From: an uncultured Candidatus Sumerlaeota bacterium
GTDB taxonomy: Bacteria > Sumerlaeota > Sumerlaeia > MVZB01 > JAJFLK01
Reading direction: 5' to 3'
Length of the DNA stretch: 64,000 nucleotides
Assembly (NCBI GenBank): GCA_964463045.1
Contig: CAYXAU010000001.1
Span: 72,524 to 136,523, forward strand
Shown: piece after piece, positions 1 to 64,000 of the stretch
How the letters are laid out: every line of letters begins with the position of its first letter
How positions within the stretch are numbered: position 1 is the first letter of the stretch
Program-made: the position numbers and the translations under genes
The notes under the pieces: generated by a model
Database searches by the model: none
The model's input: only the letters and a program-made list of their open reading frames with translations
What the model was told of the DNA's origin: nothing

Positions 1-526
1 CGGCTACGCCCACGAAAGCGGCCTTCCTTTCAAGTTCGGCCTGATCCGCAATCATTACGTCGGCCGCACGTTCATCGAGCCGGAGGACAACATCCGGCAT
101 TTCGGCGCCAAGATCAAATTCAACGCCGTCCGGTCCGTGCTGAACGATCAGCGCGTCGTCGTCGTCGACGATTCCATCGTCCGGGGGACGACGGCCAAGA
201 AGATCGTCGCCATGGTGCGCAAGGCCGGCGCGCGCGAAGTCCATCTTCGCCTGAGCGCCCCCCCCTGGCGGCATCCCTGCTTCTACGGCATCGACACGCC
301 CACCGAGGCCGAGTTGATTGCCAATCGGATGAGCGTGGAGGAAATCGGACGCTACCTCGGGGTCGATTCCATCGGGTACCTGTCCGTCGAGGGCCTGCTG
401 GCGACGGCGCCCAAACGGATGACTTACTGCACGGCCTGCTTTACGGGCGACTATGCCGCCGGCCGCCCCGCCCACTTCGAAAAAACTCAGCACGAACGAC
501 GGCCCGAAACCCTCGCCGCCCACTAG
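1..526 (+). CDS. purF: Amidophosphoribosyltransferase, C-terminal PRTase domain. The 5' end lies outside the window.
   Basis: Translation gives [12 protein letters not shown]...[21 protein letters not shown], the type-I PRTase PRPP-binding loop and flanking motifs typical of PurF. The reading frame stays open back to base 1. Confidence 0.8.
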
Positions 527-590
527 CCGCCGCGCCTGCCCTCCGATCCGCTCCGGAGCGACGGACGCCCATCCCGCACGCTCCCAGGGG

Positions 591-2951
591 ATGCGACAAA
601 GCCGTTCCGTGAAGCGCGCACTTTCTGAAGTCTCCGGAGCGCCTCCGTGGCGCTGCGCTTTTGGCCTCTTCGGCCTCTTTCTGGCCGCGGGGGCCTGGAG
701 CGTGGCTTGCGGCGGGACGAGCCACAAACGGCTCCCCAATATCGTGCTGGTGACGTTGGATACGACCCGCGCCGACCGGCTCGGCTGTTACGGCTACGCG
801 GGGGCCGAAACGCCCAATCTGGATCGGCTGGCCGCCGAGGGAATCCTCTTCGAGCGCGCCTTCGCTCAAGTCCCCATGACGCTCCCCTCCCACGCCTCCC
901 TCCTCACCGGCCTTTATCCCCCGCGGCACGGCCTTCGCCTGAACGGTTTCTATCGCCTCTCCAACGCGATTCCGACCCTCCCGGAGGAACTCCAGCGCCG
1001 CGGCTACGCCACCGGCGCCTTTGTCAGCGCCCGCGTCCTCTACGCGAAATTCGGCCTCGATCGGGGGTTCGATCATTACGACGATGACCTCGTTGATCAG
1101 GGTTTGGAAGCCAAAGAGCGCCGCGGATCCGAAACCCTCCTCCGAGCGCTCGCCTGGCTCGATCAACTCCCCCCCGGCCCTTTCTTCCTCTGGGTCCACC
1201 TCTTCGATCCGCACATGGACTATGACCCTCCCGAACCCTACAGGACTCGCTTCAGCGATCGCCCCTATGACGGCGAAATCGCCTACGCCGACGCCGTTAT
1301 CGGGGAGCTGAGAGAACATCTGACCGCGGTCGGGCAGTTCGAGACGACGCTCCTCATCGTCACCGCCGATCATGGCGAGGGCCTGGGCGAGCACGGCGAG
1401 CAGACCCATGCGTTGCTCGTTTATGACGCCACGTTGCGCGTGCCGTTGATCCTGCGATGGCCCGACGCCGTCCCCGGTCGGCCTCCGGCCTGGACGCCGG
1501 GCCGCCGGATCGACGCCAACGTCCAGACCGTCGACCTCGTCCCGACAATCGCCGGAGCCCTCGGGCTGAATTGGCCCGGCGCGCTCGACGGCCAAAGTCT
1601 CCTCACCAACGAGGGTCGGAATGAAGCGGTCCTCTATGGGGAGTCCTGGTATCCCCTTTCATTCGGTTGGTTCCCGCTGAGGAGCGCCCGGCATGGCCCC
1701 TGGAAATGGATCGAAGCCCCGGAGCCCGAGCTTTATGACCTCGCCGTCGATCCGGGCGAGACGACCAACCGCCTCAGCGCCAACCCCGAAATCGCCGATC
1801 GGCTCCGTCAGGAACTGAGCCGGATCCCCACCGAGGCGGCGGCGCTCGCCGTCTCCCTCGATCGTGGGGACCTCCAAGGTCTCAGGGCCTTGGGCTACGT
1901 CGGCGGCTCGCGGCCGGAGACCGTGGGGCTCGACTTCGGGAACCTGCCCGATCCGAAGACGCGACTGCCGGTCTTCGATGCCGTCAACGCCGCGCGCGCC
2001 TTCTCCGAGGCGGGCTTCCATGACCGGGCGATTCGACTGCTGGACCCTTGGAAGGAACAGGAAGCCAATAACCCCGTCTATCTTCACGTGCTGGGCAAGG
2101 CCCTCATCGGCGGTCGGCGATTCGAGGAAGGGACGCGGATTCTGAGCCGGTACGCGGCGCTGGCTCCCGACGACCTGGAAGCTCCGATGACGCTGGCCAA
2201 AGCCCGGATCGACCAGGGCCAACCAGCGGAGGCCGTCCCCCTTTTGCGGGGTTTGCTCGATCGCTGGCCGAACGATGGGGCGGTTTTCGGATTGCTCTCG
2301 GTAGCGTTGGGCATGATCGGTCGCTACGAGGAGGCGCTCCAGGCGGGCGAGCGTTCCGTCGAACTCGAGCCGCACCTGGCCGATCACCACAAGAATCGGG
2401 GCCTTACGCTCTATCATCTGGGTCGTCTGGGGGAGGCCGAAGCCGCCCTGCGACGGGCTCTCGACTTGAACCCGCAATCGACCGATTACCTCTTTCACCT
2501 GGGGCTGATCCTCAACGCCCAGGAACGCTTCGAGGCTTCAGCCCCGGTTTTCAGGAGCGTCCTGGCCGCCGACCCCGGGCATGTCCCGGCCAGGGAGCGG
2601 CTGATAGTGGCGCTCTATCATCTTGGCCGGCTCGATCAGGTTCGAGCGCTGGGTCAGGAGCTGCCCGAGCCGGCTGAGTCCGCCCCCCTGGGGCGACTTT
2701 ACCTCGGGCGGGTTCAGTACGAGGCTGGAGAGCTTGAGGCCGCCCTGGACAGTCTTGAGGCCGCCGTTCGAGGGCTGCCGACGTTTCCGACGGGTTACCT
2801 CCTCATGGGCCGCGCGTTATTGGAAGGCCCGGAGGCGGGCGAGCGTGCGGCCTGGCTGCTCGATCGCGCCGCCGAAAACGGCGTCGAGCTTCCTCCTGAA
2901 TTGGCCGCTGAGTTGAAGGAACGCCGACGGCAGTCGGCGGGCCCGCCTTGA
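591..2951 (+). CDS. Exported sulfatase-like hydrolase (alkaline-phosphatase superfamily) fused to a C-terminal TPR-repeat domain.
   Basis: ATG at 591 precedes a hydrophobic signal segment. N-terminal motifs are NIVLVTLDTTRADRLGCYGY, TPNLDRLA and VTADHGEGLGEHGE, as in the sulfatase family. The C-terminal ~330 aa hold repeated TPR-like helices (LGRLGEAEAALRRALDLNPQ and similar). The track ORF starts at 453 and overlaps purF, so I chose the internal ATG. Confidence 0.8.
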   Translation: MRQSRSVKRALSEVSGAPPWRCAFGLFGLFLAAGAWSVACGGTSHKRLPNIVLVTLDTTRADRLGCYGYAGAETPNLDRLAAEGILFERAFAQVPMTLPSHASLLTGLYPPRHGLRLNGFYRLSNAIPTLPEELQRRGYATGAFVSARVLYAKFGLDRGFDHYDDDLVDQGLEAKERRGSETLLRALAWLDQLPPGPFFLWVHLFDPHMDYDPPEPYRTRFSDRPYDGEIAYADAVIGELREHLTAVGQFETTLLIVTADHGEGLGEHGEQTHALLVYDATLRVPLILRWPDAVPGRPPAWTPGRRIDANVQTVDLVPTIAGALGLNWPGALDGQSLLTNEGRNEAVLYGESWYPLSFGWFPLRSARHGPWKWIEAPEPELYDLAVDPGETTNRLSANPEIADRLRQELSRIPTEAAALAVSLDRGDLQGLRALGYVGGSRPETVGLDFGNLPDPKTRLPVFDAVNAARAFSEAGFHDRAIRLLDPWKEQEANNPVYLHVLGKALIGGRRFEEGTRILSRYAALAPDDLEAPMTLAKARIDQGQPAEAVPLLRGLLDRWPNDGAVFGLLSVALGMIGRYEEALQAGERSVELEPHLADHHKNRGLTLYHLGRLGEAEAALRRALDLNPQSTDYLFHLGLILNAQERFEASAPVFRSVLAADPGHVPARERLIVALYHLGRLDQVRALGQELPEPAESAPLGRLYLGRVQYEAGELEAALDSLEAAVRGLPTFPTGYLLMGRALLEGPEAGERAAWLLDRAAENGVELPPELAAELKERRRQSAGPP

Positions 2952-3006
2952 CCGCCCGCGCGGGCTGGGAACCCCCGTCGTTGAAAGAAGCATGGGGCGG
3001 GAGGGA

Positions 3007-4197
3007 TTACTTCTCGCTCAAACGTTTCACCATGGCCTTGATCCCGCGCAACGTGAGGTCCTCCATGTGGAAGATCTCGCGGATTTTGGTGAGCGTCCAG
3101 GTTCCGTAAGCGTCCTCCCACTCCTCGCGCGATATGGGATTGAGCCAGACGGATTGGCGGAATCGGTCGGCGAGCCGCTTGAGCCAGTAAGTCGACGGCA
3201 GCTCGTCGGAGACGCCGAAAGAGATTGCCCCGCCCGGCGTTTCGAGTTCCTCGGGGGCCATGCTCGCGTCGCCGACGATGACCAGACGCGTGTCCTCGGG
3301 CCGCTCCAGAATCTTTTCCGTCTTGAGCGGCACGGTCCGCTGCTGATCGGTCCATACGTTGCCGTAGATGGTGTTGTGGAAGAAGCACGTCGTCAGGTCC
3401 TTGAAGCGATACTTCATCCGTGAGAACAGAAGTCGGGTAATGTCAATGTAGGGATACATCGAGAATCCGCCGTTGTCGATCATCAGGACGAGACTGATTC
3501 TGTCACGCAGTTCTCGATTGAGGGCCAGTTCGATGTCCCCTCCGTTCTTGCACGTTAACCGGACGGTCTCGGCCAGGTCCAGTTCATCGCGCGCCCCCTC
3601 CCGCTTGAGCCGTTTCATCTCCTCCAGCGCCTGGCGCAGATTCTCGGCTTTGAGCGTGTTGGTCTCCGAGTAACTGATGTAGCGGCGGTCGCCGATCACC
3701 TTGAGCGCCGAGCGGTTGCCTCCCTCCCCGTGGACCCGGACGCCTCGCTGAGCGAAACCGGAATGCCCGAAGGGGGAGGTCCCTCCCGTTCCGATCCAAC
3801 GGTTGCCCCCGTCGTGAGCCTCCATTTGGCGGCGGACGGTTTCCCAGAACTTGCGCATCAATTCCTGGGGGTCCATCGTCCAGAGGGCCGTCCGGGGGAC
3901 TTCACCGGCGCGGATCGCCTCGGCGAGCCATTCCCGGAACTGCTTGGTCCGGAACAGCTCCATGTCCCCTTCGGCCACCCGGGGGACGTCGACCCCATAG
4001 AAGTAAAGGGCGAAGGCGCGCTCGAAGGCGTCCAGATGCTCGACCTTGCGGACGAACGTCAGCCGGGCCAGGACGAAAAAGTCCTCCAGCGTCCGCACGA
4101 GCCCCTTGCCGAGCCCCCGATAAAGGTCCAGCGCGTCGCGCGGGCTGACGGGAACTCCGTAATCGCGCAGGAGATAAAGAAAGTCGGTAAAGAACAT
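3007..4197 (-). CDS. VWA-domain protein, CoxE-like. Partner of the MoxR ATPase.
   Basis: 396 aa with a C-terminal von Willebrand A-like segment (LVLMIDNGGFSM ... LVIVGDASMAP). It sits 10 bp downstream of the MoxR gene on the same strand, matching the CoxD/CoxE-type pair. Confidence 0.75.
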   Translation of the reverse strand: MFFTDFLYLLRDYGVPVSPRDALDLYRGLGKGLVRTLEDFFVLARLTFVRKVEHLDAFERAFALYFYGVDVPRVAEGDMELFRTKQFREWLAEAIRAGEVPRTALWTMDPQELMRKFWETVRRQMEAHDGGNRWIGTGGTSPFGHSGFAQRGVRVHGEGGNRSALKVIGDRRYISYSETNTLKAENLRQALEEMKRLKREGARDELDLAETVRLTCKNGGDIELALNRELRDRISLVLMIDNGGFSMYPYIDITRLLFSRMKYRFKDLTTCFFHNTIYGNVWTDQQRTVPLKTEKILERPEDTRLVIVGDASMAPEELETPGGAISFGVSDELPSTYWLKRLADRFRQSVWLNPISREEWEDAYGTWTLTKIREIFHMEDLTLRGIKAMVKRLSEK

Positions 4198-4207
4198 CGG
4201 CCCGGCC

Positions 4208-5074
4208 TCACATGAAGTGACGGCGTCGGCCCCCCTTGCGATGGGCTTGGATGTCGGATGAGCGCTTGAGCAGCGTGCCGATGAGCGGCGGATTATCCTT
4301 GTCCGGAATCTCGTTCGTGAGTTCGAGCGCCCCGATCCAGTTGAGCAGTTCGCTCGTGGCCGGCGGCTTCTCGAAGCCTCGGTTGCGCAATTCGTAAAAG
4401 ATCGTCAGGGCGGCTTCGATCAACTCCGGCGGGATGGCCGGATAGTGCAGCTTGACGATCTCGCGCATCTGCTCCGGGCGCGGAAAGGCGATGTGGTGGC
4501 AATAACAGCGGCGCAGGAAGGGATCGGAAAGCTCGCGTTTGGCGTTGCTCGTGATGAAAATCGCCGGCCTCACGCGCGCCCGGACGATCTCGTTGACCTC
4601 CCGGATGACGAAGGAACAATCCTCCAGAATGTCGAGCAGGTTGTCTTGCACGTCGGATTCGGTCTTGTCGATTTCGTCCAGGAGAAGGACGACTTTTGCG
4701 TCGGCCCGGAAGGCGCGCCCGATCGGGCCCCAGACGACGTAATCGTAGAAGTTCTGCACCTGCCGGCCGGTCTGGCCCGATCCGAACCGCGCGTCGTTGA
4801 GCCGGAGCACCGTGTCCTGCGTGTAGCAGGCCTCCTCGCCTTTGATCGTTGATTTGGCCCGCATGATTTCGATCGGCAGGTCGAGCGCGCGCGCCACCTC
4901 CAGGGCCAACTGGGTCTTCCCCGTGCCGGCTTCCCCCGTCAGCAGAAGCGGCTTCTCCATCGCCAGGGCGATGTTGACGATCGACTTGAGTTCCGGATCG
5001 AGATAGTAACGGTCCGTTCCCTGGAACGTGAGACGGTGATCGTTGGTGTCTTCCATGCTTATCCCTTCGGTCAA
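4208..5074 (-). CDS. MoxR-family AAA+ ATPase (CoxD-like).
   Basis: Walker A is LLLTGEAGTGKT and Walker B is VVLLLDEIDK. Sensor regions and length (288 aa) match MoxR/CoxD-like ATPases. Confidence 0.85.
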   Translation of the reverse strand: MTEGISMEDTNDHRLTFQGTDRYYLDPELKSIVNIALAMEKPLLLTGEAGTGKTQLALEVARALDLPIEIMRAKSTIKGEEACYTQDTVLRLNDARFGSGQTGRQVQNFYDYVVWGPIGRAFRADAKVVLLLDEIDKTESDVQDNLLDILEDCSFVIREVNEIVRARVRPAIFITSNAKRELSDPFLRRCYCHHIAFPRPEQMREIVKLHYPAIPPELIEAALTIFYELRNRGFEKPPATSELLNWIGALELTNEIPDKDNPPLIGTLLKRSSDIQAHRKGGRRRHFM

Positions 5075-5216
5075 AGTGGCGCCCCAGTATAGGCGTCTTG
5101 CGTTTGAGGATCGAGCCCCTTGTCCGGCCCGGCAGCCGGGGCGCGCCGGCTCGCGGCTCGCCGCCGCCTCGGCCTGTCCCCGGCGGCGATCTTTTAGGAT
5201 GGCTCAGGGGAGAAGG

Positions 5217-5588
5217 TCAGCGCTGAACGTCCTCGGCGGGAAACCCCGACACGATAGTCTCGTAGGCGACGTAAATCCCCAGGATGTTGGTCAGACGGCA
5301 GTCGATGTGCGTCACGCGCGCGATCTGACCGGAAGCCGCGGCGGCCCGGACGCTACAGTCGCCAAAACTGAACAAGCCAAGGATCGAAACGGCCCCGGAT
5401 CGCCCGACGCGAGGACCGATGGTTTCTCCCCGAAACGTCGTGTCCACGGGCGCCGTCGTCTGGTTGAACCCCGACCCGAAATAGGGGATGACGGGGGTGT
5501 TGAACGTGACGCAAGCCTCGAGGAGAAAGGCCACGGCCACCAGCGAGGCCGCCCGGCCCAACCGAGCCGGGCCGCCTCGGCGGCCGAC
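5217..5588 (-). CDS. Small TRL-like lipoprotein, paralog 1 of 3. The start codon is uncertain.
   Basis: It has a hydrophobic leader ending in LLEAC (lipobox-like). The conserved core SILGLFSFGDCSV..AAASG.I..VTHID....NILGIYVAYETIVSG is shared with the two upstream paralogs. I placed the start at GTG 5588 to avoid overlap with the neighbouring gene; ATG alternatives are at 5627 and 5654. Confidence 0.5.
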   Translation of the reverse strand, partial: VGRRGGPARLGRAASLVAVAFLLEACVTFNTPVIPYFGSGFNQTTAPVDTTFRGETIGPRVGRSGAVSILGLFSFGDCSVRAAAASGQIARVTHIDCRLTNILGIYVAYETIVSGFPAEDVQR

Positions 5589-5592
5589 GGCC

Positions 5593-5943
5593 TCAATTGC
5601 CGTAGATGTTGACGGTGAAGCGGCCATAAATGCCCAACACGTTGACGATTTCATAGTCCGCGTAAGAGACCTCGTTGATGCCGGCCTCGCGCGCCGCCCG
5701 CGCTATGGCCGCCTCGTCCCATCCGAAGTCCAGGGTCGTCAGCAGGAAATCCCGGAAGTAATGCGTCTCCGTCTGCGTGTACCGCTTGACGCCCGGCCCC
5801 GTCGGATTGCCGGCGAAATTGACCGAGAGCGGAGCCTTGACCGAGATGAAGAGCAGCCCCAACGGCGGCCGCACGGGGGCCCGATAAGTCGAAAAAGCGG
5901 CGCAGCCGGCCACGTTCAGCGCCAAGAAGACCATCCCCAGCAT
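5593..5943 (-). CDS. Small TRL-like lipoprotein, paralog 2 of 3.
   Basis: ATG at 5943 gives MLGMVFLALNVAGC, a lipobox. The protein is 116 aa, with the core APVRPPLGLLFISVKAPL ... NVLGIYGRFTVNIYGN homologous to its neighbours. Confidence 0.6.
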   Translation of the reverse strand: MLGMVFLALNVAGCAAFSTYRAPVRPPLGLLFISVKAPLSVNFAGNPTGPGVKRYTQTETHYFRDFLLTTLDFGWDEAAIARAAREAGINEVSYADYEIVNVLGIYGRFTVNIYGN

Positions 5944-5974
5944 CCTGAACCGGCGTCCTCGCGGCAGGGATCGG

Positions 5975-6310
5975 TTACTCGCCATAGGCCGTCGTCGTGA
6001 ACCGCTGAAAGATGAACAACACATTCAAGTAGTCGTAGTCCAGGTGATGAATCGTCGTCAGATTGCCGTCTCGGGCCGCTGAAGCCACGCTGGCGTCCCC
6101 GAAGGCGAACAGGCCCAGCACGCTGAACGCCGACGATTGCCCCGCCTTCATCCCGAACGTCGTCGGATCGGCGTCAATGTCGATCGGCGCCTGGACCGAG
6201 GAGAAAAACAGCCCCGACGGCGGCATGACCGGAGCGTAATAACCCACCAGGCCGCAGCCCGTCGTGAGGAACAGACTGCATCCGGCGATGAGAACCGTGA
6301 GGCGCTTCAT
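5975..6310 (-). CDS. Small TRL-like lipoprotein, paralog 3 of 3.
   Basis: ATG at 6310 gives MKRLTVLIAGCSLFLTTGC (lipobox). The core is APVMPPSGLFFSSVQAPID ... SVLGLFAFGDASVASAARDGNLTTIHHLD..LNVLFIFQRFTTTAYGE. I attribute the pattern ILGL..GDAS..AA..GGI..I...D....N.LGIY....T.V.GE to the TRL-like lipoprotein family. Confidence 0.6.
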   Translation of the reverse strand: MKRLTVLIAGCSLFLTTGCGLVGYYAPVMPPSGLFFSSVQAPIDIDADPTTFGMKAGQSSAFSVLGLFAFGDASVASAARDGNLTTIHHLDYDYLNVLFIFQRFTTTAYGE

Positions 6311-6439
6311 GTCACGTTGGCTCCTGTTGAAGTCACCAGGGGAAACCGACTCCGCGTCTTCCCGCCCCCATCTCCCCCGGCTCGGGTCGGGGCCCCTTCG
6401 GCTGAGACGCGGGGAGAAAACCACGACCCCGCCGGACTG

Positions 6440-7645
6440 TCAAGGAGGTTGACGCCGACCCGATGCCTCGGAGCGCATTCCGCGGCTCGTCGATGCCAGG
6501 AGTTCCATGAGCCGTCGCGCGACGGCGGGCCAGCCGAAGGCGCTCTCGGCCGCGGCGCGAGAGGCCCGTCCGAGGCGCGCCCGACGCTCCGGATCTTCCC
6601 CAAGAGCGATCAATCCCTCGGCCAGGGCTTCCGGGCGCGTCGTGTCGCAGAGCAGCGCGCCGGCTCCCGCCTCCACCAGCTCCCGATGAGGTCCGATGTC
6701 GGAGAGGACCAGCGGCAGGCCGCAGGCCATGGCTTCCAGGACGGCGTTGGGCAGACCTTCCCCCGCCGACGGGTTAACGAAGACGTCGGCCTCCTGGAGA
6801 GCCTCGACGAGGGAGGGCTCCTCAAGCCGGCCGCGCAGAAGCACGGTCGCCTCCAAGCCCCCCTGTCGGACGATCTGCTCAAGCCGCCGGCGTTCGGGCC
6901 CGAAACCGACGAGGTGCAGCTCCCAGGAGGCGCGTCGCCCCCCCTGGAGACGTCTCCAGGCTTCCAGGAGTTCCCGAAGTCGCTTGGAACGAATCAGCCG
7001 GCCGACGTAGAGGAATCGCGGACCGCCGTTCGCGCGGGCCTCCCGTTCCACGTTCGGACGATACCGTTCCAGATCGACGCCATTGGCGACGACCGAAGGG
7101 CGAAGATTCCCATCCGCCTGACGGGCCAGCTCCGCCAGCCACCGGCTGTTGGCGATGATGGCGGCCGAACGTCGCCAGAGTCGGCGTGTCAGGGGCCAGG
7201 CCAGAACGTGCATCCAGGGGGGGGTCTCCGGATAGCCGGGTACGTCCTGGCCCCGAAGGAAGGTCACGAAGGGGCGCCCCCCGAGCCGCGCGATCCGAGC
7301 CGCCACGACGCCGCAGGGGATGGTGAAGTAGGCGACCGTCAGGTCCGGGCTCAGGCGCAGGCTGAGCCCGCGGGCGGCCCACCAGCCCGAGAGCGCGAAA
7401 CTCAGCACTTCGAGCGCCGTCGCATAATTGAGGTGACGCCGAAGGACCGGCAGCCGGAGGACCCGCGCGCCGTCGTCTCGGCTTTCGGCCGGCTGACCCC
7501 TGAAGCGAGAGGTCAGGATCGTTACTTCAACACCCATCCGGGCCAGCTCTCGCGCCGTCGCCTGGACAGCTTTGCCCGTTCCGCCCCCGACCGGCGGATA
7601 TTCGTACGTGATGAGCAAAAAGTGCTGCGTGGACGGCGCGGTCAT
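6440..7645 (-). CDS. Glycosyltransferase family 4 (GT-B, retaining).
   Basis: The N-terminus reads HFLLITYEYPPVGGGTG. The C-terminal nucleotide-sugar binding signature EGLPNAVLEAMACGLPLV is typical of GT4. Start set at the internal ATG MTAPSTQ (7645). Confidence 0.8.
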   Translation of the reverse strand: MTAPSTQHFLLITYEYPPVGGGTGKAVQATARELARMGVEVTILTSRFRGQPAESRDDGARVLRLPVLRRHLNYATALEVLSFALSGWWAARGLSLRLSPDLTVAYFTIPCGVVAARIARLGGRPFVTFLRGQDVPGYPETPPWMHVLAWPLTRRLWRRSAAIIANSRWLAELARQADGNLRPSVVANGVDLERYRPNVEREARANGGPRFLYVGRLIRSKRLRELLEAWRRLQGGRRASWELHLVGFGPERRRLEQIVRQGGLEATVLLRGRLEEPSLVEALQEADVFVNPSAGEGLPNAVLEAMACGLPLVLSDIGPHRELVEAGAGALLCDTTRPEALAEGLIALGEDPERRARLGRASRAAAESAFGWPAVARRLMELLASTSRGMRSEASGRRQPP

Positions 7646-7706
7646 GGGGGGGAGAACCGGCGGGGGGCGGAAGGGGAGATCGAACGCGGGCGGCAACGAC
7701 GAGGGC

Positions 7707-8672
7707 TCAGGCGTCCGGTTCGGGGTTGGCCCGGTCCTCGTCAAATCCGATAGTCTCGTCGATGACGTAGGGCGGCCGACCCTTGAGTTCCTCGTAAATC
7801 CGGCCCAGATACTCCCCCATGATCCCCAGCATGATCAGTTGCGCCCCGCCGAGGACGAGGACGGAGACGACGACCGTCGACCAGCCGGCGATGGCCTGAA
7901 ATTGGCCCGTGACGCGCTGGGCGACGATCCAGGCCGCGTAGATCAGCCCGAGCGTCGATATCCCGAGGCCCAGCAGCGTGCTCAACCGCAACGGGACGAA
8001 CGAGAAGGAAAAGAACGCGTCCAGGGCCAGGCGCGCCAGGCCCTTGAATGTGTACTTGGGCGCGCCGGCGTTGCGCGCCTCGCGCTCGTACTCGAAGCCG
8101 ACCTGCCGGAAGCCGACCCAGGAGCGCAATCCCCGGACGAATCGGCTCCGCTCGGGCATGGCGTTGAGCTGATCGACCGCGCGGCGGCTCATGATGCAGA
8201 AATCCCCCGCGTCGGTCGGAATGTCGATGTAAGACATGCTCTGGAGCGCGCGATAGAAGAGATAGTAGAGGGCCCGGATGAACCAGTTCTCCTTGCGTTT
8301 GCGACGAACGGCGTAGACGACCTCGGCCTTCGTCTCCCGCATCCGGCTGAGCATCTCGGGCAGGGCCTCGGGCGGGTCTTGAAGGTCCCCGTCCATGAGG
8401 GCGACGGCGCGACCCCGCGCGTGCCGCATCCCCGCCGTGAGGGCCGTCTGATGACCAAAGTTGCGCGAGAAACTGATGATGCGGACTCGCGGGTCCCCGC
8501 GGCGCAGCTTGCGCATCAATTCGAGCGAGCGGTCCTGGCTGGCGTCGTTGACGAAGATGATTTCGCTCGTCCCGCCGATCTTCTCCAGCGCTCCGGCCAG
8601 GCGCCGATGCAGCTCTTCCAGATTTTCCTCTTCGCAGTAGATCGGAATGACGACCGAGAAATCGACGCTCAA
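7707..8672 (-). CDS. GT2 polyprenyl-phosphate glycosyltransferase (DPM1/ArnC/GtrB-like).
   Basis: It begins VVIPIYCEEENL. A DGDLQDPPE (DxD-type) motif and two C-terminal TM helices are present. Length is 321 aa, the architecture of polyisoprenyl-phosphate sugar transferases. Confidence 0.85.
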   Translation of the reverse strand: MSVDFSVVIPIYCEEENLEELHRRLAGALEKIGGTSEIIFVNDASQDRSLELMRKLRRGDPRVRIISFSRNFGHQTALTAGMRHARGRAVALMDGDLQDPPEALPEMLSRMRETKAEVVYAVRRKRKENWFIRALYYLFYRALQSMSYIDIPTDAGDFCIMSRRAVDQLNAMPERSRFVRGLRSWVGFRQVGFEYEREARNAGAPKYTFKGLARLALDAFFSFSFVPLRLSTLLGLGISTLGLIYAAWIVAQRVTGQFQAIAGWSTVVVSVLVLGGAQLIMLGIMGEYLGRIYEELKGRPPYVIDETIGFDEDRANPEPDA

Positions 8673-8737
8673 GCTGTCGGTCCCTTCGCCCCGGCGGTCG
8701 CGACGGCCCCGTCACGCTCCGGCCCGTCGGCCGCCTC

Positions 8738-11179
8738 TCACGCGCGCCGCCGGCGATCGCTCGGGCGCAGGCGCGCGATGACCTGGCCGGCGCGCCGTCG
8801 ATCCTCGGCCGACGGCGGGCGACCGGCGAACCGGTGCCGATAGTATAGTTCGACCAACCAGCGCAAATCGGGATCGGGCCCGACCGCGCCCGCGACCGCC
8901 TGAACGAATTCAAGCGGGGTCTGCCAGGATGGCCGCCGCCAGCCGGCCCGTTCGAGCCGCGCCATCAGGCGGTTGAAATAGTCGATCTCCGAACGGGCGA
9001 CCCGCCGGCGACGCCCAAAACGCGCCAACGGCGCGAGCCTTCGCAGGAGCAGCAGGGCAAGGATCACCAAGAGGCCGTCCAGAAGCCGGCCCCAGCGGAC
9101 CTGCGGCCGCGACGTCGAGACCGGCCGAGCCTCTTCCGGCGGGCCGGACTTGAGCTGCCGCCACGCCCCTGAAGCCAGCCGGCCGAAAGCGCTCCCCTCA
9201 AGCTCCTCCCACAGCGAGGCGAAGACGACCTGTTGCTTGGCCTGAGAGTAATCGATGACCCCCCGCTGCCAGAGCACGCGGGCGTATTCGTTCAGCCGCC
9301 GCAGAAAGGTGTCCTCGGCCAGGCCATAGACGGCGCGCCCGGCCGCCCCGGCCGGGGTCGGATCCACCGTAAGCCACCCCAATTCGTCGATCCAGGCCTC
9401 GACCCAGCTATGCGCGTCGCTCTGGCGGACGACGAACACCCCCGCCAGATCGTTCCATTCGGTCGTGTAAAAGCCGTTGACCAGGCGGGCGGGGATGCCG
9501 CGCGAGCGCAGCATCAGGACGAGGGCCGTCGCGAAATACTCGCAATGGCCCCGCTGCGTCCGGAAGACGAAGGCCTCGATGGGGTCCTCCCCCGGCCGCG
9601 GTTCCTGCTCTACGGTATAGACATAACCCGTCCTCAAATGGCCCAACAATTGAAAAACGATCCCGGCCTCGGTGGGGCCCGGCGCGACGCGAAGGGAGTG
9701 CTCGCGGAGGCGTTCGGCCAGCGGACCCGCCGGCAGTTGGGTGTTAACGAGACGCTCCTGCGCGCTCAGCCGGTGGCTGCGTCCCGCCGAAAGCCAGGGG
9801 TAACGCCGGTCCCGCGGACCCCGGCCTTTGGACGTGTCGCGCAGGAGACGGACGGTGTCCGGATCGTTGACGGTCCGCAGGACCTGTGCCGTGCGGCGAC
9901 GCAGATCCTGCTCGTATCGAATGTAGTCCACGAGCAACGGCGTGGCCTCATCGACGGCGTTGGAGCGCACCTGATAGACTAGCGGGTTGGTATAGGCGGT
10001 GTCGCGTCCGCCGCCGAAGGCGGCGATCTGGGCCGAGCCCGTGGCGCCGTCGTGACGAATGCTCAACTCCCGCATGAGGTCGATTTCCAGCGGCATCGGG
10101 GCCGCGAAGAGCCGCAGCGTGATGTCGGAGTCCTGGTATATCCGCTGATGCATGATCCGGCCGATCTGCGAGGTCGGAATGACCGGGTTCAGATGCCGCC
10201 GATCCAGCGTCGCCGGCGTCATCGTCGGGCGGCGGAACTTGCGCCACCGGTTGCCTTCGAACACGTCCAAGGCCACCCCCCGCATCCGCAGCAGCGGCGG
10301 CCGATCCGTCGACGCCGCCCCCGGCGGCCAGTCCACCTCGACGCGCATGACGACCGTCGGATCAGGCTCCAGCCGCTTGAAGTCCCCCAGCGTGACCTCC
10401 TCGCTGAATCCCATCAGACGATCCGGCCCCCCCGGCCGCCCCGCCAATGGAGCGTCGATCTGACGCATGGAAACGTGCGGGATGAAGACGAAGTACAGGA
10501 CGGTTCCCGTGACCGCCGCCGCCGCGAGCGCCAAAGCGCCAATGACGAACCGGCGCGAGAGACGCCCCCCGAGCGTAATGCCGCGCGGAGACGGCCCGGC
10601 GGCGACCGCCTCCGGTCCCCGCCCCGCCCGCGCCCTGCCTTCCTGCCCGATGACGAGTCCGTAAAGCGCCAGGCTCACCGTGGCCAGGACGACGTAACCC
10701 AGGAAGACGAAGGAGAAGAAGAAGGCCACGGTGATGGCGGCCGCGGCCAACATCATAAAGAAGGCCATGATTTGGACCTGAAGAATGTCCTTCGCCCGGC
10801 GGGGCGCGATCGATTTGGCCAGCACCAGATAGAACAGGAGGTAAATCACGCCGTTGAAGGCAAGCTGCCGGGCCGCCATCGCGATCGCCAGCGTCACCAC
10901 CATCGTCGCCAGCGCCCCCCAGGAGGCATTCCACCACGCCGGCGCCTTTCGGATCCATGGCACGATCAACCAACCGAGCCCGAACGCCAGGCTCGCCCAG
11001 GCGTGCATTTCTCCCGTCAGATACAACGAGAGGAAAGCCACGAGGACCTGGAGGTGAGCGACGACCCGCCAGAGGGCGCGAACCTCCAACGGCAGCCGGC
11101 GGAGCGACTCCGCGGCCGTCCCTGACGCCGACGTCGGCGACGCCCCAGGGACGGGTGGCGATGCAATCGAAAGCGCCAT
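8738..11179 (-). CDS. Transglutaminase-like membrane protein (TgpA-like: N-terminal multi-TM, transglutaminase core, C-terminal TM).
   Basis: The N-terminus has 5-6 TM helices. The core carries GHCEYFATALVLMLRSRGIPARLVNGF ... SDAHSWVEAW, a Cys-His-Asp transglutaminase/protease core. A C-terminal TM segment is followed by a basic tail. Confidence 0.8.
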   Translation of the reverse strand: MALSIASPPVPGASPTSASGTAAESLRRLPLEVRALWRVVAHLQVLVAFLSLYLTGEMHAWASLAFGLGWLIVPWIRKAPAWWNASWGALATMVVTLAIAMAARQLAFNGVIYLLFYLVLAKSIAPRRAKDILQVQIMAFFMMLAAAAITVAFFFSFVFLGYVVLATVSLALYGLVIGQEGRARAGRGPEAVAAGPSPRGITLGGRLSRRFVIGALALAAAAVTGTVLYFVFIPHVSMRQIDAPLAGRPGGPDRLMGFSEEVTLGDFKRLEPDPTVVMRVEVDWPPGAASTDRPPLLRMRGVALDVFEGNRWRKFRRPTMTPATLDRRHLNPVIPTSQIGRIMHQRIYQDSDITLRLFAAPMPLEIDLMRELSIRHDGATGSAQIAAFGGGRDTAYTNPLVYQVRSNAVDEATPLLVDYIRYEQDLRRRTAQVLRTVNDPDTVRLLRDTSKGRGPRDRRYPWLSAGRSHRLSAQERLVNTQLPAGPLAERLREHSLRVAPGPTEAGIVFQLLGHLRTGYVYTVEQEPRPGEDPIEAFVFRTQRGHCEYFATALVLMLRSRGIPARLVNGFYTTEWNDLAGVFVVRQSDAHSWVEAWIDELGWLTVDPTPAGAAGRAVYGLAEDTFLRRLNEYARVLWQRGVIDYSQAKQQVVFASLWEELEGSAFGRLASGAWRQLKSGPPEEARPVSTSRPQVRWGRLLDGLLVILALLLLRRLAPLARFGRRRRVARSEIDYFNRLMARLERAGWRRPSWQTPLEFVQAVAGAVGPDPDLRWLVELYYRHRFAGRPPSAEDRRRAGQVIARLRPSDRRRRA

Positions 11180-11254
11180 GAAGGGCGAGGGGAGCGACGT
11201 CCCCGAAAATCCCGCTGGACGATCTTAATCCGAATTGGGGGAGCGCGGGAGAGT

Positions 11255-12811
11255 TTAATAACCCAGCGCGGCGCCATCCTTGCGGGGGTCGGAGGCGCCC
11301 AGATAAGTCCCCGTTCCGGGATCGACGACGATCGCTTGCGCCCCGCCGAATTCCTCCCCGCCGGCCGGCCGGACGCGATGGCCCAGGGCAGCCAGCCCCC
11401 GCGCGGTCCGATGGGCCATCCCGTGCTCCAGACGCACCTCCCGCCCCGCCATGTGCCGCCAACGTGGCAGGTCGATGGCCTCCTGCATCGTCAAGCCATG
11501 TTCGAGGTGCGCCAGAAGAACCTGGACCTGCCCCTGGGGCTGCATCGGGCCGCCCATGACGCCGAAAGCCGCGTAGAGACGCCCTCCGCGGAGGACCATC
11601 GCCGGGATGATCGTGTGGTAGGGGCGCTTGCCCGGAGCGTAGGCGTTGGGGTGGCCGGGCTTCAAGGTGAAGCCCGCCCCGCGATTCTGCAGCAAGATGC
11701 CCGTCGCCCCGCCGACGATGCCGGAACCGAAGCCGGCGAAGAGCGAGCTGATGAAGGAGGCGGCGTTTCCCTCGGCGTCCACCGTCGCCAGGTAAACCGT
11801 ATCGGAGCCGGCTCTCAGACCGGGCTCGAGTCGGCCGGCGGCTCGCGAGGGATCGATCAACCGGCGCCGCGCCTCGGCGTAGGGCTTCGACAAGAGGTCT
11901 TGAATCGGGATCGACCCGGCCGCCGGGTCGCCGACGTAGCGCCCCAGATCGGCGTACGCCAGCTTCTTGGCCTCGATCAGCAGATGGAGATAGGGGGCTG
12001 AATTGAGTCGCAGCGCGGCGAGGTCGAACCCCTCCAGAATATTCAGCATCAGCAGGACGCCGAGGCCTTGGCCGTTCGGCGGACATTGGCAGACCTCAAG
12101 GCCCCGGTAGTTGACCGAAATGGGATCGACCCATTCGGATCGGTGCTGGTCGAAATCCTCCAGGGTCAGGAACCCCCCGGATTCCCTCGCATGGCGGACG
12201 ATCTCCTCCGCGATCGGGCCGCGGTAGAAAGCCCCCGGTCCCGCTTCGGCGATGAGTTTCAATGACTCCCCCAGACGAGGTTGTCGGAAGACCTCCCCCG
12301 CGCGCGGGGCCGAGCCGTCGACAAGATAAAGCGAGCGGGCCCACGGATCCACGCTCAGCGTTTTCTCGTGCTGCTTCCACGTCCGGGCGACGACCTCGGT
12401 CACGCCGAACCCTTCTTCAGCGTAGCGGATCGCGGGCGTCAGGACGGCCGCCAGGGACTTGCGCCCGAAGCGTTCCAACGCCGCGGCAAAGGCGTCCACC
12501 GCCCCGGGGACCGTGACCGCTTCCCAGGAACGGACCGGAACCGCCTTGAAAGCTCGCCGCCGGAAGTGATCCGGCGAGAGCCGGCGAGGCGAGCGCCCGC
12601 TTCCATTGAGGGCGTGCACCCGGCCCGTGCGCGCTTCGTAGTAGAGAAGCCAGACGTCCCCACCGAGCCCGACGCTCATCGGCTCGACCACGCCCAGGGT
12701 GGCCGCCGCGGCCACGGCGGCGTCCATCGCCGTCCCCCCCGTCCGCAGCAGGTCAAGCCCCGCCTGGGAGGCGAGGACGTGCGAGGTGGCCACGATTCCA
12801 TGGCGACTCAT
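11255..12811 (-). CDS. ggt: Gamma-glutamyltransferase-family protein, with no obvious signal peptide.
   Basis: MSRHGIVATSHVLASQAGLDLLRTGGTAMDAAVA matches the GGT large subunit. TVYLATVD is the autoprocessing Thr region, and GGPMQPQG the small subunit. Start set at ATG 12811; an upstream in-frame ATG at 12898 is also possible. Confidence 0.85.
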   Translation of the reverse strand: MSRHGIVATSHVLASQAGLDLLRTGGTAMDAAVAAAATLGVVEPMSVGLGGDVWLLYYEARTGRVHALNGSGRSPRRLSPDHFRRRAFKAVPVRSWEAVTVPGAVDAFAAALERFGRKSLAAVLTPAIRYAEEGFGVTEVVARTWKQHEKTLSVDPWARSLYLVDGSAPRAGEVFRQPRLGESLKLIAEAGPGAFYRGPIAEEIVRHARESGGFLTLEDFDQHRSEWVDPISVNYRGLEVCQCPPNGQGLGVLLMLNILEGFDLAALRLNSAPYLHLLIEAKKLAYADLGRYVGDPAAGSIPIQDLLSKPYAEARRRLIDPSRAAGRLEPGLRAGSDTVYLATVDAEGNAASFISSLFAGFGSGIVGGATGILLQNRGAGFTLKPGHPNAYAPGKRPYHTIIPAMVLRGGRLYAAFGVMGGPMQPQGQVQVLLAHLEHGLTMQEAIDLPRWRHMAGREVRLEHGMAHRTARGLAALGHRVRPAGGEEFGGAQAIVVDPGTGTYLGASDPRKDGAALGY

Positions 12812-12994
12812 CGTCAGGGAGCGACCCGCGCGGTAGGGGTTGGCGCGGATTCCCCGGCGTTCAAGAGTCCGGAGTTCGCGCTCGGCGCCGATCCCCATCG
12901 TGGCGGCTTGAAGACCCGTTCGGCGCCTCAGTCGAAAGCGCTCATCCCGACTGAGGCGGGCGATTCGACAAGGGAAGGGGGAGTTCAGAGCGAT

Positions 12995-13879
12995 TCATCG
13001 GCCCGGGTTGGAGGTCTCCCCCCGCGGCGTGGCATCGCCCGGTTCAAGGCCGAGCGCCCAGCGCAGGCCTCCCAGAAGATGCGCCTGAAACGTGAGGTTG
13101 GTCCAAACGTCCTCCCGGTGGCCGAGCGCCGTGTAGAAGACCCGTCCCTGGCCATAGTCCCGGCACCAGGCGAGCGGGTAGTCCCCGCCCTTGGTCATCC
13201 CCGCCTGGCGTCCCATGGTGCTCCGTTCCGTGTCGACGCTGATGAGCACCCGAACGCGGTCGCGGGACAACGGCACGCTCCCGCGCGAGCCGGCCTCCCC
13301 CCGGCCGAACTGATAATATTCGTCGGCCAGCGGCCACGTGTCCCCCAACATTCGCGTGGCCGGGTGGAGCTTGTCCTCGATCCTCAGGACCAGGACCTCG
13401 TCATTGGCCCCGTGCGTTTTGAAATAGCCGCCGATCATTTCTCCGTAGCCCGGCCATTCATAGTAGGTGTCCGTGGCGCTGTGGACGCCGACGAAGGCCT
13501 TGCCCCCGCGGACAAAAGCCAGAAGGGCCTCCTTCTGCGCGTCGTCCAGCGGGAGTTCGCCCGTCGTGAAGAACATCACCACGGCGAAGGCCTTCAGATA
13601 GTCCGGCGAGATCATCCGGAGATCGATCGCGTCCCGTTCCTGTTTGTAGCCCTCCAGGACCGTCGCTTCGAACAGGCCGGATTTCCGGCCCAGTTCGACA
13701 ACGACGCGCTCGGCCACCGGCAGGGACGAATGCTTGAACCCCTGGCTGTGAGTCAGAAATAAGAGCTTGGCCGGGGCGCCGCCGGCGCCGCCCCCTTCCT
13801 GACCGACGGCCGTCGTCCCCATGACGGCCAGCATAGCTGCTCCAGCGATGAGGCTCGCGAGACAACGGAACGCTTTCAT
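12995..13879 (-). CDS. ThuA-like (trehalose-utilisation, class-I glutamine-amidotransferase-like) secreted protein.
   Basis: A signal peptide MKAFRCLASLIAGAAMLAV is present. The motifs LLFLTHSQGFKH ... FVGVHSATDTY ... YYQFG are characteristic of the ThuA family. Confidence 0.75.
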   Translation of the reverse strand: MKAFRCLASLIAGAAMLAVMGTTAVGQEGGGAGGAPAKLLFLTHSQGFKHSSLPVAERVVVELGRKSGLFEATVLEGYKQERDAIDLRMISPDYLKAFAVVMFFTTGELPLDDAQKEALLAFVRGGKAFVGVHSATDTYYEWPGYGEMIGGYFKTHGANDEVLVLRIEDKLHPATRMLGDTWPLADEYYQFGRGEAGSRGSVPLSRDRVRVLISVDTERSTMGRQAGMTKGGDYPLAWCRDYGQGRVFYTALGHREDVWTNLTFQAHLLGGLRWALGLEPGDATPRGETSNPGR

Positions 13880-14095
13880 GGAGTCAACCCTCCGCGGCGG
13901 CGCGGGTGCTGCAGCCCGATTGAGAGAACTCACAATAGCTCCAGCCGGAGGAATCGAGCAAGGAGGATCAAGCCCCCCTTCGCCGCCGGGATCGCCCTGC
14001 TCCCGCCCAACGGCTGGTGGATTGCCGGCGGGCGTCGGCGTAGGCTAGAAGCGACCCGTCGGGGTTGGCCGGGTCGCTCCGCGTTCTCCCTGGCC

Positions 14096-14188
14096 GGAGA
14101 GGTGTCCGAGTGGTTGAAGGAGCTCGCCTCGAAAGCGAGTGAGGGGCCGAAAGCCCTTCCGTGGGTTCGAATCCCACCCTCTCCGCCA
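14096..14188 (+). tRNA. tRNA-Ser (anticodon CGA), class II with long variable arm, CCA encoded.
   Basis: The acceptor stem GGAGAGG pairs with CCTCTCC. The D-arm is GTCCGAGTGGTTGAAGGAG, the anticodon loop CTCGAAA, and the T-arm GGGTTCGAATCCC. A long extra arm is present. Confidence 0.85.
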
Positions 14189-14239
14189 TCTGCTCCGCCG
14201 TTGACGGGGCTCCGGCGGGCCATTGGCTATGAGCCGAGC

Positions 14240-14665
14240 CTAGAACCGGGTCAGGATGTGATCGTCGCGCGCGTCTCCGGGTCGGGCCGCGCCGATCGAG
14301 CACCGGGGCAGGACGCCGATATCGCCGATCGTGTAGGTTCCCCCCGACGGGCAAGCGGGGATTTGCCCTCCCATCGCCGATAGGAGTTCGCGCTGGGAGA
14401 TGGCTCCGACCGGGCGGCCTTCCCGCTCGGCGACGCGCCGCTTGGCGGCCTCGATCATGCGCAGGTTCTGGCGACATTGAGCCGCCTGGGCCGGCGTGGT
14501 CCGCGGGTAAACGGCAATGCTTCCCTGTGCCGCTCCCCGTCCTCGGGACAAGAGCGAGCGGCCGAGCTGAACCGCCGCCTCGGGGTCCGACACCAGCCGA
14601 AGAACGAAATAAGCGAGGCCGGCGAGCGCCACCCCCACGAGACCGTATCTCGGAATTCGTTTCAT
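14240..14665 (-). CDS. Hypothetical N-terminally anchored protein with a pseudopilin-like C-terminal motif.
   Basis: 141 aa. The N-terminus MKRIPRYGLVGVALAGLAYFVLRL is a TM anchor. The C-terminus GGQIPACPSGGTYTIGDIGVLPRCS recalls pseudopilin/GspG-like CPxGGTY disulfide loops. There is no GFTLIE prepilin motif. Confidence 0.45.
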   Translation of the reverse strand: MKRIPRYGLVGVALAGLAYFVLRLVSDPEAAVQLGRSLLSRGRGAAQGSIAVYPRTTPAQAAQCRQNLRMIEAAKRRVAEREGRPVGAISQRELLSAMGGQIPACPSGGTYTIGDIGVLPRCSIGAARPGDARDDHILTRF

Positions 14666-14881
14666 ACGTTCGATGCAGGGGCTAGGCGGCCGACAATCCC
14701 GCCTCCCGACGCTTGCTTCGTCCCTTACCCGCCGCCATGCAGTTTATGGTGTTGGGGACGGGCTGGCATCTCAGGATCTCCGCCCTGTTGAAGATGCTCG
14801 CGAAACGCCTGCGCCCCGACTCTGGAAAACGGTCAGCCGGCGCGATGAACGCGCCGGCTGGCGACTCCGTGGGAAATCAAA

Positions 14882-14961
14882 AGAGAGGAGTTCTCGACGA
14901 AATTTCGCCCGAGGGAACTCGGTTGTCATTTCGCCGCGAGGGGGGAGGCGAACTCCTCTCT
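14882..14961. repeat. Perfect 12-bp inverted repeat (AGAGAGGAGTTC / GAACTCCTCTCT) closing a 56-nt GC-rich core with internal hairpins. Candidate structured RNA or regulatory element.
   Basis: Read directly: AGAGAGGAGTTC at 14882-14893 and its exact reverse complement at 14950-14961. Inside are CGAAATTTCG (self-complementary) and CCGAG-GGAA-CTCGG. It lies in a 600-bp gene-free divergent region. No U-tract follows, so it is not a canonical terminator. Confidence 0.4.
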
Positions 14962-15273
14962 TACCTTGCCGGGGCCGGATGGCTTGAGCAACGCGCCCCG
15001 TCCAAACCTGTGAGCCTTTCAGGGGGCCTCGTCGGTCCCCCTCCTTTGGCTCAAGCGACGATACTATGATCAAGGCAGACCCGAAGGGCAAGCGAAAATT
15101 TTCTTGGAACGCGTTCTGAATTGACCGACCCCAGCTCCCCCCTCGATCCCGCGGAATCTCGCCTGCGCCGGCATACAGAACCGACGCCCTACCCGTCTCC
15201 CTCTCTCGGAATGACCGATGCCCCCCCTTCCACGCTGCATCGTCAGCCGGGTTCTGATAAGCTTCATCGGATG

Positions 15274-16260
15274 AGCCCCCTTCAAATGCGGAGCCGCGCG
15301 GGCCGGCCGTGGCCCGGGCTTCGGCTTCTGATGCTTCTCGGTTCGGCGGTCGCGTCTCTGCCGGGCGCGTCGGGCCCGTTAGGCGCTCAGGAGCCACCGG
15401 ACCTCTCCACGGCCTCTTCTCAGACCGAGCCGCTCGACACCGAAGCGCTTCTCGCCGACCCCATTCTTGGTCGGGCTTCCTTTCACTTCCTGGTTCAGCT
15501 CCGTCGATGGGCCGCGCTGCAACGAGGCCAACCCGAGGCATTTGAGCGCGTGGCGGAGGATTTCGCCGGCCGGGGGGCTTATTTCTCGGCCGTGGAGATG
15601 CTCTGGTGGGCCGATCAGCTCTCCGACGACCCCGAACGCCGGGCCGCCTATCAACGTCGCATGCGCGAATGGATCGCTCTGACGGCGCCGGCCGAGACGC
15701 TCACCGAACAGAGCCGCCAGCTCTTCGCCGCCGGCGAAGGCGCCCGGGCGATCGACGGGCTCCGTCAGGTGCTCGCCGACCACCCCTTTTACGAGAAGGG
15801 CTATTATGAATGGGCCAATGTCTTCTTTTTGCTTTACCTGGCGCGCGCGGAAGGTTCGGGGGAGACGATGCCGCTGCCCGCCCGCCAGCGCCTGTTCCGC
15901 TCCTGTTACGATGCCCTGCAATACACGCTCGCCCTCGACCCCCTTTTCTATGACGCTCACTATCTCCTTTCGCGGCTCAGGGAGATACTGCACGACGACG
16001 CGGAGTTCCTGATCCGATCGCAGTTTCTCACCGAGCGCGCCGTCGCCTTCCGGGGCGAGGTCATCCCGCCGCTTGAGAAAATTGAGGACGGCGGACGCGA
16101 CGCCTCGCTCTTCGTGGAACTTGGGCGGGGGTTTGAGGCCGTCGGGGCGGCCGAATACGCCGTCTTCGCCTACGAGGCCGCCCTCAGGCACGGGGCCGCC
16201 GACGCCGATCTCCGCCAGCGCATTGAATCCCTGACGACGCCGATGCTTCCGCGCCCCTGA
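15274..16260 (+). CDS. Hypothetical exported alpha-helical protein.
   Basis: ATG at 15274 gives MSPLQMRSRAGRPWPGLRLLMLLGSAVASLPGASG, a signal peptide. The 328-aa product shows a GC3-consistent frame and no recognisable motifs. Confidence 0.5.
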   Translation, partial: SPLQMRSRAGRPWPGLRLLMLLGSAVASLPGASGPLGAQEPPDLSTASSQTEPLDTEALLADPILGRASFHFLVQLRRWAALQRGQPEAFERVAEDFAGRGAYFSAVEMLWWADQLSDDPERRAAYQRRMREWIALTAPAETLTEQSRQLFAAGEGARAIDGLRQVLADHPFYEKGYYEWANVFFLLYLARAEGSGETMPLPARQRLFRSCYDALQYTLALDPLFYDAHYLLSRLREILHDDAEFLIRSQFLTERAVAFRGEVIPPLEKIEDGGRDASLFVELGRGFEAVGAAEYAVFAYEAALRHGAADADLRQRIESLTTPMLPRP

Positions 16261-16310
16261 ACCGCGCCGGACGGGTTTGCGAACCGGCGCCGCCTCCCCC
16301 TTCGTTCAAT

Positions 16311-17117
16311 ATGATTCACGTCGGCACAAGCGGATTCTCTTACGACGATTGGAGGGGGGCTTTCTATCCGCCTGGCCTGCCGAAGAGCCGGATGTTCGAC
16401 TATTACGCCGAACGGTTTGAGGCCGTGGAGATCAATTCCACGTTTTACCACATCCCCGGGCCCGGCATGCTGAGGTCGCTGGTCGAACGCGCCGCCGGTC
16501 GCGTGGTCTTCGGCGTCAAGGCCCCGCGCGAGATGACCCATCAGGGCGATCTGTCGGCGGCGACGGTCCGGGCGTTCACGAGGGCGATCGAACCGCCGGC
16601 CGCGGCCGATCGTCTCGGCGCCGTGTTGCTCCAGTTCCCCTACCGGTTTCATCATGAGGCGGCCAACCGGGCTTATCTCCTTCGGGCGCTTGAAAGTCTG
16701 AGGCCTTTCAGCTGCGTCGTCGAGATTCGTCACGTCGGCTGGCAGGCGCCGCCCGCCCTGGACTTCTTCCGCGATCGCGCCGTCAATCTCTGCCTGCTCG
16801 ACCTGCCGAACCTTCGCGGCCTGCCCAGGACCTCGCACGAGTTGACCGGCACAATCGCCTACGTTCGATTTCACGGACGCAACGGGGCCAAATGGTTCAC
16901 CGCAGAAAACTCATCCGAGCCCTACGACTACCTCTACGACCGCGACCAACTGAAGGCGTGGATCGAACCGCTGCGAACGCTCGAACGTCGGGCGCAGACA
17001 ACCTTCGCCTTCTTCAACAACCATGTCCGCGGGCAGGGGCCCGACAACGCCCAAACCTTGATGGAGCTTCTGGGCCGCCCGCCGTCTCGGGCCCCGGCCC
17101 AGGCCGAACTCTTTTAG
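16311..17117 (+). CDS. DUF72 (YecE/UPF0759) family protein.
   Basis: The N-terminus MIHVGTSGFSYDDW..FYP is diagnostic of DUF72. EINSTFY and YVRFHGRN motifs are present. Confidence 0.8.
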   Translation: MIHVGTSGFSYDDWRGAFYPPGLPKSRMFDYYAERFEAVEINSTFYHIPGPGMLRSLVERAAGRVVFGVKAPREMTHQGDLSAATVRAFTRAIEPPAAADRLGAVLLQFPYRFHHEAANRAYLLRALESLRPFSCVVEIRHVGWQAPPALDFFRDRAVNLCLLDLPNLRGLPRTSHELTGTIAYVRFHGRNGAKWFTAENSSEPYDYLYDRDQLKAWIEPLRTLERRAQTTFAFFNNHVRGQGPDNAQTLMELLGRPPSRAPAQAELF

Positions 17118-17284
17118 GTCGCGAGGCGGGCCATCTCCGCATGGAGCGATCCCTCGACGCCCGCGCCCAACGCGCCTGGGCCCTTGGCGCGGCTTGACTT
17201 ATCCCCGTGCCTCTCACCGAGTCCTTCTTGACCGTCCCTCCGGCCGATGTATCATGAATGTTTCCCCCAGGAGGGGGCTCAAGG

Positions 17285-18529
17285 ATGAGTCCCGCCACCG
17301 TCGTTGAAGTTTACCCCCCCGGGCTCGCGCGGCGCGGCAACGCCGAATGGAAGGCCCTGCACGACACGGCGCTGACGCCGAATTACGGCCCACGTCGAAT
17401 TGCTTTGGTCCGGGGTCAGGGCTCGCGCGTCTGGGACGCCGACGGCAAGGAGTATCTGGACTTCCTGACGGGGATCAGCGTGAACAACCTCGGACACTGC
17501 CACCCGCGCGTCACCGAGGCGATCCGCGAGCAGGCCGGGACGCTCGTTCACTGCACGAACCTCTATTACATTCCCGTCCAGATCGAGCTGGCCCATCTGC
17601 TGACGCAACACTGCTTCGCCGAACGGGTTTTCTTCGCCAACAGCGGGGCCGAAGCCAACGAGGCCGCCATCAAGATCGCGCGCCGCTGGGCGCGCGAGAA
17701 TCGCGGCCCGCACGTCAATCACATCGTCTCGATGCGCGGCTCTTTTCACGGCCGCACGGTGACGACGCTTTCGGCCACGGGCCAGGATAAGGTCTGGAAG
17801 AATTTCTATCCGTTGGCCCGTCATTTCTACTTCGCCCCCTTCAACGATCTGGCCGCCGTCGAGCGGTTGATGAACCCCAGAACCTGCGCCGTCATCGTCG
17901 AGCCCATCCAGGGCGAGGGGGGAATTCACCCGGCGACGCCGGAGTTTCTCGAAGGGCTCCGGCGGCTGTGTTCTGAGCGCCGCGTTCTCCTGATCTTCGA
18001 TGAGGTGCAGTGCGGCCTGGGTCGCGCCGGCAGCCTGTTCGCCCATCAGGCCTATCGAGTCGAGCCCGACATCATGACGTTGGCCAAGAGTCTGGGCGGC
18101 GGCCTCGCCATGGGAGCCATGCTGACGTCGGCCGCCGTCGCCGAGGCTTTCCCCCCGGGCTCGCATGCCTCGACGATGGGGGGCAATCCGCTGACGAGCG
18201 CCGCCGCGCTGGCCTATTTGAAGGAGCTGATCGGCGGCGACTACGCCGGTCAGGCCCGCGAGACGGGCGAGTACTTCTTCGACCGGCTCGAAGCCGCGCT
18301 GGCCGGCTGCGACAACGTGATCGACATCCGGGGACGTGGCCTCATGATCGGCATCGAGATTCGTCGAGGCGGCCCCGGGATCGTCCAAGCCTGCGAGGAG
18401 GCCGGCCTGCTGATCAACTTGACCGCCGGAACCACCCTGAGACTCATGCCCCCGCTCAACGTCGCGCGCGAGGATATCGACGCCGCCGTGGATATTCTTG
18501 TCCCCCGCCTTCGCGCGGCGGAGGACTGA
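17285..18529 (+). CDS. argD: Acetylornithine aminotransferase (class-III PLP aminotransferase).
   Basis: Motifs are GISVNNLGHCHP, FFANSGAEANEAA, DEVQCGLGRAG and TLAKSLGGG (PLP-Lys). ornithine carbamoyltransferase is the next gene. Confidence 0.85.
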   Translation: MSPATVVEVYPPGLARRGNAEWKALHDTALTPNYGPRRIALVRGQGSRVWDADGKEYLDFLTGISVNNLGHCHPRVTEAIREQAGTLVHCTNLYYIPVQIELAHLLTQHCFAERVFFANSGAEANEAAIKIARRWARENRGPHVNHIVSMRGSFHGRTVTTLSATGQDKVWKNFYPLARHFYFAPFNDLAAVERLMNPRTCAVIVEPIQGEGGIHPATPEFLEGLRRLCSERRVLLIFDEVQCGLGRAGSLFAHQAYRVEPDIMTLAKSLGGGLAMGAMLTSAAVAEAFPPGSHASTMGGNPLTSAAALAYLKELIGGDYAGQARETGEYFFDRLEAALAGCDNVIDIRGRGLMIGIEIRRGGPGIVQACEEAGLLINLTAGTTLRLMPPLNVAREDIDAAVDILVPRLRAAED

Positions 18530-18563
18530 AACCCGGCCCGGCCCACGCCGCCGGCCCCAGACG

Positions 18564-19520
18564 ATGGCAACCACGCTCAACTGCCGACGCACCACCAAGC
18601 GCGATCTCCGGCGCGCCGGGGACCTCTCGACCGACGACGTCGAGGTCATTTTCGAGCTTGCCAGCGTCTTCAAGGCCGCCCGCGAACGGGGCGAGCCGAG
18701 CGCCGCGCTCCGCGGCAAGGCCCTCGCCCTCATTTTCGAAAAGCCCTCCCTTCGCACGCGCAGCACGTTCGAGCTCGGCATGGTCCAACTGGGGGGTCAC
18801 GCCGTCTATCTTGCCCCACAGGAGATCGGCCTCGGCCGACGTGAAACCCCGCGGGACATCGCCCGTAACATCGAGCGATGGTTCGATCTCGTCGCCGCCC
18901 GGACGTTTCTCCAAGCCACCATCGACGAGTTGGCTGATCACTGCCGCCTGCCGGTCATCAATGCCTTGTCCGACGAAGAGCACCCCTGCCAGGCGCTGGC
19001 CGACTATCTCACGCTCAGAGAGCATTTCGGCTCCGGCGAGGGCCGACGCCTCACCTACCTCGGCGACGGCAACAACATCTGCCATTCGCTCATCACGCTG
19101 GGGGCCCGCCTCGGTCATCATCTGACGGTCTGCACGCCGCGCGGTTACGAACCCCGGCCGGATATCGTGCGGACCGCTCAGGCCGACCTGAAACGCTCCG
19201 GCGGGTCGCTGCATTGGACGGACGACCCGGCCGCCGCCGTCGCTCGCGCCGAGGTCATTTACACCGACGTCTGGACCAGCATGGGCCAGGAGGCCGAGCA
19301 GGAGGCCCGCCGCCGCGTTTTCGAGCCCTATCAGGTCAACGCGGCGCTCGTGGCCAAGGCCCCCCGCGGCGCGCTCATCATGCACGACCTGCCGGCGCGA
19401 CGCGGCGAAGAGATCACCGACGAAATCCTCGATGGGCCCCATTGCCTGGCCTTCGACCAGGCGGAGAACCGCCTGCACGCGCAGAAGGGGGTCCTGGCGT
19501 TCCTGAGCGGCTTGGCCTGA
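18564..19520 (+). CDS. argF: Ornithine carbamoyltransferase.
   Basis: STRTRSTFE is the carbamoyl-phosphate site. HPCQALAD and HDLPA motifs are present. ATG at 18564. Confidence 0.85.
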   Translation: MATTLNCRRTTKRDLRRAGDLSTDDVEVIFELASVFKAARERGEPSAALRGKALALIFEKPSLRTRSTFELGMVQLGGHAVYLAPQEIGLGRRETPRDIARNIERWFDLVAARTFLQATIDELADHCRLPVINALSDEEHPCQALADYLTLREHFGSGEGRRLTYLGDGNNICHSLITLGARLGHHLTVCTPRGYEPRPDIVRTAQADLKRSGGSLHWTDDPAAAVARAEVIYTDVWTSMGQEAEQEARRRVFEPYQVNAALVAKAPRGALIMHDLPARRGEEITDEILDGPHCLAFDQAENRLHAQKGVLAFLSGLA

Positions 19521-19543
19521 GACGTTTCGACGCGAGCGGGGCC

Positions 19544-20221
19544 GTGGCGAAGCTCAAAGCGCCGACCATCGAAGTCCAGGGACGGCGCTATCTGCGCTTG
19601 CCGATCCGGACTCACCGATTGACCGAAGCCGACGACATCGCCCAGGTGATCGATCATTACTCAGCCGCGGAACGCCGGCCCGGCGACATCGTCTTCGTCA
19701 GCGAAAAGGCCGTGGCGGTGACCCAAGGCCGCGCCATCCCGGTCGACCGCATCCGCGTCGGGCTCCTGGCGCGGCTCCTTTGGCGCGGCGTCCGCAAGGT
19801 GCCTTACGGCGTCGGCTTGCGGTCGCCGACGTCCATGCAGTGCGCCATCGATGAATGTGGAGCGGCCAGGATCGTCCTGGCCGCCGCAGTCGGCGCGCTC
19901 GGTAAACTCCTCGGCCGGCGCGGGGACTTCTATCGCGTCGCCGGCATGCAGGCCGCCACGATCGACGCCGCCGGGACTTCCCCTTTGCAGCCCGATTGCG
20001 TCATCCTGGGCCCGAAAAACCCCGAAGCCGTGGCCCAGGCGATCGCCGAACGCGTCGGCCTCCCGGCCGCGGTCGTCGACGTCAACGATATCGCCGGGGC
20101 CTGGGTGCTCGGAGCCCACAACGCACAGGATCAACCGCGCCTGGCGGCGATCCTCGCCGACAACCCCCTGGGCCAAAAAGATGAGCAGACCCCGTTCGGA
20201 TTGATTCGGGAGATCTCCTGA
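19544..20221 (+). CDS. CofE-like (F420-0:gamma-glutamyl ligase family) domain protein. Assignment tentative; GTG start.
   Basis: IVFVSEKAVAVTQGRAIP and a C-terminal VILGPKNPEAVAQAIAERVGLPAAVVDVND resemble CofE/FbiB N-domain motifs. GTG at 19544 lies just after the argF stop. Confidence 0.45.
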   Translation: MAKLKAPTIEVQGRRYLRLPIRTHRLTEADDIAQVIDHYSAAERRPGDIVFVSEKAVAVTQGRAIPVDRIRVGLLARLLWRGVRKVPYGVGLRSPTSMQCAIDECGAARIVLAAAVGALGKLLGRRGDFYRVAGMQAATIDAAGTSPLQPDCVILGPKNPEAVAQAIAERVGLPAAVVDVNDIAGAWVLGAHNAQDQPRLAAILADNPLGQKDEQTPFGLIREIS

Positions 20222-20257
20222 CGGGCCTCCCGCCCCGGGAGGGGCCGCTCAAGGTTC

Positions 20258-21274
20258 ATGCTCGGTTTTCTCGCCCGACGATTCTTCCAGACCTTGCTCA
20301 GCCTAGCGCTGATCAGCCTGGTCGTCTTCGTCATGCTCCATGCGATCGGCGATCCCGTGGCCTATCTGCTGCCGAGAACGGCCTCGGCGCGGGACCGGGA
20401 AAACCTGCGGCGTGAACTCGGGCTCGACCGTCCGATGCTCATCCAATACGGCCTTTTTCTTCGGCGCGCGGCTCGCGGGGATTTCGGGCATTCCTATTAT
20501 CAGGGCCGACCGGTGATGGAGCTTATCGCCGAGCGCGCCCCCGCCACGATCGAACTGGCCTCGCTGGCCCTCCTCATCTCCGTTGCCCTCGGCGTGCCGC
20601 TCGGCGTCTTCTGTGGCGCCCGGCCGCGCCATCCGTGCGCGCGGGTCGTTCTGGGCGGCTCCATGATCGGCATCTCGCTGCCGACCTTCTGGCTGGGGCT
20701 TATCTTGATGATGTACCTGGCCGTGGACCGGGGTTGGATGCCCGGTCCGTTGGCCGCGGCCACGGCGTGGGCGCCGACCAGCGGCCGCGGCGAGACGCGG
20801 ACGCTTCTGTCCGTACGGTGGAGCTTTCTGACGCGCGATGGGCTCGCCCACATGATCCTGCCGGCGACCACGTTGGCCTTGCACCACGTCGCGCTGTTGA
20901 TCCGCCTGGTCCGCTCCGAGATGTTCGAGACGCTCGGCCAGCCCTTCATCCGCGTCAAACGCTCCTACGGCCTGCCGGAGCGGTCCGTCATCGGCCGCCA
21001 CGCCATGCGCAACACGCTCATCCCCATCGTCACGGTCACCGGCGTGGAATTCGGCCAGCTTCTGGCCTTCTCGGTCGTGACGGAGACCATTTTTCAATGG
21101 CCGGGCCTCGGCAAATTGCTCATCGATTCCATCTTCGTGGATCGGCCGCTGGTGCTCGCCTATCTGATGCTGACGGGCGTCGTCTTCCTCGCCATCAACT
21201 TCGCCGTCGACCTGACCTACGCGCTGATCGATCCCCGCATTCGCCTGGCCGGCGACACCCGAGCCTTATCGTGA
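20258..21274 (+). CDS. ABC transporter permease, Opp/Dpp (BPD_transp_1) family. No cognate ATPase or binding protein is adjacent.
   Basis: Six TM segments. The EAA-like loop is ALHHVALLIRLVRSEMFETLGQPFIRVKRSYGLPERSVIGRHAMRN. The N-terminus MLGFLARRFFQTLLSLALISLVVFV matches DppB/OppB. Confidence 0.8.
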   Translation: MLGFLARRFFQTLLSLALISLVVFVMLHAIGDPVAYLLPRTASARDRENLRRELGLDRPMLIQYGLFLRRAARGDFGHSYYQGRPVMELIAERAPATIELASLALLISVALGVPLGVFCGARPRHPCARVVLGGSMIGISLPTFWLGLILMMYLAVDRGWMPGPLAAATAWAPTSGRGETRTLLSVRWSFLTRDGLAHMILPATTLALHHVALLIRLVRSEMFETLGQPFIRVKRSYGLPERSVIGRHAMRNTLIPIVTVTGVEFGQLLAFSVVTETIFQWPGLGKLLIDSIFVDRPLVLAYLMLTGVVFLAINFAVDLTYALIDPRIRLAGDTRALS

Positions 21275-22392
21275 CCATCGCCTATTACGTCTCCGCCCAC
21301 GGCTTCGGCCATTTTGTTCGCTCCTCGGAGGTCATGAAGTCGCTGCCGCCGGACGTTCCACTGCTGATCCGATCGGCGGTGCCCGAATGGTTCCGGGATC
21401 AACAACTGAAGGAGAGGGACCATGCATGGCTGCAGGCGGAGTTCGACTGCGGGACGTTGGGCCCCGATAGCCTGACGGTCGATGCTTCGGCGACCTTTGA
21501 CCGGGCGCAAGCGCTGGCCCGCCGTAACGCCGGGCGCGCCGACGACGAGGCCCGCCTCCTGGAGCGCCACGGCGTTCGGGTTCTGGTGAGCGATATCCCC
21601 GCCTTCCCTTTGACCGTCGCCCGCCGCCTCGGCGTTCCCTCGGTCGTGATCACCAATTTCACCTGGGCCGAGATTTACGCCGAAATCGTCCGTCACCGGC
21701 GACGCGCCGGTGATTTTTCGCTGGCCGATAGGGGAGAGCGTCTCGTCGAGGCCCTGAGCGCCGAGTACGCCCAGGCCGATCTGCTTCTGGCTCCGGGCCT
21801 CGCTCTGGAAATGCCCGCCTTCGCCCGTCGGCGTGACGTTCCGATCGTCGCCCGCCGAGGTCGTCCGCGCCGCGCCGAGATATGCCGGCTCCTGTCGCTC
21901 GATCCGGAGCGGCCCCTGGTCCTTCTTTACCTCGGCCGTGAGGGCCTCACGGACCTGGATTGGTCGGCCCTCGACCGTCTGCGTGAAGTTCAATTTGTCG
22001 GCTTCGGCGCCGTCGAAGGCCCGGCCACGGGCATCATCCATGCGTTGCCGGACGAACGAATCCCGCACGCCGACGTGACCGCCAGCGTCGACTTCGTCAT
22101 CGGCAAATTGGGATATTCACTGTGCGCCGAGTGCCTCGCGCTCGGCAAACCGCTGATCTTCCCCCCCCGGCCCGATTTCGTTGAGCACGAGGCGCTGGGG
22201 GCGGGGATGATGACTCACGGGTTGGGGGTGCCGCTCTCGGCCGCGAGCTTCCGCCGGGGCGATTGGGCGGAGCCGCTGGCGAAGGCTCGCGCCCTGGCCG
22301 CTCATGCCATCCCTCCCCCCTGCGACGGGGCTCAAGTCTGTGCCTCGATCCTGGCGGTCGCCTGGGCGTCTGGCCGGCTGAACGGCGTTTGA
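21271..22392 (+). CDS. GT-B fold glycosyltransferase (GT1/GT28-like, MurG/MGT-type).
   Basis: GTG start overlaps the permease stop (GTGA). The N-terminus IAYYVSAHGFGHFVRS is a Gly-rich NDP-sugar-acceptor loop typical of GT1/GT28. The C-terminus FVIGKLGYSLCAECLALGKPLIF is donor-binding. Family assignment is approximate. Confidence 0.55.
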   Translation: MTIAYYVSAHGFGHFVRSSEVMKSLPPDVPLLIRSAVPEWFRDQQLKERDHAWLQAEFDCGTLGPDSLTVDASATFDRAQALARRNAGRADDEARLLERHGVRVLVSDIPAFPLTVARRLGVPSVVITNFTWAEIYAEIVRHRRRAGDFSLADRGERLVEALSAEYAQADLLLAPGLALEMPAFARRRDVPIVARRGRPRRAEICRLLSLDPERPLVLLYLGREGLTDLDWSALDRLREVQFVGFGAVEGPATGIIHALPDERIPHADVTASVDFVIGKLGYSLCAECLALGKPLIFPPRPDFVEHEALGAGMMTHGLGVPLSAASFRRGDWAEPLAKARALAAHAIPPPCDGAQVCASILAVAWASGRLNGV

Positions 22393-22500
22393 TTCTCCTG
22401 CCCGGGGAAACCAACCCCTTTTCTGGCGCGTGTCGGTCAAGGCTTGTCCGTGCCGTCGAGCCCCATCGGACGGTGAAGCGACGACGCTCCAGGCGTCCGG

Positions 22501-23958
22501 TTAGTCGTAAGGCTCATTCAGCGTCTGCAAAAAGGTGAGGAGCCGCGGGATGTCATCACGGCTTACCGTCATCAGGGCGAACTCGACGTCCCCGGAGCGG
22601 AGCTGCCTGCTCTGCGCCGGCGGCCCGGCCGATGGCGTTTCCCCCTGCGTAGGGGACTGAACCGTCAGCAATCGGCGACGCCCGGACCGAGCCAGCTCCG
22701 AGGCCGAGACGACCGCCTCAAGAGCCGCCTCCAGCGTGGCGAAGGCCCCGTTGTGCATGTAGGGACCCGTGAGCGCGAGGTTCCGCAACGTGGGGGTTTT
22801 GAAGGTTGCGATCATTCGGGCGAGGAATTCCGTTTCGGTCTCCGTTGACAGGCGAAGCGGTGAATTGGCGGGATCGACGAAGTTCCAGAAGCCGAGGTCC
22901 GCCCAGTCCGGATGAGATCGATCGGGGGGTCGCCGGAACCGCTCCGCCGGGCGCTCGATTTCCTCCGGACCGGGGATCGGCAATCGCTCGAAACCCCCCG
23001 CCCCATGGACACGGTCGTACTCGGCCTGCGTGATTCCCGTGTTGTGGAACTTGAAATCGGTGAACAGCGGCGGCGTGTGGCAGACGACACAATTCCCTGC
23101 CGAGCGTAGCCCGCCGGGCCGGAAGAAAATCTTGAACCCAGCCAGGGCTTGCTCAGAAAAACCATCGACCAGCGCCAGCCGACCCTGGGCCTCGAGGACT
23201 TCGACCCGGTCCAGCAGCCGCTTCGAATAGGATTTCGGGTTCTCCCCTGGGCCGGGGGCATCGTCCAGGGCATTGGTACGGATAAAGGCGTCGTAGGGGG
23301 CCTCCCGCCGAGTCCTGAGGCTGCCCATATAATCGGCGATCGAGCGAGCAATCCAATCGAGCGACTCCTCGGCGCTAAGGTCTTCTAAATCAATTCCATA
23401 GGTCGCCCTGAACTGCTGTCGGTAGGAACCCTCGGCCCCGGGGCCCTCGCCGACGTCCTTGAGCAACACCCCTCGGATCTGGCTCAGCGCCTCGGTCCGC
23501 TCAGGGGGGAGCCAGCCCATGTTCCGTCCGGTGAGCGTCCCCTTGACCAACCCCTCCAGGGAGTCGAACTCGCCGTCCCAATGGAGCCGCGGCATCAACT
23601 CGACGTCCAGAAGGGTAGGGGAGTTCCGGGGCTCGGTTCGTTCCGGGGCGTCGGGCCGCCAAGGCATCCAGCTCCGGGATTGGAAGTCCGTATAGGCTCG
23701 AAGCCCCTGTGGGTCCTCGTCCACCAGATGGCACTGGCGACAGCCGTGCGCCAGGTCGCCCTTGGGGCTGGCGAAGCGGCTGTCCATGAACAGCCGTTCT
23801 CCGAGCCGAACTTCCGGGGGGTCCTCGACGGGTTCGGAAGTTTTGGTGTTGTCCGTTGCCCCAAGTCCTTGGACGACAAAGCTTAAGAGGGCGATAGAGG
23901 CGATGAGTCGGGGTCGCGTTCTGGGGGTTTGCCTTGCGTTGTTGAAACTGATTCTCAT
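22501..23958 (-). CDS. Di-haem cytochrome c peroxidase (CCP/MauG family).
   Basis: Two CXXCH motifs (CRQCH and CVVCH) are present. The TPTLRN and PYMHNGAF motifs are conserved in bacterial CCPs. An N-terminal signal peptide follows ATG at 23958. Confidence 0.85.
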   Translation of the reverse strand: MRISFNNARQTPRTRPRLIASIALLSFVVQGLGATDNTKTSEPVEDPPEVRLGERLFMDSRFASPKGDLAHGCRQCHLVDEDPQGLRAYTDFQSRSWMPWRPDAPERTEPRNSPTLLDVELMPRLHWDGEFDSLEGLVKGTLTGRNMGWLPPERTEALSQIRGVLLKDVGEGPGAEGSYRQQFRATYGIDLEDLSAEESLDWIARSIADYMGSLRTRREAPYDAFIRTNALDDAPGPGENPKSYSKRLLDRVEVLEAQGRLALVDGFSEQALAGFKIFFRPGGLRSAGNCVVCHTPPLFTDFKFHNTGITQAEYDRVHGAGGFERLPIPGPEEIERPAERFRRPPDRSHPDWADLGFWNFVDPANSPLRLSTETETEFLARMIATFKTPTLRNLALTGPYMHNGAFATLEAALEAVVSASELARSGRRRLLTVQSPTQGETPSAGPPAQSRQLRSGDVEFALMTVSRDDIPRLLTFLQTLNEPYD

Positions 23959-24178
23959 TCTCAAGTCAGTCTGGACCTTATCGGACCTCCTTCGGACTTT
24001 CAAGCGATTTATGTCTCGGCTGTCCTCCCAATCCACCCGGCCTCCCGCCCAAAGCTCGCCGCCGCCGGATTTCCCCCTCTCGCTCCCCCAGGTCCGCCAT
24101 CCTTGACCTGCCGAAGATCAGCGCGGATGCTCAACCCCGCCGAGGGGAATTCATCCCGCAGGCTCACTTCGCCGGTCC

Positions 24179-26107
24179 ATGTGTGGCATCGTCGGCCTGA
24201 TTGATCCCGAGCGTCGCCGCGAGGACGTGGAAACTTCGTTGCGGCGGATGGCGGCCACGCTGACGCATCGCGGTCCGGACGACGAGGGCTTCCTCAGCGC
24301 CGACGGCAGCGGCGTCGGGATGCGCCGTTTGAGCATCATCGACGTGGCTGGCGGTCGCCAGCCCCTATCGAACGAGACGGGAACCCTGCATCTCGTCCTC
24401 AACGGCGAGATTTACAACCACCTGGACCTCCGCCGGGAGCTGGAGAGCAAGGGCCATGTCTTCCGAACTCGGTCCGACGCCGAGGCCGCCCTTCACGGTT
24501 ATGAAGCCTGGGGGCCGGACGTCTGCCGCCGCCTGGACGGCATGTTCGCTCTCTGCCTCTACGATGCCCAGGGGCCCTCTTTCTTTCTGGCGCGGGACCG
24601 GTTGGGTAAGAAGCCCCTTTATTACGCCCGACTCAGCTCGGGGGGGCTCGCCTTCGGTTCCGAAATCAAGGCGCTTCTGGCCCTCGGGGGGATTGACCGC
24701 CGCCCGTGCTTGCCGGCGCTCTATCATTACCTGACGCTCCAATACGTCCCGGACCCGCTGTCGGCCTTCGAGGGAATCCTGAAACTGCCGCCCGCACATG
24801 CTTTGGCCTGGCGCCCCGGTGAGGCCCAACCGACGCCCCGGCGCTATTGGCAGTTGGAGTATGAGCCGAAAGCGCCCTTGGCGGAGGCCGAGGCGGCTCA
24901 GCGGCTTCGGTCCCACCTGGAGCGGGCCGTTCGCGCTCGACTGATGAGCGAGGTGCCGCTGGGAGCCTTCCTGAGCGGTGGCCTGGATTCCTCGATCGTC
25001 GTGGGGCTGATGGCCGAGGCCGCCGCCGGCCCGGTCAAGACGTTCTCCATCGGTTTCAAGGAGAGCGCCTTCAGTGAACTGCCGGATGCCCGCCGGGTGG
25101 CCGACCATTTTCAGACCGAGCATCATGAATTCATCGTCGAGCCCCGCGCGGTCGAGACGCTCCCCGCGCTCGTCGCCGCCTTCGATGAACCCTTTGCCGA
25201 TCCCTCGGCGTTGCCCGTCTGGTATCTCAGTGAATTGACGCGGCGCCAAGTCACGGTGGCGCTCAACGGCGACGGCGGCGACGAACTGTTCGCCGGCTAC
25301 CAGCGGTATGCGTTGGAGCCGTGGCTCCAGAGGTGGCGGCGGGTCCCGAAGTGGGGGCGGGCCCCGGTCGAAACTCTCCTGGCCCGGGGCCTCGCCACCT
25401 CCGGCGACGTTCCGATCGAACGGGACTGGCGGGCCGGGCTGAGGCGACTCTCCGAGGCGGCGGCGACCGATCCGCGCGCCAGCATCGTCGCCTGGGGATC
25501 GTACTTCTCGGAGCCGTGGAAGCGGGAGTGGCTCAGTTCGGATTTTCTCGAGGCCGTCGGGTCCGTGGATTCGGAAGGATGGATCGCCAAGGCCCATGAG
25601 GCGGCGGCGGCCAGAACGCCTTTGGACCGTGCGTTGGCGACCGACATCGCGACCTACCTGCCGGGCGATCTCCTGGTCAAGGTCGATCGGATGACGATGG
25701 CCCATTCGGTCGAGGCCCGATCCCCCTTCCTCGATCATCACCTGGCGGAATTTGTCGCCCGCCTGCCGACGCCGATGAAGCTCCGATGGGGCCGCGGCAA
25801 AGCCCTCCTTCGGCGCGCCTTTCGGGATCGGCTCCCGGCCGAAGCCTTCGCCAAACCCAAACAGGGCTTCGGCGTTCCGGTGAGCGCCTGGTTCCGCCAG
25901 GGCCCGCTCGCCGATCGCTGGCGCGACCGACGGCCGAGCCTGAACGTCCGCGGGCTTTTCAAGCCCGGGGCGTTGGATCGACTCTCGGCCGAGCACCACG
26001 CCGGCGCGGTCGATCACGGCAAGCGCCTCTGGGCGCTCCTGATGCTGGAAGAATGGTTCGAGCTGTATCAGGTGCAGGGAGCCCATCCAGGCTGCGCCGC
26101 CGTGTGA
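24179..26107 (+). CDS. asnB: Asparagine synthase (glutamine-hydrolysing) family amidotransferase.
   Basis: MCGIVG is the N-terminal nucleophile Cys2. SGGLDSS is the PP-loop. Length is 642 aa. Confidence 0.85.
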   Translation: MCGIVGLIDPERRREDVETSLRRMAATLTHRGPDDEGFLSADGSGVGMRRLSIIDVAGGRQPLSNETGTLHLVLNGEIYNHLDLRRELESKGHVFRTRSDAEAALHGYEAWGPDVCRRLDGMFALCLYDAQGPSFFLARDRLGKKPLYYARLSSGGLAFGSEIKALLALGGIDRRPCLPALYHYLTLQYVPDPLSAFEGILKLPPAHALAWRPGEAQPTPRRYWQLEYEPKAPLAEAEAAQRLRSHLERAVRARLMSEVPLGAFLSGGLDSSIVVGLMAEAAAGPVKTFSIGFKESAFSELPDARRVADHFQTEHHEFIVEPRAVETLPALVAAFDEPFADPSALPVWYLSELTRRQVTVALNGDGGDELFAGYQRYALEPWLQRWRRVPKWGRAPVETLLARGLATSGDVPIERDWRAGLRRLSEAAATDPRASIVAWGSYFSEPWKREWLSSDFLEAVGSVDSEGWIAKAHEAAAARTPLDRALATDIATYLPGDLLVKVDRMTMAHSVEARSPFLDHHLAEFVARLPTPMKLRWGRGKALLRRAFRDRLPAEAFAKPKQGFGVPVSAWFRQGPLADRWRDRRPSLNVRGLFKPGALDRLSAEHHAGAVDHGKRLWALLMLEEWFELYQVQGAHPGCAAV

Positions 26108-26136
26108 TTGACAGGTCCGGGAGCGCTCTTTAGCAT
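26108..26136 (+). promoter_or_regulatory. Candidate sigma70-type promoter (TTGACA-N17-TAGCAT) for the dehydrogenase-wecB pair.
   Basis: TTGACA at 26108-26113, a 17-nt spacer, then TAGCAT at 26131-26136. It lies about 95 nt upstream of the ATG at 26234 and overlaps the asnB stop. Confidence 0.3.
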
Positions 26137-26233
26137 CGCCCGCCCGGGCATTTCCTTCGAGGGTTCGCCCAGCGAGGGCGTTCGGGACCGTCCCGCGCCG
26201 GCTCAGGACGAATCTTGAAGAGGCGGAACAGGC

Positions 26234-27559
26234 TTGGATCCATCAGCATTGATCGAGCGGTTTCGAAGTCGCCAGGCCCGCGTCGGCGTGATCGGGCTCG
26301 GCTACGTCGGCCTGCCGCTTGTGATGGAGTTCTGCCGGCGCGGCTTCAACGTCACGGGCTTTGACGTCGACCCGGCCAAGACCGGGGCGCTCAATCGAGG
26401 CGAGAGTTACATCCGACACGTTCCCTCGGCCTCGATCGCCGAGCACGTGGATTCGGGGAGGCTCGTGGCGACGACGGAGATGGCGCGCTCCCGCGAGCCG
26501 GATGCCCTTCTGATCTGCGTGCCGACGCCGCTCACGGAGCACCGCGAGCCGGACCTCAGCTTCGTTCGGGCGACGGCCGAAGCGATCGCGCCGCATCTGC
26601 GGCCCGGCCAGTTGATCGTTCTCGAATCGACGACTTACCCGGGGACGACCGAGGAGACGCTGCGGCCGATTCTCGAGACCGGGGGCCTCCGCTGCGGGGA
26701 GGATTTCCTTCTGGCCTTCTCGCCCGAACGCGAAGACCCGGGCAACCCGCTCTATTCGACGGGGAAGATTCCCAAGGTCGTCGGCGGCTGCGATCCCCCG
26801 GCGCAGGCGGCGGCGGCGGCGCTCTACGGGGAGATCGTCGTGCAGGTGGTCCCGGTCGCCAGCACGCGCGCCGCCGAAGCCGTCAAGCTGACCGAGAATA
26901 TCTTCCGCTGCGTCAATATCGCCCTGGTGAACGAGCTGAAGGTCATCTATTCGAAGATGGGGATCGACATCTGGGAAGTGATCGAAGCGGCCAAGACCAA
27001 ACCGTTCGGTTACATGCCGTTCTATCCCGGCCCGGGTCTCGGCGGCCACTGCATCCCGATCGATCCGTTCTATCTGACGTGGAAGGCGCGGGAGTACGAC
27101 TGCCCGACGCGGTTCATCGAGCTGGCCGGCGAGATCAACGCCTCGATGCCGCATTACGTCATCGAACGGCTCGCCGACGCGCTCAACGCCCGCGCGCGGA
27201 GTCTCAAGGGGTCTTCGCTCCTGATCCTGGGCCTTGCCTACAAGAAGGACGTCGCCGACCCGCGCGAGAGTCCCTCTTTCCGGCTGATGCGGCTCCTGAC
27301 GGCGAAAGGGGCGAACGTGGATTATTACGACCCCTTGATCCCGGAGGTCCCGTCGATGCGCGACTACCCGGAGCTGGCCGGCCGCCGCAGCGTCGCCTGG
27401 GACCTCGAACGCCTGGCCACGTACGACGCCGTCCTGATCGCCACCGATCACAGCCAGGTCGATTACGCCGGGCTGGTGCGGGCGGCACGGCTCATCGTCG
27501 ATACCCGCAACGCGACGGCCGGTCTTCCGGGGGCTGAAGCCAAGGTCGTCAAGGCGTGA
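26234..27559 (+). CDS. Nucleotide-sugar dehydrogenase (UDP-ManNAc / UDP-GlcNAc 6-dehydrogenase, WecC/WbpA-like).
   Basis: The Rossmann motif is VGVIGLGYVGLP and the catalytic segment is GGHCIPIDP. A three-domain UDPG/MGDP dehydrogenase layout is present. It sits adjacent to wecB. Confidence 0.85.
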   Translation: MDPSALIERFRSRQARVGVIGLGYVGLPLVMEFCRRGFNVTGFDVDPAKTGALNRGESYIRHVPSASIAEHVDSGRLVATTEMARSREPDALLICVPTPLTEHREPDLSFVRATAEAIAPHLRPGQLIVLESTTYPGTTEETLRPILETGGLRCGEDFLLAFSPEREDPGNPLYSTGKIPKVVGGCDPPAQAAAAALYGEIVVQVVPVASTRAAEAVKLTENIFRCVNIALVNELKVIYSKMGIDIWEVIEAAKTKPFGYMPFYPGPGLGGHCIPIDPFYLTWKAREYDCPTRFIELAGEINASMPHYVIERLADALNARARSLKGSSLLILGLAYKKDVADPRESPSFRLMRLLTAKGANVDYYDPLIPEVPSMRDYPELAGRRSVAWDLERLATYDAVLIATDHSQVDYAGLVRAARLIVDTRNATAGLPGAEAKVVKA

Positions 27560-27584
27560 AAATCCCGGACGGAACCTCGCGCCG

Positions 27585-28688
27585 ATGAACCGGGCGCTCG
27601 GGCTGGCCCTGATCGTCGGCGCGCGGCCTCAATTCGTCAAAGCCGCCCCGCTTGTGGGCGCCGCGCAAGCCTCGCGCGTGTGGGCGCCGCCGGCGCGGCC
27701 GTGTCGCATCCAGATCCTGCACACCGGCCAGCATTACGATCCCGATATGGACCGCGTCTTTTTCGAGGAGATGGAATTGCCCGAGCCGACGGTCAATCTG
27801 GGCGTGGGTTCGGCTTCTCACGGAGCGATGACGGGCCGGATGATCGAACGGCTGGAGGCCGAGCTCGCTCGCCCGCGGCCGGACCTTGTGCTGACGCTGG
27901 GGGACACCAACTCGACGCTGGCCGGAGCGCTCTCGGCCGCTCAGCTCGGTCTGCCGACGGCGCACATCGAAGCCGGGATGCGCAGCTACGACCGGCGGAT
28001 GCCGGAGGAAATCAACCGCGTCGTCGCGGATCACGTGAGCGATCTGCTCTTCTGTTCCACCGCGTCGGCGCGCGATCGATTGGCGGCGGAAGGGCTCACG
28101 CGCGGAGTCCACGTCGTCGGAGACGTGATGTTGGACGCCTTCCTCGAATTCAGCCCACGCGCCCGCCCCGCCCCTTGGGAGGGGCCTTTTCTGCTTCTCA
28201 CGCTTCATCGCCCCGGTAACGTGGATGACCCCGCGCGGCTTAGGACGCTTCTCGCGGCCTTGGCCAATTCCCCCCTCCCCCTTTACTTTCCCGTTCATCC
28301 TCGGACGCGACAGCGGTTCGACGCGACCGGTCCCCTTCGATCCGAGGCCATCCGGCTGACCCAGCCGCTTTCCTATCTGACGATGCTCGGGGCCTTGAAA
28401 GCCTGCTCGGGCCTGATCACCGATTCCGGAGGATTGCAGAAAGAGGCCTTCTTTGCCGGGAAACGCTGCTTGGTGCTGCGCGAGGAGACCGAGTGGGTCG
28501 AGTTGGTCGAGCTGGGGACCGTCCGGCTGGTCGGAGCCGATCCCTCCCGCATCGCCGAGGGGTTGGGCTGGGTGGGCCACCCTCACGGTTCGACGGGGCA
28601 GCCGTTCGGCGACGGGCGCGCGGCCGAACGTATCCTCCGGATTGTCGGCGACTATCTCTCAAGCGCTTCCAAAGCCGGGGCGGGCTGA
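27585..28688 (+). CDS. wecB: UDP-N-acetylglucosamine 2-epimerase (non-hydrolysing).
   Basis: Motifs are LIVGARPQFVKAAPL, HTGQHYD, HIEAGMRSYDRRMPEEINR and GDTNSTLAGA. Confidence 0.85.
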   Translation: MNRALGLALIVGARPQFVKAAPLVGAAQASRVWAPPARPCRIQILHTGQHYDPDMDRVFFEEMELPEPTVNLGVGSASHGAMTGRMIERLEAELARPRPDLVLTLGDTNSTLAGALSAAQLGLPTAHIEAGMRSYDRRMPEEINRVVADHVSDLLFCSTASARDRLAAEGLTRGVHVVGDVMLDAFLEFSPRARPAPWEGPFLLLTLHRPGNVDDPARLRTLLAALANSPLPLYFPVHPRTRQRFDATGPLRSEAIRLTQPLSYLTMLGALKACSGLITDSGGLQKEAFFAGKRCLVLREETEWVELVELGTVRLVGADPSRIAEGLGWVGHPHGSTGQPFGDGRAAERILRIVGDYLSSASKAGAG

Positions 28689-28695
28689 AGGCGGC

Positions 28696-31600
28696 CTATT
28701 CGTCGTAAAGCCTCCAGCGTCCGGCGGCGTTGGCCGGCGGCGTCGGCGTGGGCGTGGGGGTCGAGGTGCCGGTCGGCGTCGGCGTCGCCGTGGGGGTGGG
28801 GGTCGGGCTCACGCTGAAAAAGACGTAGGCCCGCCCCGCGTCGCTCTCCATCGGGGTCTCCAAGCGGGCGCCGATGCCGATATCGTCCCGCCCGTCGTCG
28901 TTGACGTCGCCGAGGCCGGCGACGGATAGCCCGAAATCGGCGTCCTGCTCGACGTTGGGGGAGTCGAACGCGCGAAGGAGCCGGCCGGTCCCCCCGCTGA
29001 AAAGATAGGCCCGGCCGGGGAAGGTCGCCTCGTCGGTGGCCGTGTTGGGAGCCCCGACGACCACGTCGCCGAGGCCGTCGCCGTCCTGATCGTCGAGGCC
29101 GGCCAGAGTCTGACCAAAGCCGCCGAGGCTTGTGTCATCTGGCGAAGCGAGCACGCGCAGGAGCGCCCCATCGGCTCCGCTGAAGATCGCAGCCACGACG
29201 TAGTTCCCCATGACGACGTCGGGGATTTGATCGCCGTTGACGTCCGGGACGGCAGCTAAAGCCACACCGAAGGAGTCCGACGGCGGGGGCGTGAGAACGC
29301 GCAGAGGGACGCTGCCGAGCGCTCCGTCGAAAATGTATCCGGCGCCGAGGCCGCCGTTACTCCCTGGGGCGCCCACCAGAACTTCCTGGCGTCCGTCGCC
29401 GGTCAGGTCCGGCATCGCGGCCACCACCGTGCCGAAGCCGCTTCCCCCCGTTTCGTTGGGCGGGATCAGTGTCGTCACGTGAGCGCCCGTCATCGCGTTG
29501 AACAGATGAACGCGACCGGCGAACGTCGGACTGGTCCCCTCGGAAGGGGCCCCCACGGCGACGACCCCCGGGCCGTTGGCGTCGCCGATCCCCGCGACGG
29601 CGTAACCGAAGAAGCCGAAATCCCGCGGCGTCGGGGAGTCCAGAGTGTACAGGAGCGCCCCGCCGGCCCCGCTGAAGCCGTGCGCTCGGCCGGTGGAGAT
29701 GACTGGATTGGACGACGGGTCCTCCTCGTGCGCGCCGACCACGATGTCGCCGCGGCCGTCGCCGTTAACGTCGGCCAGCCCCGCCACCGTGAAGCCGAAC
29801 CGGGCCTCGTTCTCCGGCGATGGGGAGAGGAGCGGCCCGCTCAGCAACGGCGCCCCGGTCTGGCCATTAAAGACATAGACCGTACCGGAGTTGGTTGGTC
29901 GACCTTCGATCTCTTCGCGGAACGCTCCGACGATCAAATCGGGCCGCCCGTCGAGGTTCACGTCGGGGACGCCCGCCACGACGTGGCCGAAGTACCCCGC
30001 CGGCTGCTCGTTGGGGGAGATGATTTCGATGACCGTCGTCGTGACGGGCTCGGGGAGCGATTCGAGACCGATTTCGAAGGAGCTCGTCTTCATGAGCGCG
30101 GCGGCGTCGAAGACCTGGGCGAAAGCCTGGTAGCCCGCCTTCTGAGCTATCAGCAGGAGCGTCGGGGGATCGGTCGGGGCCAGATTAAAACTGAAGGCCC
30201 CCGCCCCGTCCGTCTCAACGCTCTCGGTGTTCAGGCTGAAACCGGAGACCCGGGCCGAGGGGATCGGCGTCTGCGTCTGGGCATCCCGGACCGTCCCTTG
30301 AACCATCAGCGTCGGAACGGGCGTCGGGGTGGGACCTAGAGGAATCGTGGTGTGCGCATAGAGGATATCAAAGTCGGTGTCCAACCAGAACAACGCCTCG
30401 TTGGATTCCCAGACGGCCGACCACTTGCCGGCGCGATTGCTGGCGATCGAGGGGAAGAGGTCGAGGCCGGAATCGGCCGCCGCCGATTCGTTGAGCCGTA
30501 GGGCGCCCGTCCAGGTCATGCCCAGGTCGGTGGAGAGGGAGACCAGAATGTCCCACTCGGAGCCGACCGTCCCTCCCAGCGTATTTTCGGACATCCACGC
30601 CACGAGCCAGTTCCAGGTCCCGTCATTGCCGACGACGGGCCGGGCGTCCGCATTGGAGTCCGTCGGGGCAAAGGAATTGACCGGGGTCGGCGCGCTCCAC
30701 GTGGCCCCGTCATCGGTGGAGAGCGCCGAGAGGACGTCGGTGTCCGTCCCGATGGTGTTCCCCAACGTGTCATTGGATTCCCAGACGACGAGCCAGTTGG
30801 TAAAGCCGTCGGCGGCGAGGCGGGGGAAGTGATCATTCTCGGCGTCGGTCGCGGCGTTGGTGTTGAGCGCCGCCCGGGGGGTCCAACTCGCCCCGCCGTC
30901 CGTTGATCGGGCGAAAAGCAGATCAAAATCCGTTCCAATCATCCCCCCGAGGGTCTTGGGCGAGGCCCAGACGACCGTCCAATTGCCGTGGCGATCGGTG
31001 GCGACATCGGGCGCGAAGTCGGTGCCTTCCATGGAATCGTCCGTGGCGGCGTCTGAATTGAGCGCGGCTGGGGGGGACCAGGATTGCCCATTGTTCGTCG
31101 AGCGGGAAAAAAGGATGTCGTAGTCGATGCCGATGTTGGGCGAGGCCAGCGGTTCGACCGACTCCCAGACGACCACCCACGTTCCTTGGCCGTCGGCTGC
31201 GATCCGGGGAAAGAAGTCGCCCCCCGTGTCGGTGGCGGCGTTGGTGTTGAGCGGGGTCGGGGCCGTCCAGGTTACCCCCCCGTTGCTGGACCGCGCGTAG
31301 AGGATGTCGTTGTCCGTCCCGATCGTCCCTCCGAGGGAATCGTCGGATTGCCAGACGACGATCCACATGCCCTCGCGATCGGTGGCGACGTGCGGGTAAA
31401 CGTCATCGCCCAAGTCGACCTGCGAGTTGGTGTTGAGTCGGGCCGCTTGGGCCGATCCGACGGTCGCCCCTGTCGTCCGCGTCACCTTGATATCGCGATC
31501 GGAAAGGCTGCCGGACTCGTCCGCGGAGGACCAGACGGTGACCCAGCGCCCCTGGCCGTCGGTGGCGATCTGAGGGTTGTTGTCGTGGCCTACATCGTCT

Positions 31601-32043
31601 CGCGCGAACTGATCGAGCCAGAAGAGCCCACAGAAGAAGATTGCCGGCGCGGTCAGGTTGGGTGGGATGCTGCTGGCTTTGCTCGGATCGGAAACGAGAG
31701 CGGGGTTGCCGGGGTTAGGCTGACCTTGCATCCAGCTTCCCGTTGGGTCCTGGAGCTCATGACCATTGGTGAAGCCGTCGCAGTCGGTGTCGGTGGCGGC
31801 CAGGCCCGTGTTATAGATCTGGGCGTAAAGGAGGAAAGTGTCGCCGAAGCGGTTGGTCGTGTTGTTCACCGTGATGTTGTTGTGGCAAACGTTGCACGAA
31901 TTGGGAAACCCCCCGAAGGCAGCTCCGTTCGGAATCCGGTCGACAAATTCCGGCTTGGCGAACACTAGACGGGCGAGGCCGAGCCATGCGATACCAAGGC
32001 AGGCGGCCGCCGTCCAAAGACCTCCTCGCGCGGGCCGTCGCAT
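28696..32043 (-). CDS. Giant exported protein (~1115 aa). It has a signal peptide, a CXXCH-containing N-domain, 5-6 BNR (Asp-box) repeats, 6-7 FG-GAP repeats and a Pro/Thr linker.
   Basis: The signal peptide is MRRPARGGLWTAAACLGIAWLGLARLVFA. CNVCH sits at ~residue 60 and TDCDGFTNGHELQD follows. Asp-boxes are SNGGVTW, STNNGQSW, STDGGASW, STDDGATW and STDLGMTW. FG-GAP Ca-loops include DVNGDGRGDIVVGA, DLTGDGRQEVLVGAP and DQDGDGLGDVVVGAP. The C-terminus is PTPTPTATPTPTGTSTPTPTPTPP. The track ORF extends to 32076 (alternative ATG). Confidence 0.8.
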   Translation of the reverse strand: MRRPARGGLWTAAACLGIAWLGLARLVFAKPEFVDRIPNGAAFGGFPNSCNVCHNNITVNNTTNRFGDTFLLYAQIYNTGLAATDTDCDGFTNGHELQDPTGSWMQGQPNPGNPALVSDPSKASSIPPNLTAPAIFFCGLFWLDQFARDDVGHDNNPQIATDGQGRWVTVWSSADESGSLSDRDIKVTRTTGATVGSAQAARLNTNSQVDLGDDVYPHVATDREGMWIVVWQSDDSLGGTIGTDNDILYARSSNGGVTWTAPTPLNTNAATDTGGDFFPRIAADGQGTWVVVWESVEPLASPNIGIDYDILFSRSTNNGQSWSPPAALNSDAATDDSMEGTDFAPDVATDRHGNWTVVWASPKTLGGMIGTDFDLLFARSTDGGASWTPRAALNTNAATDAENDHFPRLAADGFTNWLVVWESNDTLGNTIGTDTDVLSALSTDDGATWSAPTPVNSFAPTDSNADARPVVGNDGTWNWLVAWMSENTLGGTVGSEWDILVSLSTDLGMTWTGALRLNESAAADSGLDLFPSIASNRAGKWSAVWESNEALFWLDTDFDILYAHTTIPLGPTPTPVPTLMVQGTVRDAQTQTPIPSARVSGFSLNTESVETDGAGAFSFNLAPTDPPTLLLIAQKAGYQAFAQVFDAAALMKTSSFEIGLESLPEPVTTTVIEIISPNEQPAGYFGHVVAGVPDVNLDGRPDLIVGAFREEIEGRPTNSGTVYVFNGQTGAPLLSGPLLSPSPENEARFGFTVAGLADVNGDGRGDIVVGAHEEDPSSNPVISTGRAHGFSGAGGALLYTLDSPTPRDFGFFGYAVAGIGDANGPGVVAVGAPSEGTSPTFAGRVHLFNAMTGAHVTTLIPPNETGGSGFGTVVAAMPDLTGDGRQEVLVGAPGSNGGLGAGYIFDGALGSVPLRVLTPPPSDSFGVALAAVPDVNGDQIPDVVMGNYVVAAIFSGADGALLRVLASPDDTSLGGFGQTLAGLDDQDGDGLGDVVVGAPNTATDEATFPGRAYLFSGGTGRLLRAFDSPNVEQDADFGLSVAGLGDVNDDGRDDIGIGARLETPMESDAGRAYVFFSVSPTPTPTATPTPTGTSTPTPTPTPPANAAGRWRLYDE

Positions 32044-32468
32044 GGGGGCTTCCTCCTTCGACTCGCGGTCGGTCATCGATCCTTGCGGTTCAAGGGGGGG
32101 TAAGGAAGGTGCCCGGCGGGCCGATACCCCTCGGGCTCGTTGGCTCTACAAAAGATTATAGGTTCGCGCCGGGACGCCGACCACACGATTTAACCTCGCC
32201 CCGTGTTCGCCGAACCGCCCGACGCCCCTCGCCCGGAACCCGCTCGGCCCCGACAAACGGCCGGCTCCGCCCGTTCCCCTTGATCCGCAAGCTCGCCGGG
32301 CAGCCGACGGAGAGTCCCCCTTGCCGGGCGGAAGACGCCCAACCTCGCGTTGGCCGAGAAGGGGGCGCCTGCGTTCAGCCTCTTTGGGGCAAACCTTGAA
32401 GGTGGGAGGCGGGTCAGGAATGTGATAAAAGGGGACGATGAGTTCTTTGTGGTGGGTCCTCCGAATCA

Positions 32469-33617
32469 ATGAAGTCCTTTGAATTCAATCTCCAGACCCG
32501 GTTCGTCATCGGCGTCGGGGCCGTCGAGAGGTTGGGCGAGTTGGTGCGGGCGTACGGCGGGGAGCGGGCGTTGCTGATTTCGGACCCGGGCCTCGCCGCC
32601 GCCGGACACGTCGAGCGCGCCGCCGCGACCATCCGCCGGGCCGGGGCCGAGTGCTTCGTTTTCCTGGGCGTCGAAGAAAACCCGACCACGCGCCACGTGG
32701 ATCGCGCCGTCGCGGCCGGCCGCGAGCATGGGATCGATTTGCTGGTCGGTCTCGGAGGCGGCAGCGCGATGGACACCGCCAAAGGGGCCAATTTCATCCT
32801 CTCCTGCGGCGGCCGGATGCAGGATTACGCCGGCGTCGGCAAGGCCACCGGGCCGATGTTGCCGATGATCGCCGTCCCGACGACGGCCGGGACAGGGAGC
32901 GAAGCGCAATCCTTCGCTCTGATCGCCGACGAGGCGACGCACATGAAAATGGCCTGCGGCGACAAGCGGGCCGCTTGCCGGGCCGCCGTCCTGGACCCGG
33001 CGCTCACGCTTTCGCAGCCGCGCGAGGTCGCCGCGCTGACCGGCATCGACGCGGCGAGCCATGCCCTCGAAAGCTACGTCACCACGCGACGCAATCCTCT
33101 CTCTCAGCTTTTCTCGCGGGAGGCCTGGCGTCTCATCGCGCGTTCCTATCCCCGCATCTTCGAAGCTCCCGAGGACCTGGAAGCCCGCGGTGGGATGCTC
33201 TGGGGCGCCGCGCTGGCGGGCCTCGCGATCGAACACTCCATGCTGGGGGCGACGCACTCCTGCGCCAACCCGTTGACGGCGCGCTTCGGGCTGGCCCACG
33301 GCCGGGCGATCGGCATCATGCTGCCGCACGTCATCCGCGCCAATGCCGGTGCCGTCGCCGGCCTCTATCTGGAGCTCTTGACGGAAATCCATCGCAACGG
33401 GGCCTCGGCCGCCACGGCGGGCGAGGTGCTCGCCGCGCTGGTCGAGGAGCTGCAAGCCGTGGGGGAGCTGCCGCGGACGCTGAGCGAGTGCGGCGTCGAG
33501 CGCCGGGCGTTGCCCGAACTGGCGGGCCAGGCCGCGGCCCAATGGACGGCGCAATTCAATCCGCGCCCGTTGGACGAGGCCGATTTCCTGGGTCTCTATG
33601 AACGCGCCTGGGGTTGA
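32469..33617 (+). CDS. Iron-containing (group III) alcohol dehydrogenase.
   Basis: Motifs are GGGSAMDTAK, AVPTTAGTGSE and the metal-binding histidines (HALESY, HSMLGATH, HGRAIG). Confidence 0.85.
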   Translation: MKSFEFNLQTRFVIGVGAVERLGELVRAYGGERALLISDPGLAAAGHVERAAATIRRAGAECFVFLGVEENPTTRHVDRAVAAGREHGIDLLVGLGGGSAMDTAKGANFILSCGGRMQDYAGVGKATGPMLPMIAVPTTAGTGSEAQSFALIADEATHMKMACGDKRAACRAAVLDPALTLSQPREVAALTGIDAASHALESYVTTRRNPLSQLFSREAWRLIARSYPRIFEAPEDLEARGGMLWGAALAGLAIEHSMLGATHSCANPLTARFGLAHGRAIGIMLPHVIRANAGAVAGLYLELLTEIHRNGASAATAGEVLAALVEELQAVGELPRTLSECGVERRALPELAGQAAAQWTAQFNPRPLDEADFLGLYERAWG

Positions 33618-33690
33618 GTCCCCCGGCTGAGCCGGCCTTCAACGAGTGGTTTCGCGCCTGAACGCTGGAGCCTCGCCACGGAAGCGCCTC

Positions 33691-34983
33691 ATGGCGCTCC
33701 CGACGCCCGGGATCGCATCCTGCCGCCTCAGCCGGGTGGTGGTTTCCTGGGCGGCGTTCGTCCTCGCGACGGCTTGCGGCGATCGCCCGCCGGGGGTCGC
33801 CGACACGCCGGACCGCGAACCTTCGACGATTGAAGTGGCCTCGCTGCCGCCCACGCCGGCTCCCGGCGTTCCTCTGGACGAATCCGCCGCGCGACCAGCC
33901 AGGACCGAGAAAGGCCCGACGGTCACCCCCGCCGATCAGTGGCCGATGTTTCGGGGCAACGCCCAATTGACGGGCTTGACGGCCTCGACGCTGCCCGATC
34001 GCCTGGAGGTGCTTTGGACGTTTCAAGCCGGAGACGCCATCGAATCCTCGGCGGCCATCGAGGGCGAAAGGGTCTTCGTCGGCGGCTACGATGGGTTTCT
34101 CTACGCCCTGGATTTCGAGACCGGAGCGCTCGACTGGAAATATGAGGCCGGGGCGCCGATATCGGCCTCGCCGGCAGTCGGCGATGGGCGTGTTTACGTG
34201 GGGGATCAGTACGGCTTTTTCCACGCCGTGGACGCCGCCACGGGCGAGCTCGTCTGGAAGGCCGAGACGGAGGCCGAAATTCAATCCTCGGCCAACGTCC
34301 TGACCGGTAAGGTCCTTTTTGGCTCCTACGATCAGCGGCTTTACGCGCTCGATCCGACGACGGGGCGGGAACTCTGGCGATTCGAGACCGACGGGCCGGT
34401 GCACTGCACGCCGGGAGTTTTCGAGGGCGCGGCCATCATCTCAGGGTGCGACGGCGTCGTGCGTCTGATCCGAATCGAGGACGGCAGGCAGGTCGGCGCC
34501 ATCGAAGCGGGCTCCTACATCGGGGCCTCGCCGGCGTTTCATCGCCCGCGCGCTTACGCGGGCAATTTTGATTACTCCGTGATGGCCTTCGACCTCGAGC
34601 GGCTGGATATTGTCTGGGAGTATGACCCGCAGCCGCGGGATTTCCCCTTTTACTCCTCGGCGGCCGTGCTGGCCGATAGGGTCGTGGTCGGAGGGCGGGA
34701 CAAGGAGGTCCATTGCCTGAACGCCGAGACCGGCGAGCCGCTCTGGACGTTTCCGACGCGCGCGCGTGTGGATTCGTCGCCCGTGGTCGCCGGCGAGCGC
34801 GTTTTTGTCGGTTCCAGCGACGGGAACCTTTATGAACTCTCGGCGCTGACCGGAGCCGAACGCTCGCGCTTCGCCGCCGGCGCGCCCCTCACGGCCTCGC
34901 CGGCCGTCGCCCGCCAGAGATTGATTATCGGCTCTCAGGACGGTATTCTGTATTGCTTGGGCGGGAAGGAAACGGACGGATGA
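33691..34983 (+). CDS. PQQ-repeat (beta-propeller) lipoprotein.
   Basis: The lipobox is FVLATACG. There are 7-8 repeats of the form G.VYVG..DG.LYALD..TG...W. Confidence 0.8.
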   Translation: MALPTPGIASCRLSRVVVSWAAFVLATACGDRPPGVADTPDREPSTIEVASLPPTPAPGVPLDESAARPARTEKGPTVTPADQWPMFRGNAQLTGLTASTLPDRLEVLWTFQAGDAIESSAAIEGERVFVGGYDGFLYALDFETGALDWKYEAGAPISASPAVGDGRVYVGDQYGFFHAVDAATGELVWKAETEAEIQSSANVLTGKVLFGSYDQRLYALDPTTGRELWRFETDGPVHCTPGVFEGAAIISGCDGVVRLIRIEDGRQVGAIEAGSYIGASPAFHRPRAYAGNFDYSVMAFDLERLDIVWEYDPQPRDFPFYSSAAVLADRVVVGGRDKEVHCLNAETGEPLWTFPTRARVDSSPVVAGERVFVGSSDGNLYELSALTGAERSRFAAGAPLTASPAVARQRLIIGSQDGILYCLGGKETDG

Positions 34984-36293
34984 CGTCGGCGACGGATCAG
35001 GAACGCACGGAGGTCGGGAGCGTCTTTGTCGCCAATTACCCGCCGTTCTCGCAATGGACGGCCGAGCAGGTGCCGGCGGCGCTGGCGGCCCTTCAGGCCG
35101 GACCCCGGCCGGGCGAGCCCCTTGGCCTTTACATCCACATCCCCTTCTGCCGCAAGCGCTGCAAGTTCTGCTATTTCAAGGTTTATACGGATAAGAACGC
35201 CGACCAGATCGAGCACTACCTGGCGGCAGTCCGGTCCGAGATGGAGACCTATAGTCGGCTGGGTGCCTTGCAGGGTCGCCCGATCCGGTTCACCTATTTC
35301 GGCGGCGGGACGCCCTCCTATCTCAGCGAGCGGCAATTGGACCGGCTGGTCCAGGGGCTGGATCATTGCGTCAGTTGGGCCGAGGCCGAGGAAGTCACCT
35401 TCGAGGCCGAGCCGGGAACGTTGCGCGAGAGCAAGCTGCGCACGCTGCGCGAGCTCGGCGTGACGCGGCTCAGCCTCGGCATCGAGAACTTCAACGATCA
35501 GATTCTGGAGTGCAACGGCCGAGCGCACCTCTCCCCGGAGATTTACCGGGCGTACGACTGGGCGCGGCGGGCCGATTTTCCCCAGATCAACATCGATCTG
35601 ATCGCGGGCATGGCCGGCGAAACCGAAGAGAACTGGCGCGATTGCGTCCGGCGGGCCGTTGAGCTCGAGCCCGACTCGGTCACGATCTACCAAATGGAAC
35701 TCCCGTTCAACACGGTCTTCTCGCAACAGTTGAAGGAGGCGGAGGTCGAAGTCCCGCTGGCCGATTGGGCGACCAAGCGCCAGTGGGTCGATTACGCTTT
35801 CGATGAATTCGAAGCTCACGGCTATCGGGTGGCGAGCGCCTACACGCTGGCGACCACGCGACGGCCCTGCCGGTTCGTCTATACCGAGGCGCTCTGGCGC
35901 GGGGCCGACATGATCGGCCTGGGCGTGGCTTCCTTCTCCCACTTCGGCGGCGTTCATTTCCAGAACGTCCACGAATTCGACGCCTACGTGACGCGCGCGC
36001 GCGCCGGCGAGCTTCCGCTCCTGCGGGCGTTGGCGATGACCGATCGCCAACGGCTGATCCGGGAACTCATCCTCCAACTGAAGACCGGGCGCCTCGAGCT
36101 GGATTACTTCCGGCGTAAGTTCGGCGTCGACGCCGGGGAGGCGTTCGCCGACGCCTTCGCCGGCCTTGAGCATCGAGGGTTTCTCCGGCGGGACGACGGG
36201 AGCGTCCGGCTGACTCGCCCGGGGCTCCTCCGCGTGGACAGTTTCCTGTCGGATTTCTATGAGCCTGAGATGCGCCGGGTCCGGTACACGTGA
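34980..36293 (+). CDS. Radical SAM enzyme of the HemN/HemW family (coproporphyrinogen-III-oxidase-like).
   Basis: ATG overlaps the upstream stop (ATGA). GLYIHIPFCRKRCKFCYF is the CxxxCxxC cluster. A HemN-like N-terminal YPPF..W segment is present, plus the downstream GGGTPS and IYQM motifs. Confidence 0.85.
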   Translation: MTSATDQERTEVGSVFVANYPPFSQWTAEQVPAALAALQAGPRPGEPLGLYIHIPFCRKRCKFCYFKVYTDKNADQIEHYLAAVRSEMETYSRLGALQGRPIRFTYFGGGTPSYLSERQLDRLVQGLDHCVSWAEAEEVTFEAEPGTLRESKLRTLRELGVTRLSLGIENFNDQILECNGRAHLSPEIYRAYDWARRADFPQINIDLIAGMAGETEENWRDCVRRAVELEPDSVTIYQMELPFNTVFSQQLKEAEVEVPLADWATKRQWVDYAFDEFEAHGYRVASAYTLATTRRPCRFVYTEALWRGADMIGLGVASFSHFGGVHFQNVHEFDAYVTRARAGELPLLRALAMTDRQRLIRELILQLKTGRLELDYFRRKFGVDAGEAFADAFAGLEHRGFLRRDDGSVRLTRPGLLRVDSFLSDFYEPEMRRVRYT

Positions 36294-36874
36294 GGCCGGC
36301 GATGATCTCCCTCGGGGCGGCCCCGCCCGATCTCACCGGACTTTACAGCATTTTCGGAACCCCTCTGACGGAGGTCCCGCACGCGCGCTTCTGTCCGGCC
36401 GAAGAGGTTCCGGAGCCGTTTCGCCGGCTCCTGGATCACGAGGAACACATGACCGTTCGGATGGAGGAACGGCACGGCTCGCCGCTGCGCCTGAAGATTA
36501 TCGAGGAGACGAGCGAGGGGAACTGGTACGCCCGCAAGATCCTGCTTCTTCACGGGGCGAACGATCGGGTCCTCCAATTCGGGATCATGCGCTTCAATTT
36601 CGACTGGTGCAGCCCGGAGATCCGGGAAGCAATCCGCCGGGGGGACACGCCGGTGGGTCGCATCCTCATCGAACACGACGTGCTCCGCCGGATCAGCACG
36701 CACGCGCTCATGAAGATCGTCCCCAACGCCGAATTGCGCGAGGTCTTCGGCCTGCCGGCCCGCCAGGCGCGCGACGGTTCCGCCCCGCGTTACGCCTATG
36801 GCCGGCTCGCCACGATTTACTGCAACGAGGAGCCCGCTGTCGACCTGCTGGAGATCCCTTCCCCCTCCAGTTGA
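36290..36874 (+). CDS. Small conserved protein, possibly of the chorismate-lyase/UTRA fold (DUF98-like). Assignment tentative.
   Basis: ~190 aa. GTG at 36290 overlaps the upstream stop (GTGA); an ATG alternative is at 36302. Conserved-looking segments include EEHMTVRMEERHG and GRILIEHDVLRR. Codon usage is consistent with neighbouring genes. Confidence 0.45.
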   Translation: MRPAMISLGAAPPDLTGLYSIFGTPLTEVPHARFCPAEEVPEPFRRLLDHEEHMTVRMEERHGSPLRLKIIEETSEGNWYARKILLLHGANDRVLQFGIMRFNFDWCSPEIREAIRRGDTPVGRILIEHDVLRRISTHALMKIVPNAELREVFGLPARQARDGSAPRYAYGRLATIYCNEEPAVDLLEIPSPSS

Positions 36875-36924
36875 GCGCGCGCCGCCCCGACCGCCGAGGT
36901 TGAGCAAGGAGCCCGAGCCGCCCG

Positions 36925-38217
36925 ATGAAACCCGACTATGACGTGATCGTGATGGGGGGAGGTCCGGCGGGCAGTTGCGTCTCGACGCTGCTCGCCCAGC
37001 AGGGCCGGCGGGTGCTGGTCGTCGAGAAGGAGCGCTTCCCACGCCATCACATTGGCGAGTCCCTGATCCCGGAGACCTACTGGCCGCTCAAACGGATGGG
37101 AGTGCTGGATAAAATCCGCCAGGCGGGCTTTACCAAGAAGTTCAGCGTTCAGTTCGCCAGCAACGACGGCCGGTTCTCGCGCCCTTTTTATTTTTTCGAG
37201 ACCAACCATCACGAAAGCGCGGTCACCTGGCAGGTGCTCCGCTCGAAATTCGATGCGCTCATGCTCGATCACGCGCGAGAGTCCGGCGCCGAAGTGCGGC
37301 AGGGGACGCTCGTTCAGGACGTCCTCTTCGACGGCGAGCGCGCCGTCGGCGTGGAAATCCGCGAGGCCGGGGACGGCGCCCGCGGCCCGGTCGAGCGCCT
37401 GTCGGCCCACGTGCTCGTCGACGCCACGGGGCTGAACGCCCTCCTCTCTTCGCGCCTGGGGCTCCGGCTCAGGGACCCCAAGCTGCGCAAGGCCGTCGTC
37501 TATTCGTACTTTCGCGGGGCCCGGCGGGACCCGGGGGTCGATCACGGCGCAACGCTCGTCCTGCGGACGCCTCCCGGCAGCAACGGCTGGTTCTGGTTCA
37601 TCCCGCTGGCCGAGGACGTGACGAGCGTCGGCATCGTCGCCGACCCGGACTATCTCTTCGGCGGCCGGGGCCGGGACCTGGAGAAGATCTTCGCCGAGGA
37701 GATCGAGCGCTGCGCCGCCGTGCGTTCGCGCGTGGAACACGCCACGCGCGTCGATCGCCACTACACGATCCAGGACTATTCCTTCCGGTCGCGACGGTGC
37801 TCCGGGCCGGGCTACGTGATGATCGGGGACGCTTACGGGTTCCTGGACCCGATCTATTCGACGGGCGTTTTCCTCGCCCTCAAATCGGCCGAATTGGCCG
37901 CCGACGCGATCGAGCGGGCCTTCCGCGCCGAAGATTTCTCCGGCGAAACGTTGGGCGCGCACGAGCCCAGGCTGCGCCGGGGGGTCGAATCCTTCCGCAA
38001 GCTCGTTTACGCCTACTATGCGAGCGATTTCAGCTTCGGGAACTTCATCGCCGAGCACCCGGAGTGTCGCGCCAACCTGATCGATCTCCTGGTCGGGAAC
38101 ATCTTCCGCGAGGGCGTCGACGATATTTTCGAGGTCATGAAGGATTATTGTGACATCCCCCCGCCGCTGGAGTTCCCCCCGGCTCCGGCCGCCGCATCCT
38201 CCCTTGCCGGAAAGTGA
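36925..38217 (+). CDS. FAD-dependent oxidoreductase of the geranylgeranyl-reductase/tryptophan-halogenase family, carrying both flavin-halogenase signature motifs.
   Basis: The dinucleotide fold is DVIVMGGGPAGS. GWFWFIPL matches WxWxIP and FLDPIYSTG matches FxxPxxSxG. A candidate lysine in FTKKFSV lies near the flavin. Confidence 0.75.
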   Translation: MKPDYDVIVMGGGPAGSCVSTLLAQQGRRVLVVEKERFPRHHIGESLIPETYWPLKRMGVLDKIRQAGFTKKFSVQFASNDGRFSRPFYFFETNHHESAVTWQVLRSKFDALMLDHARESGAEVRQGTLVQDVLFDGERAVGVEIREAGDGARGPVERLSAHVLVDATGLNALLSSRLGLRLRDPKLRKAVVYSYFRGARRDPGVDHGATLVLRTPPGSNGWFWFIPLAEDVTSVGIVADPDYLFGGRGRDLEKIFAEEIERCAAVRSRVEHATRVDRHYTIQDYSFRSRRCSGPGYVMIGDAYGFLDPIYSTGVFLALKSAELAADAIERAFRAEDFSGETLGAHEPRLRRGVESFRKLVYAYYASDFSFGNFIAEHPECRANLIDLLVGNIFREGVDDIFEVMKDYCDIPPPLEFPPAPAAASSLAGK

Positions 38218-38226
38218 TCCCTCCCG

Positions 38227-38451
38227 ATGAGGAAGGTCATTTACCTGGCCGCGGCCCTCTTGGCCGCCCTGCACCAGGACTTCTGGTTCTGGGATGATCG
38301 GAGGCTCCTGTTCGGCTTTCTGCCGATCGGGTTGGCCTACCACATGGCGTATTCCGTCGCGGCCGGGGCGTTGTGGGCCCTGGCGGTCGTCTTTGCCTGG
38401 CCGACGCACGTGGAAGATTTCGCCGCCGGCCCGGAGGACGGCCGCTCGTGA
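38227..38451 (+). CDS. DUF3311-like small membrane protein, the usual companion of SSS symporters.
   Basis: 74 aa with two hydrophobic helices. Its stop overlaps the GTG start of the symporter (GTGA). Confidence 0.6.
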   Translation: MRKVIYLAAALLAALHQDFWFWDDRRLLFGFLPIGLAYHMAYSVAAGALWALAVVFAWPTHVEDFAAGPEDGRS

Positions 38452-39965
38452 TCTCCGTCCTGGTAATGCTCGGTTATCTGGGGCTCCTGATCGCCCTGGG
38501 CGTCTGGAGCGGCCGCGCCTTCCGGGGCACGGCCGCCGATTACTTCGTCGCCAGCCAGTCGATCGGCGCCTTCATTCTGCTCATGTCGGTCTTCGGGACG
38601 ACGATGACGGCCTTCGCGCTGGTGGGTTCCACCTCCGAGGCCTTCCGTTCGGGCATCGGCGTCTATGGCATGATGGCCTCCTGGTCCGGCCTCATTCACG
38701 CCGCCGTCTTCTTCCTGGTCGGCATCAAGCTCTGGTCCTTCGGCAAGCGCTACGGTTACGTGACCCAGTGTCAGTATTTTCGCGATCGCTTTGAAAGCGA
38801 CCTCATCGGGTTGCTTCTCTTTCCGATCCTGGTGGCGCTCGTCATTCCGTACCTTTTAACGGGGCTGCTCGGGGCCGGCAGCGTCGTCAACGCCATCACC
38901 AGCGGCGCCTTCCCCGAGGTCTTCGCTTCGACGCGCGGCGGCGTCCCCCCCTGGCTGACCTCGCTCGTCATCTGCGGCGTGGTGCTGTTTTACATTTTCT
39001 TCGGCGGCCTGCGCGGCGCCGCCTGGGCCAATACTTTTCAGACGCTCGTTTTCATGATCATCGGCCTGATCACCTTTCTCGTGATCGCCGACCGTTTGGG
39101 CGGCGTCCCCGCCGCCAGCGCCGCCGTCGCCGAACGCCGTCCGGAACTTCTCGACCGCGGGCAGGAGATTCACCCCCTGCACTTTTTCACCTACGGTTTT
39201 GTCCCCCTCTCCGTCGGGATGTTCCCGCACCTGTTTCAGCACTGGCTGACGGCCCGGTCGGCCAAGACGTTCCGCCTGACGGTCATCGCTCATCCGATTT
39301 TCATCATGATCGTCTGGGCGCCATGCGTCCTGCTCGGCGTGTGGGCTTCCTCGGCGCTGATGCCGGACGGCTCGCCGGTCGTCCCGCCGGACGCGCGGGC
39401 CAATTCCGAACTCGGGATGATGATCGGCAAGCTGACCAACCCGGCCCTTTCGGGCTTTCTGGGCGCGGGCGTGCTCGCCGCGATCATGTCCTCGCTGGAT
39501 TCGCAGTTCGTCTGCCTGGGAACGATGTTCACCAACGACGTCGTGACGCACTACTTCGGCGAGCGACGCTTTACGGACCGGCAGCGCGTGCTTCTCGCCC
39601 GCGGCTTCATCGTCGCCATCGTCATCCTGACGTACGGCCTCTCGCTGGCCGAGCCGCGCCGCGTCTTCAGCCTCGGCGTCTGGTGTTTCAGCGGCTTCGC
39701 CAGCCTCTTTCCGCTGGTCTTCGCTTCAATCTACTGGCGTCGGGTGACGAAGGCCGGGGCGATCGCCTCCATTGTCGTCGCGGCGGCCGTCTGGTTCTTC
39801 CTCTTCGCGCGGGCGGGCTTCGGCGCCGAAGGCGAGCCCCTCGTCCTGGGGCTCATGCCGGTGACGTTCATCTTTGGGGCGGCCGCGGCGGCGCTCGTCA
39901 TCGTCTCGCTCTTGACCCGTCCCCCCGCGGCGGCGACGGTCGAGAAATATCTGCCTCTCTCATGA
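38448..39965 (+). CDS. Sodium:solute symporter (SSS) family transporter.
   Basis: ~13 TM helices. DYFVASQSIG and FGTTMTAFALVGSTSEAF are typical SSS N-terminal motifs. Confidence 0.85.
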   Translation: MISVLVMLGYLGLLIALGVWSGRAFRGTAADYFVASQSIGAFILLMSVFGTTMTAFALVGSTSEAFRSGIGVYGMMASWSGLIHAAVFFLVGIKLWSFGKRYGYVTQCQYFRDRFESDLIGLLLFPILVALVIPYLLTGLLGAGSVVNAITSGAFPEVFASTRGGVPPWLTSLVICGVVLFYIFFGGLRGAAWANTFQTLVFMIIGLITFLVIADRLGGVPAASAAVAERRPELLDRGQEIHPLHFFTYGFVPLSVGMFPHLFQHWLTARSAKTFRLTVIAHPIFIMIVWAPCVLLGVWASSALMPDGSPVVPPDARANSELGMMIGKLTNPALSGFLGAGVLAAIMSSLDSQFVCLGTMFTNDVVTHYFGERRFTDRQRVLLARGFIVAIVILTYGLSLAEPRRVFSLGVWCFSGFASLFPLVFASIYWRRVTKAGAIASIVVAAAVWFFLFARAGFGAEGEPLVLGLMPVTFIFGAAAAALVIVSLLTRPPAAATVEKYLPLS

Positions 39966-41284
39966 AGATTGCCTTCATCGCCGCCGGGGCCGCCCACATG
40001 TATTGCGGCAGTTGCCTGCGGGATAACGCCCTCGCCCGCCGTCTCCTTCGCTTGGGTCACGACGTCCTCTTTGTCCCGCTCTATACGCCCCTGCGCGTGG
40101 ATCGGGATCCGGTCCCGGGCCCGCGGGTCTTTTACGGCGGGATCAACATCTATCTCCGCACCCGATGGCCCTTCTTCCGGCGGCTCGGCACTCTCGCGCG
40201 CCTCTTGGACTCGCCCTCGGTCCTGCGCCTGGCCGCCCGCCTCGGCGGCATGACGCAAGCCGCCGATCTGGGTCCACTCACGGTGGCGACCGTCCGAGGC
40301 GACGAAGGGGAGCTCCGCGGTGAAGCCGAGGCCCTGGCCCACTGGCTGGCCGAAGCTTACCGGCCCGACCTCATCAATCTTCCCAACGCCTTGCTCGCGG
40401 GCTTGGCCCGGCCGCTCAAGGCCGCGACCGGCGCCGCCGTCGTTTGCACGCTGAGCGGCGAGGACCTCTTCCTCGACCAGATGGTCGAGCCCTTCAAGAG
40501 CCAGACGTTGGAGATTCTCAGGGCCCGGCTCCGGGAAGTGGATCGTTTTATCGCCATCAGCGAGCATTACGCCGCGAGCGCCGCCGAATTGTTCGGTCTC
40601 CCCCGGTCCCGGATCGACGTCGTCCCGATCGGCCTGGACCCTAGCGGTTTCGGTCGGTCCGGCGCGCCTTCGGGGCCCTTCACAATCGGTTACCTGGCCC
40701 GCATCGATCCGGCCAAGGGGCTTCACCTGCTGGTGGAGGCATTGGCCGGACTGCGGGCGACGCCTGAAACCGCTGAGGCGCGCCTCGCCGCCGCGGGCTA
40801 CCTCGGCCCGGAGCACAGGTCCTATTGGCGACGCGTCCAAGAGGAAGCCCGTCGGCGGGGGCTTGAGGCCGCTTTTCAGTATCATGGGGAACTCACGTTC
40901 GAGGGGAAACTCCGGTTCCTTGACGGCGTGCACGTCCTCTCGGTCCCGACGGTTCATCCTGAGCCCAAGGGTCTATTTGTGCTGGAAGCTCTGGCGCACG
41001 GCGTGCCGGTCGTCATGCCGCGCCACGGGGCGTTTCCCGAGCTGATCGAACGGACCGGAGGAGGCCTCCTCTTCGAGCCCGGCGACGCCGCCGGCCTGGC
41101 GGATCAGCTCCGCCGCCTCGCGCTTGATCCCCCCCTCGCTGATCACCTTTCCCGTCAGGGCCGCGCCGCCGTGCTCAGCCGTTTCACCGACGAGGCCATG
41201 GCGCGCCGCACGCTGGAGGTTTATGAGAAGTGCGTGGCCCGGGCTGGAGAGCGTCCGGCGGACCTTCTCGGCGTGGGGGCCTGA
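39962..41284 (+). CDS. Glycosyltransferase family 4.
   Basis: ATG overlaps the symporter stop (ATGA). The N-terminus is MKIAFIAAG. The C-terminal motif EPKGLFVLEALAHGVPVV is the GT4 E-x7-E region. Confidence 0.8.
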   Translation: MKIAFIAAGAAHMYCGSCLRDNALARRLLRLGHDVLFVPLYTPLRVDRDPVPGPRVFYGGINIYLRTRWPFFRRLGTLARLLDSPSVLRLAARLGGMTQAADLGPLTVATVRGDEGELRGEAEALAHWLAEAYRPDLINLPNALLAGLARPLKAATGAAVVCTLSGEDLFLDQMVEPFKSQTLEILRARLREVDRFIAISEHYAASAAELFGLPRSRIDVVPIGLDPSGFGRSGAPSGPFTIGYLARIDPAKGLHLLVEALAGLRATPETAEARLAAAGYLGPEHRSYWRRVQEEARRRGLEAAFQYHGELTFEGKLRFLDGVHVLSVPTVHPEPKGLFVLEALAHGVPVVMPRHGAFPELIERTGGGLLFEPGDAAGLADQLRRLALDPPLADHLSRQGRAAVLSRFTDEAMARRTLEVYEKCVARAGERPADLLGVGA

Positions 41285-41366
41285 GTTCCTACGGCGGCCG
41301 AGGCCCCTCGGGCCGACCTCCGGCTCGGCCGGGCGTCGTGGCCGTCGGTTGTCCCTGAGCTTGTCG

Positions 41367-42062
41367 ATGATGGCTGAGCATCCGGATGGGTTCGTGCTCG
41401 AGGCTCATGACCTGCGCCGGGAGTATCCGATCCTGGGCGAGCCCCTGCGCGTTCTGGACGGCGTGGATTTGACGCTCGGTCGGGGGGGCTCGGTGGCCAT
41501 CATGGGGCCTTCGGGCGCGGGCAAGAGCACGTTGCTCCACATCCTCGGCACGCTGGATCGGCCGACCTCCGGCCGGCTTCGGCTGGAGGGGATTGACCCG
41601 TTCGAGCTGACCGCCCGGGAGCTGGCGACCTTCCGCAATCGCCGCCTGGGATTCATCTTTCAGGACCATCATCTGCTGCCCCAGTGCACGGTGCTGGAGA
41701 ACGTGCTGGTCCCGACGCTCGTCAGCCGCCAAGGGGCTGAGGAAGCCGTGGTCCGGGCTCGCGTCCTGCTGGATCGGGTCGGTCTCGCCGAACGCCTGGA
41801 CCACCGCCCGGCGGAGCTGTCCGGCGGGGAACGCCAACGCGTGGCCGTGGCGCGCGCCTTGATCAATGAGCCGTCGATCGTCTTGTGCGACGAGCCGACG
41901 GGCAATCTCGATCCGAAGACCAGCGGCCAAATCGCCGATCTCTTCGGCCGGTTGCGCGAGGAAAGGCCGGTGGTCTTCGTCGTCGTGACTCATAGCCCGG
42001 AATTCGCCGGCGTCTTCGACCGCCAACTGCGTCTCGTCGAGGGCCGCTTGAGGGCTGCATAG
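41367..42062 (+). CDS. ABC transporter ATP-binding protein (LolD/MacB-type). No adjacent permease.
   Basis: Walker A is GPSGAGKST, the signature LSGGERQR, Walker B IVLCDEPTGNLD and the H-loop THS. Confidence 0.85.
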   Translation: MMAEHPDGFVLEAHDLRREYPILGEPLRVLDGVDLTLGRGGSVAIMGPSGAGKSTLLHILGTLDRPTSGRLRLEGIDPFELTARELATFRNRRLGFIFQDHHLLPQCTVLENVLVPTLVSRQGAEEAVVRARVLLDRVGLAERLDHRPAELSGGERQRVAVARALINEPSIVLCDEPTGNLDPKTSGQIADLFGRLREERPVVFVVVTHSPEFAGVFDRQLRLVEGRLRAA

Positions 42063-42114
42063 ACGGCCATCTTGGTCCCCGGCGCGGGGATGAGAATTCG
42101 AGGAAGCCCCATCG

Positions 42115-43248
42115 ATGAAACGAAAACCGCGCGGCTTGAGCGCCGGCGAAATGGCCCGGCGGATCGCCGCTCTTGCGCCCCCTGAGCTGGCCGAGGCGTG
42201 GGATAACGTCGGGCTCCAGGTCGGCGATCCCGCGCGCCGCGTCGCGCGGCTCATGGTCTGCCTGGAGACGACGGCCTCGACGCTGGCCGAGGCGCGGCGT
42301 CGTCGGGCCGACGCCATCCTCGCTCATCACCCGCTGATCTTTCGGCCCCTCAAATCCCTCCTCTGGGATGATCCCGCTCAACGCCTCGTGACCGAGCTTG
42401 CGCGAGCCGGTCTGACTTTGATCGTCGCCCATACGAACCTGGACGCCGCGGCCTGGGGCACAAATCAGGCCCTGGCCGAGGCCTGCGGTCTCTGGCCCAC
42501 GGCGCCCCTGGAGCCCCGTTCGGCCGCGGCCCCCTTTAAGCTCGTCGTCTTTACGCCTCAGGGTCATGAATCGGCCGTGATCGAGGCGATCGCGCGCGGG
42601 GGGGGCGGGCAGATCGGGCTCTATACGCACTGCACCTTTCGGACCCCCGGGGTCGGCACGTTTCGCGGGGGGGAAGGGGCTCAACCGTATATCGGCGAAG
42701 CGGGCCGATTGGAGTCGGCCGAGGAATTTCGCCTGGAGGCAGTCGTCCCGGCTTCGGCCGCCCGATCCGTCCTCGATGAGGTCCTCAAGGTTCATCCTTA
42801 CGAAGAGCCTGCCTACGAGTTCTATCCTCTGGCCGAGGCTGCCCCGCGCACGGGTCTCGGCTGTCTGGCCGAGTTGACGCGAGCTGAGCCGGCCGAACTG
42901 TGGGTCAAGCGATTGAAGCGGAAACTGCGGCTGAAACGCGTGCGCCTGGCGGGTCCCCTCGGACGGCCCATCCGCCGCGTGGCGATCTGCACGGGTTCCG
43001 GCGGGGGGCTGCTTCGGCGGGCCCGTGAGGTCGGCGCCCACGCCCTGCTTACGGGAGAAGCTCATTATCATCACGGCATCGAGGCCCATCAACTCGGTAT
43101 CTTGTTGATTGAGGTCGGCCACTTTGAATCCGAACGATTGGTGGCGACCCCACTGGCTCGGCGGCTGGCCGCCGACCCGGCCCTTCAGGCGGCAGGGGTC
43201 GAGGTATTCGCGGCGACGGACGACCTCCAGCCGTTCCGGTGGGTCTAG
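42115..43248 (+). CDS. Nif3-family dinuclear-metal-centre protein (YqfO/YbgI-like).
   Basis: The N-terminus carries WDNVGLQVGD and LAHHPLIF. The C-terminus carries GEAHYHHG and EVGHFESE. Confidence 0.85.
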   Translation: MKRKPRGLSAGEMARRIAALAPPELAEAWDNVGLQVGDPARRVARLMVCLETTASTLAEARRRRADAILAHHPLIFRPLKSLLWDDPAQRLVTELARAGLTLIVAHTNLDAAAWGTNQALAEACGLWPTAPLEPRSAAAPFKLVVFTPQGHESAVIEAIARGGGGQIGLYTHCTFRTPGVGTFRGGEGAQPYIGEAGRLESAEEFRLEAVVPASAARSVLDEVLKVHPYEEPAYEFYPLAEAAPRTGLGCLAELTRAEPAELWVKRLKRKLRLKRVRLAGPLGRPIRRVAICTGSGGGLLRRAREVGAHALLTGEAHYHHGIEAHQLGILLIEVGHFESERLVATPLARRLAADPALQAAGVEVFAATDDLQPFRWV

Positions 43249-43337
43249 GCGAGCCGAGGGGCGTCCTCTTTTGGGTTTTCGGCATGGTCGGCGATCGGCT
43301 ACGATGCGCCCCGGAACTCCGGGGAGCCTTGAGCCCG

Positions 43338-44969
43338 ATGGCCGCCGCCCCACCGCCGCGCTTGAATACCTGGCCTTTATCCCTCTCGGCCGCCGCGATG
43401 GTTTTGTTCGTGGTGGCGATGCTCGGCTGTTCGGCCAAGAAGGAGGAGGCCGACCCGTGGGCTTCTCAGGCGCGCGACGGCCGAGGGGCGCCGGGAGCCC
43501 TGGGCGAGGTGGCCTCCTCCGGTTCATCGGGTCGTTATCGCCCGATCTCGGCGCCCGAGGCTTTTCAGCCGCTGGTGCGATCGGTGGAGCGGCGCACGGA
43601 AGTGATCGAAACCTTCCGTCGCGCCGAAGACAAAGCCATCGTGCCCGCCATCCTCGAACTGATGCGCTTTTCCAGTCTCGGGGTGATTGAACCCCTGACG
43701 CGCAAGGAACTGGGCGTTCTTCGATTCTTCAGCCGTCAGTTTCTCCCCCCCGAGGATTGGGACGGTTGGATGGAATGGTACTGGAGCTCGCCGCGGGAGG
43801 AGCTTCATCCCGGTTACGCCTTCCTGAAACAGAATCTCTTCAGCCGCTTTGGCGGCGAGTTGTCCGCCATGCTCGATCCGCGCCGCAGCTCATCGGTCGA
43901 TCCCACGGAGATCCTCCCGCGCCCCTTCCAGCGATTCGGCGGCGTGACCGCGCTCGATAATCCCCCCACGGCGCGGGTCGGCGCGCCCGGAACCGAGTAC
44001 ATCCAGGCCACCGAGCCGGTCGTGGGGCTCGCTCTCGGCGACAGCCATCGCGCCTACCCCCTCCGTCTGCTTTACCACCACGAAATCATCAACGACGAGA
44101 TCGACGGACGATGGGTCGTCGTGACGTTCAGCCCCCTGTCGTTGGCTTGCTTCGCCTATGAAGTAATCGCCCCGCCGGATCGACGGCCTCTGTTTGGCGT
44201 CGCCTCTCTGCTTTACCGGGCCGATTCGCTGATGTACGACCGTGAGACCTTCAGCCTCTGGTCGAGCCGTTCCGGCCGGCCCCTGCGCGGCCCCCGTCTG
44301 GACGATCCCGCCGGCATCGAGCTGCGACCCTTGGCCGTCTCCCAAGTTACCTGGGCCCTCTGGCAGCAAGAGTGGCCTCAGACGACGACACTTTTCCTTG
44401 AAACGGGCCAATCGGACATCTATGCGGATCCCAACCCGTATCTCGGCTACCACTACGACCCGAGCGCCGGGATTCCGCTCATCCGCCGCGACGCACGCCT
44501 GCCGGAAAAGGCCGTAGTTTATGGTCTCGTCCATAAAGGAGAGGCGGTCGCCTATCCGTTCGATCAGGTGGCCCAGGTGGGCGACGGGGTCATCGACGAA
44601 GTGGCGGGGGATTGGATCGCCGTGATCGGCCGCCCGCGCCGTCAGGAATTGCGGGCCTATCGCTTGGAGGACCGGCGCCTGTTGATGGGGGCCAACTTCC
44701 TGCTCTTGGAGGAGATCGGGCCGGGTCTCCTCTGGCGACGCACCGAGCCCGCCCTCGTCGCCGGCCTGGATCAAAGCCTGGGGCTTCAGCTCCCCCGTGT
44801 GCCGGGCCAGATCGTCTTCTGGTACGCCTGGCAGCTCTGGCATCCCGATACGCGCGTTTACACGGCTCCCAGGATTGCCGCCCCCTCAGGTTCAACCCCT
44901 CAGAATTCCGGCGCGAACTTGCCGTTGAGCGCGGAACCGCCGGCGGCGTCGACCGCCGAGCGCCCCTGA
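43338..44969 (+). CDS. DUF3179-domain lipoprotein.
   Basis: The lipobox is VAMLGCS. The central block PVVGLALGDSHRAYPLRLLYHHEIINDEIDGRWVVVTFSPLS is the DUF3179 signature. Confidence 0.7.
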   Translation: MAAAPPPRLNTWPLSLSAAAMVLFVVAMLGCSAKKEEADPWASQARDGRGAPGALGEVASSGSSGRYRPISAPEAFQPLVRSVERRTEVIETFRRAEDKAIVPAILELMRFSSLGVIEPLTRKELGVLRFFSRQFLPPEDWDGWMEWYWSSPREELHPGYAFLKQNLFSRFGGELSAMLDPRRSSSVDPTEILPRPFQRFGGVTALDNPPTARVGAPGTEYIQATEPVVGLALGDSHRAYPLRLLYHHEIINDEIDGRWVVVTFSPLSLACFAYEVIAPPDRRPLFGVASLLYRADSLMYDRETFSLWSSRSGRPLRGPRLDDPAGIELRPLAVSQVTWALWQQEWPQTTTLFLETGQSDIYADPNPYLGYHYDPSAGIPLIRRDARLPEKAVVYGLVHKGEAVAYPFDQVAQVGDGVIDEVAGDWIAVIGRPRRQELRAYRLEDRRLLMGANFLLLEEIGPGLLWRRTEPALVAGLDQSLGLQLPRVPGQIVFWYAWQLWHPDTRVYTAPRIAAPSGSTPQNSGANLPLSAEPPAASTAERP

Positions 44970-45097
44970 CGTCTTCCCCCACCGTTTGGCGGGGAGAAGG
45001 CTTGACCCGTCCCGGCGGTGGGGGGATGATAGTCTAACGGAGCCGACGGAATAACGCTGGTTCGTCCGTCAGTTTTCAGGTCAGGGGGCCCGAGCCA

Positions 45098-45760
45098 TTG
45101 AGCGCGCCATCGCCAGAGGTCAACTTTCGAAAGTCTGACGTCGTGCCGTTCAAACTGGCCGGCGTCGTTACCCTGGCCGTCCTGGTGGTCTGGCTGTTCG
45201 CCTTCCAAGCCGCTCCCTGGCGACGGCCCTCCCTGGTGCCGCCGCCGGAGGATCGTCCCGAACAGCTCAGCCCGCGCGACCGATGGCTGATCGAACGGGA
45301 ATGCGAGCGCCTCGTGGCCGACTACGCCCGTTTCCTCGATCTGGGTCAGGCCGAGCGCGTGGCTGAACTTTTCGCCGAGGACGGGCTTTGGGAGGCCGGC
45401 GCCACGCGGCTTGAAGGCCGCGAGACGATCCGGACCGCCTTCGCGCGTCGACAGGAGACGAGTTCAACCATCTCGCGCCACGTGTGCACGAATTTCGCCC
45501 TCGACCTTCTGGACCCCCGCCATGCCGAGGGGACCGTCTACTTGACGCTCTATGAGTATGAGGGGGACCAGGCGACGCGGCCCGCCTCGACGGATGGGCA
45601 GCCGACCGCCGTCGGCCACTATGAGGATGCCTTCGTGAAGACCGACGCGGGTTGGCGCTTCAGCCGGCGGCGGCTTCTGATCGCTTTCGCCGATTCCAGC
45701 GGCGAGCCGTCCCCAGGTGAGACGTCGGCCCAACCGCCAGGCAACGCCCAAGCCGATTGA
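45098..45760 (+). CDS. NTF2-like/SnoaL-like fold protein with an N-terminal TM anchor.
   Basis: TM helix LAGVVTLAVLVVWLFAF is followed by ERLVADYARFLDLGQAERVAELFAEDG ... YEDAFVKTDAGWRFSRRRL, a typical SnoaL_4/DUF4440 pattern. Confidence 0.6.
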   Translation: MSAPSPEVNFRKSDVVPFKLAGVVTLAVLVVWLFAFQAAPWRRPSLVPPPEDRPEQLSPRDRWLIERECERLVADYARFLDLGQAERVAELFAEDGLWEAGATRLEGRETIRTAFARRQETSSTISRHVCTNFALDLLDPRHAEGTVYLTLYEYEGDQATRPASTDGQPTAVGHYEDAFVKTDAGWRFSRRRLLIAFADSSGEPSPGETSAQPPGNAQAD

Positions 45761-45972
45761 CCCGCCGAGGGGATCGCTCGCCGGGTTCGCGTGATGGGTC
45801 ATGAGGGCGGATGTGGGTTGCTGCTGCTGGAACTTCTCGATGCGCTGGATGTCCGGTTCAATTCTTGGCGCAGGGGAGAGGCTATGAAAGACAAGGCGAG
45901 TCGTTCACGTCGTGCCGACCTTGAAGGACGGCCCCCGCACGGCTCCATCTCTCGATCATCTCGCCCCCCTTA

Positions 45973-46002
45973 TTGACATCGACTCCCCGTCGTCGATATA
46001 AG
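45973..46002 (+). promoter_or_regulatory. Sigma70-type promoter for tRNA-Thr (TTGACA-N17-ATATAAG).
   Basis: TTGACA at 45973-45978, then a 17-18-nt spacer, then (A)TATAAG at 45996-46002. The tRNA 5' end is at 46012. Confidence 0.45.
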
Positions 46003-46011
46003 AGGGCGCGA

Positions 46012-46087
46012 GCCCAAATAGCTCAGTCGGTAGAGCACATGCATGGTAAGCATGAGGTCGCCGGTTCGATTCCGGCTTTGGGCTCCA
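46012..46087 (+). tRNA. tRNA-Thr (anticodon GGT), CCA encoded.
   Basis: Acceptor GCCCAAA pairs with TTTGGGC. The D-arm is TAGCTCAGTCGGTAGAGC, the anticodon stem-loop CATGC-ATGGTAA-GCATG, and the T-arm GCCGGTTCGATTCCGGC. A 7-bp hairpin (GCCGCTC..GAGCGGC) lies downstream. Confidence 0.85.
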
Positions 46088-46522
46088 TCCCGCTTTTCAT
46101 CGCTGCTTAGGCGCGCCGGCCGCTCCGGAGGGAGAGCGGCTTGGCCGTTGTGTTCGGTATCGGCCGCAGCCGAGCGAGAGGACCTCCGGCCTGCACCGTA
46201 TTGAACGCGATTGGCCCCGAGGGTCTCCTTAGAGATAGCGCCTGTCCGGCCTCGTCGGCGAGGCAAGTCTAGTATTTTCAGTCCTCGACGTGACCCGTCC
46301 CGGAGCCACCCCCTTGGCGGTCCGGATTTTGCTCCCTCCATCTCGAGGAAGGGCGCACCCTCACCGAGGAGCGGCCCTCCACCGACATCAACCGCCGCGA
46401 GGGGCAAGCCGAGATGGAGGGGACTGATCCGCCGGGTCAGTCCCCTCTGGGCGTTTGGGACCGCCTTCGCTGCGGCGGCGCGGAGGCCGCCGGGCTCGCG
46501 GCGCTTCCTCCTCGCCGCAGAC

Positions 46523-47233
46523 TCAGAATAAGCGGTAATAGCGACGTTTATCCGGCGGCGGGGGATGGCGACGCCACCGTGGCGGGCCGCCGCGCTTGAA
46601 CTTCAAATCCACGGAGGATTTCCCCGTCGCCCGCAAAAGCCAGCCCGCCGGTGTGATAATGGCGTAGAAGATGACCGTCAAACCCAGATTCCCGATGCAC
46701 CAGCCGATCAGGCTGAAGGCGCGGAGGATCGTCAGATAGACCCATTGTCCCACCCCGGGGAGCCCAAGCGCCGCCGCCAGAGCCACGCCGGCGATGACGA
46801 ATCCATCGGCGGTCTCCCAGAACTCGGCTTCGCCCCGCCGACGAAGCCACCGCAGCCCCCCCAGGCCGGGCAAGAGCACCAGACCCCAGAGCGCCGCCGC
46901 CCACAGCCGTTGCCGGGCCGTGACGCGTTCGGGCAGATTCGCCCAGATATGTTCACGGATGTAGCGGATCAACGCTGTCGGTGGAGGTCCCGGATCGTCC
47001 GCGGCCGGGATGGGCTCCCCTGAGACCGGGGCGTGGCACGTCGGGGCTAACTTGACACAAACCCCGTCCTGTTTCGAGCCCAACTCGTTTACGGCGATTC
47101 GATCGAGAGCCCTGAGTCGTCCCCCCGAGCGGCGCGCCCGCGTGACCTTGACAGGCAACGCGAGCCCGCCATAATGAGGCGCCCTCATGGGGCGGCGCCC
47201 TATTCCTCCGAGCCGCCACCGCTCAGGTTTCAT
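46523..47233 (-). CDS. Hypothetical membrane protein. The C-terminal ~130 aa are hydrophobic; the N-terminal extent is doubtful.
   Basis: The C-terminal part (WAAALWGLVLLPGLGG ... LIGWCIGNLGLTVIFYAIITPAGWLL) has 3 TM helices. The 5' part of the ORF overlaps the promoter of the divergent response-regulator gene, so the true start is probably internal. Confidence 0.4.
   Translation of the reverse strand: MKPERWRLGGIGRRPMRAPHYGGLALPVKVTRARRSGGRLRALDRIAVNELGSKQDGVCVKLAPTCHAPVSGEPIPAADDPGPPPTALIRYIREHIWANLPERVTARQRLWAAALWGLVLLPGLGGLRWLRRRGEAEFWETADGFVIAGVALAAALGLPGVGQWVYLTILRAFSLIGWCIGNLGLTVIFYAIITPAGWLLRATGKSSVDLKFKRGGPPRWRRHPPPPDKRRYYRLF
47148..47176 (+). promoter_or_regulatory. Candidate sigma70 promoter (TTGACA-N16-CATAAT) for the response-regulator gene.
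   Basis: TTGACA at 47148-47153 and CATAAT at 47170-47175. The ATG of the regulator is at 47232. Confidence 0.35.
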
Positions 47234-47606
47234 GGCTCAGCGTATTCTCGCCGTCGACGACGATCCGGACGTGCTCCTGATCATTCGCACGGGCCTGACG
47301 GCCGAAGGCTACGAGGTTCAGACGGCCTCCAGCGGGCAGGAGGCCGTCGAGTCGGCGATCGCCGATCCGCCGGACCTCATCATCCTGGACGTGATGATGC
47401 CGGGGATGAGCGGCTTTGATGTCGTGCGGGAGCTTAAGCAGCACGAGTCCACGGCCACGATCCCGATCGTCATGTTGACCGGCTTTTCCGAACGCAAGCG
47501 GATCGAAGAGGCCTTGGCCAGTGGCGTCAATTACTACGTCGTCAAACCCTTCGACTTCGAGGACCTGCTCATGCGGATCAGCCAGGCCCTCGTCGGATTC
47601 GAATAA
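47232..47606 (+). CDS. Single-domain CheY-like response regulator (receiver only).
   Basis: ILAVDDDPDV, the phospho-acceptor in DLIILDVMMPGMSG, T in IVMLTG and K in YYVVKPF. 124 aa. Confidence 0.85.
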   Translation: MAQRILAVDDDPDVLLIIRTGLTAEGYEVQTASSGQEAVESAIADPPDLIILDVMMPGMSGFDVVRELKQHESTATIPIVMLTGFSERKRIEEALASGVNYYVVKPFDFEDLLMRISQALVGFE

Positions 47607-47816
47607 ACGGACCCGCCGCCCCCCTGCCGCCTCCGCATTGAATCCGACGGCTCCAATCGACGGCTTTTTGCGGTGGCCGTTGCCGTAGCCGATCGAGATA
47701 AGGTTTAATTCATTCGTAAGGCGGGAAGGGCGTCGGGCGGAACATGGCCCCGATCAGGCTCGACGCCGGCGCTGGGGCGCCGCCGTCGCGCCGCGCCCGC
47801 CTCCCCTCGTCGATCC

Positions 47817-47890
47817 GCCCCTGTAGCTCAGCAGGATAGAGCACAGGATTCCTAATCCTGGGGTCGCAGGTTCAAATCCTGCCAGGGGCG
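47817..47890 (+). tRNA. tRNA-Arg (anticodon CCT). CCA not encoded.
   Basis: Acceptor GCCCCTG pairs with CAGGGGC. The D-arm is TAGCTCAGCAGGATAGAGC, the anticodon stem-loop CAGGA-TTCCTAA-TCCTG, and the T-arm GCAGGTTCAAATCCTGC. Confidence 0.85.
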
Positions 47891-48090
47891 CCCTATCCAT
47901 TCATCCGCCGGGGGCGCCGACCGCACGCAACCTTCGCCCCGGTGAGGGACCACCCTTTGCGCGATCGAATTGCGGCTTGACAAAGCCAAGGGCGGTACTG
48001 AGAATCCCCGCGCTGGCTGAAGCCCATCAGGGATTCAAAAGGGGGCGCAGCACTGGCCAGCGGCAGGCTCCCCCCCCGAGGGCGTAACCC

Positions 48091-50628
48091 TTGCCGTCGT
48101 CGCATTGGCGCGGGCCGGGTCCAAGGCGCGTGCCTTTTTCTCTACTTCGGCCCGGCTACGACAGACTCGGCTGGGTCCGGCTCAGCTCGATCATTCTCCT
48201 GACCTTTGCCCCTGGGCGCTTGAGCGCTCAGCGTGGCGACGCGGACCTGAATCGGCGGGTGGATCGACGCGATCTCGACGCCGTCGTGGATCATCTGCTG
48301 GGTCGGTCAATGCTCGCTGGGGAGGGGCTGACGCGGGCCGACACCAATGGCGATACGATTCTGGACGTCGCCGACGCGATTGCCCTGGCCCGCGTGATCT
48401 CGCGGCCGCCGGTCGGGATCGTCGAATCATCCCCTTCGCCCGGCGAGGGAAACGTCGCCGTTACTCGGGAGACGATCATCCGGTTCGATGGAGCCGTCGA
48501 CCCTGCCACGGTCACGGGCGCTTCTGTCCGGGCGCGGTTCGGCGGCCAGGCGCTGCCCGTGCGTCTTCACGTCGCCCCCGATCGTCGCAGCCTGACCCTC
48601 TTTTATCAGGTCCCGCTGCCGGGGAGCGCTCGAATCCGCGTCCAGATTGACGGGGGGCTTCTCCTGGAAGCCGAACGCGGCTGGGGAATCGACGCCGATG
48701 GGGATGGCCGTGAGGGAGGCATCGGCGTGATTGACTTTGACACGTTGAGTCTGACGCGCGTCCCGCACACTTTCGTCTATGGGCGCGTCTTTGCTTCAGA
48801 GCTGGCGACGGCGGCAGCCCCCTCAACCGATTCGCTCAACATGCCGCTGGCGGGCGTCGTCATCACCGTCGACGGGCTGGAAACCACAGTGCGGGCGACG
48901 ACCGATCAATTCGGGAACTTCCGACTGGAGAACCCGCCCGGGGGGCGGTTCTTCGTCCATATTGATGGGCGCGCCGTGAAGACAGCTTTCGTCGATGGCC
49001 AGGCGGTCCCGACGTCCTATCCGGACGGTTTTTACTATCCATTCGTCGGCAAGAAGTTCCAATCCGTCCCCGGGCAAGAGATCAATATGGGCAATGTCTA
49101 TCTCCCGCTCGTTTATCCGGGGACGCTCCAGCCGGTCAGCGAGACCGAGGACACGACGATTACCTTCGCCCCCGGCGTGCTGGAGCGGAACCCCGAGCTG
49201 GCCGGCGTGACGGTCACGGTCCCGGCCGATTCCCTCTTCGCCGATGACGGGACGCGCGGCGGGATGGTAGGGATCGCCCCCGTGCCACCCGACCGGATCC
49301 CCGGGCCCCTCCCCCCGGAATTGAATTTTCCGATAGTGATCACCGTCCAGACCGATGGGCCCACCAATTTCGACCGCCCGATCGCCGCCTGTTTTCCGAA
49401 TGTGCCCCACCCCGTAACCGGCGAAACATTGCCCACCGGCTCCAAGAGCGCCCTCTTCAGCTTCAACCACGACACCGGCCGATTCGAGATGGTCGGGCCG
49501 ATGACCGTCAGCGACGACGGCCGGCTCGTCTGCACGGACCCCGGCATCGGCATTCCCGCCCCCGGGTGGCACGGTACCCAGCCGGGGACCTCCGGCAGTG
49601 GCGGCCCTCTTGAGGGGTCCGACGGCAGCGGCTCCGGCGACGGCGGCGGCGCCTCCGATCGCCGTCGCCCGCGGCCTAAACCTCGACCCACGCCCCCGCC
49701 CCCGACGCCGACGCCGCGCCCCCCCCCGATGAGCGACTGCAGCGTAGAAATTGCGATGCCTCTGCAGGGCATCCGGCATCCCGAGACTAAGCCGCTGGAA
49801 TTCCGCGCGATCGGGATGCCCATGCCGGGACAAATGGTGTGGTTCCTCGGGAGCGGTAATACCTGGGCCCGGCCGGATGGCTTCGACGGCGAGAGCGGGA
49901 ACGTTCAATTCTTCAACGACGTGACGCGGCTGGACAGCTCTTTGCTCCGCGTCAAATGGGAGCCGGATAAGGGCGGATTGACCTGCTACGACGACCGGAC
50001 GGTCACAATCATTCCATCGAGCAAGGCCGCCTGGGTTTTCGAATACCCCGGCAGCGATGAGACGCGGGACCTGAGCGAGCCCTTCGCCACCAATGTGGAC
50101 CGATTTTTCCACGCCCTCTTTATCGCTGCAGTCGATTACCCCTTCTCAAACCTGCGGTGGACTTTCACGTCGACGTTCCGGCCCGCCAAGCGCGCCTATC
50201 TGATGCACTTTGCGTCAAAAATATCCAGCCTGTTGATCGATGCCGAGTCCGTTCCCCCGTTCGACCCGGCGACCGTCTCTGCAGACGACCCCTTTAAGGG
50301 CTCGCTTGACATCAATTGGGTCCATTACAAGGCCAACGGGGAGCAGGATCTCTTGACCACAGTCATGGCCGCCTATGCAATGGAGTCGGCTTATGGAATC
50401 GTTTATCCGCCCGCTTTGCAATCCCGACATACTCAAGGGTTGGCAATTGATGTGAAGATCCTCTGGGACGACGACTTCAGCATTAAGCTACCGGACGGCT
50501 CCCTCATGCCCATCCCGAAGAACCCTGGAAACGGCGCTCAAAGCACCGCGCTCCATGCGGCCGGCGCGACCTTCGGCGTCATCAAGCTCGGCAGCGATCC
50601 TCCCCACTGGTCCAGCGACGGCCATTGA
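48091..50628 (+). CDS. Large secreted multidomain protein: dockerin-like Ca-binding pair, Ig/cadherin-like, carboxypeptidase-regulatory-like, Gly/Pro-rich linker and a C-terminal peptidase-M15-like (VanY/hedgehog-type) domain.
   Basis: Dockerin-type repeats are [22 protein letters not shown] and [58 protein letters not shown] is CarboxypepD_reg-like. The linker is [35 protein letters not shown]. The C-terminal [12 protein letters not shown] matches the M15 SxHxxGxAxD motif. Confidence 0.75.
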
Positions 50629-53249
50629 TGCATCCCCTTCGCCCCTCGATCCCCTGCCTGAAGCCGCACCGACCCCCGGCATATCTGGGTATTCTGGTGT
50701 TCTTTGCCGGAGTTCAAGCCCGCGCCCAGGAGCTTCCGCCCTTTGCCCCGGAACCTGAACGCCAACTTGGACTCCACTATTATTCCGTCCAGAATCTCTT
50801 CACGGGCCAGGTTATCCGCCGGGGGATTACCGGGAGCAACGGCATCGCCCACGATCAGGTTATCCTGGCGCCGAACACCCCTTACCGGGAAGGCATTCTG
50901 CAGGCGGCTACGCTTAAAGTCGGATTCTCGGAGTTCACGACGCCGGGGAGCGGCGAGCGGTTTGAGTTCCCCAGGATTCTCGTCAAGCCTGACGCGATGC
51001 CCGACACCGATGGCGATGGCCTCGGCGCGTTCGGCGAGTTCATCATCGGCACCGACCCCACCAACCCCGACACCGACGGCGATGGCATCCGGGACGGCGT
51101 CGAAGTCCAACAGGGCCTGGACCCGCTGGACGGTCTCATCGCCCGGACCGGGTTGATTGCCTCCGTGGATACCCCCGGCGCGGCCGCCGATGTGTGTGCC
51201 GTCAACGACGTGGCCATCGTGGCCGATTCGGAGCTCGGGGTCTCTATCTTCAACGTCTTCAACGGGATGAACCCCGTCATCATCGGCCAAGTGGACACCC
51301 CGGGGATCGCCCAACGGGTCGGCTGCTCCGGCACCCTGATCGCCGTGGCTGATGGACCGGCCGGCCTCGCCATCATCGACATCGCCGATCCGCCCGCGGC
51401 CCGGCGGCTGCATCAGATCAACCTGGGGTTCGCTCAGGCCGTCGCCGCTGCGGCCGGCGTCGCCTATGTCGGGCTCGATTCAGGGCTCCTGGTCTCTGTG
51501 GAGATGGCATCCGGGCTGCGGATCGACGCCGTCAGCCTGCCGGGCGCCGTGGGTGATCTCTTATTGAGTGGGGATCATCTTTACGCATTGGCGGGGAACA
51601 CGCTGGTCGTGCTCGCTTACGCCTCGGGGTTGCTGGCCCCCCTCAGCTCGACGGCCTCCCCGACGCCTGGCGGCTTGCCTTCCGAGCGCATTTTCATTGG
51701 CGGGGGGATCGGTTACGTCGTCCACGGGACGGGGTATAACACCTTCGACCTGAATAACCCGCTCATGCCCACCCTGATCGCGGTCGGGAACACCCTGCAA
51801 CGGGGATGGAGACACCTGGTCCCGAACGGCTCCGGCCTCGGCGTGGCCGCGGCCTCCCCCAACGTGGGTTTTGACAGCGCATCCAATCTGCAACTTTACG
51901 ATCTGCGCGATCCCTCCCAGACGAATGCGTTCGTGACGGAATTTGAAACTCCCGGGGTCGCCCGCGCGGTGGCCATCTATAATGGCCTGGCCTACGTCGC
52001 GGATCACTTCCATGGGATGCAGGTGATCAATTATCTCGCCTACGACGCGCTGGGAACCTCCCCAACGCTGGACCTGGCGGCTGGTTTTTCCCTCGATCCG
52101 CCCACCGCCGAGGAAGGTCAGCTTGCCCGCGTCACGGCCGTCGTCGCCGACGACGTGCAGGTGCGAAACGTTGAGTTTTACCTCGATGGCGTCAAAGCCG
52201 CCACCGACGGAAATTTCCCCTTCGAGCATCGCTTCGTGGCCCCCTCCCTCGCGGCTCGACCGAGCTTCACTCTGCGGGCCCGGGCAAGCGATACCGGTGG
52301 GAACTTCACCTGGACCCCCGAGATCACGGTAATGCTGACGCCCGACGTGACGGGACCGACCGTCACACGGGTCCTTCCCGCCCACCGAACGGCCATCTTC
52401 GGTCCCCTGCGGAGCGTCGCCGCTTTCTTCAACGAGCCGATGGACGTCTCGACGTTGACCTCCGGCGCCTTCACGTTGACCGAGTTCGGTCCGGACGGAA
52501 GGGCGGGGACGCCGGACGACGTGGCCGTCACACGGGGCGACGTCGAGTTCCGACCGGATGTCCTGGGCGCCTTCATGAATTTCACACCGGAGCTGCGCCG
52601 GGGGATTTATCTCGCCCGCGTCTCACCCCCCGCCGCCGACGTCGCGGGTAACCTTTTGGCGATCCCCCGCTCCTGGCGGTTCATCGTCTTGACCTCCGAC
52701 AATGACCGGGACGGCGATTGCATCCCCGACGCCGTTGAGACCGCCGTCGGTCTGGATCCCGATAATCGCGACACCGACGGCGACGGAATCCCCGACGGTG
52801 AGGAGGACCTCGACGGCGATGGGGTCAACAATTGTCTTGAGGCCCTGCTGGGATTGAACCTGGCCGACGCCGACAGCGATAACGACGGCATTGCCGACCG
52901 GGACGAAGATCAGGACGGTGATGAACTCAAAGATTGGGAGGAGCTGCTGAATGGGACCCGGATTAACGGTGTTGATACCGACGGCGACGGCGTCAGTGAC
53001 GGGGACGAAGTCCGAGCCGGCACCGATCCGACGGACCCGTCATCCTCGCCTCTGACGTTTGCGTATGTCCGAGTGGCTATTGTCAATGCGGTCCATCCGG
53101 CGGCGCTGACCGGCCGCTTCGTCGGTGGGCCGGTCTCCACGCTCAACGCGGCCTCGCCCGAGGCGACGCTGGGACAAGTCTTCGGACCCGTCTTCAGTCT
53201 TGAGAATCTCTCCGAACCCATGAGTCAAGGAGGAGTATCAAAGCCATGA
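50628..53249 (+). CDS. Large secreted protein with LVIVD beta-propeller repeats, thrombospondin-type-3-like DxDxDG Ca-binding repeats and an Ig-like domain.
   Basis: ATG at 50628 overlaps the upstream TGA (TGATG). The signal peptide is [20 protein letters not shown]-type repeats include [31 protein letters not shown] and [18 protein letters not shown]3-like runs are [25 protein letters not shown] and [11 protein letters not shown]...[50 protein letters not shown]. Confidence 0.75.
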
Positions 53250-54484
53250 AAGCCGCTCTTGCACCGATGCGAGCCCCGCTGCGCCTCATATCAATCGCTT
53301 GTGTTTTCACCACTTCGGTGATGCAGGCCCTGGCCCAGTTTTCTTCCGGTTCGACCGGGGCCGACGGGGCCCTAGACATCCTCGACCCGGGAACGCCGAC
53401 AACTATCGTCTTCGATCCGGCGGTGGGGGATATCCGGCTCGACCCTGACGGTGATAACGTCTACCACTTTACGACGATCACGATCCCCGCCAACGTCACG
53501 CTCCGCCTGGGCGCCGACGTCCTGGGTCATACCCCCGTCCATTGGCTCGCCAGCGGGGCCGTCCGCATCGAGGGAACGCTCGACCTGAACGGGCAAGCGG
53601 GCCACGCCTGTGGCCAGCCGCCGGTGCCGGGGATCGCTGGGGCCGGCGGCTTCAACGGCGGGCCGGCGGCGTCGGAGAGCGCGTCGGGCAGCGCCGGCGA
53701 CGGTCCAGGCGGCGCGAGATATCCCGGTGGGGGATTCGATCATGCGGGTCATGTCACCGCCAACGGTGGCGCAATCTATGGGAATCTTTATCTCATGCCG
53801 CTGATCGGAGGGTCCGGCGGCGCCGGCAATGGCGGGCCGCCGGGCGCGGGAGGGGGCGGCGGCGGCGGGGCAATTCTTATCGCCAGCGACGTCTCTATTG
53901 ATCTTCCTATGGGGGGTTCGATCCGGGCCAACGGAGGCAACGCAGGGCAACAGTGCACCTCGGACGGAACCCGTGGGGGGGCGGGCAGCGGGGGGGCCAT
54001 CCGTCTTATGGCTCCCCGGGTCACGATCGGCGGTTCCCTGAGCGCCACGGGGGGGGCGGCCCCTTTTTCGTCGGCTTCGGTCGGGCGGATTCGGATCGAA
54101 TCCTTCCAACGAACGCTCGCCGGGGCTTCCATCTCGCCGGGAGCCTCCTTTGGCGTCCCCTTCCAGGTTTTCCCTCCGGTCAGCGGGCCCACCGTCCGCG
54201 TCGTTTCGGTCGCCGGCGTTGCCGTGATTCCGTCCCCCACGGGAAGCTTTCAGATGCCGGATGTGACGATCGAGGCCGTTTCGGCCGTCCCGGTCGAATT
54301 GAGCGCTTCCAACGTTCCCCCCGGCACCATTCTCAACCTCCGATTCGTCCCGGAGACCGGCGACGTCATCACGGCCATGTCTTCGCCCCTCATGGGGTCC
54401 TTCGCCGATTCAACGGCCTCGGCGAGCGTCACCTTTCCGCGAGGCTTCAGCCGGGGGTACATTCTGGCCACCTGGACGCCATAG
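53246..54484 (+). CDS. Secreted Gly-rich protein, probably a right-handed beta-helix/adhesin-like fold.
   Basis: ATG overlaps the upstream stop (ATGA). AGGAGG sits 11 nt upstream. The signal peptide is [30 protein letters not shown]. The long [21 protein letters not shown] and (G/A/S)-rich stretches are interspersed with hydrophobic beta-strand-like segments. Confidence 0.65.
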
Positions 54485-54526
54485 CGACGATTGAAGCCGC
54501 GACGGGGTTGAGCCATAAGGGGCGCC

Positions 54527-55432
54527 GTGATCCCGCGGTTTGGTCTGATCATCGGCGCCATGAAATCGGGGACGACGAGTCTCTATGAATACCTGGCGCA
54601 ACATCCGGCGATCTGTCGCTGCCGGGGTAAAGAGCCGGACTTCTTCGTCGACGAAGCCCGTTGGGGATCGAGCCGATTCGAGCCGTCGGCCGCCGAACCC
54701 TGCTCTCCCGCCCCGAGTGCGTCCGAAATCGAGAACCTGAGAGCGGCGTACGAGGCCCTCTGGCCGTGGGACCCCAGCCGCCATGAGATCGCCCTCGAAG
54801 CCTCCACGAGCTGCACCAAAACGCCGGTGATGCCCAATGTCGCCGCCCGGATCGCCGCCCTCGGGCTGCCGGCGCGATTTATCTATGTCATGCGCGACCC
54901 GATCGAGCGGATCGAATCCCACTACACCCATGGCCTGGCCGCGGGCTGGCTGCGCCCTCCCGGGGGGCCGACGCTGGACGCTCACGTCCTCGCCGTCACC
55001 TCCTATGCCCGCCAGATCGCCGAGTTTTATCAACGGTTCCCTCCTTCGGATATCCTCCTGGTGCGTTTTGAGGATTTCGTCCGTTCGCCCGGAGCGGTCC
55101 TGCGGCGGGTTTCCGCCTTTCTCGGCGTGGACCCCGAATACGCATTTCGGGGGCTCGGCCGAGCCCACAACCGCAACCTGGGCCGGCCCGTCAGCGACGG
55201 TCCCCTTTATCGCGCCTGGCGTCGCCTGCCGCTCCTTCCGGCGCTTGCTCGACGTCTGCTCCCGGAGCGGCCGCGGGCTTTCGTTCGCGGCCGATTGGGC
55301 CGCCGGATCACCACGGTCTGCCGCCTGACCCCGGAGCAGCGGGCTTGGGCCCTGGAGGCCCTCGCCGATGACCTCGAGCGACTCCGGACGGAATTCGGCG
55401 TGGACCCGAGTGGCTGGAATCTCGTCCCTTAG
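54527..55432 (+). CDS. Sulfotransferase-family protein (PAPS-dependent).
   Basis: LIIGAMKSGTTSL is the 5'-PSB P-loop. YVMRDPIERIESHY is the 3'-PB RDP motif. Cytoplasmic, 301 aa. Confidence 0.75.
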   Translation: MIPRFGLIIGAMKSGTTSLYEYLAQHPAICRCRGKEPDFFVDEARWGSSRFEPSAAEPCSPAPSASEIENLRAAYEALWPWDPSRHEIALEASTSCTKTPVMPNVAARIAALGLPARFIYVMRDPIERIESHYTHGLAAGWLRPPGGPTLDAHVLAVTSYARQIAEFYQRFPPSDILLVRFEDFVRSPGAVLRRVSAFLGVDPEYAFRGLGRAHNRNLGRPVSDGPLYRAWRRLPLLPALARRLLPERPRAFVRGRLGRRITTVCRLTPEQRAWALEALADDLERLRTEFGVDPSGWNLVP

Positions 55433-55456
55433 CTTGGCAGTCCGAAAGGATTACTT

Positions 55457-57991
55457 TCACGTCCGCCCATTGTCGGCCATCATTTCGAGAAAGGCCTTGA
55501 CTATGTCGGGGTCGAAATGAGAGCCGGCCCCCGAGGCGATGTGCTCGCGGATTTTTTCGGCCGCCCAGGCGGGCCGATACGGCCGGTCGGAATGGAGCGC
55601 GTCCCAGACGTCCACGACGGCAAAAATCCGCGCCGCCAGGGGAATCTGGTCCCCCTTCAACCCCCGGGGATACCCCTTGCCGTCCCACCGCTCATGGTGG
55701 CAATAGGGAATGTCCAGCGCCGGTCGAAGATAAGCGATAGGGGAGAGGAGCGCGTGGGCGTAGTCGGGGTGCTTGCGCATGATGATCCATTCGTCGTCGG
55801 TCAGGGGCCCGGGCTTGAGGAGAATGCTGTCCGGAATCCCCATCTTGCCGATGTCGTGGAGCAACGCCCCGCGGCGGATCTGGACCAGTTCGGCGCTGGC
55901 GATCCCCATCCGCCCGGCCAGCCGGACGGTCATTTCCGTGACCCGCTCGGTGTGCCCTTCGGTCTCCTTGTCGCGCAGATCGAGCGCGCGGGACCAGCCC
56001 AGGAGCGTCGTTTCGTAGGCCAAGGAGAGATCGGCGTTGGACCGCTGGAGATTCTCAAAAAGGGTCGCGTTATCGATCGCGATCGCGGCCTGACCGGCCA
56101 GCGCTTCCAGAAATTCGATCCATTCCTCGTCGGGCCGGAGCTCCGAGCGGTGAAAAATTTCCATCACCCCCGCGATCAGCCCCTTGGTCACCAATGGGAC
56201 GCCGCAGTAGGCGATAAATCCTTCCCCCTTCAGCGTGGCCAGGCGTTCGTGCGCCGCCGGATCGCCGTCGGCCCCGACCCAGAAGTCGGCCCGTTGACGT
56301 TCCAGGGCCACCCGGCCGGGAAGGCCTTCCCCCAGCCGGAAGCTCGATCGCCGGATCGCCTCACCGGTGAAGCCTCGACCGGCGCTGTAATCGAGGTTCA
56401 ACGTATGGGGATTGAGCAGCAAGACGGCCGCGGCGTCGACCCCGAGCTGATTGACGACTTGATCTAGGACGACGCTCAGGGTGACGCGAAGATCAAGACT
56501 CCCGCTGATGGCCAGGTCGATCCGTCGGAGCGCCCCGAGGCGATTCAGTTGGCGACGTATTTTTTCTTCGGCCCGCCGCCGGGGGGTGACGTCCTCGATG
56601 GTTCCTTCAAATTGAAGATTCGCAGGGCGGCTGTCGACATGGGCGCGGATGTTGGCTGAGAGCCAGATCGGGCCCCCGTCTTTCCGCCGCGCCTCGAACT
56701 CGAAGGCCTTGAGACTCCCCTCGGCGCGCAGGCCGCGCAGAAACTCCTCGTAGCGGTGGGGATCGAGGAAGAGTTCCTTACCGACGTTCTTCACCCTGGA
56801 GATCAGTTCCCTGGGCGATTCGTAACCCAGGATGCGCGCCAGCGCCTCGTTGGCCACGAGGAATCCGTCGTCGGCCACCGCCTGGAAAATCCCCTCAACC
56901 GAGTTCTCGAAGATTGAACGATAACGTTCCTCGGCCTGCCTCAGACGTTGAACCAACGAGGCCTCGGCGATCGTGGGGGCGGCCAGGCCGGCCAGGAGAT
57001 TGAGCGCCTTCACGTGACGCAGCGTAAAGGCCCGCGCCCGTTTCGTGGCGTTGACGTTGAGCACGCCGACCAGGTTCCCCCCGGTCATCAGGGGCACCGA
57101 AATGGCCGAGTGAACCTCCGGCCGCGGCGCCTCCGGCTCAAATCGATCGTCGTCCACTTTGCCCTGCAAGAGCACCGCCTGGCGCGTCCGGGCGACCCAA
57201 CCCGCGATGCCCGCTTCGATCGGCACGCGGTGGCCGAGAATTTGTTGGCGCGCCTCGCCCCGGATGGCGACGACCGTCAGTTGATCCTCCCCCGGCAGCG
57301 GCATCATCACCGAGACTTCGTCCGCCTCGACCTGCTGGAGCGCCGCCTCGGCCACGCGGCCCACGATCGTGTTGGGGTCCAGCGTGAAGGCGATCGCCTG
57401 GCAGAGTTGATAGACGCCGACCGTCTCGCGCAGCTCCAGGTTTTCCTGCCGGAGCCGCCGGACCTCCGTCGCTCGCGTCAACAACGGCAAGAGCCCCGCC
57501 AGTTTGAACGGCTTGAGGATATAATCGAACGCCCCCCGCTTCATCGCTTCGACGGCCGTCTGGACGGTCCCCTGGCCGGTCATCATGATCATGACCAGGT
57601 CCTGATCCATCTCCAAAGCCGCCTTCATCACGGTCAGCCCGTCCATCCCCGGCATCATGAGGTCGACCATCAGGATGTCGAAGGCTTCAGCCTTGAGCGT
57701 CTCCAGCGCCTGCCGCCCGTTATCGAATCCGCGCGTTTCGTAACCCTGACGCGCCAACGCCTCGACGAGGGTCACCATCAGCTCTCTCTCGTCGTCCACG
57801 ACGAGAATGCGTCCGAGGGGGGCCGCCGCCGGCGCGCCCTCCGGGACGGCGGCCCCCGGCGCCGACCGGCGGGCCTGATGCCCGATCACGATCGGGTCGG
57901 TCGTCGCCGATTTCGGGATTTCCCCCCCCGAAGGGTTCATGTCGGGCCCGGTCATCTTCGTTCCCCTTCCCGCCAGCGCGTCGGCTTTCAT
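55457..57991 (-). CDS. Response regulator with REC-GAF-PAS-GAF-HD-GYP architecture (c-di-GMP phosphodiesterase type).
   Basis: The receiver is ILVVDDERELM...DLMMPGMDG. Two GAF-like regions and a PAS motif (YRSIFENSVEGIF) follow. The C-terminus carries LLHDIGKMGIP ... HHERWDGKGYPRGL (HD and GYP motifs). Confidence 0.85.
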   Translation of the reverse strand: MKADALAGRGTKMTGPDMNPSGGEIPKSATTDPIVIGHQARRSAPGAAVPEGAPAAAPLGRILVVDDERELMVTLVEALARQGYETRGFDNGRQALETLKAEAFDILMVDLMMPGMDGLTVMKAALEMDQDLVMIMMTGQGTVQTAVEAMKRGAFDYILKPFKLAGLLPLLTRATEVRRLRQENLELRETVGVYQLCQAIAFTLDPNTIVGRVAEAALQQVEADEVSVMMPLPGEDQLTVVAIRGEARQQILGHRVPIEAGIAGWVARTRQAVLLQGKVDDDRFEPEAPRPEVHSAISVPLMTGGNLVGVLNVNATKRARAFTLRHVKALNLLAGLAAPTIAEASLVQRLRQAEERYRSIFENSVEGIFQAVADDGFLVANEALARILGYESPRELISRVKNVGKELFLDPHRYEEFLRGLRAEGSLKAFEFEARRKDGGPIWLSANIRAHVDSRPANLQFEGTIEDVTPRRRAEEKIRRQLNRLGALRRIDLAISGSLDLRVTLSVVLDQVVNQLGVDAAAVLLLNPHTLNLDYSAGRGFTGEAIRRSSFRLGEGLPGRVALERQRADFWVGADGDPAAHERLATLKGEGFIAYCGVPLVTKGLIAGVMEIFHRSELRPDEEWIEFLEALAGQAAIAIDNATLFENLQRSNADLSLAYETTLLGWSRALDLRDKETEGHTERVTEMTVRLAGRMGIASAELVQIRRGALLHDIGKMGIPDSILLKPGPLTDDEWIIMRKHPDYAHALLSPIAYLRPALDIPYCHHERWDGKGYPRGLKGDQIPLAARIFAVVDVWDALHSDRPYRPAWAAEKIREHIASGAGSHFDPDIVKAFLEMMADNGRT

Positions 57992-59025
57992 TCAAAATCC
58001 TTCCAGGAGGAGTTGTTCCCATTGTGCGACATCGGCAGAACGACCCGCACGGTCGTTCCCTGGCTCACTTGGCTCAGAACCTCGATCGATCCGCCGTGCT
58101 CGGTCACAATCCGGCGGCAGATGGCCAGGCCGAGGCCCGTCCCCTGCCCCTCCGGCTTGGTCGTGAAGAACGGTTCCATCACCTGGGCGAGGGCCTCCGG
58201 CGGGATGCCCACGCCGTCGTCGATGAATTCGATCGTGTAGGCTGAGGGCATCCCCCCGGTCGCCGGAGCGCGCTCGGGGCTGTCGCCAGGCCTTTCGGCG
58301 ATCCGGATTTCGAGGACGCCTCCGTCGTTCATCGCGTCGGCCGCGTTGAGAATGATATTGAGGAAGACCTGGCGGAGCTGTTCTCGGTCGGCCAGCACCA
58401 TGGCCGGTCGTTCCGGATCGATGCGTTTGACGCTGACCCGCCGCTTGCGCAGGTGGTACTGGATCAATTCGAGCGTTCGGCCGACCTCCTCGCGCAAGTC
58501 GACCGTGGAGATCTGGCGCTCGCCCCGCCGGCCGAATTGCAGCAGGTTCGCCACCAATTGGCTCATCCGATCCAGCTCGGCTTCCATGATCCTCAACGGC
58601 TCTCGCGCCGGATCGTCCTCCGGTGTTTGTCCCAGCAGACCCTCCACCCGGAGCGTCACCGTCCCCAGCGGATTGTTGAGTTCGTGGGCGATGCTGGCGG
58701 CCAGCTCCCCGATCGCGGCGAGTTTGGAAGCGTGCCAGAGCTGGCCCGAAATGCTGCGCAGCTCTTCATTCTTGGCTTCGAGCTGGGCCGTCCGCTCCAC
58801 CACCCGATCTTCGAGCTCGATGGTCAACTGCAGGAGCTCGGAATTGCTCCTTTGCAACTCCTCTTGCAGCGCGCGTAGCTCGGCCGTGCGTTCCTCGACG
58901 CGCCGCTCCAGCTCAAGCGTCAGGGCGAGCAAGCCGCGATTGGTCTCGGCGAGCTCCTGTTCCAGCTCGACGATCCGGCGGCCGGCCTCTTCCAGCGTCG
59001 CGAGCGTCTCCGGGGCGGCCATCAT
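57988..59025 (-). CDS. Cytoplasmic sensor histidine kinase (coiled-coil, HisKA, HATPase_c).
   Basis: Heptad-rich N-terminus. SIAHELNNPL is the H-box. The N, G1 and G2 boxes are NIILNAADAM, DDGVGI and GTGLGLAI. Its stop overlaps the start of the HD-GYP regulator (ATGA). Confidence 0.85.
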   Translation of the reverse strand: MMAAPETLATLEEAGRRIVELEQELAETNRGLLALTLELERRVEERTAELRALQEELQRSNSELLQLTIELEDRVVERTAQLEAKNEELRSISGQLWHASKLAAIGELAASIAHELNNPLGTVTLRVEGLLGQTPEDDPAREPLRIMEAELDRMSQLVANLLQFGRRGERQISTVDLREEVGRTLELIQYHLRKRRVSVKRIDPERPAMVLADREQLRQVFLNIILNAADAMNDGGVLEIRIAERPGDSPERAPATGGMPSAYTIEFIDDGVGIPPEALAQVMEPFFTTKPEGQGTGLGLAICRRIVTEHGGSIEVLSQVSQGTTVRVVLPMSHNGNNSSWKDFE

Positions 59026-60065
59026 GCGGCGCTCTTGACGACCAGGACGGTCGCGTCGTCATCGTCGCGCCCGAGGCGCTTAAGCAGCGTTTCGGCGATC
59101 CGCGCCGCCGGGGCATCCCGCAGGCCGGGGAAGTCCGTCCACTTCCAGCGGGGGTCAAGCCCGTCGGAGGCCAGGATGAGCATATCGCCGGGGACCCAGA
59201 GAGAATCGAGCGGTCGGGGCAGCGTGCTCGAAAAGCCGACGATGCCTCGAGGGAACGAAAGATGTGACGTCTCCTCGGCGCGAGCGAAGCGGACCTCGAC
59301 GTTGCCCAGGGCCGCCACGCTCAGCCGGACCCCGCCGACCGGCAGCGCCGTCGGCTCGGCGACCTCAAATCGGGCGACGGCCATGACGACCCCCCGCGTG
59401 GGCCGGCAGGCGCGCGCCGTCCCTCGAAAGAGCGCCTCGACGGGCTCCTCCCGATGCATCTCCAGATAGTGACGCGCCGTCTCAGCGGCCCGGTGAGCAA
59501 AGGCCCCGTGGCCGAGACCGTCCACTACGCCCGCCAACGCCCCTCCCTTCCATCGGCAGGCCACGAAGGAATCCCCGTTGATCGTCATGCCGGCGTGGGG
59601 GCGGGTGGCGACGCCGAAGTGCAGCGGGATCGCCGCGGGGGCCCCCGATCGCCGGTCGTGAATCCAGCGCCGTCCGCGCAGGCGCAGCCCCGCCTCCGCC
59701 CCTTCCCTCAAGCCCACCTCGAGTTCGTCCAACAGCCGGTTGACGGCCCCCAAGCCGCATCCGAGGCTGCCCGTCGTCGTAAAGCCGTCGCCGATCGCCG
59801 CTTCGGGATCGGCGAGACCGGGCCCCTCGTCGGTCGCTTCAATCTCCACTCCAGGGTTCCCGTCGCGCTCGACCGGACGGAGCGCCAAGGCGCCGCGGCG
59901 GGCGTGCTTGACGATGTTGGAAGCCAATTCGGAGATGACGATGGCGATCTCCTCGGCTTCGGGTTCGTCAAAGCCGATCCGAGAGGCGAGCTCGCGCCCG
60001 GCGCGGCGCGCTTCAGCGGCGTCGGCCCGATTGGCGATTTCGAAATCATGCGCTTCGGGTTTCAT
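59022..60065 (-). CDS. Fusion of an RsbW/RsbT-like HATPase_c (anti-sigma kinase-type) N-domain with a PP2C (SpoIIE/RsbX-like) phosphatase C-domain.
   Basis: Start set at the internal ATG (MKPEAHDFEI...). The N-domain EEIAIVISELASNIVKHA ... DEGPGL is GHKL-type. The C-domain GDSFVACRW...DGLGHG...ILASDGL carries the PP2C metal-binding Asp. The track ORF extends 153 codons further upstream through a low-complexity Arg/Gly-rich region. Confidence 0.7.
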   Translation of the reverse strand: MKPEAHDFEIANRADAAEARRAGRELASRIGFDEPEAEEIAIVISELASNIVKHARRGALALRPVERDGNPGVEIEATDEGPGLADPEAAIGDGFTTTGSLGCGLGAVNRLLDELEVGLREGAEAGLRLRGRRWIHDRRSGAPAAIPLHFGVATRPHAGMTINGDSFVACRWKGGALAGVVDGLGHGAFAHRAAETARHYLEMHREEPVEALFRGTARACRPTRGVVMAVARFEVAEPTALPVGGVRLSVAALGNVEVRFARAEETSHLSFPRGIVGFSSTLPRPLDSLWVPGDMLILASDGLDPRWKWTDFPGLRDAPAARIAETLLKRLGRDDDDATVLVVKSAA

Positions 60066-60190
60066 CCACCTTTTTCCGTCACGAATTCTGCGTCTCCGTC
60101 GGGCGCGATCCCCGATGACGCCCGGAAAGATCGCGCGGGGGCGCGCCCGGGGCGACGCGAGAGGGGCTCCGCCACCCCGCGGCGTCGCGA

Positions 60191-60619
60191 TCACGCCCTC
60201 AGCCATTTTCTCAACGTAATGCGCGTCCCCTTGCCGGCCTCGGTCTGGATCTCCATCTGGTCCATGAGCCGGCGCGCGCCCGGAAGGCCCAGCCCCAACC
60301 CCCCCGAGGTCGAGAACCCCTCTTCCAGCGCCCGATCGATATCGGCTATGCCCGGCCCGGCGTCCTCGAACGACAGTTCCAGGGCCGTGCGGCCGTTCTC
60401 CTCGAAGGCCCGCATCCGCATCGTCCCCTCGCCCGCGTAAAGGAAGATGTTGCGGGCGAGTTCGGAGGCCGCCGTCACGATGCGCGTTACGTCGGTCAGG
60501 CCGAAGCCGATCGCTCGGGCCCATTCCCGAACGGACCGTCGCGCCGCCACGATGTCCCCCTCGGCGCGGATCACCACCTCCGGCGGCAGCGCCTGGTCAA
60601 CCATGGAGAGTCCATCCAT
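60191..60619 (-). CDS. RsbT-like anti-sigma regulatory kinase (GHKL ATPase).
   Basis: 142 aa. Motifs are AASELARNIFLYA, FEDAGPGI and GGLGLGL. Confidence 0.8.
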   Translation of the reverse strand: MDGLSMVDQALPPEVVIRAEGDIVAARRSVREWARAIGFGLTDVTRIVTAASELARNIFLYAGEGTMRMRAFEENGRTALELSFEDAGPGIADIDRALEEGFSTSGGLGLGLPGARRLMDQMEIQTEAGKGTRITLRKWLRA

Positions 60620-60979
60620 TCAGTGAGCGTCCCTGAGGCAGGCCAGGGCATGGTCGGCGTCGAGCGCCGTGGCGGCTCCGCCGAGAGTCAGGCCGAGCTG
60701 GGTGGCCGTCAGCGCCACGCTGGGGCGCATGCCGACGATGATCGTGCGGCCCCCCATGAGGGCCACCATCCGGCCGGTTTCGGCCACGGTCCGGGCGAAG
60801 AATGAATCGAGCGTTTCGACGGAGGAAATGTCGAGCACCAGCCCCCGGGCTTCAAAACGCTCCATCGCCTGGAGCGTATCTTCCTGCAGCGCCGTCACCG
60901 TCCGATCATCCGGATCGGGCGGCATCGTCACCATCAGCACGTCCCCCACCTTGACCACCGAGATCGCGACGTTAGACAT
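60620..60979 (-). CDS. STAS-domain protein (RsbS-like anti-sigma-factor antagonist).
   Basis: 119 aa. The GLVLDISSVETLDSFFART region holds the phosphorylatable Ser. It sits directly upstream of the RsbT-like gene. Confidence 0.8.
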   Translation of the reverse strand: MSNVAISVVKVGDVLMVTMPPDPDDRTVTALQEDTLQAMERFEARGLVLDISSVETLDSFFARTVAETGRMVALMGGRTIIVGMRPSVALTATQLGLTLGGAATALDADHALACLRDAH

Positions 60980-61023
60980 GGCCTTTTACCTCCCTGGCGG
61001 GGACGTCGCCACAGCCCGGGTCC

Positions 61024-61983
61024 TTATGGAGCGGCGGCCGCCGTGGCCGCCAGTTGGTGGGAATTTGCCCGTTGGAGCTGGAAGCCCAGCACGTCCAGCC
61101 CCATCTGAAGCCCCGATCGCAGCGAGGGGCGCGTCGTGACTTGAGGCAGGTCGATCCCCAGATGGACGAGCGTCTGGGCGATCGACGGGCGCACGCCGGT
61201 CAGGATCGCCTGCGCGCCCAGGAGCCGCACGGCCGTGATGCACTCGACCAGATGGCGCGCCGTCTGCGTGTCGATGGCCGGCACGCCCGTGATGTCGATC
61301 AGCGCCACCGGCGAGTTCGTCTCGACGACCTTTTCGAGCAGCCGCTCCATGAACTGTTGGGTCCGCTCGCTGTCGAGCGTGCCGATGAGCGGGGCGACGA
61401 TGATCCCCTCCCAGATCTGAATCACGGGCGTCGAGAGCTCCAGAATCTCGCGCGCCTGGCGGGAGATCACCTCTTCGGCGGCCAGGAAATAGGCCGTCGA
61501 GGTCAGCTCTTTGTCCAGGGACACGATCTTGATGACGGCCAGGAGGGCGCGCATGGCCTTGGCGGAGTCCTTCTCCAGGGCGCGATGAATCCGGGGCAGG
61601 AGCATCTGAAGATAGATTGAGTATTCGGCCATCGACCAGCGGAGCGACATCCCGAGACGTTGGTGCCCGCGTCCGAATTCGATCCGGTCGAGCAGATAGC
61701 CCTCGCCGTACTCGCCGCCCGTCAGGCCCCGGAACGACCGTCGCAGGGCCTCTTTGGAGTTGTTCAAAATGGTCTCGTTGTGGAAGAGCGCCCGGGCTTC
61801 ATCGTATTTCATGAAGCGGGCATAGATTTCCTTGACGATCTCCTCGACGCACCCGTCGGCGGTGGGCCGCACCTCCCGGAGCAAGGCCACGTCGTCGTCG
61901 GTGAATCCGACGAAGCTTTTACGGCTCTCCCACTCTTTCAGAGTGATCGCGCCGCTGGACCGCGCTTTTGTCTCCGTGACCAT
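61024..61983 (-). CDS. RsbR-like stressosome scaffold: N-terminal non-haem globin sensor domain plus C-terminal STAS domain.
   Basis: The N-terminus FTDDDVALLREVRPTADGCVEEIVKEIYARFMKYDEARALF is the globin-coupled-sensor type. The C-terminus VIQIWEGIIVAPLIGTLDSERTQQFMERLL...VALIDITGV is STAS. ATG at 61983. Confidence 0.8.
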   Translation of the reverse strand: MVTETKARSSGAITLKEWESRKSFVGFTDDDVALLREVRPTADGCVEEIVKEIYARFMKYDEARALFHNETILNNSKEALRRSFRGLTGGEYGEGYLLDRIEFGRGHQRLGMSLRWSMAEYSIYLQMLLPRIHRALEKDSAKAMRALLAVIKIVSLDKELTSTAYFLAAEEVISRQAREILELSTPVIQIWEGIIVAPLIGTLDSERTQQFMERLLEKVVETNSPVALIDITGVPAIDTQTARHLVECITAVRLLGAQAILTGVRPSIAQTLVHLGIDLPQVTTRPSLRSGLQMGLDVLGFQLQRANSHQLAATAAAAP

Positions 61984-62120
61984 GGGACAATCCTCCTCTT
62001 GTTCCCTTCGCGCCCGAGCGATGGATGTAAAGTCCGAACCCGCAACAAACATTCTACGACCGGGCCGTCCCCACCGAGCAAGTAAAATCTATATTAAAAA
62101 AAGTTGTGTTCCTTTTTCGT

Positions 62121-62165
62121 CCTAGGGGTTTTGCCTAAGGGAAACCCTTAGGGAAATTTCCTAGT
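62121..62165. promoter_or_regulatory. AT-rich divergent promoter region containing a nested palindrome (CCTAAGGG-aaa-CCCTTAGG, flanked by CCTAGG).
   Basis: Read directly at 62135-62153. It is flanked by CCTAGG at 62121-62126 and CCTAG at 62161-62165. An unusually AT-rich tract (62086-62120) precedes it. The element lies between the divergent rsbR-like gene and serC. Confidence 0.3.
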
Positions 62166-62360
62166 CCTTTGGTTCGGGACGGGGCGGGTTTTTGGGCTTC
62201 GTTTTCCGGCGGCTCGCCCCCCTCGGGGCCCGGAGTCCCGCCGCCATCGGCCGCTGCGGCCGTCGAAGCGGGGACCCGACCGTGCTATTCTTGCCGATTC
62301 CGGTGGGCCCTCGACGGACCCGGGGAGCCCCGCCGCGAACCCCCTCGGAGCGCGCCCCTT

Positions 62361-63431
62361 ATGTATAACTTCAATCCGGGCCCCGCCGTCCTTCCCGCCG
62401 ACGTCATCGCCGAAATCAAAGAGGACCTTCCCGAATTCAAGGGCTCGGGGGCGTCGATCCTGGAGGCGAGTCATCGCGGGCCCGAATACGAGGCCCTCCA
62501 TTTCGAGGCCGAAGCGAATTTCCGACGCCTCCTTGCCGTCCCCGACGATTACGCCGTCCTCTTTCTGCACGGCGGAGCGAGCCTTCAGTTCGCGATGGTC
62601 CCCATGAACCTGCTTCCCGCCGGAGGGACCGCCGATTACACGGCCTCCGGCGCCTGGGCCGCCCGGGCGATCGAGGAGGCCCGGCGCCTTGGGCGCGTCC
62701 ATCTGGCCGCCGATTGCGAGGCTGAACGTCCGGCGCGCGTTCCCCGCCCGGAGGAGCTGCGCCTGACGCCCGGATCGGCCTACCTCCACATCACGACCAA
62801 CGAGACGATCTCGGGCGCCCAATGGAAGGATGTCCCCGAGACCGGGATTCCGCTCGTGGCCGATATGTCCTCGGACGTCGCCTCGCGCCCGGTGGACATC
62901 GCCCGCTTCGGTTTGATCTACGCCGGCGCGCAGAAAAATCTCGGACCGGCGGGCGTGACCGTCGTCCTCATCCGCCGGGACCTGGCCGAGCGCGCCCCGA
63001 AGAAGCTCCCCGCCATCCTGCGATACGCCACCCACATCGAGCACCGGTCGCTCTACAACACGCCGGCCTGTTTCGCCGTCTATGGCGTCGCTCTCATGAC
63101 GCGCTGGATGATACGCGAGGGGGGGATCGAAGCGATCGCGGCGCGCAATCGCCGCAAGGCGGCGCGTCTCTATGCGGCGATCGACGCCTCCGGCTTCTAC
63201 CGCGGCGTCGCTCATCCGGACTTTCGTTCGGAGATGAACGTGACTTTCCGATTGGCCGGCGAGGCTCAGGAGAAAGCCTTCGTGACCGAAGCTCAGGCCG
63301 CCGGATTCATGGGCCTGAAGGGCCATCGCTCGGTTGGCGGCCTTCGCGCCTCGATTTATAACGCCTTTCCGCTCGAAGGGGTCGAGGCGCTGGTCGAGTT
63401 CATGCGGGACTTCGAGCGGCGCCGGGGCTGA
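62361..63431 (+). CDS. serC: Phosphoserine aminotransferase.
   Basis: MYNFNPGPAVLP, FLHGGASLQF, YAGAQKNLGPAG (PLP-Lys) and GGLRASIYNAFP motifs. 356 aa. Confidence 0.85.
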   Translation: MYNFNPGPAVLPADVIAEIKEDLPEFKGSGASILEASHRGPEYEALHFEAEANFRRLLAVPDDYAVLFLHGGASLQFAMVPMNLLPAGGTADYTASGAWAARAIEEARRLGRVHLAADCEAERPARVPRPEELRLTPGSAYLHITTNETISGAQWKDVPETGIPLVADMSSDVASRPVDIARFGLIYAGAQKNLGPAGVTVVLIRRDLAERAPKKLPAILRYATHIEHRSLYNTPACFAVYGVALMTRWMIREGGIEAIAARNRRKAARLYAAIDASGFYRGVAHPDFRSEMNVTFRLAGEAQEKAFVTEAQAAGFMGLKGHRSVGGLRASIYNAFPLEGVEALVEFMRDFERRRG

Positions 63432-63563
63432 GGCCGGCCGAGGATTCCCTTGCCAAATCCCCTCGCCGGGCGAACATTTTCGAAGGTCCTGACTCGGCGG
63501 CGCGCGGCTATTCCCTGATTCGGGCCTGACCGGTGGCCGACCGCCCAGTCGGGTTCCTGAGGC

Positions 63564-64000
63564 ATGGACGCGCTCGATCCCGAACGGCTCAAGCAGATCA
63601 TCGTCGAGGAGGTGCGGCGCGCCTTGACGGAAAGCGCGGCCCCAGCCGCGTTCCGTCCCCGCGAGGCCTCTCCGGCCGGGCCGGCGTCCAAGCTGGAGGT
63701 CGATGGCTTGGTGCTGATCACGGGCACGGCGGCTCCCCACCCGGCCATGTTCGAAGCTCTGGCGCCGCTGGCCATCCACGGCCTGCGCTTTGTCGTGCTG
63801 GCCTCGCAGAGCTTTCGAGGCGTCCCGTTGGCGCGGGACCCCGATCTTCTCCGCGGCTTGAGGCTCGCCGAGGGCGTCGATGACGAGCGCGGACTCGCCG
63901 ACCTCTTGAACCGCACGGGCTGGGTCCTCGCGCCCGACGTGTCCTCCAACACGCTGGCCAAGGCCGTCCTCGGCGTCGAGGACTCTCAGCCGACACGCGT
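63564..64000 (+). CDS. Hypothetical protein, 5' portion. It runs off the window end and is absent from the ORF track.
   Basis: ATG at 63564. The frame stays open for 145 codons to the window end with strong GC3 bias (MDALDPERLKQIIVEEVRRAL...LVLITGTAAPH...). It lies downstream of serC on the same strand. Confidence 0.4.
   Translation, partial: MDALDPERLKQIIVEEVRRALTESAAPAAFRPREASPAGPASKLEVDGLVLITGTAAPHPAMFEALAPLAIHGLRFVVLASQSFRGVPLARDPDLLRGLRLAEGVDDERGLADLLNRTGWVLAPDVSSNTLAKAVLGVEDSQPTR

Follow-up and report, generated by a model that had tools for sequence, protein, structure and literature searches.

We examined a run of ten genes, all on the minus strand, in a 64,000-nucleotide stretch of DNA (the window). 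The run encodes, in order of transcription, a ThuA-family protein, a gamma-glutamyltransferase (GGT), a TgpA-like membrane transglutaminase, a GT2 and a GT4 glycosyltransferase, three small TRL-family lipoproteins, an AAA+ ATPase and a von Willebrand factor A (VWA) protein (Table 1). The gaps between consecutive genes, from ThuA to VWA, are 96, 75, 65, 61, 129, 40, 31, 160 and 10 nt, and a search between the ten genes found no recognisable terminator. A tRNA gene bounds the run upstream and a convergent sulfatase-TPR gene bounds it downstream. Open reading frames and domains agreed with gene calls made independently for the source contig, upholding the gene identities named in the initial annotation as well as its placement of GGT and ThuA genes further upstream on the same strand. 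The identical arrangement was found in separate ENA and JGI assemblies, and the locus is thus not an assembly artefact.

Table 1. Features of the co-directional run and its boundaries, in order of transcription of the run
Feature	Coordinates	Strand	Evidence and remarks
tRNA-Ser(CGA)	14096..14188	+	ARAGORN, Rfam; upstream boundary
ThuA-family protein	12995..13879	-	PF06283 162 bits; 294 aa by gene call; first gene of run
Gamma-glutamyltransferase (GGT)	11255..12898	-	PF01019 508 bits; TIGR00066 410.6 bits (cutoff 357.85)
TgpA-like membrane transglutaminase	8738..11179	-	TgpA_N, Transglut_core and DUF4129, all above Pfam cutoff
Polyprenyl-phosphate glycosyltransferase GT2, GtrB/ArnC/PgfS type	7707..8672	-	PF00535 117 bits
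GT4 glycosyltransferase	6440..7645	-	Glycos_transf_1 118.9 bits; Glyco_transf_4 75 bits
TRL-family small lipoprotein 1	5975..6310	-	PF13146 69.8 bits; 111 aa by gene call
TRL-family small lipoprotein 2	5593..5985	-	PF13146 31.9 bits; lipobox NVAGC
TRL-family small lipoprotein 3	5217..5561	-	PF13146 68.2 bits; 114 aa by gene call
Spacer upstream of ATPase gene	5057..5216	-	160 nt, largest gap in run
AAA_5-type MoxR-family AAA+ ATPase	4208..5056	-	AAA_5 47.7 bits
CoxE-like VWA protein	3007..4197	-	10 nt downstream of ATPase gene; PF05762 sub-threshold
Sulfatase-TPR gene, convergent	591..2951	+	Sulfatase 159 bits and TPR repeats, gene call; downstream boundary

The ThuA-family protein has a hydrophobic N-terminus or signal sequence, and a 14-bp hairpin lies in the spacer that follows its gene; we found no evidence tying the ThuA gene to the genes downstream. 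The PMT_2 gene nearest to the locus is about 7.5 kb away, past the start of the window. A scan with PADLOC anti-phage defence models returned weak generic P-loop matches for the ATPase (E of at least 6.7e-8), one marginal match for GT2 (HEC-01B, E 3.6e-5) and none for the other six proteins.

The TgpA-like transglutaminase and its glycosyltransferase neighbours

The catalytic residues of the TgpA-like protein (Cys546, His590 and Asp606) are intact and invariant in our alignment (A1), and its predicted topology has about five transmembrane helices in the N-terminal part and a further one after the catalytic domain. The GGT encoded upstream has no signal peptide. GT2 matched the PgfS model (E 3.8e-77) and an ArnC-like model (E 4.3e-46) without reaching the equivalog cutoff of either. 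It has a DGD motif (residue 94) and a pair of transmembrane helices at the C-terminal end (233–251 and 267–285), and its closest named homologues are from Sumerlaeota.

The synteny check suggested by the initial annotation supported GT2 and GT4 as conserved neighbours of TgpA: all three of the closest relatives with an orthologous TgpA (L157, L070 and L155) have both, in a lineage so thinly sampled that a closer relative keeping the whole arrangement may exist. Identities to the proteins of these three relatives, in the same order, were 46%, 46% and 40% for TgpA, 67%, 65% and 61% for GT2, and 52%, 55% and 50% for GT4. Gene order and spacing are alike in the three, bringing the genomes with this adjacency to four, and the TgpA–GT2 spacer is short in all of them (∼55–160 nt, from gene calls). 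The GGT gene is a less constant companion, with an orthologue (61% identity) directly upstream of TgpA in L070 and none upstream of TgpA in L155. Synteny ends after GT4 in these Sumerlaeota-like relatives, where the next gene is DUF309, MutS or a convergent 2-hydroxyacid dehydrogenase, and none of the three has TRL, ATPase or VWA genes after GT4. TgpA–GT2–GT4, sometimes with GGT, is a lineage-specific, Sumerlaeota-like conserved block.

The neighbourhood of the three genes suggests that they may be functionally coupled. GT2 would transfer a sugar to polyprenyl phosphate on the inner side of the membrane, with GT4, a soluble enzyme, working alongside it in a nucleotide-sugar-dependent step. The transglutaminase domain of TgpA, with its Cys-His-Asp residues, would face outward as in Pseudomonas aeruginosa TgpA, for which topology and activity have been described (PMC3507681), and would act on an envelope protein of that pathway by cross-linking or trimming it. 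The block itself contains neither a flippase nor the GT-C transferase needed to use a polyprenyl-phosphate sugar.

The block might instead reflect inherited gene order without shared function, GT2–GT4 being the real unit and TgpA a neighbour confined to a sub-lineage. The GT4 gene follows the GT2 orthologue in six loci (L070, L154, L155, L156, L157 and L158), the stop codon of one gene often overlapping the start codon of the next, and in three of these (L154, L156 and L158) the pair stands without TgpA. Moreover, none of 80 distant TgpA-anchored loci has an adjacent GT2 or GT4 gene, and the four trio-bearing genomes may all descend from a recent common ancestor. Against this, the trio was kept while TgpA diverged to 40%–46% identity and both flanks turned over completely, and the TgpA–GT2 spacer stayed short. 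We regard mere inheritance of gene order as a credible minority explanation, on balance unlikely.

The TRL array and the ATPase/VWA pair

All three TRL proteins exceed the PF13146 cutoff (25 bits) and have lipobox-like signal peptides, confirming the tandem array of TRL-like lipoproteins that had been annotated. The lipoboxes, read directly from the sequence, are IAGC in TRL1 (signal peptide MKRLTVLIAGC), VAGC in TRL2 and an atypical LEAC in TRL3 (LLEAC). The start of TRL2 is uncertain, at 5934 by gene call or at 5985, where a methionine gives a charged n-region. Pairwise identities among the three are 28%–38% (TRL2 is 36% identical to TRL1 and 28%–30% to TRL3), and a profile HMM built from the three paralogues found no match in the other 158 loci. 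The array would represent an old tandem triplication of predicted envelope lipoproteins.

Both Walker motifs of the ATPase are intact, A being GEAGTGKT (residue 41) and B being VLLLDE (residue 123). The initial annotation had called it a MoxR ATPase, which holds for the MoxR family in the broad sense and fails for AAA_3-type MoxR proper: the protein is of the AAA_5 type (47.7 bits), and its AAA_3 score of 16.4 bits, although the best among 49 window ORFs scanned, is below the cutoff of 27. Orthologues 62%–83% identical were found in 67 genomes of several phyla, giving 67 ATPase-anchored loci from Hydrogenedentota, Sumerlaeota, Thermoanaerobaculia/Holophagales and Leptospirales.

The VWA protein scored 20.5 bits against PF05762 (VWA_CoxE; cutoff 26.4), and 29 of its 37 orthologues matched that model at E ≤ 0.01 (best E 5.6e-12). 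The stretches D241-N-G-G-x-S246-M and G309-D310-A do not vary, and T276 hardly varies. The resulting MIDAS site, DNGGxS...T276...D310, departs from the canonical DxSxS...T...D in the replacement of the first serine. AlphaFold, run on the single sequence, gave a model of too low confidence for use (pLDDT 36), and a PDB sequence search with the protein returned no relative. Neither the ATPase nor the VWA protein has transmembrane segments or a signal peptide; both are predicted to be soluble and cytoplasmic.

The two genes are tightly associated. Sixty of the 67 ATPase-anchored loci had room downstream for a VWA gene, which lies directly 3' of the ATPase gene in 48 of them. No TgpA, GT2, GT4, GGT or TRL gene was found within 10 kb of the ATPase gene in any of the 67, at least 6.2 kb of upstream sequence being available in 37 and at least 1.5 kb in 55; no other neighbour was common to more than about 16 loci. 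The spacer ahead of the ATPase gene contains a ribosome-binding site (AAGGG) and a −10-like TATACT (5091–5086) that lies 29 nt ahead of the ATG. Similar TAnAnT-like boxes occur 30–55 nt upstream of orthologous ATPase genes that have unrelated upstream genes. The spacer folded no better than shuffled sequences (z = +0.40), and the terminator search gave no hit in it. The pair probably has its own promoter. Together, the ATPase and a CoxE-like VWA adaptor would form a two-gene remodelling or maturation device that stays stand-alone across several phyla among ever-changing neighbours, its client being encoded somewhere other than beside the pair.

One module or three units

The initial annotation had suggested that the MoxR-VWA pair is tied to the TgpA, glycosylation or lipoprotein genes, a linkage that was absent from the 67 ATPase-anchored loci, from the 80 distant TgpA-anchored loci and from the three closest relatives; such a lack of conservation is what the annotation itself had named as refuting its reading. 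Two observations place the components apart: a Sumerlaeota MAG (GCA_964598765.1) has TgpA–GT2–GT4 on contig 13 and its ATPase gene on contig 24, and in one sample the best matches to GT2 (L157) and to the ATPase (L160) are on separate contigs (the window's own 100%-identical clusters were excluded). The most likely explanation for positions 3007–11179 is a chance same-strand juxtaposition of three independently evolving units: TgpA–GT2–GT4 (sometimes with GGT upstream), the TRL array and the ATPase/VWA pair. Their co-directional adjacency is absent from every other genome examined, and we therefore take it as not exceeding what chance placement would give. The locus is an ordinary one and not a new envelope machine, and the TgpA–GT2–GT4 block is the sole part of the earlier idea to survive.

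The co-directionality of the ten genes, their gaps of 10–160 nt and the lack of a recognised terminator count against three separate units, since they make co-transcription possible in this organism. They would suit a single envelope-modification module running from TgpA to VWA, with a MoxR/VWA pair as chaperone for TgpA, for the glycosyltransferases and for the TRL lipoproteins. Several products are indeed envelope-related (TgpA, the polyprenyl-phosphate GT2 and the lipoproteins), and other bacteria show a link between MoxR-type ATPases and TgpA-like transglutaminases (PMC8430577, PMC3507681). Synteny largely refutes such a module: the linkage was seen in 0 of 67 ATPase-anchored, 0 of 80 TgpA-anchored and 0 of eight GT2-anchored loci. 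The ATPase and VWA subtypes are also unlike those of the known triad, and predicted location sets these two cytoplasmic proteins apart from the transglutaminase domain and the TRL proteins, which would be extracytoplasmic. We consider a single module very unlikely.

A unit of the TRL array and the ATPase/VWA pair, for example a lipoprotein-biogenesis chaperone inserted downstream of the glycosyltransferase block, would fit their co-directional adjacency and the fact that the relatives have neither of them behind GT4, a pattern that joint arrival would produce. We consider it extremely improbable: a TRL gene occurs in 0 of the 55 ATPase-anchored loci with at least 1.5 kb upstream, the closest ATPase gene (L160, 82%) is preceded by a sigma-54 activator gene and by two small ORFs that are not TRL, a promoter-like box lies in the 160-nt gap, and the two sets of proteins are predicted to occupy different cell compartments.

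Comparison with known systems

We take PA2875 and PA2874 of P. aeruginosa to be a MoxR and a DUF58 protein, respectively. The published triad consists of a MoxR-proper (AAA_3) ATPase, a DUF58 protein and a transglutaminase, in that order (PMC8430577, PMC12067865), and PA2875-PA2874-tgpA are co-transcribed in P. aeruginosa (PMC3507681). Like this cluster and the bifidobacterial PFNA core (aaa-atp-duf58-tgm), the locus encodes a TgpA-type transglutaminase (TgpA_N, Cys-His-Asp and DUF4129), with a MoxR-family ATPase on the same strand within a few kilobases. The ATPase, however, is of the AAA_5 and not the AAA_3/MRP type, its partner is a CoxE-like VWA protein and not DUF58, and the order is reversed, TgpA coming first, five genes (3.7 kb) before the ATPase. 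DUF58 had no match in the 49 window ORFs scanned, and it lies upstream of TgpA in 12 of 83 other TgpA loci; the ATPase/VWA pair was near TgpA in 0 of the 80 distant ones. An expanded MoxR/VWA/TgpA triad was rejected on the grounds of the wrong subtypes, the reversed order and the absence of linkage from all 67 + 80 + 8 related loci.

A bolder account has two parts. Sumerlaeota-like TgpA, a membrane transglutaminase of the essential type, would have exchanged its usual MoxR/DUF58 partners for the lipid-carrier GT2–GT4 (sometimes with GGT), forming a new envelope module in which the outward-facing transglutaminase acts on a glycosylated envelope component, with the TRL proteins as possible substrates in this genome only. 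The ATPase/VWA pair, for its part, would stand for a MoxR subfamily that is uncharacterised, conserved very strongly and changed at its MIDAS site. We find this account unlikely.

GT2 resembles the enzymes of GtrB/ArnC/PgfS systems in its catalytic domain, DXD motif and two C-terminal transmembrane helices, which are typical of makers of polyprenyl-phosphate sugars for periplasmic glycosylation. It differs from them in its sub-equivalog scores and in its pairing with GT4 and, in this lineage, with TgpA. The TRL array stands apart from the wider TRL-like family (PF13146) as a tandem of three diverged copies, found at this position in this genome only among the loci examined; two of its proteins weakly match the TRL-like Leptospira adhesin Lsa14 (36 and 44 bits against an equivalog cutoff of 120).

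For the ATPase and the VWA protein, MadB and MadC were the top-scoring named NCBIfam models, and their equivalog cutoffs were missed by far (109.2 vs. 475 bits and 24.1 vs. 600 bits, respectively); a literature search found no paper describing MadB/MadC. The pair departs from CoxD-CoxE-type dyads in the replaced MIDAS serine, in reaching threshold with no curated NCBIfam or Pfam dyad model and in having no solved structure by sequence. The client genes of CoxD-CoxE, NorQ-NorD and CbbQ-CbbO (CO dehydrogenase, NOR and Rubisco) are missing from the window, and neighbours vary among the 67 loci. The likeness lies in the dyad hallmark itself, a Walker-intact AAA+ ATPase with a VWA gene immediately after it (10 nt) in a conserved pairing, and in the VWA family, of which 29 of 37 orthologues match the CoxE Pfam model (the window protein itself scoring below its cutoff) and which has an N-terminal helical region ahead of the VWA part (PMC7159879, PMC9976466). 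As in CoxD-CoxE and the MoxR/VWA dyads NorQ-NorD, CbbQ-CbbO and RavA-ViaA, the gene of a small AAA+ ATPase directly precedes that of a VWA protein, and the two are inherited together.

The ten-gene run and its transcription signals

The locus lies in a DNA stretch of ~66% G+C, where ten consecutive genes, all on the minus strand, run from ThuA to the VWA gene in transcription order; the spacers in this order are 96, 75, 65, 61, 129, 40, 31, 160, and 10 nt. Third-position GC of the ORFs was 0.75–0.86, their reading matched genes called independently on the source contig, and the same arrangement was found in separate ENA and JGI assemblies, which rules out an assembly artefact. The gene run is therefore confirmed, and the gene identities proposed in the initial annotation were borne out by domain matches and the independent calls.

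Features of the minus-strand gene run, its limits, and its largest spacer (window positions)
Feature	Position	Strand	Match or remark
tRNA-Ser(CGA)	14096–14188	+	upstream limit of the run; divergent, just upstream of ThuA
ThuA	12995–13879	-	PF06283
GGT	11255–12898	-	above TIGR00066 cutoff
TgpA-like transglutaminase	8738–11179	-	TgpA_N, Transglut_core, DUF4129
GT2	7707–8672	-	PF00535
GT4	6440–7645	-	Glycos_transf_1, Glyco_transf_4
TRL1	5975–6310	-	PF13146
TRL2	5593–5985	-	PF13146
TRL3	5217–5561	-	PF13146
Spacer upstream of ATPase gene	5057–5216	-	160 nt, largest of the run
AAA+ ATPase	4208–5056	-	AAA_5
VWA protein	3007–4197	-	VWA_CoxE, weak
Sulfatase-TPR gene	591–2951	convergent with run	downstream limit of the run

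Signal counts in a promoter and terminator scan did not differ from those in shuffles, with a minus-strand terminator in zero spacers, and folding of seven spacers was no better than shuffles (z-scores −1.5 to +0.6). Transcript boundaries can therefore not be set from sequence, and the ten genes could still be co-transcribed in the window organism. A TATACT box lies 29 nt upstream of the ATPase ATG, inside the largest spacer, and similar boxes precede orthologous ATPase genes that have unrelated genes upstream. Together, the boxes here and in the orthologous loci are suggestive of a separate promoter for the ATPase/VWA pair.

We noted two further elements in intergenic sequence. A conserved palindrome-like sequence, GCTATTGTATAGCAT, occurs ~35–55 nt upstream of the ATPase start in some Hydrogenedentota loci (L007, L011, L020, L039), where it may serve as promoter and operator at once. 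The ThuA–GGT spacer (12899–12994) folds into a perfectly paired 14-bp hairpin that lacks a U-tract (z = −1.5 vs. shuffles); this stem may act as a terminator or in regulation, parting ThuA from the downstream genes.

Elsewhere in the window, a minus-strand signalling cluster (55457–62052) resembles a globin-coupled partner-switching module: its genes encode two STAS proteins (one protoglobin-STAS, one single-domain), two kinases (an RsbW-like HATPase_c_2 kinase and a HisKA histidine kinase), and a response regulator carrying GAF, PAS, and HD_5 (HD-GYP-like) domains. Three very large proteins of secreted type are also encoded: a 1126-aa protein containing FG-GAP, BNR, and Temptin_C domains (28696–32076), and a pair at 48091–53249, 845 and 874 aa long, that carry bacterial Ig-like and TSP3 repeats. 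Besides tRNA-Ser(CGA), the window carries tRNA-Thr(GGT) (46012–46087) and tRNA-Arg(CCT) (47816–47893).

The ATPase/VWA pair across phyla

Both Walker motifs, A and B, are present in the ATPase, which lacks transmembrane segments and scored 47.7 bits against AAA_5 and 16.4 bits against AAA_3 (cutoff 27). Its VWA partner scored 20.5 bits against VWA_CoxE (cutoff 26.4), a model matched by 29 of 37 orthologues (best E 5.6e-12), and no Pfam or NCBIfam model reached threshold for it. Across the VWA orthologues, D241-N-G-G-x-S246-M and G309-D310-A are invariant and T276 is nearly so, a predicted MIDAS-like site whose first serine is replaced (DNGGxSM vs. DxSxS). The best NCBIfam names for the pair, MadB and MadC, scored far under their cutoffs, and a literature search on them returned nothing relevant. 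Sequence and profile searches of the PDB gave zero matches for the VWA protein and only weak P-loop matches to midasin for the ATPase; a single-sequence AlphaFold model (pLDDT 36) was discarded.

Scanning one genome per species yielded 67 ATPase loci, from Hydrogenedentota, Sumerlaeota, Thermoanaerobaculia/Holophagales, Leptospirales, and others. Identity across phyla was 62%–83% for the ATPase and 46%–64% for the VWA protein. A VWA gene lay directly downstream of the ATPase in 48 of the 60 loci with room for one, and 12 of the 60 had no VWA gene within 10 kb. A tblastn search with all window proteins (E ≤ 1e-3) found TgpA, GT2, GT4, GGT, and TRL in none of the 67 loci, which offered at least 1.5 kb of sequence upstream of the ATPase in 55 cases and at least 6.2 kb in 37. 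Clustering of all ORFs revealed no further neighbour common to more than ~16 loci. The large ORFs beside solitary ATPase genes are not hidden TgpA or VWA genes; they encode penicillin amidase, phosphodiesterases, glycoside hydrolases, PMT_2, and subtilase. One VWA orthologue, from an Acidobacteriota MAG (L050, 10832–12028), has two in-frame stops and is either a pseudogene or the product of sequencing error.

The Sumerlaeota MAG GCA_964598765.1 carries the ATPase (79% identity, L002) on a different contig from its TgpA-GT2-GT4 genes, >12 kb from either end. The best ATPase match outside the window's own cluster (82%, L160), from the same sample as the TgpA-GT2-GT4 locus L157, is preceded by a sigma-54 activator and two small non-TRL ORFs. 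Because VWA adjacency is kept while other neighbours vary, we regard the ATPase and VWA genes as a self-contained, widely inherited two-gene unit. The family counts 1689 cluster representatives at E ≤ 1e-3 and, since it is unusually strongly conserved across phyla and is without a curated family model or structure, the stand-alone pair stands out as a sizeable uncharacterised branch of MoxR.

TgpA, the glycosyltransferases, and the TRL array

TgpA is essential in P. aeruginosa. The TgpA-like protein here has approximately five N-terminal transmembrane helices, one more past the catalytic domain, and an intact Cys546/His590/Asp606 triad. GT2 matched PgfS (E 3.8e-77) and ArnC (E 4.3e-46), both short of the equivalog cutoffs; with its DGD motif and a pair of transmembrane helices at the C terminus, it has the predicted architecture of polyprenyl-phosphate glycosyltransferases. 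A GT4-conflict Pfam match was much weaker than the generic GT4 matches, and a reading as a defence system was rejected.

TgpA is poorly conserved, with only three homologues above 35% identity. A metagenome scan with the TgpA alignment recovered only distant homologues (22%–30% identity) at 80 loci; used as a negative control, none of these held the ATPase/VWA pair, GGT, TRL, or adjoining GT2/GT4. Among the 83 other TgpA loci (these 80 plus L070–L072), a DUF58 gene lay directly upstream of TgpA, the canonical arrangement, in 12, and a MiaB-like radical-SAM gene lay downstream in 39.

Closest-relative loci of the TgpA-GT2-GT4 genes
Locus	Arrangement	Identity
L070	GGT-TgpA-GT2-GT4, then DUF309 and others	GGT 61%, TgpA 46%, GT2 65%, GT4 55%
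L157	TgpA-GT2-GT4, then convergent dehydrogenase	TgpA 46%, GT2 67%, GT4 52%
L155 (Sumerlaeota MAG GCA_964598765.1)	TgpA-GT2-GT4, then MutS	TgpA 40%, GT2 61%, GT4 50%
L154, L156, L158	GT2-GT4 without TgpA	GT2 62%–65%, GT4 50%–54%
L159	GT4 (partial length) before GT2, adjoining BacA	GT2 64%, GT4 34%
L153	GT2 alone	GT2 66%

The proposal that GT2 and GT4 are conserved beside TgpA held in L070, L157, and L155; TRL, ATPase, and VWA genes were absent from all eight closest-relative loci. GT2 would charge polyprenyl phosphate with a sugar, GT4 would work with GT2, and the outward-facing transglutaminase domain of TgpA would, as part of this process, act on an envelope protein. We infer these steps from conserved adjacency and domain content, which are what the comparison itself establishes.

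Two GT-C type transferase genes near GT2-GT4 pairs, PMT_2 ~7.5 kb from the locus, on the source contig before the window start (L068, 18376–20088), and GT87 two genes past GT4 in a Sumerlaeota relative (L154, 13310–14659), are candidate users of a GT2-made polyprenyl-P-sugar. An asparagine-synthase-like amidotransferase, a UDP-sugar dehydrogenase, and a UDP-GlcNAc 2-epimerase, a nucleotide-sugar supply set, stand in a row at 24179–28688, ~13 kb from the glycosyltransferase genes. Glutamine or gamma-glutamyl enzymes recurrently adjoin TgpA, itself of the protein-glutamine gamma-glutamyltransferase type: GGT directly upstream in the window and in L070 (1–4002), and a glutaminyl cyclase gene preceding a distant TgpA in L071 (7071–10232).

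The three TRL proteins, with signal peptides ending in IAGC, VAGC, and LEAC, are only 28%–38% identical to one another, and the triplication is therefore old. An HMM of the paralogues had zero matches in the 67 ATPase-anchored loci, and among the loci compared the array is found only here. The literature on the family offered nothing past the Leptospira protein Lsa14.

A probable juxtaposition of three units, and known systems

On this comparative evidence, the most likely reading of the locus is a juxtaposition of three units, namely, a TgpA-GT2-GT4 block specific to the lineage (in some cases preceded by GGT), a TRL array, and an autonomous pair of an AAA_5-type MoxR-family ATPase and a CoxE-like VWA protein. 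In the initial annotation, TgpA, the TRL genes, and the MoxR/VWA pair were suggested to be tied together in what could be one envelope-modification module; that tie is not supported, as the linkage is absent in ATPase-, TgpA-, and GT2-anchored loci. A plausible "expanded operon" of familiar domains can thus dissolve when neighbours are compared across genomes. In one lineage, TgpA recurs beside a GT4 and a polyprenyl-phosphate GT2, a hint that it works in the context of envelope glycoconjugates.

Published clusters have the order MoxR-proper ATPase, DUF58, transglutaminase, described in bifidobacteria and also mentioned for mycobacteria (PMC8430577, PMC12067865). The P. aeruginosa genes PA2875-PA2874-tgpA are co-transcribed, and the periplasmic domain of TgpA has transglutaminase activity there (PMC3507681). 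The present locus differs from this cluster in ATPase subtype, adaptor family, gene order, and contiguity, and neither AAA_3 nor DUF58 reached threshold among the 49 window ORFs scanned. MoxR-family subtypes, AAA_3 with DUF58 vs. AAA_5 with a CoxE-like VWA protein, ought not to be interchanged. The ATPase/VWA pair resembles CoxD-CoxE-type dyads (PMC7159879, PMC9976466) more than the MoxR-DUF58-transglutaminase cluster, though, unlike those dyads, it lacks a neighbouring client gene.

Follow-up and report, generated by a model that had tools for sequence, protein, structure and literature searches.

The window, that is, the whole stretch of 64,000 nucleotides that was analysed, carries three overlapping genes on its + strand, followed by a sulfotransferase gene. 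Gene 1 runs from a TTG at 48091 to 50628 (845 aa), with an alternative start at GTG 48130 that gives 832 aa; public gene calls list 832 or 772 aa. Gene 2 extends from ATG 50628 to 53249 (873 aa), gene 3 occupies 53246-54484 (412 aa), and gene 4, encoding a PAPS-type sulfotransferase, runs from GTG 54527 to 55432 (301 aa). By direct sequence reading, genes 1 and 2 overlap in TGATG (50626-50630) and genes 2 and 3 in ATGA (53246-53249). The AGGAGG Shine-Dalgarno sequence of gene 3 lies within the end of gene 2 (53228-53233, + strand), 12 nt upstream of this ATGA. The original prediction of three reading frames with these sizes, overlaps and ribosome-binding site was confirmed. The word "giant", which it used for the products, does not suit proteins of only 412-873 aa, and the sulfotransferase gene does lie downstream of gene 3, but at 42 nt and not at the 43 bp first given.

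A promoter-like site, TTGACA-17-GAGAAT, was located at 47977-48005 (+ strand), between tRNA-Arg(CCT) and gene 1. It was the sole match in 47500-55800, where 1.4 are expected by chance; its position is sensible, but the match is not significant. No terminator was found between gene 3 and the sulfotransferase gene. The genes are real and not chance reading frames of high-GC DNA, since the four-gene set is present on four independent assemblies and genes 1, 2 and 3 each match homologues by the hundreds or thousands at very strong E-values. The orthologous locus L005 shows the same gene order with gaps of 79 and 47 nt, and the tight gene overlaps are specific to the window's copy.

Domain architecture of the three exported proteins

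The N-termini of the three products are basic and hydrophobic with an Ala-x-Ala-like motif, read from the sequence as predicted signal peptides. The earlier view of three exported, Ca-binding, multidomain proteins is supported. In gene 1 the signal peptide is followed by a dockerin-like head, a conserved N-terminal region (the N-module), a linker, a small Ig-like domain and a LAS/M15-like peptidase. The head (residues 48-104; 48232-48402, + strand) has two EF-hand-like loops, seen on reading the sequence as two tandem Ca-binding loop-helix segments in residues 50-100. Dockerin_1 (PF00404) scored 14.1 bits on gene 1 (E=0.057), below the Pfam gathering cut-off of 22.9. A phmmer search of the head matched PDB 8x39, a chain deposited under the name "Serine protease", with E=0.0056 and with dockerin-like D-x-D/N-x-D/N-G loops aligned. 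PF00404 is among the precomputed annotations of the orthologue P0002, and a relative at locus L049 passes the Dockerin_1 cut-off (38.5 bits, E=1.3e-9).

The N-module (about residues 109-500; 48415-49590, + strand) comprises a Big_5 domain, a DADGDG loop, a CarboxypepD_reg-like domain and an unannotated beta domain of ~200 aa, and ends in ...DPGxGIxxPGWHG. Big_5 passes the Pfam cut-off (E=5e-6) and CarboxypepD_reg (1e-4) falls below it. The dockerin and carboxypeptidase-regulatory domains originally assigned to gene 1 stay below Pfam cut-offs in the window copy but are recognised in orthologues. A Gly/Ser- and then Pro-rich linker (residues 496-546; 49576-49728, + strand) and a small Cys-flanked beta domain (residues 547-640; 49729-50010, + strand), both delimited by sequence reading, precede the peptidase; the latter domain lies outside the coverage of stand-alone peptidase homologues (68% of the query).

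The C-terminal domain of gene 1 (residues 641-845; 50011-50625, + strand) carries an SxHxxGxAxD...DxxH zinc motif, the second part of which reads DPPHW, preceded by a conserved Arg motif. The M15/LAS superfamily binds zinc through His-x(3-6)-Asp ... His, which in VanY-type enzymes takes the form SxHxxGxAxD and ExxH. In 42 peptidase-domain sequences R57, R61, H140, D147, H199 and W200 were invariant. That the metal ligands H140, D147 and H199 and the two Arg residues never change speaks for a conserved active site. The AF2 model (pLDDT 94.5) was compared with the PDB by Foldseek, and the top 12 matches were all LAS/M15 proteins (Ply500, VanY, LdcB, ChiX and VanX), though weak ones (E 0.009 to about 1, TM 0.3-0.5). 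No match was obtained from Pfam at E<=10 with four homologues of the domain, from PDB sequences with phmmer on a single sequence or with a 42-sequence profile, or from PHROGs. With hhalign, the metal motif fell on SLHIYGRAVDIS of the Peptidase_M15_3 region of P0097 (E=0.098, not significant); that label is a precomputed Pfam annotation, and the motif alone was aligned. The domain thus shares with M15/LAS peptidases the SxHxxGxAxD motif, the later [DE]xxH and the upstream Arg motif, and these enzymes are its only coherent fold matches, but it differs from them in lacking a Pfam M15 or PDB sequence match and in its weak fold scores. The M15 assignment made earlier agrees with the zinc motif and, weakly, with the modelled fold, but not with the sequence-family searches, and the domain may be called LAS/M15-like.

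Gene 2 consists of a signal peptide, an N-domain with TSP3 repeats, an LVIVD beta-propeller (51153-52097), Big_7 and Big_5 domains (52098-52727; Pfam 2e-6 and 6e-5) and a C-terminal TSP3 array (52728-53246), all on the + strand. TSP3_bac (PF18884) passes, with three stretches at 2e-17 (63 bits, cut-off 25), and the tandem DxDxDG repeats fall into two groups, near residues 125-170 and 700-810. LVIVD (PF08309), with one repeat detected, reached 20.1 bits against a cut-off of 20.2, but 37.1 bits in the L049 orthologue and 35-37 bits in P0371 and P0372. The predicted TSP3 content was thus upheld, together with Big_5 and Big_7, and the predicted LVIVD propeller falls just short here but not in orthologues.

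Gene 3 encodes a signal peptide, a Gly-rich beta-helix and a C-terminal Ig-like sandwich, the last placed at about 54191-54469 (+ strand) by an AF2 model of the beta-helix plus sandwich (pLDDT 87.4). The protein had no match in Pfam, NCBIfam or PHROG, and its model had no significant match in the PDB; in BFVD it matched Gly-rich beta-helix phage proteins (E=1e-6). On this modelled fold, an outer-membrane barrel or a transporter of the two-partner-secretion type was rejected.

Related loci and payload swapping at the PGWHG junction

The N-module is 50-60% identical to 259 or more proteins of many phyla, and it matches 905 clusters (50% identity level) at E<=1e-30; the named matches include Verrucomicrobiota, Planctomycetota, Omnitrophica, Poribacteria, Anaerolineae and Acidobacteriota MAGs. 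By a regex estimate, about a fifth to a third of the N-module proteins have a dockerin-like head, and most have another small beta domain in its place. Of 55 informative loci, 53 have an LVIVD/Ig body like that of gene 2 after the N-module, and in 43 of these both lie in one ORF. Since the body is usually fused to the N-module, the window holds a split form: gene 1 and gene 2 together correspond to what is usually a single polypeptide, a point overlooked in the original prediction. A gene 3 homologue comes next in 18 of the 39 loci informative on this point. Where gene 2 is short and ends in TSP3 repeats, the tabulated loci were read as showing it in about 14 of about 18 cases. The order of genes 1, 2 and 3 is kept in L005 (52% identical to gene 1), L009, L014 and L034, and in L008 the first two are fused and the third comes next, so that the three genes are neighbours in distant genomes too.

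What follows the PGWHG motif differs completely among relatives: a peptidase, a phospholipase A2 (PLA2), an Rhs protein, an alpha/beta hydrolase or unknown domains, unrelated in sequence. A regex search recovered the motif from 91 of the 120 best N-module matches, several of the others being incomplete sequences. The regex could extract 74 tails of 150 aa or longer from these 120 matches, and 20 of them contain the peptidase of gene 1; others hold PLA2, RHS plus DUF6531, DUF900, HH_signal, Peptidase_M15_3 or nothing known. Genes 1-3 themselves gave no RHS_repeat or DUF6531 match in Pfam; such domains occur only in relatives with the N-module, where the Rhs/DUF6531 payloads measure about 2,300 aa. 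The peptidase of the window is one payload among many that are exchanged on the conserved scaffold, which the original prediction had likewise not recognised. The payload is internal and not C-terminal in the fused proteins P0041 and P0372, and the commonest family members (43 fused forms, mostly with short junctions) carry none. Long forms also have CARDB and FG-GAP domains, and a single MAG (L014, L037) holds three cassettes of differing content.

The gene 1 peptidase is elsewhere fused to PAAR (PF05488), PG_binding_1 or PF13699; the PAAR motif is a type VI effector marker. The aligned N-termini of its stand-alone homologues show no evident signal peptide, and two of them sit in ordinary chromosomal neighbourhoods that give no functional hint. 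Therefore, the domain is not toxic as such.

No immunity-like small gene was found beside the payload in the window or in six Rhs-type loci, nor any conserved small ORF. In five of these six loci the gene 2 homologue overlaps the payload gene or starts within 85 nt of it, and in the remaining locus the two are separated by a cohesin-like ORF. Gene 3 was rejected as an immunity protein because it is exported, has 412 aa and is present with every payload type. Secretion system genes were likewise absent from the loci examined, with no type V, VI or VII machinery nearby.

A candidate cohesin partner for the dockerin-like head, which the original prediction proposed to look for, is present in several related loci, in which a cohesin gene comes right after the gene 3 homologue (L005, 6e-7; L021, 9.5e-10; L023, 9e-4; also L049, L101 and L113), but tblastn detected none in the window. 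As in cohesin-dockerin assemblies, namely cellulosomes and non-cellulosomal pairs, gene 1 has a duplicated EF-hand-like segment at the mature N-terminus and its relatives have cohesin-domain proteins encoded nearby; unlike them, the gene 1 dockerin is below the Pfam cut-off and the window lacks the partner gene. In contrast to cellulosomes, there are no glycoside hydrolases, and the head of most family members is not a dockerin.

The identity of the sulfotransferase was borne out by Sulfotransfer_3 (PF13469; 9e-20, 72.2 bits), Sulfotransfer_1 (PF00685; 4.5e-13, 49.6 bits) and, on sequence reading, the motifs AMKSGTTSL (5'-PSB, KSGTT) and MRDPIERI (3'-PB, RDPxxR). Its product has no signal peptide and is cytoplasmic. 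The gene is absent from 117 of the 121 loci fetched and present only in four copies of the window's own contig; it therefore lies outside the conserved unit and was rejected as a cassette member. It is an unrelated downstream neighbour, possibly co-transcribed with genes 1-3 in this organism only, and the functional link proposed earlier was not sustained.

Possible role of the cassette and alternative explanations

The reading that we favour, with a probability of about 0.5, is that genes 1-3 represent, in split form, a surface cassette that is widespread but uncharacterised and that displays envelope-attacking effectors. Peptidoglycan peptidases, phospholipase A2, Rhs cages and alpha/beta hydrolases are classes used against the envelopes of other cells. 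Since the payloads at the junction belong to these classes, we infer a complex that attacks from the surface on which it is displayed. The usual form is one Sec-exported, Ca-binding polypeptide made of a variable head, the N-module, an optional payload and a body of TSP3 repeats, LVIVD propeller, Big_7, Big_5 and further TSP3 repeats, often followed by a separate Gly-rich beta-helix protein. In the window this polypeptide is cut after the payload, with gene 1 providing head, N-module and zinc LAS (M15-like) peptidase, gene 2 the propeller body with its own signal peptide, and gene 3 the beta-helix partner. The three proteins would assemble on the producer's surface, held through the dockerin-like head by a cohesin protein encoded elsewhere. 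Their propeller, Ig, TSP3 and beta-helix parts may bind neighbouring cells or the remains of cells, and the bound complex would present the peptidase, which would cut peptidoglycan peptide stems. The analysis establishes how the genes and the family are built, the exchange of payloads, the synteny and an intact metal-binding motif, and from these we infer the surface location, the three-protein assembly, the target and the antagonistic role.

The family can be compared with polymorphic toxin systems of the Rhs and CdiA types, reportedly reviewed by Zhang et al. in 2012 and Ruhe et al. in 2020. On the sequences collected, it has what defines such toxins, a conserved N-terminal part joined at a sharp junction motif (here PGWHG) to unrelated, swappable effectors, and it shares with them the payload classes (peptidoglycan hydrolase, phospholipase, Rhs-encased toxins) and the occurrence of several cassettes per genome. 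It differs in having no adjacent immunity gene, no nearby type V, VI or VII machinery and sometimes a payload in mid-polypeptide with the large propeller body after it; in addition, neither the N-module nor the beta-helix partner is among the trafficking domains described in the literature searched. Bacterial teneurin-like proteins (PMC13018210) are a precedent in favour of this reading: these polymorphic toxins leave the cell by the Sec route and are displayed on its surface with no machine dedicated to injection. They and the Tc/Rhs YD-shell toxins resemble the cassette in that they carry toxins, exported by Sec, at the surface, have a beta-propeller and vary in their N-terminal modules for adhesion or anchoring. 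No delivery machine is obvious for them either, and in relatives of gene 1 the shared N-module is followed by DUF6531 plus RHS. By contrast, gene 1 lacks a YD shell, an FN-plug and an NHL propeller, the propeller of the cassette is of the LVIVD type and on a separate gene, and teneurin-like proteins have immunity genes. The N-module may conceivably correspond in bacteria to the TTR plus FN-plug of teneurins, but a 23-sequence profile of it matched no teneurin or Tc structure by sequence. The missing immunity gene, the sometimes internal payload, the stand-alone peptidase homologues with no evident signal peptide and ordinary surroundings, the weak fold scores behind the LAS assignment, the lack of a cohesin gene in the window and the minority status of the dockerin head count against the favoured reading.

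A cellulosome-like role in scavenging, with dockerin-cohesin-tethered hydrolases (peptidoglycan peptidase, phospholipase, esterase) digesting the walls and membranes of dead microbes as food and leaving live competitors alive, is unlikely. It would agree with the dockerin-like head, the cohesin genes of related loci, the fact that most recognisable payloads are hydrolases, the absence of an immunity gene and the environmental lineages of the hosts. However, Rhs/DUF6531 payloads share the junction, and what an Rhs cage holds is a toxin and not a digestive enzyme. The peptidase also occurs in fusion with PAAR, and none of the payloads found was of the carbohydrate-active or proteolytic sort that polymer degraders typically have. 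The view that follows the original prediction, in which the complex would remodel the producer's own envelope, by D-Ala-D-Ala or peptide-stem trimming, and the sulfotransferase would modify a surface glycan or one of these proteins, we regard as quite improbable. The sulfotransferase is missing from every other related locus fetched, and it has no signal peptide although the proteins it is supposed to modify are exported. A housekeeping wall function does not account for the PLA2, Rhs and lipase-like payloads that the scaffold carries elsewhere, and three differing cassettes in one MAG are the pattern of accessory and not of core genes. VanY/LdcB-type LAS enzymes do trim own-cell peptidoglycan and are among the fold matches, stand-alone peptidase homologues occur in housekeeping contexts, and the genes are tightly coupled, with the sulfotransferase close behind on the same strand and no terminator found, but nothing ties the peptidase to D-Ala-D-Ala processing of the own cell.

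A pure adhesin or matrix, in which the Ca-binding propeller, Ig, TSP3 and beta-helix parts give cohesion and the peptidase-like domain binds peptidoglycan without being an enzyme, would account for the abundance of payload-free forms, for the adhesion-type CARDB and FG-GAP domains of the long ones and for the match of the gene 2 TSP3 repeats to the Myxococcus CglD and MtsD models, though these scores are far below the cut-offs. It is very unlikely given the invariant H140, D147, H199 and Arg residues and a payload diversity that is enzymatic or toxin-like.

Beyond the favoured reading of a surface cassette, a bolder and rather doubtful proposal is that N-module, LVIVD body and beta-helix partner constitute an unrecognised Sec-dependent platform for interchangeable envelope-attacking effectors, operating without type V, VI or VII machinery or adjacent immunity genes, widespread in Verrucomicrobiota, Planctomycetota, Omnitrophica and other environmental phyla, and with cohesin and haloperoxidase-like (VCPO/PAP2) neighbours as optional parts. 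In the literature searched on LVIVD, DUF6531 and polymorphic toxins with dockerin, no account of the cassette came up. Interbacterial weapons are known mostly from Proteobacteria, Firmicutes and dedicated secretion machines, and here little-studied environmental phyla appear to carry peptidoglycan-, lipid- and Rhs-type effectors on one scaffold. If true, this would define a new module by which polymorphic effectors are trafficked or presented, give a function to a large beta-helix family without a Pfam model and add a non-cellulosomal use of dockerin-cohesin pairs. The PGWHG junction could then be used to mine new effector domains, because many tails belong to no known family. If the inference is wrong, the scaffold would still be a well-defined new surface protein family that merits a domain model. 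It is very common yet wholly unannotated, with about 900 clusters and a partner family of more than 2,700 proteins. All scaffold and partner proteins with a source name are "hypothetical" or "Ig-like domain-containing", and in the gene 3 family, of more than 2,737 proteins, every source name is "hypothetical".

Arrangement and domain content of the four genes

The four open reading frames of the original prediction were recovered at their predicted positions. Gene 1 (845 aa) runs on the forward strand from a TTG codon at 48091 to the TGA at 50626-50628, with GAGGG 8 nt 5' of this start and a GTG at 48130 as an alternative one. The ATG of gene 2 (873 aa) shares one base with the gene 1 stop (TGATG), and the ATG of gene 3 (412 aa), at 53246, overlaps the gene 2 TGA as ATGA, with AGGAGG upstream at 53228-53233. 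Gene 4, encoding a 301-aa sulfotransferase on the same strand, starts with GTG at 54527, 42 nt beyond gene 3, and is followed by a convergent gene. All four genes were present together on four independent metagenome assemblies; the complete contig spans 520 kb (ENA ERZ27245685 k141_84298), and the source samples are JGI 3300025157 and 3300009444. The products of genes 1 to 3 carry export signals, read from the sequence as a typical type I signal peptide at each N-terminus. Two tRNA genes, tRNA-Thr(GGT) at 46012-46087 and tRNA-Arg(CCT) at 47816-47893, lie just upstream of gene 1, the latter 200 nt away, and mobile elements that insert at tRNA genes may carry the cassette. One promoter-like site was detected between tRNA-Arg(CCT) and gene 1, a number no higher than expected by chance.

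The Pfam searches confirmed the predicted domains in part. Gene 2 scored above the cut-offs for TSP3_bac (63 bits), Big_7 and Big_5, and fell 0.1 bit short for LVIVD. In gene 1, Big_5 was significant, CarboxypepD_reg (22.9 bits vs a cut-off of 32.3) and Dockerin_1 (14.1 vs 22.9) remained below threshold in the window copy, and no M15 match was obtained in Pfam. The sub-threshold assignments were rescued because orthologues pass: the homologous protein P0002, 52% identical across 96% of gene 1, is annotated with Dockerin_1, Big_5 and CarboxypepD_reg, a gene 1 relative reached 38.5 bits for Dockerin_1, and a gene 2 orthologue 37 bits for LVIVD. The TSP3 repeats were found directly and the LVIVD, dockerin and CarboxypepD_reg domains only through orthologues, by which the dockerin-like head of gene 1 was also retained. 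The dockerin-like segment also aligned with dockerin-like loops in a PDB chain named serine protease (8x39; E=0.0056).

A conserved scaffold with interchangeable payloads

Wide conservation in homology searches with gene 1 was confined to its first half. Residues ~109-495, here called the N-module, share 50-60% identity with proteins of Verrucomicrobiota, Planctomycetota, Omnitrophica, Poribacteria, Sumerlaeota, Anaerolineae, Acidobacteriota and Kiritimatiellae. The module closes in a junction motif, ...DPGxGIxxPGWHG, that was matched in 91 of the 120 top-scoring proteins; among the remainder, some are incomplete sequences. Past PGWHG the sequences diverge: of 74 tails that the motif could delimit in these 120 matches and that were 150 aa or longer, 20 contained the same LAS-like domain as gene 1, others PLA2, DUF6531 with RHS, DUF900, HH_signal, Peptidase_M15_3, Cys-rich repeats or no known domain, and still others passed directly into a TSP3/LVIVD/Big_7 body like that of gene 2. 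The PLA2 domain can also be in-line between the N-module and the propeller (P0041, P0372). At a single junction, a conserved scaffold carries payloads that can be exchanged. Of 1.84 billion cluster representatives, scanned exhaustively, 905 matched the N-module at E<=1e-30, with a median protein length of ~1,400 aa. Many N-module proteins, among them P0064, P0417, P0379 and P0383, have in place of the dockerin an N-terminal beta domain of ~90 aa (...RLsWP..GFxLE....W....FFRLR). Cohesin proteins encoded after gene 3 end in a similar domain (...RFYR...; locus L005, 16914-17627; locus L023, 11097-11849), possibly a further module for pairing or anchoring.

The payload of gene 1, residues 641-845, gave no match in sequence or profile searches of Pfam and PDB. 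It has 418 homologues, mostly stand-alone proteins of 180-200 aa without a Pfam domain, a few being fused to PG_binding_1, a PAAR motif or PF13699. The VanY/M15 zinc signature consists of SxHxxGxAxD and [DE]xxH; a central ten-residue motif of the payload matches the former and DPPH the latter, and R57, R61, H140, D147, H199 and W200 were invariant in 42 aligned homologues. The AF2 model was confident (pLDDT 94.5), and the twelve top Foldseek PDB matches were all LAS/M15 enzymes (Ply500, VanY, LdcB, ChiX and VanX), albeit weak ones (E from 0.009 to ~1, TM 0.3-0.5). The metal site is intact, and the predicted M15-like domain is retained; very probably it is a divergent LAS-type zinc peptidase, formally outside every curated M15 family.

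The neighbourhood was analyzed in 80 metagenome loci retrieved with the N-module profile and scored with HMMs built in this analysis. A gene 2 core lay downstream on the same strand in 53 of 55 informative N-modules, and in 43 of the 53 it shared one ORF with the N-module. Because these 43 are fused, the window was read as a split form, cut just past the payload and with a separate signal peptide acquired by gene 2. Rhs-type relatives are split likewise, their gene-2-like gene overlapping or adjoining the payload gene. A gene 3 homologue was next in 18 of 39 informative loci, and, on a manual reading of the table, followed ~14 of the ~18 loci whose short propeller protein ends in TSP3 repeats, the form found in the window; long propeller forms extend into CARDB or FG-GAP domains. 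The order of genes 1, 2 and 3 was kept in L005 (with the same peptidase), L009 (with PLA2), L014 and L034, and in L008 fused genes 1 and 2 precede gene 3. Three cassettes occurred in one Verrucomicrobiales MAG (L014 and L037). Scaffold, propeller body and beta-helix are tightly linked genetically. The window holds a single member of a wider family, split and with a peptidase as its payload.

Some loci showed irregular reading frames. No payload separates the N-module and propeller ORFs of L039, L058 and L112, which are divided by a single in-frame stop in the first two and by an overlapping frame shift in L112; these splits could be stop-codon read-through, pseudogenes or assembly errors. In L009 (11975-12364) the gene-2-like frame opens, out of phase, ~340 nt inside the 3' end of the annotated gene that bears PLA2, which suggests a frameshift, programmed or erroneous.

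Proposed effector presentation and competing explanations

The original prediction of an exported surface complex is retained as a hypothesis. In the mechanism proposed here, the products of genes 1 to 3 would assemble on the cell surface, attached through the dockerin-like head to a cohesin protein whose gene lies elsewhere. Target binding would fall to the Ca-binding propeller, the Ig domains, the TSP3 repeats and the beta-helix, and the peptidase would cut the peptidoglycan stems of neighbouring cells. Candidate cohesin partners were found, as cohesin-domain proteins are encoded after gene 3 in at least six related loci. The payload set of wall peptidase, phospholipase and Rhs is that of interbacterial effectors, and bacterial teneurin-like proteins provide a precedent for polymorphic toxins that are exported by Sec and displayed on the surface with no injector of their own (PMC13018210). 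The locus would work like polymorphic toxin and effector-display systems and is built of known domain types; the N-module with its PGWHG junction, the obligate LVIVD body and the beta-helix partner appear to be undescribed in the literature searched.

Two observations speak against a toxin system of the classical type: the regions beside the payload, in the window and in six Rhs-type loci, contained no immunity gene, and stand-alone peptidase homologues occur in ordinary chromosomal settings, as judged from the genomic contexts of two. The locus may also serve to scavenge nutrients from necromass, to remodel the producer's own wall or simply for adhesion. That the family represents a new Sec-dependent effector-presentation platform is put forward tentatively, with a probability of about 0.3. 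The family-level architecture is of greater interest than the interpretation first given to the window.

Beta-helix partner and flanking genes

The gene 3 product had no Pfam match, and the >2,737 members of its family all lack both Pfam domains and informative names. Culturable carriers of a gene of this family include Tahibacter soli BL (L033) and Dyella sp. ASV24 (L030). Its AF2 model (pLDDT 87.4) supports the predicted Gly-rich beta-helix, preceded by a signal helix and followed by a C-terminal Ig-like sandwich. The model had no significant match in PDB (the best was the GH110A beta-helix, E=0.02); in BFVD it matched uncharacterised Gly-rich phage proteins (E=1e-6), followed by tailspike and pectate-lyase-like proteins. 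The family also occurs without the N-module, and in Proteobacteria, Acidobacteriota and Nitrospirota its members lie between other very large exported proteins of Ig, cadherin or Rhs type. In nine loci (L011, L012, L016, L020, L022, L024, L029, L032 and L038) a longer gene-3-like protein of ~450-550 aa is followed by one of 1,400-2,650 aa and in most cases preceded by one of ~1,000-1,300 aa, with a TIG domain in L011, the one scanned. The three giant downstream proteins scanned contained Big_7, fn3 and CarboxypepD_reg (L011), TIG, CarboxypepD_reg, DUF6531 and RHS (L029), or cadherin and Big_9 (L016). From these nine loci, the beta-helix family is regarded as one that generally accompanies giant exported proteins.

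Other genes adjoin the cassette in related loci. A ~500-aa VCPO_N/PAP2/VCPO_2nd (vanadium-haloperoxidase-like) protein is encoded directly beside it in at least eight contigs (L005, 17953-19479, minus strand; L009, 15887-17398; L064, L080, L101, L106, L111 and L113), L064-L066 looking like copies of one locus; these proteins are mostly 45-60% identical to one another. The 64-kb window itself contained no cohesin gene and no VCPO/PAP2 gene. A gene 3 homologue is followed in L021 (11254-16818) by a 1,854-aa protein combining cohesin, caspase-like Peptidase_C14 and DUF7619, and in L010 by a phage-type integrase.

The gene 4 product scored strongly for Sulfotransfer_3 and Sulfotransfer_1 and contains the KSGTT and RDPxxR motifs. 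The proposal that it modifies a surface glycan or the cassette proteins was not borne out, since among 121 fetched loci the gene was present only in four copies of the window's own contig and in no related locus. Convergent with it, on the minus strand at 55457-62100, precomputed Pfam annotation placed a signalling cluster encoding a response-regulator/GAF/GAF/HD-type protein (844 aa), a HisKA/HATPase kinase, two HATPase_c_2 (RsbW-like) proteins, a STAS protein and a protoglobin-STAS protein, whose domains together resemble those of a partner-switching module equipped with a haem sensor.
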